From: Elusimicrobiota bacterium
GTDB taxonomy: Bacteria > Elusimicrobiota > Elusimicrobia > UBA1565
Length of the DNA stretch: 14,144 nt
Direction of reading: 5' to 3'
Assembly (NCBI GenBank): GCA_043819795.1
Contig: JBDREN010000184.1
Span: forward strand, 1 to 14,144
A program made the position numbers and the translations under genes. Shown here piece by piece: positions 1-14,144 of this stretch. Each line of letters opens with the position of its first letter. Position 1 is the stretch's first letter. The notes under the pieces were generated by a model. The model saw only the letters and a program-made list of their open reading frames with translations. It ran no database searches and was not told where the DNA came from.

Positions 1-1725
1 GACGCGCCGGAACGGATACTGCTGGACGTGAACACGATGGCCGAGGGGCACGCCTATTTCGAGGTGAAGAGCATCGCCGTCAGCCCCGATCACGACATGA
101 TCGCCTTCGCGGTGGACGCCGCCGGAGACCTGCTCCACACGATCCGCTTCAAGGATCTCGGAAGCGGCGAGGTCCTCCCGGACTCGATCGTCAACGCCGA
201 GGGGAGCATGGATTGGGCGAACGACAACAAGACGCTCTTCTACGCCCGGCAGGACACCACGACCATGCGCTCCGACGCGATACTCAGGCATGTCCTCGGG
301 TCCGGCGAGGACGCGCTGGTCTATTTCGAGCCGGACGACACGTTCGCCGCGTACGTCCACAAGAGCAGGTCCCGGGAGTTCATGGTCATAGGCTCCTTCA
401 GCACGCTCACCTCCGAGTATCGCCTGTTGCGCGCGGACGACCCGGAGGGGACCCCCCGGGTGTTCCATCCCCGGCGGACTGGGCACGAGTACTACATCAG
501 CCATGGGGGCGACAGGTTCTACATCCGGACCAACGACCGGGCCAGGAACTTCAGCCTGATGGAGACCCCCGAGGATCGGACCGGCATGGAGAACTGGACG
601 GAGGCGGTCCCGCACAGCAAGGACATCCTCCTGGAGGGGGTGGAGGCCTTCGAGGGGCACGTGGTCCTCCAGGAGAAGGAGGGGGGGCTGACGCGGTTCG
701 GCGTGATCGACCGGGAGACGCGCCGGGAACACCATCTGGAGTTCTACGAGCCGGCTTACTCCGCCCGCCTCGGGGACAATCCCGAGTACGAGACGCGGCG
801 GCTGAGGTTCGTCTACGAGTCCATGACCACACCGGACTCCACCTACGACTACGACATGGACACCAAGCGCAAGGAGCTCAGGAAGCGCAAGGAGGTCCCC
901 GGCGGCTTCAAGCCGGAGGACTACAAGTCGGAGAGGATCTTCGCGCGGGCCCCCGACGGCGCGAGGGTCCCGATCTCCCTGGTCTACCGGCGGGGGATGC
1001 GGCGCGACGGCGAGAACCCCGCGGTCCTCAACGGCTACGGGGCCTACGGCGACAACAACGACCCCGCGTTCGACTCGGACATCCTGAGCCTGCTGGACAG
1101 GGGCTTCATCTACGCCCTCGCCCACATCCGGGGCGGCTCGGAGATGGGCCGCTACTGGTACGAGGACGGGAGGCAGATGAAGAAGCGCAACACCTTCACG
1201 GACTTCATCGCCTGCAGCGAGCACCTGATCAAGGAGGGATACACATCGAGCGGGCACCTCTACGCCGCGGGAGCAAGCGCCGGCGGGCTTCTGATGGGGG
1301 CCGTCCTCAACATGCGGCCCGACCTCTACAACGGGGCCTTGGTGGACGTGCCTTTCGTGGACGCCCTCACCGCCATGCTCGACGCATCCATCCCGCTGAC
1401 CACCAGCGAGTACGACGAGTGGGGGAACCCCAACGAAAAGGCCGCCTACGACTACATCAAGTCCTATTCGCCCTACGACAACGTCAAGGCCCAGGCGTAT
1501 CCCAATATCTTGGTGACGACGGGGCTAAACGACTCGCAGGTCCAGTACTGGGAGCCGGCCAAGTGGGTGGCCAAGCTGCGCCGGCTCAAGACCGGCCGCA
1601 ACCGCCTGCTCCTGAAGACCGAGATGGGCTCGGGGCACGCGGGGGCCTCCGGCCGCTTCGAGAGGCTCAAGCTCTTCGCCTTCCAGTACGCCTTCCTCCT
1701 GGACCTGGAAGGGATCACGCAATAG
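1..1725 (+). CDS. ptrB: Oligopeptidase B / S9A prolyl oligopeptidase family serine peptidase, 5' truncated by the window edge
   Basis: Frame is open from base 1 (DAPERILLDVNTMAEGH...). Beta-propeller-type region followed by a catalytic domain with GYGAYG, AHIRGGSEMG, the nucleophile motif GASAGG, Asp in NDSQV and His in GSGHAG; also EYDEWGNP, typical of PtrB. TAG at 1723-1725. Confidence 0.93.
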   Translation, partial: DAPERILLDVNTMAEGHAYFEVKSIAVSPDHDMIAFAVDAAGDLLHTIRFKDLGSGEVLPDSIVNAEGSMDWANDNKTLFYARQDTTTMRSDAILRHVLGSGEDALVYFEPDDTFAAYVHKSRSREFMVIGSFSTLTSEYRLLRADDPEGTPRVFHPRRTGHEYYISHGGDRFYIRTNDRARNFSLMETPEDRTGMENWTEAVPHSKDILLEGVEAFEGHVVLQEKEGGLTRFGVIDRETRREHHLEFYEPAYSARLGDNPEYETRRLRFVYESMTTPDSTYDYDMDTKRKELRKRKEVPGGFKPEDYKSERIFARAPDGARVPISLVYRRGMRRDGENPAVLNGYGAYGDNNDPAFDSDILSLLDRGFIYALAHIRGGSEMGRYWYEDGRQMKKRNTFTDFIACSEHLIKEGYTSSGHLYAAGASAGGLLMGAVLNMRPDLYNGALVDVPFVDALTAMLDASIPLTTSEYDEWGNPNEKAAYDYIKSYSPYDNVKAQAYPNILVTTGLNDSQVQYWEPAKWVAKLRRLKTGRNRLLLKTEMGSGHAGASGRFERLKLFAFQYAFLLDLEGITQ

Positions 1726-1814
1726 GCCCCGGCCCCGTACCGGGCTTCCGGCAGGTCTCCGCCCCGATCCCCGCGGGCGGACTTAAATCACGCCGGGTCG
1801 AAACAAAAATCACC

Positions 1815-1843
1815 TTGAAAAAACAGGATATCCCGGGTATATC
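1815..1843 (+). promoter_or_regulatory. Putative sigma70 promoter for the receiver-gene pair
   Basis: TTGAAA (1815-1820), 17 nt spacer, TATATC (1838-1843) in an AT-rich patch. A GAGGTGG RBS lies just upstream of ATG 1877. Confidence 0.45.
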
Positions 1844-1876
1844 TCTAACGAGCGATCCGCTCCAAGAGGTGGTCCT

Positions 1877-2344
1877 ATGAACCCCCGTGAAAAGACGGTC
1901 CTTATCGTGGACGACGACGAGGCGATGCTCAATCTGCTCGAGATCCTCGTTCACCGGGACGGGTTCAACGTCCTTCGCGCGGATTCCGTGGACGCGGCGG
2001 TCTTCAAGCTTCGGCGCAATCCGGACGTGGTGCTCTTGGATCTCATATTCCCCGGAACGGAGACCGGCCTGGACGTGCTGGAGCTCATCCGCGGATCCGA
2101 GGGGCCGAAGCCTTTCGTGATCGTCATCACCGCGCACGAGAGCGAGCATCCGGTGGTCGAGGCGGCGCGTAAGGACCCGAACGTGTCCTATTTCCTCAGC
2201 AAGCCGATCAAGCAGGATCAGCTTTTGGAGCTGATGCACCGGATGCTGCGGACTTGGCCCCCGGAGGGCGCGATCAGGGGGCACGACGAGGACGCGCCCG
2301 AGGAAGCCGTTGCGCAGACTCAGTCAGGACGGAACCCGGGATGA
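1877..2344 (+). CDS. Single-domain response regulator (CheY-like receiver), 155 aa
   Basis: VLIVDDD acidic pocket, phospho-acceptor Asp in VLLDLIFP, Thr in IVITA and conserved KP (LSKPIK). No output domain. GAGGTGG RBS. Confidence 0.9.
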   Translation: MNPREKTVLIVDDDEAMLNLLEILVHRDGFNVLRADSVDAAVFKLRRNPDVVLLDLIFPGTETGLDVLELIRGSEGPKPFVIVITAHESEHPVVEAARKDPNVSYFLSKPIKQDQLLELMHRMLRTWPPEGAIRGHDEDAPEEAVAQTQSGRNPG

Positions 2345-2808
2345 ACGAGGGAACGCCGTTTCCGTCGGAGAGAGCGTCCGCCAAGGATAAGCTGGTCATG
2401 GTTGTCGACGACGACGAGAGCTTCCTGGACATCCTCGAGGTCATCGTCAAGAGGGAGGGCTTCCGCGCCGCGCGCGCCGTAGACGGGCGGGAGGCGCTGC
2501 GCATGATCGACGCTCAGGCTCCCGACCTGATCCTGCTCGACTTCATGATGCCGGGGCTGTGCGGCTTCGAGGTCCTCAAGGAGCTCCAGTCGGGCGACGC
2601 GAGCAAGACTCCCGTGGTCGTGATCACGGGACGGAATAACGATCCGGGGATGGTCGAGATGGTCCGGAAGGAGCCGAACGTATACGAGTACCTGAAGAAG
2701 CCCATCAAGCAGGCCTCGTTCGGGATGCTCCTGCACCAGATCCTCGGGACCCGGCCGCCGGACACGCGCCCCGCCCCCGCGCGGGGCCCGCTATCCAGCG
2801 CCTGGTAA
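2341..2808 (+). CDS. Single-domain response regulator (CheY-like receiver), 155 aa, paralog of the upstream gene
   Basis: ATG 2341 overlaps the upstream TGA (ATGA coupling), so this is a better start than 2254. Motifs VMVVDDD, ILLDFMMP, VVITG and LKKPIK. Confidence 0.9.
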   Translation: MNEGTPFPSERASAKDKLVMVVDDDESFLDILEVIVKREGFRAARAVDGREALRMIDAQAPDLILLDFMMPGLCGFEVLKELQSGDASKTPVVVITGRNNDPGMVEMVRKEPNVYEYLKKPIKQASFGMLLHQILGTRPPDTRPAPARGPLSSAW

Positions 2809-2823
2809 TACGCCCGCCGAGCG

Positions 2824-2865
2824 GTTACTCAACACCCGGTGCCTGGCACCGCTTCTTTGAGTAAC
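2824..2865. terminator. Nested hairpin between convergent genes, probable bidirectional terminator
   Basis: Outer stem GTTACTCAA (2824-2832)/TTGAGTAAC (2857-2865) and inner inverted repeat CGGTGCC-T-GGCACCG (2837-2851), between the stops at 2808 (+) and 2880 (-). Confidence 0.55.
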
Positions 2866-2879
2866 TCGCGTCCGCCGAT

Positions 2880-4025
2880 TCAGCGGGTGAGGGCCTTCTT
2901 TCGGGAGGGATCGGGCTCGCGCTCGAGCGCCGAGAGGATGAGGTCGCAGACTTCGCGGACGCAGCCCGCGCCGCCCGCCTTCCTGCAGACGTAGTGCGCG
3001 ATCCGCTTGGCCTCGATGCAGCCATTGGAGGGCGTTGCCGCGAACCCGACCTCCTTGAGCACCGAGAGGTCATTCACGTCGTCCCCCACGTAGGCGACCT
3101 GGTCCAGGGATATCCTCATCTTTCTGGCGATCCCGCGCAAGACCGGCAGCTTGTCCTTGACGCCCTGGTGGAGAAAGTCGACTAGCAGCTTCTGGGCGCG
3201 CCGCTCCACGATCCCGGTCTCCTCGGCGGTGATGAAGGCCGTTTTGAACCCCCGCTTGCGGAGGAGCTCCAGGCCCTTCCCGTCGCGCGTGTTGAACTTC
3301 TTCATCGCCTCCCCGGCGTCCGTGTAGTACATCCCGGCGTCGGTGAGGACCCCGTCCACGTCGAGGGCCAGCAGGCGTACGGGCTTTGGGGCGTTCTTGA
3401 GGCCGTCCACCAGGCGTTTCTCCATGAGCTTCTCCACGATGAAGAGGTCGAGCTCGGTGTCGATCTCGAAGTTGTAATCGCCGTCCAGCAGGTAGCGCTC
3501 GACGACGTCCCCGGTCCAGCGGCCGGCGAGAACGGTCCCGGCGTCCACCACGTAGACGTTCCCGTCGTCGTAGAAGAAGCCCTTGTAGTCCTGGCGCCTG
3601 AGGTTGTTGTGGCTCCCGTACTCCAGGAACTTGCAGTAATACCCCGTGGCCAGGCTGTTGGCCTTCTTCTTCCGGAAGCGCTTGAGGCAGGCGTCGACGA
3701 GCTCCCCGTCCCGGATGGGGGAGGTGGGCTGGAGCACGGCCAGGGTGTCGGCCCGGAAATGCTCCAGAACGTGCCGCAGGACCGAGAGCGTCGTGGTCTC
3801 GTCGCTGGCGAGGCGTTGGGGCCTCTTCAGCACCTTGGCGCCGAAGCTCCGCGCGACGCGGGCGATCTCGGCGTCCTCAGTGGAGACCACGAAGTCGTCG
3901 AGGAGGGCGGATTCGGCAGCCGCCTTGATTGACCAGTAAATGAGGGGCTTGCCGAGCACCTCCCGCAGGTTCTTCCTGGGGACGCCCTTGCTGCCCCCGC
4001 GCGCCGGAATCACTCCCAGAGTCAT
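2880..4025 (-). CDS. Bifunctional acylneuraminate (CMP-nonulosonate) cytidylyltransferase fused to a KdsC-like HAD phosphatase
   Basis: N-terminal NeuA motifs IPARGGSKGVPRKN, VLQPTSPIR and FEIDTELD. C-terminal HAD/KdsC motifs LALDVDGVLTD, FNTRDG, VAYVGDDVND and GGAGCVREVCDLIL, with the catalytic Asp residues intact. Confidence 0.9.
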   Translation of the reverse strand: MTLGVIPARGGSKGVPRKNLREVLGKPLIYWSIKAAAESALLDDFVVSTEDAEIARVARSFGAKVLKRPQRLASDETTTLSVLRHVLEHFRADTLAVLQPTSPIRDGELVDACLKRFRKKKANSLATGYYCKFLEYGSHNNLRRQDYKGFFYDDGNVYVVDAGTVLAGRWTGDVVERYLLDGDYNFEIDTELDLFIVEKLMEKRLVDGLKNAPKPVRLLALDVDGVLTDAGMYYTDAGEAMKKFNTRDGKGLELLRKRGFKTAFITAEETGIVERRAQKLLVDFLHQGVKDKLPVLRGIARKMRISLDQVAYVGDDVNDLSVLKEVGFAATPSNGCIEAKRIAHYVCRKAGGAGCVREVCDLILSALEREPDPSRKKALTR

Positions 4026-4030
4026 GGTGC

Positions 4031-5191
4031 TCAGGTGAGCTGCTCCAGGACGGCGACGGCGTTCTCCTTGGTGAACTCCACGGGGTTGTTGCCGAGCGCC
4101 GGCGTGAGGTCCAGGCCGCGTTCGGCCAGGAACGCGACGTCCTTTTTTTGGATGCCCCGCTTGCTGAGCCCTCCGTTGATGAGCGGCAGGGCGGGGAAGT
4201 CCTTGAACAGCGAGATGAACCGTGCGGCCTTCGTCTTGGCGTCGCCGCCTCGGTCCGCGCCCTCGATCACGTCGAGAAGCTCCGCGTACTGCGTGCAGCC
4301 CTTCTTGATGTTGATCTCGACTACCTTGGGGATGATCAGTCCGACGGCCACGCCGTGGGGCACCTCATGGTAGATGCCGAGCGGGTACGCCATGGAGTGG
4401 CAGGCGCCCGTATTGGAGTTGAAGATGGCGAAACCGGCGAGGCAGCTGCCGAGCAGCATGTTGCGCCGGGCCTCTAGGTCGCCGCCGTCGCGGAGGGCCT
4501 TGGGCAGGTTGTTGTAGGCCAGGGCGAACGCCTCCCGGGAGTACATCCGGGTGACGCGGTTCGCGCACCTCGCCGTGTAGGACTCGATGGCGTGGGCCAG
4601 CGCGTCCATGCCCGTGGACGCGGTGACATGGTCCGGCATGGAGAGGGTGAGCGGGGCGTGCAAGATAGCGTAGTCGGGGCACACCTGCGGCCCGCCCAAG
4701 GCTCTCTTAAACGAGGTCTCCTTGTTGACCAGCACGGCCCCCGGCGTGACCTCGCTTCCGGTCCCGGCCGTGGACGGGACCATGATCTTCGTGATGCCCG
4801 GGGGGAGCGGCTCGCCCGTGCCGTGGTACTTGGTCACGGAATCTTCGGTCTGGGCCATGACGGAAACCGCCTTGGCCAAATCCAGCGTGCTGCCGCCGCC
4901 GACCGCGACCAGGAGATCGACGTCCTTGCCCCGGAATATCCGGGCGACCTCGTCGACCCGGTCGGTGGTGGGCTCGATGGCCTCCGGCATCGTCAGAACG
5001 ATGGGGTACTTCGCCCGGAGGGCCTCGGCGAGGCCCTCCATCCTTTTGTCGCGGGACAGGGCCTTGTCGCAGATGACGCCGACTTTAGTGGAGCGCTCGG
5101 ACTCGGCCACCTTCAGGACGGAGGCGATGAGGTCGTCCGAGACGATCACCTCCGTCTTCGCCTGGAACTTGAATATCTCGTTATTCGCCAC
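4031..5191 (-). CDS. Iron-containing alcohol dehydrogenase (Fe-ADH family; KdnB-like by context)
   Basis: GGGSTLD, PSTAGTGSEVT, and metal ligands in DALAHAIESY, CHSMAY and VPHG. The GTG start overlaps the upstream gene's end by 11 nt. Confidence 0.9.
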   Translation of the reverse strand: MANNEIFKFQAKTEVIVSDDLIASVLKVAESERSTKVGVICDKALSRDKRMEGLAEALRAKYPIVLTMPEAIEPTTDRVDEVARIFRGKDVDLLVAVGGGSTLDLAKAVSVMAQTEDSVTKYHGTGEPLPPGITKIMVPSTAGTGSEVTPGAVLVNKETSFKRALGGPQVCPDYAILHAPLTLSMPDHVTASTGMDALAHAIESYTARCANRVTRMYSREAFALAYNNLPKALRDGGDLEARRNMLLGSCLAGFAIFNSNTGACHSMAYPLGIYHEVPHGVAVGLIIPKVVEINIKKGCTQYAELLDVIEGADRGGDAKTKAARFISLFKDFPALPLINGGLSKRGIQKKDVAFLAERGLDLTPALGNNPVEFTKENAVAVLEQLT

Positions 5192-6371
5192 GGAGCTTCT
5201 CGAGCGTCTTGAGCGTCGCGTCGGTCATGTGCCGGAACTGCTCCTCGCTCATCCACAAGTGGAAGGGGAACGAGAGCATGTTGTCGAAGAATGCGTCGGT
5301 TTCCGGGCAGTCGTGTCCGCCGAAGCCCATCTTCTTGAACAGCGGGTAGCGGTACAGGGGATAGTACTGGACGACGGTCTTGACCCGGTGCTCCCGGGCC
5401 ATGACGCGCATGAAGTCGTCGCGGGTCTTGCCCCGCCCCCCGCCGTCGTACCGCGCGGGCAGGAGGTGGTAGGCGTGCCCGCAATGCTCCGGGACCTTCT
5501 GGAACCGGAGCTCGGGATACTCCGCGAAGGCCTTCTTGAAGCGTTTCGCGCGCTCGACCCGGGCCGCGTTCATGCCGTCGAGGCGTTCCAGGAGCTTGGA
5601 GGCCAGCGCGCACTGGGCCTCCCCGAGGGAGAAGTTGTGGGGCCAGACGCCCGGGATGTCCAGGTCCACGTTCGCCATGGCCGGAAGCCAGTATTCCTCC
5701 CGGGGGCCTTCGAATCCGCGGATGCCGTTGTGCCTGAGTCCCGGCACGAGCTTCGCGTGCTCGGCCGAACGGACCGTCAGGATGCCGCCCTCGCCCAGGG
5801 TCGTCAGGCTTTTCTGGCAGTGAAAGCTGAAAGCCCCGAAGTCCGCGATGGAGCCGGCTTTCTTGCCCTTGTACTCGGCCCCGATGGCCTGGGCGCAGTC
5901 CTCCACGACGAGGCAGCCGTGGGCGCGAGCGAGCTCCATGATGGGGTCCATGTCCGCCATGAGGCCGTAGAGGTGGACGACGACGATGACCTTGGTCCGG
6001 GGGCCGATGTTTTTCCCGATCGACGCCGGGGAGACCACCAGGGTGTCGGGGTCGATGTCGGCCCAGACGATCTTGGCTCCGGTGCGGGCGAAGGGGATGG
6101 CCGTCGCGCAGAAAGTATGCGCGGGGATGATGACCTCGTCGCCGGGCCCCAGGCGGGTCAGGATCGCGGCGAGGTCCAGGGCGTTGGTGCAGTTGGCGAC
6201 CGCGAAGGCGTGCTCGACGCCGTTGTAGCGGCAGAAGTCCTCCTCGAGCTTTTTGAGGCGGGGGCCTTGGGTGAGGGGGTCGCCCGTGCGCATGACTTCG
6301 GCCACGGTCGCGATCTCCTCCTCCGTGTAGTCGAAGGCCCTGCCGCTCCACGGGACGATGAACTCGTCCAC
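5181..6371 (-). CDS. DegT/DnrJ/EryC1/StrS PLP-dependent sugar aminotransferase (KdnA-like by context), 396 aa
   Basis: Probable start is GTG at 6371 (MDEFIVPWSG...), 2 nt after the NeuB stop, with AAGAAAGG upstream. Motifs LGPGDEVIIPAHTF, VVHLYG, VEDCAQA and the PLP lysine in SFHCQKSLTTLGEGG. Confidence 0.9.
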   Translation of the reverse strand: MDEFIVPWSGRAFDYTEEEIATVAEVMRTGDPLTQGPRLKKLEEDFCRYNGVEHAFAVANCTNALDLAAILTRLGPGDEVIIPAHTFCATAIPFARTGAKIVWADIDPDTLVVSPASIGKNIGPRTKVIVVVHLYGLMADMDPIMELARAHGCLVVEDCAQAIGAEYKGKKAGSIADFGAFSFHCQKSLTTLGEGGILTVRSAEHAKLVPGLRHNGIRGFEGPREEYWLPAMANVDLDIPGVWPHNFSLGEAQCALASKLLERLDGMNAARVERAKRFKKAFAEYPELRFQKVPEHCGHAYHLLPARYDGGGRGKTRDDFMRVMAREHRVKTVVQYYPLYRYPLFKKMGFGGHDCPETDAFFDNMLSFPFHLWMSEEQFRHMTDATLKTLEKLRGE

Positions 6372-6373
6372 GG

Positions 6374-7276
6374 CTACGTGCCTTTCTTTCCTGCCAGAGG
6401 GGCGCCTATTGACGGTCTGTTCCATTTGAGTTTGTTCCGCTGGGGGATTTCGATGTCCAGGATGTCCTTGGGCTTTTCCTGCGCGGCGGCGGCCACGCAC
6501 TTGATGTCGCGGATCAGGCGGCGCAGGCCGTCGGGCTCCAGCGAGGCGGCGTGGTCGGTCCCCTTCCAGGTCCGGTTGAGGGTGTAGTGCCGCTCGATCC
6601 AAGCGGCGCCCAAGGTGAAGGCCGCCATGTCGATGGCGATCCCGTTGTGATGCCCGGAGAAGCCCACGGCCTTGATCATGCCGCCGTAGGTTTTCCGCAG
6701 GCGCGGGATCTCGAGCAGATAGCTGTCCTCGTCGGGCACGGGATAGCCCGAGGTGCAGGCGTAGAGGACCGCGTCCTTGGCGCGGCCCTTCCCGGCGAGG
6801 AAGGAGACGAGCTCCTCTTCCTCCTTGCGGGTGGTCATCCCGAGGGAGACGTGGATCTCGCCGCCGAACTCTCCGCAGACGTAGCCGAGCATCTCGGGGT
6901 TCGTGTTGCACGCGGAGGGGAACTTGATCAGCTCCGGCTTGAGCGAAACGATCTCCCGGGTGGAGGTCATGTCCCAGACGGAGCAGGAATAGACGACGCC
7001 CATGGACTCGCAGTACTCCTTGAGATCCCGGTGCTGGTCGAGGGTGAGCTCCAGGGTCTCCCGGTGCTCGCCGTAGGTGCTCCCGTAGGAATGGAACGGC
7101 TCCGGGTGGCAGGTGCCGTACTCCTCCGGGCTGAGGCTTTCGCGGGGGTTGCGCTTCTGGAACTTCACGTGCCCGGCTTTGCAGAAGATCTTGGCGACCT
7201 CGATCATCTCCCGGGCGATGCTCATCTCGCCTTTGTGGTTGCACCCTATCTCGGCGATCACGTTTGCCGGCTGCAT
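6374..7276 (-). CDS. NeuB-family N-acylneuraminate(-9-phosphate)/nonulosonate synthase, short form lacking the C-terminal SAF/antifreeze-like domain
   Basis: VIAEIGCNHKG, VKFQKRN, ACTSGYP, GFSGHH, IERHYTLNRTWKGTDHAASLEP. At 300 aa it ends soon after the TIM barrel. GGGAGGAG RBS. Confidence 0.9.
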   Translation of the reverse strand: MQPANVIAEIGCNHKGEMSIAREMIEVAKIFCKAGHVKFQKRNPRESLSPEEYGTCHPEPFHSYGSTYGEHRETLELTLDQHRDLKEYCESMGVVYSCSVWDMTSTREIVSLKPELIKFPSACNTNPEMLGYVCGEFGGEIHVSLGMTTRKEEEELVSFLAGKGRAKDAVLYACTSGYPVPDEDSYLLEIPRLRKTYGGMIKAVGFSGHHNGIAIDMAAFTLGAAWIERHYTLNRTWKGTDHAASLEPDGLRRLIRDIKCVAAAAQEKPKDILDIEIPQRNKLKWNRPSIGAPLAGKKGT

Positions 7277-7277
7277 G

Positions 7278-8174
7278 CTAGCTCCTCCCGCCTCCCTTGC
7301 GAAGTACGGCCCATAGAGTGTCCGCGTGGCCGGCCCGGACGAGGGCCTCGGCGTAGGCCTTGTTGAGTGACCCGGGGAACACGCGGCCGTAGAACCCCGT
7401 CCCGCCCGGCTTGCCCGTCAGCAGCCACCGGATGTGGTTCGACAAGTCGTAGCGCTGGACCCCGGCGATGTCCGCCTCGGCTCCCGCGGCGCGGGCCGCG
7501 CGCTCCAGGGTGCTCTTGGAGAAGTACCAAAGATGCGCGTTCTGGTAATAGAACGCCGCATAGGCGGGGAGGCGGTACAGCGTCAGGAGGGCGTCCTCGA
7601 CGTCGGGCACCTCCACGGCGATCCGGCCGCCGGGCTTCAGGCGCGCCAGGAGCGACTCGATGAACTCGACCGGGCGCAGCACGTGCTCGAGCACATGAAA
7701 AAGGACGATGAGGTCGAAGCCGCGGTCCTCGACGTCCTCCAGCTTCTCGCGGATCTCCAGCCCCAGCTTCTCATTGGCCCAACGACGGTAGGCGACGGTC
7801 GGCTCGATCCCCGTGACGCGCCCGACCAGGGGGCGCACCGAGTGAAGGAACGCCCCCGAGCCCGAGCCCAGCTCGAGCAGGGAGGTCCCGGGGTTCAAAA
7901 GTCCCCCGAGCCGGCCCACGCGCTCCCGCGCCTCCGGCAGATCCTCATTGTGCTTCCGCTCGGGGCTCACGCCGGGGTCGTACTCGGTGCGGTAGGTCTC
8001 GGCGTAGAACTTCTTGAGGTCCTCCTCGGTCGGCAGGGGATCGAGGCGGACAAGCCCGCAGTCCTGACAGCGGCGGACCTCCAGGCGGGGTTCGTGACGG
8101 ACTCCTTTCCGCACCGGGATGGAAGACTCCTCGCCGCAGAGGACGCAGCGGATGCTCGTGGACACGTTGTTCAC
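7278..8174 (-). CDS. Class I SAM-dependent methyltransferase with N-terminal zinc ribbon
   Basis: CVLC...CQDC, SAM motif LLELGSGSG, FHVLEH and LKPGG. Start is GTG 8174 or GTG 8165, because the TTG at 8213 is the promoter -35 box. Stop lies 1 nt before the NeuB ATG. Confidence 0.85.
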   Translation of the reverse strand: MNNVSTSIRCVLCGEESSIPVRKGVRHEPRLEVRRCQDCGLVRLDPLPTEEDLKKFYAETYRTEYDPGVSPERKHNEDLPEARERVGRLGGLLNPGTSLLELGSGSGAFLHSVRPLVGRVTGIEPTVAYRRWANEKLGLEIREKLEDVEDRGFDLIVLFHVLEHVLRPVEFIESLLARLKPGGRIAVEVPDVEDALLTLYRLPAYAAFYYQNAHLWYFSKSTLERAARAAGAEADIAGVQRYDLSNHIRWLLTGKPGGTGFYGRVFPGSLNKAYAEALVRAGHADTLWAVLRKGGGRS

Positions 8175-8183
8175 GGTATCAGC

Positions 8184-8213
8184 ATTATAGGCATTTGGCG
8201 AGATCAGGGTCAA
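8184..8213 (-). promoter_or_regulatory. Sigma70 promoter of the five-gene sugar operon
   Basis: Minus strand TTGACC (8213-8208), 18 nt spacer, perfect TATAAT (8189-8184). Confidence 0.75.
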
Positions 8214-8363
8214 CGCGGACCCGACGGGCTATGCCGGTTTCCGCGCCCTTTTCTTCTGCTTGAATCCTTGATAATTCGAAGGGATAAGCGCCACAAGACG
8301 AGCTTGCGGCTCTGGATTAACGGGACGAAGGAACCGGGAGCCGCGACATTCGTACGTGTGGGT

Positions 8364-9095
8364 ATGGCCAAGCCCGAGCAGCTGTGGTTGGACTTGGCGC
8401 GCCCGGGCCCTTCCCCGCATCGCGCTCGCGCGCGGGAACGGAACGGCCGGGTCGCGATCGAGGCCGACTATTCGGAGGACGTGTCGGGCATCCCCGCCAT
8501 GCTCGGCCGCGCCGGAGCCTGGGTGCGCCGCTGCCGCCTGCCGGCGGGGGACTATCTTGTGGGGCACCGGTTCCTGGTGGAGCGCAAGGCCGCCGGGGAC
8601 TTCGCGCGGTCGCTTTTCGACGGCAGGCTGCTTGCGCAGCTCCGCTACTTGAAGCGGTCGGTGGTCCCCTGCCTGCTCGTGGTCGAGGGCTGCCCGGGAT
8701 ACTACGAGCGGTTCTGGCCGCCCAAGCTCCGTCCCGTCCTTCTCTCCGCCGCGCTGGACTTCCGGGTGCCCGTGCTGTTCACCCGGCGCCCCGAGGGCAC
8801 CGTCGAGCTCCTGCTCGCGCTGGGCAGGCGCTGCCTGACGTTCCCGGCCGCGGAGTTCTTCGTCCCCGCTCCCCGCAGGAAGCGGCCGGACAAGCGGGAG
8901 CGCGCGTTCGTGGAGTTCTGGCGCGCCCTGGAGTCCATCCCGCTGGTGGGTCCGGCGGCGGCCATGCGTCTGGCGGGCCGCTTCGGAAGCCTGGAGTCGC
9001 TGCGCCGGGCCTCGGTCGCGGAGTTGAGCCGGGTGCGCGGCGTCGGTCCTTTGCGGGCGGGGAACATCCGCGCCGCCCTGCGGGAGAAGTCTTGA
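8364..9095 (+). CDS. ERCC4/XPF-family structure-specific endonuclease with C-terminal tandem helix-hairpin-helix, 243 aa
   Basis: LPAGDYLV...VERKAAGDF (GD-n-ERKxxxD), DGRLLAQL, LLVVEG, then ESIPLVGPAAA...FGSLESLRRASVAELSRVRGVGPLRA. The ATG 8364 start has a weak RBS; the upstream part of ORF 7434-9095 is antisense to the methyltransferase. Confidence 0.85.
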   Translation: MAKPEQLWLDLARPGPSPHRARARERNGRVAIEADYSEDVSGIPAMLGRAGAWVRRCRLPAGDYLVGHRFLVERKAAGDFARSLFDGRLLAQLRYLKRSVVPCLLVVEGCPGYYERFWPPKLRPVLLSAALDFRVPVLFTRRPEGTVELLLALGRRCLTFPAAEFFVPAPRRKRPDKRERAFVEFWRALESIPLVGPAAAMRLAGRFGSLESLRRASVAELSRVRGVGPLRAGNIRAALREKS

Positions 9096-9132
9096 ATTTC
9101 CCGAAAAACCGCGGAATGGTTTTTCGGGAAAT
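9096..9132. terminator. Perfect 15-bp stem-loop, probable terminator
   Basis: ATTTCCCGAAAAACC - GCGGAAT - GGTTTTTCGGGAAAT, beginning immediately after the nuclease TGA, between convergent genes. Confidence 0.7.
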
Positions 9133-9150
9133 CCGCTTCGTTAGGAATCC

Positions 9151-9301
9151 GGCGTCAGGCTGAAACTTATGAGACTTTTAGAATGGGCAGGCGTGGCATG
9201 AGGCGGTCATGCGTTCGTATCGAAAGCCCTCCGGCCCTGCCGCCGGCACGATGCGGATCGGCCCGCGGCGCCATAAGTTTCATAAGTTTCAGCCTGACGC
9301 C
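9151..9301. repeat. 151-bp element bounded by terminal inverted repeats (MITE-like or iteron-like)
   Basis: GGCGTCAGGCTGAAACTTATGA at 9151-9172 and its exact reverse complement at 9280-9301; 26 of 27 match if extended. The arms carry tandem GAAACTTAT-like units. No target-site duplication seen. Confidence 0.65.
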
Positions 9302-9324
9302 AAAAGCCTCTCTTGTTCCCTTCT

Positions 9325-10155
9325 CTACTGCGGCGCCGAGACACAGCCCCCATCAATACATACGAGGTTTCCCGGACATCCGTAGGGGCCGTCGACACCA
9401 CAAGTGCCGTCGCCATAGCAACGGACATTAAAGTATCTGAATTGATACCCGACGCCCCCGATATAACGGGTAGCCGAACCGAGGCATGTGTCGGACATGG
9501 TGGTGCCGTCCCAGGCAGTGCAGGTTTGCTTCACAATATCGTAACCACCGGTGGTAGGGGTTACCGTGCAGTTGTCCGACCCTTCCGATGTGTCCAGCGG
9601 ATCGGTACAGCCTGGGTCCGCCGGGTGGTCGGTCTGGCCGTCTCCGTCGTTGTCCTCCCCGTCCTCGCACTGGCTCTTCTCGATCGGGGCGCACAGGCTC
9701 AAAACCGGATCCCCTTCCGCCCCCGTAACGGCCCAATTGGCGCAAATAGCATCAATCAGGAGATTCAAGGTGGCGTCGTCAAGCAGGCCAGTCGGTCCCA
9801 TGGGGCCCTGGATACCGGGGTCGCCCTTATCGCCTTGGATCCCCTGGTCGCCCTGCGGACCTTGGGGTCCTGGCGTCAATTCTATGTTCTCGATCATCCC
9901 GCGGAGTTCATCGGCAGTTGCCTGAGCAGAATCGGCAGCGGCCTGGGCGGCAGCAGCATCACCCACAGCACCGTTGGCAGTGGCCTGAGCGGCATCGGCA
10001 GCTGCCTGAGCATCGGCAGCATCACTCACAACATCGGATGTCTGTCCTTGGAGTTGCTGGAAGGGCCGGCCTTGCGCGGATTGGGCTTGGGCTATTCCGA
10101 CCAAAGCGAAAGCAAAAAAGCCGGCGGCAATGATCGTCAGGTATTCTTTTTTCAT
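9325..10155 (-). CDS. Secreted protein with Ala-rich coiled coil, short collagen repeat, Ca-binding DxDxDG Cys motif and Cys-rich C-terminus, 276 aa
   Basis: ATG 10155 with AAGGAG RBS. Signal peptide MKKEYLTIIAAGFFAFALVGIAQA; duplicated DAADAQAAADAAQATA-like unit; about 10 Gly-X-Y triplets (GPQGPQGDQGIQGDKGDPGIQGPMGPTGLL); CEDGEDNDGDGQTDHPADPGC; ends CPGNLVCIDGGCVSAPQ. Confidence 0.82.
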   Translation of the reverse strand: MKKEYLTIIAAGFFAFALVGIAQAQSAQGRPFQQLQGQTSDVVSDAADAQAAADAAQATANGAVGDAAAAQAAADSAQATADELRGMIENIELTPGPQGPQGDQGIQGDKGDPGIQGPMGPTGLLDDATLNLLIDAICANWAVTGAEGDPVLSLCAPIEKSQCEDGEDNDGDGQTDHPADPGCTDPLDTSEGSDNCTVTPTTGGYDIVKQTCTAWDGTTMSDTCLGSATRYIGGVGYQFRYFNVRCYGDGTCGVDGPYGCPGNLVCIDGGCVSAPQ

Positions 10156-10314
10156 CTCATCTCCTTGTTCCGACCCTTCTGCGTTTCGAGTGGGTCCCGT
10201 CGGGGAAATGGCTGGCTCCTCCTGTCGACTCAGCCATCCATGCCTAACATCTTGCCACCACGCCGTAAAGGGGTTCGTGTCAAGACGCACGCCCCGACTA
10301 CTATGTTTAGCAGT

Positions 10315-10343
10315 AGTATAACCCCCGTTCGCTGACAATTCAA
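10315..10343 (-). promoter_or_regulatory. Sigma70 promoter for the collagen-like protein gene
   Basis: Minus strand TTGAAT (10343-10338), 17 nt spacer, TATACT (10320-10315). Implies a leader of about 150 nt. Confidence 0.6.
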
Positions 10344-10460
10344 TGACAGCGCCTGACTTTGATGCAGAAAACGGGCTGCTAGCGGGGAGAGTAGACCGGT
10401 TTCAGGCGGACAGTTCTGCTGTCCGGCCTCCCTGCCTTGCTTAGGCCCCCCGGATGGGGG

Positions 10461-11246
10461 CTATACCCCCGAAATCACGGACCCGATATGCTTACCGCCT
10501 TGTAAGCGGAGGCCCGCCAGGTACCACAGGTACTCGACGTTGCCCTTGGGGCCTTTGATCGGGCATGCCATGAGTCCCTTTTCCTCGATTTCGAGCGTCC
10601 GCGCCGCCAGCCTGAGGAGGCCGATCGCCTCCTGGCGGTGCGCCTCTTGGCGGACCACGCCCTTGGGGGCTTTCTTGGGCCCAAGCTCGAACTGAGGCTT
10701 GATGAGGGCGATCACCTCGAAGGGGCGCCTCAGACAGGCCAGGACCGGGGCCAAGACCTTGGCCAGCGAGATGAACGAGACGTCTATGACGGCCAGGTCC
10801 AGGGAGCCGGCGTCCTCCCCGAACAGGGCGGGCGCTAGGTCCCTGGCGTGGGTCCGCTCCATGCCGACGACGCGGGGGTCGGCGCGCAGGCTCGCGTCGA
10901 GCTGGCCGCGGCCCACGTCCACGGCGTAGACCTTCCTCGCGCCTCGCTGGAGCAGACAGTCGGTGAAGCCCCCGGTGGAAGCCCCGACATCGAGGGCGGT
11001 CCGGCCTTCCACGAGCACCGGGAACTCGTCGAGAGCGGCGGCCAGCTTGAGGCCCCCGCGGGAGACGTAGGGAACGGCGTCCGGGACCACCTCCACCCCG
11101 ATGTCCGGAGCTACCCGCATGCCCGCCTTGGGACGGGGATGGCCCTCCACCCGCACCTTCCCGGCCATCAGGGCGGCCTGGGCCTTCGCGCGCGTCGGGA
11201 AAAGACCGCGGTCCACGAGCAGCACGTCGAGCCTTTGCCTCTCCAT
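10461..11246 (-). CDS. tlyA: TlyA family rRNA 2'-O-methyltransferase (S4 + FtsJ domains), 261 aa
   Basis: RLDVLLVDRGL (S4), YVSRGGLKL, LDVGASTGGFTDCLLQRGA, AVDVG, DVSFISL, LIKPQFE and GPKGNVEY. Start is ATG 11246, because ATG 11267 overlaps the -10 box. Confidence 0.93.
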   Translation of the reverse strand: MERQRLDVLLVDRGLFPTRAKAQAALMAGKVRVEGHPRPKAGMRVAPDIGVEVVPDAVPYVSRGGLKLAAALDEFPVLVEGRTALDVGASTGGFTDCLLQRGARKVYAVDVGRGQLDASLRADPRVVGMERTHARDLAPALFGEDAGSLDLAVIDVSFISLAKVLAPVLACLRRPFEVIALIKPQFELGPKKAPKGVVRQEAHRQEAIGLLRLAARTLEIEEKGLMACPIKGPKGNVEYLWYLAGLRLQGGKHIGSVISGV

Positions 11247-11265
11247 CGGGAGCGTATCCAGGGGC

Positions 11266-11295
11266 ATTATGGCCGCAAACGCGGCGGCTTGTCAA
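11266..11295 (-). promoter_or_regulatory. Sigma70 promoter of tlyA
   Basis: Minus strand TTGACA (11295-11290), 18 nt spacer, CATAAT (11271-11266). Confidence 0.7.
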
Positions 11296-11325
11296 CGAAG
11301 CCGTCCGGTCCCCTGTCCGGTCCCC

Positions 11326-11354
11326 TTGACACTGGAAGCGCCGCCCCTTAAACT
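11326..11354 (+). promoter_or_regulatory. Divergent sigma70 promoter for the TPR/membrane-protein operon
   Basis: TTGACA (11326-11331), 17 nt spacer, TAAACT (11349-11354). Confidence 0.72.
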
Positions 11355-11412
11355 AATCATGCTTGAGAGGGCTGCCTGATCGCCGCCGCGGGCAGCCGGG
11401 AAAAGGTGTTGA

Positions 11413-12786
11413 ACTTCAAAGCTTTCCGGTATATGGGCCTCGGGCCTGGCCGTCTGCATCGCGGCGGCCGCCGCGCACGGCCAGCACGGCCGCGAAGGTT
11501 CGGCGGAAGGCCGCTTCCCTCAGGCCGCCGGCCCGGATGCGGACCGCTCCCCATCCGCCACGAACCGGGAGTTTCTGAAAGAGCTGGGGAGGCTTGAACG
11601 AAGATCGAGGGGCGTTCTTCCAGCCGAGCGGGCGGGGCTCGAAAAAACGCGACGGAGCCTGAGCAAGCTTGGCCCGCGTCGGCGTTACGAGTTCCAGCGC
11701 CGTTATCTGGACGCGCTATCCGCGGCCGGACGGATGCGCGAAGCGCGGCGGCAAGGCGACGGCGAGCGCGCGGCGCGGCACGCCCGGGAGCTGGGGAGCC
11801 ACTTCGGCTTCCTCGGGGAGAACTACGGCCTCGTGGGGGGCGGTCTGGTCGCGCTCGAGGTGCGGGAAAGATACGAGGGCCCGGGAGGAGCGGGCGAGGT
11901 GGAGCAGGCCGACGTGGACTACGGCTTCGCGGCCGTCCAGGCTTTCCCGAAGCACGCGGGGGTCTGGCGCGCTCTGGGCGGGATGCTCCGCCGAGCGGGG
12001 AGGCATGAGACGGCGCTGGAGGTGTACCAGGTCGCCGCCGAGCTGGATCCGGCGAGCCTCGAGGCCTACGCGGGCATGGCCGACTCGCGCTATAAGCTGG
12101 GGGACTACGACGGCGCGGTGGAGGACGCCAAGCGGGCGCTCGAGATAGACCCGCGCGACGCCGCGGCCAAGACCCTGCTCAAGCTGGCCGCCAGGCACGG
12201 CGGGACGCCGGGACAGTCCGCCGGCACTCCCGGACAGGCGGCGGCCCGAAGACCGGCGCGGACCGCCGTTCCCGCCGGCCAGGCGCCGGCCGAAGACGCG
12301 ACCCCGGAGCGCGGCCTCCATGTGGGCGCGCCGCCGCCGCCCGGGACTGTCGGGGAGCAGTCGTCGCAGCAGAAACCTGAAGAGGAAAAGCAGGGGATTT
12401 TGAGCCGGACTTTTTATTGGCTGAGGGGCAAGATCAACAGCGCCGAAGAGTTCGGGCTGAAGAAAGTGGATGGACATCTGGACATAGAGCCAGGGGAGCG
12501 ACAAACGGCTTTGCGGGGTGCCGCTCTTGGTGCGAAATACGGCGTGGGCGCGGGGGCTGTGGGGGGCGCCTTCCTCGTCGGGACTTCGTTTTGCGCTCCC
12601 TCGGTCGTCAATCCGGCTCTCTATGTGCCGTGCATCGGTGGAGGGGCGGCCGGAGGCGCGGCCGTGGGCGCACCTCTTGGAGCATATGTGGGAGCCTTTG
12701 CGGGCGTGAGTCTCAAGCGGATTCGGATGTGGCTCGAAGAGGTGCGTGAGGATGTCTTCGGGGGACGGCAAGTCGAAGGAGACTGA
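11413..12786 (+). CDS. TPR-repeat protein with Pro/Ala/Gln linker and C-terminal Gly/Ala-rich hydrophobic (glycine-zipper) domain; start uncertain
   Basis: TPRs: VWRALGGMLRRAGRHETALEVYQVAAELDP and AYAGMADSRYKLGDYDGAVEDAKRALEIDP. The tail has many small-xxx-small motifs. The frame is open from 11413 and encodes a signal-peptide-like stretch, but the first ATG/GTG/TTG is at 11734. Confidence 0.7.
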   Translation, partial: TSKLSGIWASGLAVCIAAAAAHGQHGREGSAEGRFPQAAGPDADRSPSATNREFLKELGRLERRSRGVLPAERAGLEKTRRSLSKLGPRRRYEFQRRYLDALSAAGRMREARRQGDGERAARHARELGSHFGFLGENYGLVGGGLVALEVRERYEGPGGAGEVEQADVDYGFAAVQAFPKHAGVWRALGGMLRRAGRHETALEVYQVAAELDPASLEAYAGMADSRYKLGDYDGAVEDAKRALEIDPRDAAAKTLLKLAARHGGTPGQSAGTPGQAAARRPARTAVPAGQAPAEDATPERGLHVGAPPPPGTVGEQSSQQKPEEEKQGILSRTFYWLRGKINSAEEFGLKKVDGHLDIEPGERQTALRGAALGAKYGVGAGAVGGAFLVGTSFCAPSVVNPALYVPCIGGGAAGGAAVGAPLGAYVGAFAGVSLKRIRMWLEEVREDVFGGRQVEGD

Positions 12787-12787
12787 T

Positions 12788-13264
12788 ATGGAGCAGCGTC
12801 ATGAAGCCGCTATCGCGGCGCCACTTAAGATGCATTCCCTCATCCTGCTCGCGGGGGGAGCTTTGACGCTTGTTCCATTCATGGAATTGTCCATGGGCTG
12901 GTTGTTGGTCCAGGTATTCGGCGTTAAGCTCGGGTGGGGCATTACTTTGGCGTATTATACGTTCGTCACCGGGCAGTTGCTCATCTTCTTGCCGCTCCTG
13001 ACGATACCGCTGTGTTCGCTGTGGGTATATTACCGTGGCGGGGACATTCGGGCCGGACGGAGGTTCTTGGGTCGGGGTTTCCTCCGTTATTTCCCAGCGT
13101 TATTCGGGTTGGGACTACAGATGTATATTGTGGGCATCCATGGGATATACGTTGCCCCCGCCATATTCGGCTCGCTGCTGGTGGGCTACGCGATTTGGCT
13201 ATTGCGTCGAGACCGTGCCGCGATAGACGCCGTCATCGGGGAAGAGAAACCCCATGAGGCATAA
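12788..13264 (+). CDS. Small multi-pass membrane protein, paralog 1 (candidate immunity protein), 158 aa
   Basis: AAGGAGA RBS; ATG 1 nt after the upstream TGA; about 4 hydrophobic segments; motif FLPLLTIPLCSLW...RGFLRYFPALFG...WLLRRDRAA. Confidence 0.8.
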   Translation: MEQRHEAAIAAPLKMHSLILLAGGALTLVPFMELSMGWLLVQVFGVKLGWGITLAYYTFVTGQLLIFLPLLTIPLCSLWVYYRGGDIRAGRRFLGRGFLRYFPALFGLGLQMYIVGIHGIYVAPAIFGSLLVGYAIWLLRRDRAAIDAVIGEEKPHEA

Positions 13265-13316
13265 GATCGTCGTTCTTCTCCCTCTTGCGGTCTTGGCTAA
13301 ATTCCTCGGAGACTGA
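13254..13316 (+). pseudogene. 20-codon mini-ORF MRHKIVVLLPLAVLAKFLGD, probable collapsed remnant of a secreted-protein gene
   Basis: ATG 13254 overlaps the end of paralog 1 after GGGGAAGAG. Signal-peptide-like N-terminus. Ends GGA GAC TGA-N-ATG, the same junction as the TPR gene at 12778-12790. Confidence 0.5.
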
Positions 13317-13317
13317 A

Positions 13318-13764
13318 ATGGATGCCAAGGGCGAGATTTGCGTTCGCAAGACGATGGTTCTTCTTTCATGCATCATCGCCGCTGTCGGAATCCTGACTCT
13401 CAATGCTTATGTTGACCTCATATTGAAGGCGATTTTCAAAGCGGATGTTGAGTGGGCCGCGGCGTGGTCCGCGAGAGCATGGTTCATATCACAGATCATC
13501 ATCTTCCTGCCGATCATGACGGTGCCCGTCTCTGCCTTGTGGGCTTATCGCCGCACTGGTAGTCGCGGCGCGGGCTGGCAGGTCGTTATTCGTGGATTCT
13601 TGCGCTACACACCGGTCCTGGCGGGAGACCTTCTGCAATTGTTTGCCATGCGTTCAAAGCATTCTCTCTTTTCGCCCGGCGTTTTCGGGATCCTGACGAT
13701 TATCTACGCGGGGTGGCTTATCAGAAAGGATCGTGCCGCAGCGGGGGGACATGCAAATCCCTGA
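13318..13764 (+). CDS. Small multi-pass membrane protein, paralog 2, 148 aa
   Basis: GGAGA RBS; ATG 13318; motif FLPIMTVPVSALW...RGFLRYTPVLAG...WLIRKDRAA aligns with paralog 1. Confidence 0.8.
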   Translation: MDAKGEICVRKTMVLLSCIIAAVGILTLNAYVDLILKAIFKADVEWAAAWSARAWFISQIIIFLPIMTVPVSALWAYRRTGSRGAGWQVVIRGFLRYTPVLAGDLLQLFAMRSKHSLFSPGVFGILTIIYAGWLIRKDRAAAGGHANP

Positions 13765-14144
13765 GCAGACGGATCAAGGCAGAGTCACGAGGCTTCACTC
13801 CATCCTGTTCTTGTCGGCGGGCATAGGATTGGCGATGCCGTTCGTCTTGATGGTGGCCTTGGGCCTGCTGGGGCGCGTGGTTGCCTTCGACCTCGGGCCG
13901 GCGATGACCTTGCTTGCCGGCGTGTGGCTGGTGGGCGAAGGGCTCTTGGGGCTTCCGTTGCTGACGATACCGGTGTGCGCCTTGTGGGTCTCGCATCGCA
14001 GTCAAAGCCGGGAATCTAGCCCCCAAATCGTATGGCGACTTTCTAAGAGGTATGCGCCCGTGTTGGTGGGTTTTGTCGTCCAGTTTCCCTTTCTTGCCCG
14101 AAAGGCGCCCATGTTTATGGCCTGCGCGGTCTTGGGCGTTCTGG
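13751..14144 (+). CDS. Small multi-pass membrane protein, paralog 3, 3' truncated by the window edge (absent from the ORF track)
   Basis: GGGGGA RBS; ATG 13751 overlaps paralog 2 by 14 nt. Manual translation MQIPEQTDQGRVTRLHSILFLSAGIGLAMPF...GLPLLTIPVCALW...KRYAPVLVGFVVQ... is open to the window end. Confidence 0.8.
   Translation, partial: MQIPEQTDQGRVTRLHSILFLSAGIGLAMPFVLMVALGLLGRVVAFDLGPAMTLLAGVWLVGEGLLGLPLLTIPVCALWVSHRSQSRESSPQIVWRLSKRYAPVLVGFVVQFPFLARKAPMFMACAVLGVL

What the first reader, a model, noticed from the sequence alone, without database searches (positions are those of the whole stretch)
2880..8174. Nonulosonate operon combining a KDN-type phosphorylated route with KdnA/KdnB-like enzymes: predicted 9-amino (possibly methylated) nonulosonic acid
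Seen: one promoter and five coupled genes (junctions +1, +2, -11, +5 nt): methyltransferase, short NeuB, DegT aminotransferase, Fe-ADH, NeuA-HAD. There is no NeuC epimerase, NDP-sugar dehydratase or acetyltransferase. Known: NeuB plus HAD phosphatase plus cytidylyltransferase makes CMP-KDN from mannose-6-phosphate. In Shewanella oneidensis the Fe-ADH KdnB and the DegT-family KdnA oxidise and transaminate the terminal carbon of Kdo to give Kdo8N before CMP activation. Leg/Pse pathways use an NDP-sugar dehydratase to make the keto substrate, and none is present here. Inference: hexose-6-P + PEP -> ulosonate-9-P -> dephosphorylation -> C9 aldehyde -> 9-amino sugar -> optional methylation -> CMP-sugar, a nine-carbon analogue of Kdo8N. 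I cannot tell whether equivalent gene sets are already characterised; Leptospira O-antigen loci would be worth comparing.
Basis: partly seen in the sequence, partly recalled or inferred. Interest (0 to 1): 0.8.

Follow-up and report, generated by a model that had tools for sequence, protein, structure and literature searches.

The report
Amino-modified KDN sugar operon
Five tightly packed genes encode a sialic-acid-like (KDN-type) sugar pathway plus an alcohol dehydrogenase, an aminotransferase and a methyltransferase, which are predicted to swap a hydroxyl of that sugar (likely the terminal one) for an amino group, a product I found in no paper searched.

Summary
Five co-directional minus-strand genes (2880-8174) encode a Methyltransf_23 methyltransferase, a 300-aa NeuB without SAF domain, a DegT aminotransferase, an Fe-ADH and a NeuA::KdsC-type phosphatase fusion. 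Gaps are +1, +2, -11 and +5 nt, behind one near-consensus sigma-70-like promoter. The window holds no NeuC, dehydratase, acetyltransferase or glycosyltransferase.

The ADH and DegT are not orthologues of Shewanella KdnB/KdnA. They do form a conserved, usually adjacent pair: at least 119 ADH relatives, 29 sharing a contig length with a DegT relative. The pair recurs with NeuB, NeuA, phosphatase and a methyltransferase in a genome labelled Treponema primitia, and with NeuA/NeuB on a viral contig.

A genome of the window's own family has NeuB-NeuC-ADH-DegT-NeuA. Its DegT is a true KdnA-family enzyme, and its ADH is sister to the window's ADH clade (100/99). This supports oxidation then transamination of a finished nonulosonate. 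The position (C9) and the methyl acceptor remain inferred.

No paper describing this was found. It is a new variant of known kinds, and sparse in the genome samples searched.

The parts
8184..8213 (-). Sigma-70-like promoter TTGACC-18 nt-TATAAT, ending 9 nt before the GTG start of the methyltransferase. It would give a leaderless or nearly leaderless mRNA.
   Evidence: 11 of 12 matches, and the only minus-strand site in 2600-8500. Sequence read. Function as a promoter is inferred.
7278..8174 (-). SAM-dependent methyltransferase, 298 aa, with an N-terminal CxxC...CxxC zinc-ribbon-like segment and a Methyltransf_23 core. The acceptor atom (N, O or C) is unknown.
   Evidence: PF13489, 9.7e-24; the Atlas holds this exact 298-aa sequence, so another gene caller chose the same start; 25% identity, E 4e-9, to the methyltransferase that follows NeuB in G800; weak PDB hits only, including the sugar C-methyltransferase TcaB9 at E 0.0015.
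6374..7276 (-). NeuB-family ulosonate synthase, 300 aa, without the C-terminal SAF domain. Predicted KDN-9-phosphate synthase (PEP + mannose-6-P).
   Evidence: 8000 relatives scored, about 65% identical across phyla; some JGI records name them N-acetylneuraminic acid phosphate synthase; catalytic motifs are conserved (E9 in 115/117; K38, K41, K118, H209, H210, E228 and H230 each in 117/117). The substrate is inferred.
5181..6371 (-). DegT/DnrJ/EryC1-family PLP aminotransferase, 396 aa, in a clade distinct from KdnA. Predicted to transaminate the oxo-sugar made by the ADH.
   Evidence: at least 120 relatives at 60-69% identity. Lys187, Asp158 and Gln161 are invariant in 118/118; 28-30% identity to KdnA-family proteins. 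The 11-nt overlap with the ADH start is shown.
4031..5191 (-). Iron-type (group III) alcohol dehydrogenase, 386 aa. Predicted to oxidise a hydroxyl of the free nonulosonate, most likely the C9 primary alcohol, to the carbonyl.
   Evidence: at least 119 relatives at 44-60% identity. GGGS, D196, H200, H265 and H279 are invariant in 97/97; the clade holding it has support 100/97, and that clade plus the G009 sialic-cluster ADH has 100/99.
3411..4025 (-). NeuA-type CMP-nonulosonate synthetase domain, residues 1 to about 205 of the fusion.
   Evidence: PF02348. (PseF model 115 bits against KdsB models of 60 bits or less). (CMP-NeuAc synthetases 1eyr and 1qwj); 54% identity to NeuA of G009.
2922..3395 (-). 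KdsC-type HAD phosphatase domain, residues about 211-368 of the fusion. Predicted KDN-9-P phosphatase.
   Evidence: NF058599 (KDN-9-P phosphatase) 161 bits against a cut-off of 180; TIGR01670 151.7 against 106.95. KdsC 4um5 131 bits; BT1713-type 3e81 127.5 bits. Substrate preference is not resolved.

Best explanation
This operon encodes a KDN-type nonulosonate pathway that is predicted to end in a CMP-activated amino-deoxy, methylated KDN, most likely 9-amino-9-deoxy-KDN.

Shown:
- The five genes, their families and their intact catalytic motifs.
- Their tight coupling behind one promoter-like site.
- The recurrence of the ADH-DegT pair with NeuB/NeuA genes in other genomes.

Inferred steps:
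1. NeuB condenses PEP with mannose-6-phosphate to give KDN-9-P.
2. The HAD domain removes the 9-phosphate.
3. The Fe-ADH oxidises the freed primary C9 alcohol to an aldehyde.
4. The translationally coupled DegT enzyme transaminates it to the 9-amine.
5. The methyltransferase adds a methyl group to an unknown atom.
6. The NeuA domain makes the CMP-sugar for a transferase encoded elsewhere.

This is the logic of Kdo8N synthesis moved to a nine-carbon sugar and carried out by non-orthologous enzymes.
For: 1. Domain set and motifs.

2. KDN rather than Neu5Ac:
- NeuB lacks the SAF domain and falls far below the Neu5Ac synthase cut-off.
- The phosphatase is fused to NeuA, and its best model is the KDN-9-P phosphatase (161 bits).
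- No NeuC/WecB homologue was found in the genome (tblastn).
- The genome has its own WaaA, KdsB and a KdsC-like gene, so this is not the housekeeping Kdo route.
- The phosphorylated KDN route is established for B. thetaiotaomicron and Prymnesium parvum (PMC6200933, passages read).

3. The ADH and DegT form a conserved pair:
- Stop and start overlap in the window (-11 nt) and in G800 (4 nt).
- L090 has DegT (56%) followed by ADH (49%).
- 29 of 119 ADH relatives share an identical longest-contig length with a top-120 DegT relative.

4. The whole function set recurs in G800: HAD, NeuA, DegT (60%), ADH (51%), SAF-less NeuB and a Methyltransf_23 enzyme, inside a glycan locus.

5. The pair is independent of how the nonulosonate is made:
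- It sits with a SAF-type NeuB on viral contig L179.
- In G009, of the window's own family, a NeuB-NeuC (Neu5Ac-type) cluster carries an ADH sister to this clade (100/99; the AU test rejects the alternative placement, p 0.00013).
- That ADH is paired with a true KdnA-family aminotransferase (5k8b 296 bits against 169 for the next hit).
- KdnA aminates the terminal carbon of Kdo (PDB title; review PMC4402001).

6. The nearest solved relatives of the ADH act on primary alcohols or aldehydes: methanol dehydrogenase, 1,3-propanediol dehydrogenase and lactaldehyde reductase.

7. Mannose-6-P carries phosphate on the carbon that becomes C9. A C9 amine must therefore be made after dephosphorylation, which explains why both the phosphatase and the ADH are present.
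Against: - Neither enzyme is a KdnB or KdnA orthologue. The DegT clade has no characterised member, and its best solved match is a glutamine-scyllo-inositol transaminase that acts on a ring ketone.
- Family membership does not fix which hydroxyl the ADH oxidises.
- The G009 ADH sits on a long branch (1.25 changes per column), so its sister position could be partly artefactual. KdnB itself was not in the tree.
- The HAD domain does not reach the KDN-9-P phosphatase equivalog cut-off and scores about the same against KdsC.
- The substrate of this NeuB clade was not compared directly with BT1714.
- No glycosyltransferase lies on the contig, so use of the product is not shown.
- Most co-location evidence is indirect, resting on equal contig lengths.
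Confidence: 0.5

Rival explanations
1. The pathway is the same, but the ADH/DegT pair replaces a secondary hydroxyl rather than the terminal one. Amination at C5 would turn KDN into a neuraminic-acid-type sugar without any ManNAc supply; C4, C7 or C8 are also possible. The substrate could be the free sugar or CMP-KDN.
For: Most DegT-family enzymes aminate ring ketones. The best solved matches of this DegT act on scyllo-inosose and on NDP-4-keto sugars. The DegT is not in the KdnA family. The Fe-ADH superfamily includes enzymes that act on secondary alcohols; this is general knowledge and was not tested here.
Against: The closest solved ADHs act on primary alcohols. In G009 the sister ADH is paired with a KdnA-family enzyme in a cluster whose sugar already carries nitrogen at C5, since NeuC and NeuB both score above their equivalog cut-offs. 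No acyltransferase is present to cap a C5 amine.
Confidence: 0.2
2. The ADH and DegT act before condensation. They would make an amino-hexose, or another aldehyde or amine precursor, that NeuB then condenses with PEP.
For: NeuB needs an aldehyde substrate. The gene order NeuB-DegT-ADH says nothing about reaction order. In G009 a free ManNAc C6 hydroxyl would be available for oxidation.
Against: In the phosphorylated route the only primary alcohol of the hexose is blocked by phosphate, and a phosphatase is kept in both the window and G800. The pair occurs with three different NeuB types: SAF-less at 65% identity, SAF-less at 35%, and SAF-bearing. This is easier to explain if it acts on the shared product.
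Confidence: 0.12
3. The core sugar is not KDN. This NeuB clade would use another phosphorylated aldose, such as ManNAc-6-P or a pentose or heptose phosphate, so the product is an amino derivative of a different ulosonic acid.
For: Substrate specificity was not tested. The HAD domain scores equally well against KdsC. JGI names relatives 'N-acetylneuraminic acid phosphate synthase'.
Against: No UDP-GlcNAc 2-epimerase homologue was found in the genome. The genome has separate Kdo genes. The characterised enzymes of the phosphorylated route use mannose-6-P.
Confidence: 0.1
4. The ADH, DegT or methyltransferase are passengers: unrelated metabolic genes that merely share the operon. The product would then be plain CMP-KDN.
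For: The window holds no transferase or other glycan genes. ADH orthologues are sparse: 1 of 151 genomes in the order of G413 and 0 of 351 in the phylum of G415.
Against: The genes have overlapping or near-abutting frames. The same set of functions is conserved in G800 in a different gene order.
Confidence: 0.05

Closest known systems
CMP-KDN pathway of Bacteroides thetaiotaomicron (BT1713 phosphatase, BT1714 synthase) and Prymnesium parvum (Kdn-9-P synthetase, CMP-Kdn synthetase)
   Same: It has a NeuB-family synthase, a KdsC-type HAD phosphatase and a NeuA-type cytidylyltransferase, uses a phosphorylated intermediate and has no NeuC.
   Different: Here the phosphatase is fused to NeuA. Three further enzymes (Fe-ADH, DegT aminotransferase, methyltransferase) are translationally coupled into the same operon. 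Identity to BT1714 was not measured, and the HAD domain is 19 bits below the KDN-9-P phosphatase cut-off.
Kdo8N pathway of Shewanella oneidensis: KdnB (Kdo 8-oxidase, PDB 5k8c) and KdnA (aminotransferase, PDB 5k8b)
   Same: An Fe-ADH-superfamily oxidoreductase and a DegT-family aminotransferase are encoded side by side with ulosonic-acid synthesis and activation genes. In the known pathway the conversion takes place on the free sugar before CMP activation (PMC4402001, passage read).
   Different: The enzymes are not orthologous: 72 and 127 bits to 5k8c and 5k8b, well below many unrelated family members. The sugar has nine carbons, not eight. The pair is linked to NeuB/NeuA instead of KdsB/WaaA, and a methyltransferase is added.
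Neu5Ac-type cluster with ADH + KdnA-family aminotransferase in G009 (same family as the window's genome; uncharacterised)
   Same: The ADH is sister to the window's ADH clade (100/99). NeuA is 54% identical. The ADH-DegT pair lies between the synthase and NeuA.
   Different: G009 uses NeuC plus a SAF-bearing NeuB, both above their equivalog cut-offs, and has no phosphatase. Its aminotransferase belongs to the KdnA family. No methyltransferase was seen on its 6.5-kb contig.
Legionaminic and pseudaminic acid pathways
   Same: They include a DegT-family aminotransferase, a NeuB homologue and a CMP-synthetase. PseC, PseI and PseF are among the best NCBIfam matches.
   Different: There is no NDP-sugar 4,6-dehydratase, no N-acetyltransferase and no nucleotidase. 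All scores are far below the Pse equivalog cut-offs.

Membership tests
CMP-KDN (phosphorylated) pathway | NeuB-family PEP-condensing synthase | tested here: met
   PF03102, 3.5e-60. The catalytic motifs are conserved in 115-117 of 117 relatives.
CMP-KDN (phosphorylated) pathway | The synthase uses mannose-6-phosphate | not testable with these tools
   Inferred from the missing SAF domain, the fused phosphatase and the absence of a NeuC/WecB homologue.
CMP-KDN (phosphorylated) pathway | KDN-9-P phosphatase (KdsC-type, C0 HAD) | tested here: inconclusive
   NF058599 scores 161 bits against a cut-off of 180. The subfamily model TIGR01670 scores 151.7 against a cut-off of 106.95. KdsC equivalog PRK09484 scores 145.8 against 208.
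CMP-KDN (phosphorylated) pathway | NeuA-type CMP-nonulosonate synthetase | tested here: met
   PF02348 scores 82.6 bits against a cut-off of 22.6. PDB matches are CMP-NeuAc synthetases, including PpNeuA 9t4z.
Kdo8N pathway (KdnB/KdnA) | KdnB-orthologous Fe-ADH (Kdo 8-oxidase branch) | tested here: not met
   5k8c scores 72.3 bits and ranks 33 of 41. Methanol dehydrogenase and 1,3-propanediol dehydrogenase score 149-151 bits.
Kdo8N pathway (KdnB/KdnA) | KdnA-orthologous aminotransferase | tested here: not met
   5k8b scores 127 bits and ranks 20 of 55. Identity to the KdnA-family proteins of L005 and G009 is 28-30%.
Kdo8N pathway (KdnB/KdnA) | Linkage to Kdo activation and transfer genes (kdsB, waaA) | tested here: not met
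   In the window the pair lies between NeuB and NeuA. KdsB and WaaA are on another contig, C83.
Kdo8N pathway (KdnB/KdnA) | Oxidation then transamination of the terminal carbon of a free ulosonic acid | not testable with these tools
   Inference from gene context and from the G009 cluster.
Canonical bacterial Neu5Ac pathway (NeuC-NeuB-NeuA) | Hydrolysing UDP-GlcNAc 2-epimerase NeuC and a SAF-bearing NeuB above the equivalog cut-off | tested here: not met
   No PF02350 gene is in the window. tblastn with the G009 NeuC found nothing in the genome at E <= 1e-8. TIGR03569 scores 170 against a cut-off of 399.65, and there is no SAF domain.
Legionaminic/pseudaminic acid pathways | NDP-sugar 4,6-dehydratase and N-acetyltransferase upstream of the aminotransferase | tested here: not met
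   Neither is in the window. PseC scores 241.8 against 423.5, PseI 108 against 340 and PseF 115 against 205.7.

The most novel reading that the evidence does not exclude
A widespread, uncharacterised Fe-ADH/aminotransferase module converts finished sialic-acid-type sugars (KDN here, Neu5Ac in a sister genus) into 9-amino-9-deoxy nonulosonic acids. This would be a class of natural sugars not yet described. Here the sugar is further methylated and CMP-activated for display on the cell surface. The module is spread by gene transfer across bacteria, archaea and phages.
Probability: 0.4. Interest if true: 0.8.

Novelty: new variant of a known kind. Interest (0 to 1): 0.62.

Why it matters
Nonulosonic acids cap microbial surface glycans and shape recognition by phages, hosts and immune systems. 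All known bacterial amino-nonulosonates (Leg, Pse, Aci, Fus) get their nitrogen at the NDP-hexose stage; that statement is my own knowledge.

A route that aminates the finished nine-carbon acid would add a new branch to this chemistry. It would yield a zwitterionic sugar with a free or methylated terminal amine. It would also widen the Kdo8N principle, which a 2014 review (PMC4402001, passage read) called exclusive to Shewanella.

One instance of the module lies in a genome labelled Treponema primitia, a species with cultured strains (recalled, not from any call). If such a strain is available, the prediction can be tested directly by DMB-LC-MS. The enzymes could also serve chemo-enzymatic synthesis of 9-amino sialic acid analogues.

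Tried and rejected
- **First scans with the ADH as a single protein.** The scans of genome contigs and metagenome contigs found nothing above 36% and 49% identity, which at first suggested the ADH was nearly unique. The word-based search then showed at least 119 relatives at 44-60%. The first scans had relied on a few exact 8-residue patterns, so I dropped the 'unique ADH' idea.
- **Random sampling of genomes.** This was inefficient.
  - The DegT orthologue was found in 0 of 400 other genomes of the window's own phylum at E <= 1e-70, and in 0 of 301 genomes of the phylum of G412 at E <= 1e-90.
  - The ADH was found in 1 of 151 genomes of the order of G413 and in 0 of 351 of the phylum of G415.
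  - In several genomes only part of the candidates was scored, so these figures show sparseness in the samples, not absence.
- **Five genomes reached through loci**: no DegT orthologue.
- **Naming the methyl acceptor.** PDB hits were weak (best 31.7 bits; TcaB9 at E 0.0015), and the Atlas gave generic methyltransferase clusters only.
- **Atlas search with the ADH**: generic Fe-ADH clusters only.
- **Papers not held.** Gattis et al. 2013 (PMC3610993) and Daughtry et al. 2013 (PMC3966652) could not be read. KdnA/KdnB biochemistry is cited only through a review passage and PDB titles, and the KDN-9-P phosphatase specificity residues could not be checked.
- **KdnB and KdnA in the trees.** Their sequences could not be added because PDB chains are not stored proteins here. 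Proxies validated by bit score were used for KdnA; there was no proxy for KdnB.
- **No structure or complex prediction was run.** I judged that fold similarity within these families would not settle the substrate.

Full report
**Observation.** The window is a whole 14,144-base contig of a 5.0-Mb, 90%-complete assembly. It is about 65% G+C throughout the operon.

Five minus-strand ORFs fill 2880-8174.

| Gene | Coordinates | Family evidence |
|---|---|---|
| Methyltransferase | 7278-8174 | Methyltransf_23 |
| NeuB, 300 aa | 6374-7276 | NeuB domain only, no SAF; 170 bits against TIGR03569 (cut-off 399.65) |
| DegT aminotransferase | 5181-6371 | PF01041 |
| Fe-ADH | 4031-5191 | PF00465 + PF25137 |
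| NeuA::HAD fusion | 2880-4025 | NeuA-type cytidylyltransferase, then KdsC-type HAD (TIGR01670 above cut-off; KDN-9-P phosphatase model NF058599 161 bits against 180) |

- The only sigma-70-like site on the minus strand between 2600 and 8500 is TTGACC-18-TATAAT at 8213-8184. It lies 9 nt before the GTG start, so the transcript would be almost leaderless.
- The flanks encode a peptidase, two response regulators, a lipoprotein-like protein, a TlyA-type methyltransferase and a TPR protein. There is no NeuC, dehydratase, acetyltransferase or glycosyltransferase.
- Catalytic motifs are conserved among relatives:
  - ADH: GGGS, D196, H200, H265 and H279 in 97/97.
  - DegT: K187, D158 and Q161 in 118/118.
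  - NeuB: the motif residues listed under parts in 115-117 of 117.

**Is the pair KdnB/KdnA-like?** Not by orthology.
- Against PDB sequences the ADH is closest to methanol dehydrogenase, 1,3-propanediol dehydrogenase and lactaldehyde reductase (149-151 bits). KdnB (5k8c) scores 72 bits and ranks 33 of 41.
- The DegT is closest to a glutamine-scyllo-inositol transaminase (174 bits). KdnA (5k8b) scores 127 bits and ranks 20 of 55.

**Does the gene set recur?** Yes, though sparsely.

*Family sizes:*
- The SAF-less NeuB belongs to a very large family that is about 65% identical across phyla (8000 scored).
- The DegT has at least 120 relatives at 60-69% identity.
- The ADH has at least 119 relatives at 44-60%.

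*Indirect co-location:*
- 29 of the 119 ADH relatives have exactly the same longest-contig length as one of the 120 listed DegT relatives. Six match a listed NeuB relative and four match both.
- For three such triples the sources also agree.

*Direct cases:*
- **G800.** Its ADH is 100% identical to an NCBI protein labelled Treponema primitia. The locus reads HAD, NeuA, DegT (60%), ADH (51%), SAF-less NeuB (35%), then a Methyltransf_23 enzyme (25% identity, E 4e-9). It sits inside a locus with an ABC transporter, a Wzi-like protein and glycosyltransferases.
- **L090.** This metagenome contig has DegT (56%) followed by ADH (49%).
- **L179/L180.** These two IMG/VR contigs share an ADH (31%) followed by DegT (49%). 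On L179, which alone was annotated further, NeuA, a SAF-bearing NeuB, a second DegT, a GNAT and a GT2 follow downstream.

*Sampling:*
- Orthologues were found in 1 of 151 genomes of the order of G413.
- None was found in 351 genomes of the phylum of G415, in 400 other genomes of the window's own phylum or in 301 genomes of the phylum of G412.

**The most informative relative.** G009 is from the same family as the window's genome but a different genus. On a 6.5-kb contig it has NeuB (TIGR03569, 468 bits, above cut-off), NeuC (TIGR03568, 415 bits, above cut-off), Fe-ADH, DegT, NeuA (54% identical to the window's) and an unknown ORF.
- Its DegT is a clear KdnA-family enzyme: 5k8b scores 296 bits against 169 for the next hit.
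- In a careful IQ-TREE analysis of 54 Fe-ADHs:
  - The window's clade has support 100/97.
  - That clade plus the G009 ADH has 100/99.
  - The AU test rejects placing the G009 ADH with the other KdnA-associated ADHs (p 0.00013).
- A FastTree of 145 rows agrees.
- Caveats: the G009 branch is long, the rows were chosen by similarity to the query, and KdnB itself was not included.

An ADH of this lineage therefore works next to a KdnA-type enzyme in a cluster that makes Neu5Ac, with no NDP-sugar dehydratase. The only sensible substrate there is the finished sugar acid, or free ManNAc.

**Mechanism (inferred).**
1. NeuB condenses PEP with mannose-6-P to give KDN-9-P.
2. The HAD domain dephosphorylates it.
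3. The ADH oxidises the now free primary C9 alcohol.
4. The coupled DegT transaminates the aldehyde.
5. The methyltransferase methylates an unknown atom.
6. NeuA forms the CMP-sugar.

The points that favour KDN:
- NeuB has no SAF domain.
- The phosphatase is fused to NeuA.
- No NeuC/WecB homologue was found in the genome.
- Separate WaaA, KdsB and KdsC-like genes lie elsewhere in the genome.
- The phosphorylated KDN route is published (PMC6200933, passages read).

The points that favour C9:
- The nearest ADHs act on primary alcohols.
- The KdnA link through G009.
- The pair is found with three different NeuB types. This points to a feature shared by all nonulosonates, and C9 is blocked by phosphate until the HAD domain acts.

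None of these points fixes the position, so I give the C9 version 0.5 and a secondary-hydroxyl version 0.2.

**Comparison with the literature.**
- The Kdo8N pathway is summarised in PMC4402001 (passage read) and listed in PMC5125639 (passage read). The original paper was not held.
- Four full-text searches found no description of this module:
  - 'nonulosonic' with 'iron-containing alcohol dehydrogenase': 0 papers.
  - 'nonulosonic' with 'alcohol dehydrogenase' and 'aminotransferase': 3 papers, none of which looked relevant from titles and abstracts in the listing.
  - '9-amino-9-deoxy' with 'nonulosonic': 0 papers.
  - A five-term search on KDN gene clusters: 0 papers.
- The library lacks most subscription journals, so this is not proof of absence.
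- A 2026 preprint, SugarBase (passages read), reports unassigned CMP-ulosonic acids in environmental bacteria. Passage searches there for 'methyltransferase', 'dehydrogenase' and 'aminotransferase' found none of these words.

**Earlier notes of this scan.** These are AI leads, not evidence. They report Fe-ADH plus DegT pairs in nonulosonate operons of three other genomes, and many plain CMP-KDN cassettes. In two of the three pair notes the ADH was described as KdnB-like, which is not the case here.

**Verdict.** The operon is a new variant of two known kinds, the CMP-KDN pathway and Kdo8N-type tailoring. The module is recurrent but sparse in the samples searched, and is probably mobile. Its product is predicted, not shown.

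Noticed in passing
L002-L005, L023, L091-L100 (e.g. L005:9980-15600): Thermodesulfobacteriota and 'delta proteobacterium' MAGs and metagenome contigs carry an Fe-ADH followed by a DegT. In L004 and L005 this is followed by KdsB and the Kdo transferase WaaA. The DegT of L005 is a strong KdnA orthologue (5k8b, 324 bits), but its ADH is not KdnB-like (5k8c, 85 bits; methanol dehydrogenase, 300 bits). This predicts Kdo8N-type LPS outside Shewanella, made with a non-orthologous oxidase. A 2014 review called Kdo8N exclusive to Shewanella.
   Followed up: partly
L170 (G009:C147:1-6479): A genome of the window's own family has NeuB-NeuC-FeADH-KdnA-like DegT-NeuA plus a 382-aa ORF with no Pfam match. 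This is a Neu5Ac-type cluster predicted to make an amino-Neu5Ac. The unknown ORF has no homologue in the window's genome.
   Followed up: partly
L179:8655-20410 (IMG/VR contig of 98,979 b) and L180: A contig filed as viral carries Fe-ADH and DegT (49% to the window's), then a Lar-like gene and an IS605-type TnpB on the opposite strand. These are followed by NeuA, a SAF-bearing NeuB, a DUF4910/DUF2172 protein, a second DegT, a GNAT and a GT2. Whether the contig is truly a phage was not checked.
   Followed up: partly
protein P0352: One relative of the ADH (55% identity over 72% of the query, 654 aa) is fused to radical-SAM and B12-binding domains (PF04055, PF02310). This hints that some versions of the pathway use a cobalamin radical-SAM enzyme, possibly a C-methylase, in place of the class I methyltransferase.
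   Followed up: no
window 12746-13264 and 13285-13764 (+): Two tandem ORFs of 172 and 159 aa have no Pfam match and look like paralogous small membrane proteins with similar hydrophobic stretches. They lie in the only low-G+C part of the contig (about 57% against 65%).
   Followed up: no
window 1877-2808 (+): Two adjacent stand-alone response-regulator receiver proteins converge on the 3' end of the operon. No kinase or output domain is present in the window.
   Followed up: no
window 9325-10338 (-): A 337-aa ORF carries an alanine-zipper segment, a short collagen-like G-x-y run and a Cys-rich C-terminus. It may be a surface or outer-membrane protein. Both Pfam hits were weak; the alanine-zipper one is 26 bits, just over its cut-off.
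   Followed up: no
G000:C87:10514-10900: The genome holds a third CTP_transf_3 match (44.5 bits), 43% identical to the first 74 residues of the G009 NeuA. It could be part of a second nonulosonate or Kdo-like activation gene.
   Followed up: no

Follow-up and report, generated by a model that had tools for sequence, protein, structure and literature searches.

A TPR carrier with a glycine-zipper hairpin and an array of four-helix membrane proteins: a probable polymorphic toxin–immunity cassette in Elusimicrobiota

Introduction

What is the role of a protein that joins a TPR module to a Gly/Ala-rich hairpin, and that is encoded directly upstream of a series of small, divergent membrane proteins? 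This arrangement is found at one end of the 14,144-nt stretch of Elusimicrobiota DNA studied here (the window, an entire contig, C184; JBDREN010000184.1 of assembly GCA_043819795.1). A first-pass annotation, made from the sequence without database searches, had proposed a new polymorphic toxin system, in which the tail of an exported TPR carrier is a pore-forming toxin and the membrane proteins are its antidotes. We favor a closely similar reading, a polymorphic toxin–immunity cassette with a membrane-depolarising tip and four-helix membrane antidotes, and give it a probability of roughly 0.64. Gene context gives good support to the toxin–immunity part of this reading, and the carriers appear to belong to an order-wide and apparently undescribed system.

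Organisation of the locus

The carrier frame (Table 1) contains, in order, a signal-like stretch, a helical region, a TPR module (Pfam TPR_2, E 4.9e-12), a low-complexity linker and a Gly/Ala tail with a Cys pair, as the first-pass annotation had described. Its further statement that Rhs, CdiA, LXG, MafB and PAAR motifs are absent from the carrier also stands, Pfam and NCBIfam scans matching TPR families only; VgrG is likewise unmatched. The upstream neighbour, on the opposite strand, is TlyA. Translational coupling had been proposed for the whole array, and is seen between the carrier stop and gene 1 (1-nt gap) and between genes 2 and 3 (14-nt overlap), but not between genes 1 and 2, which are uncoupled. 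The spacer that separates them might conceivably be the remnant of a displaced carrier end.

The start of the carrier is irregular. The frame contains no ATG, GTG or TTG before 11734, and the start position conserved among its paralogs (11406-11411) lies in a different frame from the carrier body, so the carrier frame is broken within about its first ten codons. This break may reflect either a pseudogene or an assembly error. One DNA sequencing run contains a small share of this region, away from the break, and no RNA run containing it was listed.

Table 1. Features of the carrier and membrane-gene locus, in window coordinates
Feature	Position	Strand	Remarks
Sigma-70-type promoter, TTGACA-17-TAAACT	11326..11354	+	conserved; precedes each of the five cassettes of this genome
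Purine-rich ribosome-binding-like stretch with GTG/TTG at the paralog-conserved start	11398..11412	+	out of frame with carrier body
Carrier open frame, 457 codons	11413..12786	+	
Signal-peptide-like hydrophobic stretch	11413..11481	+	by alignment with paralog leaders only
Lineage-specific helical N-terminal domain	11551..11877	+	model helices, residues 47-155 of open frame
TPR module	11905..12198	+	common to other carrier subfamilies and TPR receptor Ser/Thr kinases
Pro/Ala/Gly-rich linker, predicted disordered	12199..12384	+	pLDDT <50
Predicted toxin tip	12385..12786	+	two short helices, then Gly/Ala-zipper helical hairpin
Gly/Ala-zipper hairpin within tip	about 12490-12759	+	Cys pair at turn
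Membrane gene 1, 158 aa, four helices	12788..13264	+	coupled to carrier stop; likely cognate immunity
53-nt spacer	13265..13317	+	last nine bases identical to carrier's last codons
Membrane gene 2, 148 aa	13318..13764	+	likely orphan immunity
Membrane gene 3, 131 aa seen	13751..14144	+	ends at contig edge; likely orphan immunity

Copies of the cassette in the same genome

The cassette is present at five loci in this genome (the window and four more), all with one conserved promoter. An nhmmer profile of the upstream region retrieves each of its five training loci at E 1e-30 or better, the next match being at 2e-4. Membrane frames are open at 5/5 loci. The carrier frame is intact at only one (C90, with a non-ATG start), and at another (C226) a carrier stub lacking the hairpin precedes the membrane gene. 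An apparent second paralog at C90 was discarded as a 145-bp, 99% identical copy of part of C90 gene 1. At every one of the five loci, tip and membrane genes are lower in GC (0.48-0.62) than the genome as a whole (0.668), and within the window carrier it falls from 0.72 in the N-terminal part to 0.62 in the tip. The copies found with the window type of N-terminus comprise three with hairpin tails (two with the Cys pair, one Cys-free) and one stub, and no lipobox Cys is conserved among their leaders. A search with the pre-TPR domain returned only itself among 1054 candidates, and nothing from a database of genome contigs.

These copies bear on whether the window carrier is still functional. It is an even bet that it is a pseudogene, leaving a promoter-driven immunity array directed against hairpin toxins made by other strains or by the C90 copy, a reading compatible with a toxin–immunity cassette. 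The out-of-frame start points in this direction, as do the three other carriers of the genome that are frameshifted or deleted next to membrane frames that are still open. On the other side, the remaining 457 codons are open and every part of the carrier is present, as would be expected if the break is recent or if the metagenome-type assembly contains an error.

The same hairpin and membrane genes on other carriers

Outside this genome, a profile of the membrane proteins detected two loci in a genome from another family of the same order (G419), and a single-protein scan one metagenome locus (L175). Directly upstream at 3/3 of these loci is a TPR carrier that ends in a Cys-pair hairpin, and these hairpins match a tail profile derived solely from copies in this genome (E 1.6e-8, 1.8e-6 and 8.6e-9; best unrelated frame in this genome, 0.47). 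Hairpin and membrane gene were found together at 7/8 loci seen. Arrays of membrane genes recur as well, with at least three in the window, two at one of the G419 loci (locus B) and two at L175, where a small gene between them resembles a Nif11-type leader but has no Pfam match.

The two G419 hairpin carriers are matched by a profile of 29 other carriers of their type (E 1.4e-37 and 2.7e-26). The same profile matches the window carrier at E 1.7e-5, over the TPR only, and scores one of this genome's receptor kinases better (1.8e-8), so that what ties the window carrier to the toxin family is the tip, partner and layout that they share. The TPR module is all that its N-terminal half has in common with the other carriers, and its structure model matched only TPR structures.

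Sister carriers with recognised toxins

Among the G419-type carriers, 6/28 scanned C-termini exceed Pfam cut-offs, corresponding to colicin M (one), CdiA RNase A (two), Ntox10 (two) and a colicin E3-type Cytotoxic domain (one), while two of the 28 tips are DUF6883 and 18 have no Pfam match. Both Ntox10 tips are followed by Imm27, a pairing tabulated in PMC3482391. A second carrier subfamily, which includes three carriers of the present genome (C1, C128 and C80), occurs in 27/101 genomes; four of its 36 scanned tips match Pfam and 32 do not, and both of its barnase-type RNase tips are followed by barstar. Ntox17 is also found among the sister-carrier tips. Both subfamilies combine a conserved N-terminal carrier with interchangeable C-termini, and the hairpin is one of the G419-type tips.

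The first-pass annotation had expected that a toxin carrier would reveal itself by a conserved TPR half with variable C-termini and variable small downstream genes. This pattern is found in the wider family, but not for the window N-terminus itself, which was seen solely in this genome and only with hairpin tails or truncated. Because the similar carriers of its relatives hold known toxins and antidotes in the corresponding positions, the window tip is likely a membrane-attacking toxin. The toxin-carrier proposal is strengthened by the presence of the tail and membrane genes on carriers that also bear Pfam toxins and immunity genes, and tempered by the state of the window copy, which may be broken and whose own N-terminus bears no other tip.

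The location of the partners was compared with tip type across 63 carriers, each partner being picked within -40 to +90 nt (a few of the automatic picks differ from a reading by eye). In 43 carriers, a hydrophobic segment is followed by a further 98-236 residues and the partner is soluble; in another 14 there is no such segment and the partner is anchored by its N-terminus. The kind of tip agrees with where the antidote is located in 57/63 cases, with six misfits, although the 63 carriers are kin and the anchored group of 14 includes about ten related peptidase-like tips. In the window, the tip has no trailing domain and the partner is an integral membrane protein.

The hairpin tip

The window tip ends 25 residues past its last hydrophobic segment, leaving no space for an enzyme. 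Overlapping [GAS]xxxGxxx[GAS] motifs number seven in the window tail and 4-7 in four homologs, as counted without a shuffle control. The hydropathy of the window tail is modest (peak 1.5), its model confidence is only 52-70, and it has no Pfam match; the remnant tail at C105 alone gave glycine-zipper matches in Pfam, below threshold.

Such a hairpin could be a mere membrane-entry or anchor segment, with an enzymatic tip lost or encoded separately and the membrane proteins serving as chaperone or docking partner. The 43/63 related carriers that place hydrophobic, Gly/Ala-rich segments before a further domain lend this some weight, as does the glycine zipper of Tde1, which is described as working in translocation instead of killing (PMC10240207). 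We nevertheless consider it unlikely. Tail profiles fail to match the Gly/Ala entry segments of related carriers (none at E 0.1, best E 6), and a tail-profile search of longer proteins returned just three carriers, all already known. Moreover, the hairpin is terminal in 7/7 copies from three sources, is accompanied by a dedicated, fast-diverging partner, itself also present as extra copies.

Modelling of tail–paralog complexes, which had been suggested at the outset, yielded a score of 0.39 for the tail with gene 1 (best of three controls, 0.00). One of the three runs scored 0.00 (the others 0.40 and 0.39), contacts agree in at least 0%, and partner pLDDT is at least 58. The mark for the complex score is reached by 116/157 solved and 2/215 mismatched pairs, and at 0.60 or under by only 18/157 solved pairs but by both mismatches. 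The model weakly favours a pairing of the tail with gene 1.

Relation to TPR receptor kinases

The elusimicrobial TPR receptor Ser/Thr kinases, which are abundant in this lineage, have in common with the carriers a putative signal peptide, a variable helical domain, a first TPR module and a linker, but unlike the carriers extend further, with additional TPRs, a single transmembrane helix and a kinase domain. This kinship invites a different reading, in which carrier and membrane protein act in recognition or signalling without toxicity, as a surface or secreted ligand and its matched four-helix receptor. The best outside matches of the window carrier run through the TPR in 16/16 other genomes of its bacterial family, some extending into the helical part, and among the matches listed the long frames are mostly TPR–transmembrane–kinase proteins or ectodomains. 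The membrane proteins, however, have no signalling domain or family match, the carriers decay while their partners persist, and the sister carriers hold colicin M, RNases and Ntox10 at the tip position, so that a signalling role appears rather improbable.

The membrane proteins

The first-pass annotation counted at least three divergent paralogs of about 150 residues and some four transmembrane segments, and the proteins agree with this description (158, 148 and at least 131 aa; pairwise identities 34, 30 and 28%). In its AlphaFold model (pLDDT 85), gene 1 folds into four long helices, and a crude hydropathy scan gives 2-4 segments per family member (three in gene 1). Identities across the family range from 18 to 43%, gene 3 being nearest to the C226-locus gene (43%, tree support 99/99). 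The duplication order is not recoverable from the tree, because 15/29 inner branches are unresolved.

Metagenomic data contain 23 homologs of the membrane proteins besides those at the loci described above. Gene 1 as a lone query found nothing in 60 relatives, and a 7-sequence profile nothing in 400 other genomes of the phylum; the same profile retrieved solely proteins of this genome in a word-indexed protein search. A 32-sequence profile gave two weak matches in 400 genomes of the phylum, neither counted as a locus: that in G041 is a 39-codon fragment with stops and an unrelated gene upstream, and that in G199 sits inside a 939-residue frame. Leads from the ESM Atlas were all below 0.9. Foldseek returned nothing for gene 1 at E 0.001, and a fold search by VIA only generic helical bundles (best Z 9.8).

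That these are ordinary transporter, enzyme or phage-defence genes beside an incidental TPR neighbour is very improbable: four-helix bundles are common and one of 32 members has a marginal MerC match (E 0.006), but none of the 32 exceeds a Pfam cut-off, no NCBIfam or PADLOC family matches, and the hairpin carriers directly upstream at 7/8 loci largely refute it.

Comparison with known systems

The closest parallels to the proposed toxin–immunity cassette are the toxins exported by Sec and type II secretion (MafB-N, Microscilla-N, APD1/2; PMC3482391), which combine, like the carriers with their predicted signal peptide, an export signal of this kind with a conserved N-terminus, a variable C-terminal toxin, an adjacent immunity gene and tandem immunity paralogs, and among whose repeats TPRs are listed. 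Unlike these, the Elusimicrobiota carriers match no MafB-N, Microscilla-N or APD1/2 domain in Pfam and NCBIfam scans, and the two mentions of Elusimicrobia in the text of PMC3482391 concern the ranges of Ntox36 and barstar, with no TPR carrier family.

The CDI ionophore toxins (Ntox25/EC93 group; PMC11630599) resemble the predicted window tip in acting on membranes through a C-terminal tip that contains a putative glycine zipper, and their immunity proteins are very hydrophobic and polymorphic (~30% identity). Their tips are five-helix bundles on CdiA filaments and CdiI is a two-helix protein of 72-100 residues (PMC11630599), in contrast to the two-helix hairpin, ~450-residue TPR carrier and four-helix, ~150-residue partners found here; neither a TPS domain nor haemagglutinin repeats were found in the carrier by Pfam and NCBIfam. 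Caulobacter CdzC/CdzD with CdzI (PMC5380434) and class II bacteriocins resemble the cassette in their GxxxGxxxG zippers and small multi-pass membrane immunity protein. The Cdz system consists of two peptides of 84-86 residues, an adjacent type I exporter and a three-helix CdzI (PMC5380434), whereas here a single large protein with a predicted signal peptide bears the zipper at its tip and no transporter lies next to it, in a contig that ends downstream.

Myxobacterial SitA proteins (PMC8546572) are comparable in their lineage-specific escort families, swappable C-terminal toxins, coupled immunity and many loci per genome; they are lipoproteins that travel between cells by TraAB outer-membrane exchange and bear nucleases (PMC8546572), while the escort here is helical and TPR-based. 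The ABPs of Gram-positive bacteria (PMC12582261) are also secreted polymorphic antibacterial proteins that dispense with an injection machine, but require a cognate, co-exported serine protease (PMC12582261), of which the cassettes of Elusimicrobiota, a different phylum, contain none. Among the matches listed in a literature search of mainly open-access papers, no such TPR toxin family was found; the supplements of PMC3482391 might list members.

Proposed mechanism and significance

In the mechanism we propose, the TPR carrier would be exported by Sec through its predicted signal peptide and cross the outer membrane, possibly through a secretin system of the producer. Matches over cut-off in this genome number five for secretins and 13 for T2SSE/pilus ATPases; in the regions read, no cassette is linked to any of them. 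TssC/VipB has no match (the genome is 90% complete). The helical and TPR part may bind the target or act as a chaperone, and the disordered linker may allow release or reach of the tip. The glycine-rich hairpin would then enter the inner membrane of a rival and depolarise it, its oligomers forming an ion-leaking pore and the Cys pair stapling the turn. The gene 1 product would neutralise the hairpin inside the membrane, with genes 2 and 3 covering hairpin variants of competitors. If the window carrier is dead, the locus is left as an immunity operon.

A broader and more doubtful reading is that a weapon system independent of any injection machine exists throughout the order. Dozens of signal-peptide/TPR carriers would take swappable toxins to three compartments, the window pair representing a new family of pore-former and immunity protein. 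The carriers would have borrowed their module from the ectodomains of the TPR receptor kinases, so that one cell-recognition code might serve toxins and receptors, with toxins docking at kinase-ligand sites or kinases sensing incoming toxins.

The carriers would constitute an apparently undescribed family of antibacterial-toxin carriers in a mostly uncultured phylum. The delivery of a ~450-residue protein with a putative signal peptide into a rival without a known machine could be tested through the matched classes of tip and partner. The approximately 70 carrier–partner pairs, in which most tips and partners have no Pfam family, are a source of candidate new toxin and immunity domains, among which the window pair would be a new membrane-toxin/immunity family, and the module common to carriers and receptor kinases suggests that signalling and antagonism may be connected.

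The window carrier and its membrane genes

The window is contig C184, in full, of a 4.99-Mb genome (241 contigs, 90% complete). The layout described for the carrier in the first-pass annotation, from a signal-like stretch through TPRs and a linker to a Gly/Ala tail, was read in one open frame, with TPRs recognized by Pfam (TPR_2, E 4.9e-12) and the reported Cys pair present in the tail. AlphaFold modelling based on two sequences reached a mean pLDDT of 66; a confident helical/TPR body is followed by a disordered linker and a tail of two long helices (residues 360-392 and 401-449, pLDDT 52-70), and the turn of this hairpin bears Cys394 and Cys407. The first common start codon in the frame does not occur before 11734, and the start position conserved in paralogs lies in a different frame from the carrier body, suggesting that this copy is either broken near its start or mis-assembled. 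GC declines along the cassette: 0.72 for the carrier's N-terminal part, 0.62 for its tail and 0.55-0.60 for the membrane genes, against a genome value of 0.668.

Features of the window
Feature	Position	Strand	Remarks
S9 oligopeptidase and two receiver-like genes	1-2808	+	first of the two receiver-like genes confirmed by Pfam
Sugar-modification cluster	2880-8213	-	methyltransferase, NeuB synthase, DegT aminotransferase, Fe-alcohol-dehydrogenase-like protein, cytidylyltransferase-HAD fusion; likely nonulosonic-acid-type biosynthesis
ERCC4/XPF nuclease domain with helix-hairpin-helix repeats	8229-9095	+	domain scan; family more familiar from archaea and eukaryotes
Inverted-repeat element, ~163 bp	9146-9308		long terminal inverted repeats
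Signal-peptide protein	9325-10155	-	alanine-zipper stretch, collagen-like repeat, Cys/Asp-rich C-terminus; lower-GC patch
TlyA-type S4/FtsJ methyltransferase	10461-11267	-	divergent from cassette promoter
Promoter TTGACA-17-TAAACT	11326-11354		upstream of carrier
Carrier	11413-12786	+	open from 11413, stop at 12786; signal-like stretch, helical region, TPRs, Pro/Ala/Gly linker, Gly/Ala tail
Membrane gene 1	starts 12788	+	hydrophobic paralog
Membrane gene 2	starts 13318	+	hydrophobic paralog
Membrane gene 3	starts 13751	+	hydrophobic paralog, cut by contig end

The three membrane paralogs are 28-34% identical, and gene 1 is modelled as four long helices (pLDDT 85), in line with at least three divergent paralogs and, for gene 1, about four predicted transmembrane segments. 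The translational coupling claimed for the carrier and paralogs fails between genes 1 and 2, which are separated by 53 nt. Position alone would make gene 1 the cognate immunity gene and genes 2 and 3 orphans, a division that the tree does not resolve. Modelling of the tail with the gene 1 product lends the pairing weak support, with a score of 0.39 (best control 0.00; one of three runs 0.00), contact agreement of at least 0% and partner pLDDT of at least 58; the complex-score mark is reached by 116/157 solved and 2/215 mismatched pairs, of which 18 solved ones and both mismatched ones score no higher than 0.60.

Related cassettes within and outside the genome

Searches of the genome found the same promoter region at five loci, on the window and contigs C90, C224, C105 and C226. 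C90, C224 and C105 each have a single membrane gene. At C90 the carrier is intact and its hairpin has a Cys pair, at C224 the carrier is frameshifted in the TPR region and the hairpin is Cys-free, and at C105 the promoter and a remnant of the tail remain. C226 retains about 100 carrier codons; the carrier stop there overlaps the start codon region of a membrane gene that shares 43% identity with window gene 3. Every one of the five loci has open membrane frames, and at the four outside the window, too, both tails and membrane genes lie under the genome-average GC. Decaying carriers beside persisting partners, and low-GC tips, are usual features of polymorphic toxin loci. Three further sites carry the inverted-repeat element at 96-98% identity. 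The C90 cassette lies between two copies, next to an IS110 transposase and a 145-bp duplicate of the cassette's membrane gene, and the element may have moved this cassette.

An exhaustive profile search among 1.84 billion proteins recovered 32 of the membrane family (6 from the window genome), and none of the 32 aligned proteins (31 of these matches plus the C105 protein) passes a Pfam cut-off. One of them is labelled Elusimicrobiota bacterium as its source and corresponds to a gene in G419, a genome of another family in the same order as the window genome, and the phylum of the window genome is therefore Elusimicrobiota. The family is rare: of the order's 100 other genomes, G419 alone has convincing matches. 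At both G419 loci and at metagenome locus L175, obtained through one membrane-family homolog, a TPR carrier with a Cys-pair Gly hairpin lies directly upstream; membrane genes come in pairs at two of these three loci, and in G419 frameshifts affect one carrier and one membrane gene. A tail profile built from the window genome alone recognizes the three outside tails (E 1.6e-8, 1.8e-6 and 8.6e-9; best unrelated frame of the window genome, 0.47). The hairpin precedes the membrane gene at 7/8 loci with DNA examined, the other 23 outside homologs being without context. One match (P0032, 293 residues) has two stretches matching the family, and is possibly a fused double immunity protein. Between the L175 paralogs lies a 94-residue gene (L175:1465-1746) without a Pfam match; its product, which has a Gly-Gly motif and a short hydrophobic tail at its end, may resemble a bacteriocin leader peptide.

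Sister carriers with known toxin tips

The G419 carriers differ from the window carrier in their N-terminal domain. A profile of the two gave 36 matches in 15/38 genomes of one genus, 34 of them other than the hairpin carriers; a profile from 29 of these others, with the hairpin carriers excluded, scores those two at E 1.4e-37 and 2.7e-26, and they are therefore true family members. The C-termini vary between loci: among the tips of 28 frames of at least 400 residues, six exceed Pfam cut-offs, namely colicin M (1), CdiA RNase A (2), Ntox10 (2) and colicin E3-type Cytotoxic (1), the remainder comprising DUF6883 (2), sub-threshold DUF4258 (1), weak coiled-coil matches only (1) and 18 without a Pfam match. 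Among 26 downstream genes, Imm27 occurs twice, both behind Ntox10, and DUF4926 twice, both behind DUF6883, with 16 lacking a Pfam match. Imm27 is given as the primary immunity of Ntox10 in PMC3482391. Four TPR carriers share one contig (L110, G023:C77:1000-12500); their tips all differ (DUF4258-like, colicin M, CdiA RNase A and unnamed), and a small coupled gene goes with each.

Assignment of the window locus

The expected conserved N-terminus with variable C-termini and downstream genes thus describes the G419-type family but not the window carrier, whose N-terminal domain was not found outside the window genome. The two types have only the TPR module in common (hhalign probability 97%, 87 columns), and in this module the window carrier is no closer to toxin carriers than is a receptor kinase of the same genome; its toxin assignment therefore rests on the shared tip, partner and layout. 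Among the long frames listed, its best matches within its family are mostly TPR-transmembrane-kinase proteins or their ectodomains. Signal-helical-TPR-transmembrane-Ser/Thr kinase genes are numerous across the family (L020-L047; G000 C25, C30, C102, C126, C214), with highly variable N-terminal helical domains and a first TPR module identical in kind to that of toxin carriers.

Membership of a toxin-immunity system is highly probable, and we put at 0.64 the predicted mechanism, a membrane-acting polymorphic toxin with membrane immunity. Glycine zippers can alternatively act in entry instead of killing (PMC10240207), a less probable role for the window tail, which has no profile match to entry segments of related carriers. 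A membrane-acting tip with an integral membrane partner, as predicted for the window, is also the arrangement of CDI ionophores with CdiI (PMC11630599) and CdzC/D with CdzI (PMC5380434), and SitA (PMC8546572) and the ABPs (PMC12582261) are analogues. By the features tested, the system is not a member of the Cdz, CDI, T6SS/Rhs/LXG or MafB families, in agreement with the earlier observation that no Rhs, CdiA, LXG, MafB or PAAR carrier motif is visible. TssC gives no match in the window genome (90% complete), whose secretin matches over cut-off number 5 and those of T2SSE type 13. The general class of signal-peptide polymorphic toxins, with possible TPRs and lineage-specific N-termini, is already in print (PMC3482391), and the best-ranked literature matches contain no description of the Elusimicrobiota carrier family or the window tip/immunity pair.

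A second carrier subfamily and the compartment pattern

A second subfamily, seeded with carriers from C1, C128 and C80 of the window genome and two from its family, is present in 27/101 genomes of the order. From 40 regions, mostly chosen for short frames, 4/36 tips scanned have Pfam matches (barnase-type RNase twice, Ntox17 and DUF6883), and barstar lies behind both barnase-type tips (28 partners scanned). At L054:2287-3839 (G000:C80), a TPR carrier whose tip has an HF...E...DxxSN motif, presumably resembling that of Lipocone toxins, precedes a gene for a membrane-anchored protein similar to BamE (Pfam, E 0.039); BamE-like immunity is reported for Lipocone toxins in PMC12419801. A subgroup from several genera, conserved above other tips, combines an HExxH peptidase-like tip with a membrane-anchored partner of about 190 residues (L055 and L056, in G000:C1 and C128; L156, L159-L162, L164, L168, L172).

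In 43 of 63 carriers with automatically picked partners, a further 98-236 residues follow a hydrophobic segment and the partner is soluble; in 14, including the colicin M carrier, such a segment is absent and the partner bears an N-terminal anchor; 6 fall outside both classes. The carriers are kin, about 10 of the 14 anchored cases have related tips and some partner picks are wrong, and the tally is therefore a pattern, not a probability. It reads as though toxins that act in the cytoplasm come with an entry segment and soluble immunity, and periplasmic toxins with neither. The window tip, with 25 residues beyond its last hydrophobic segment (threshold lowered from 1.5 to 1.3), would fit a third class, characterized by a short end after the hydrophobic segment, no entry-segment match and an integral membrane partner.
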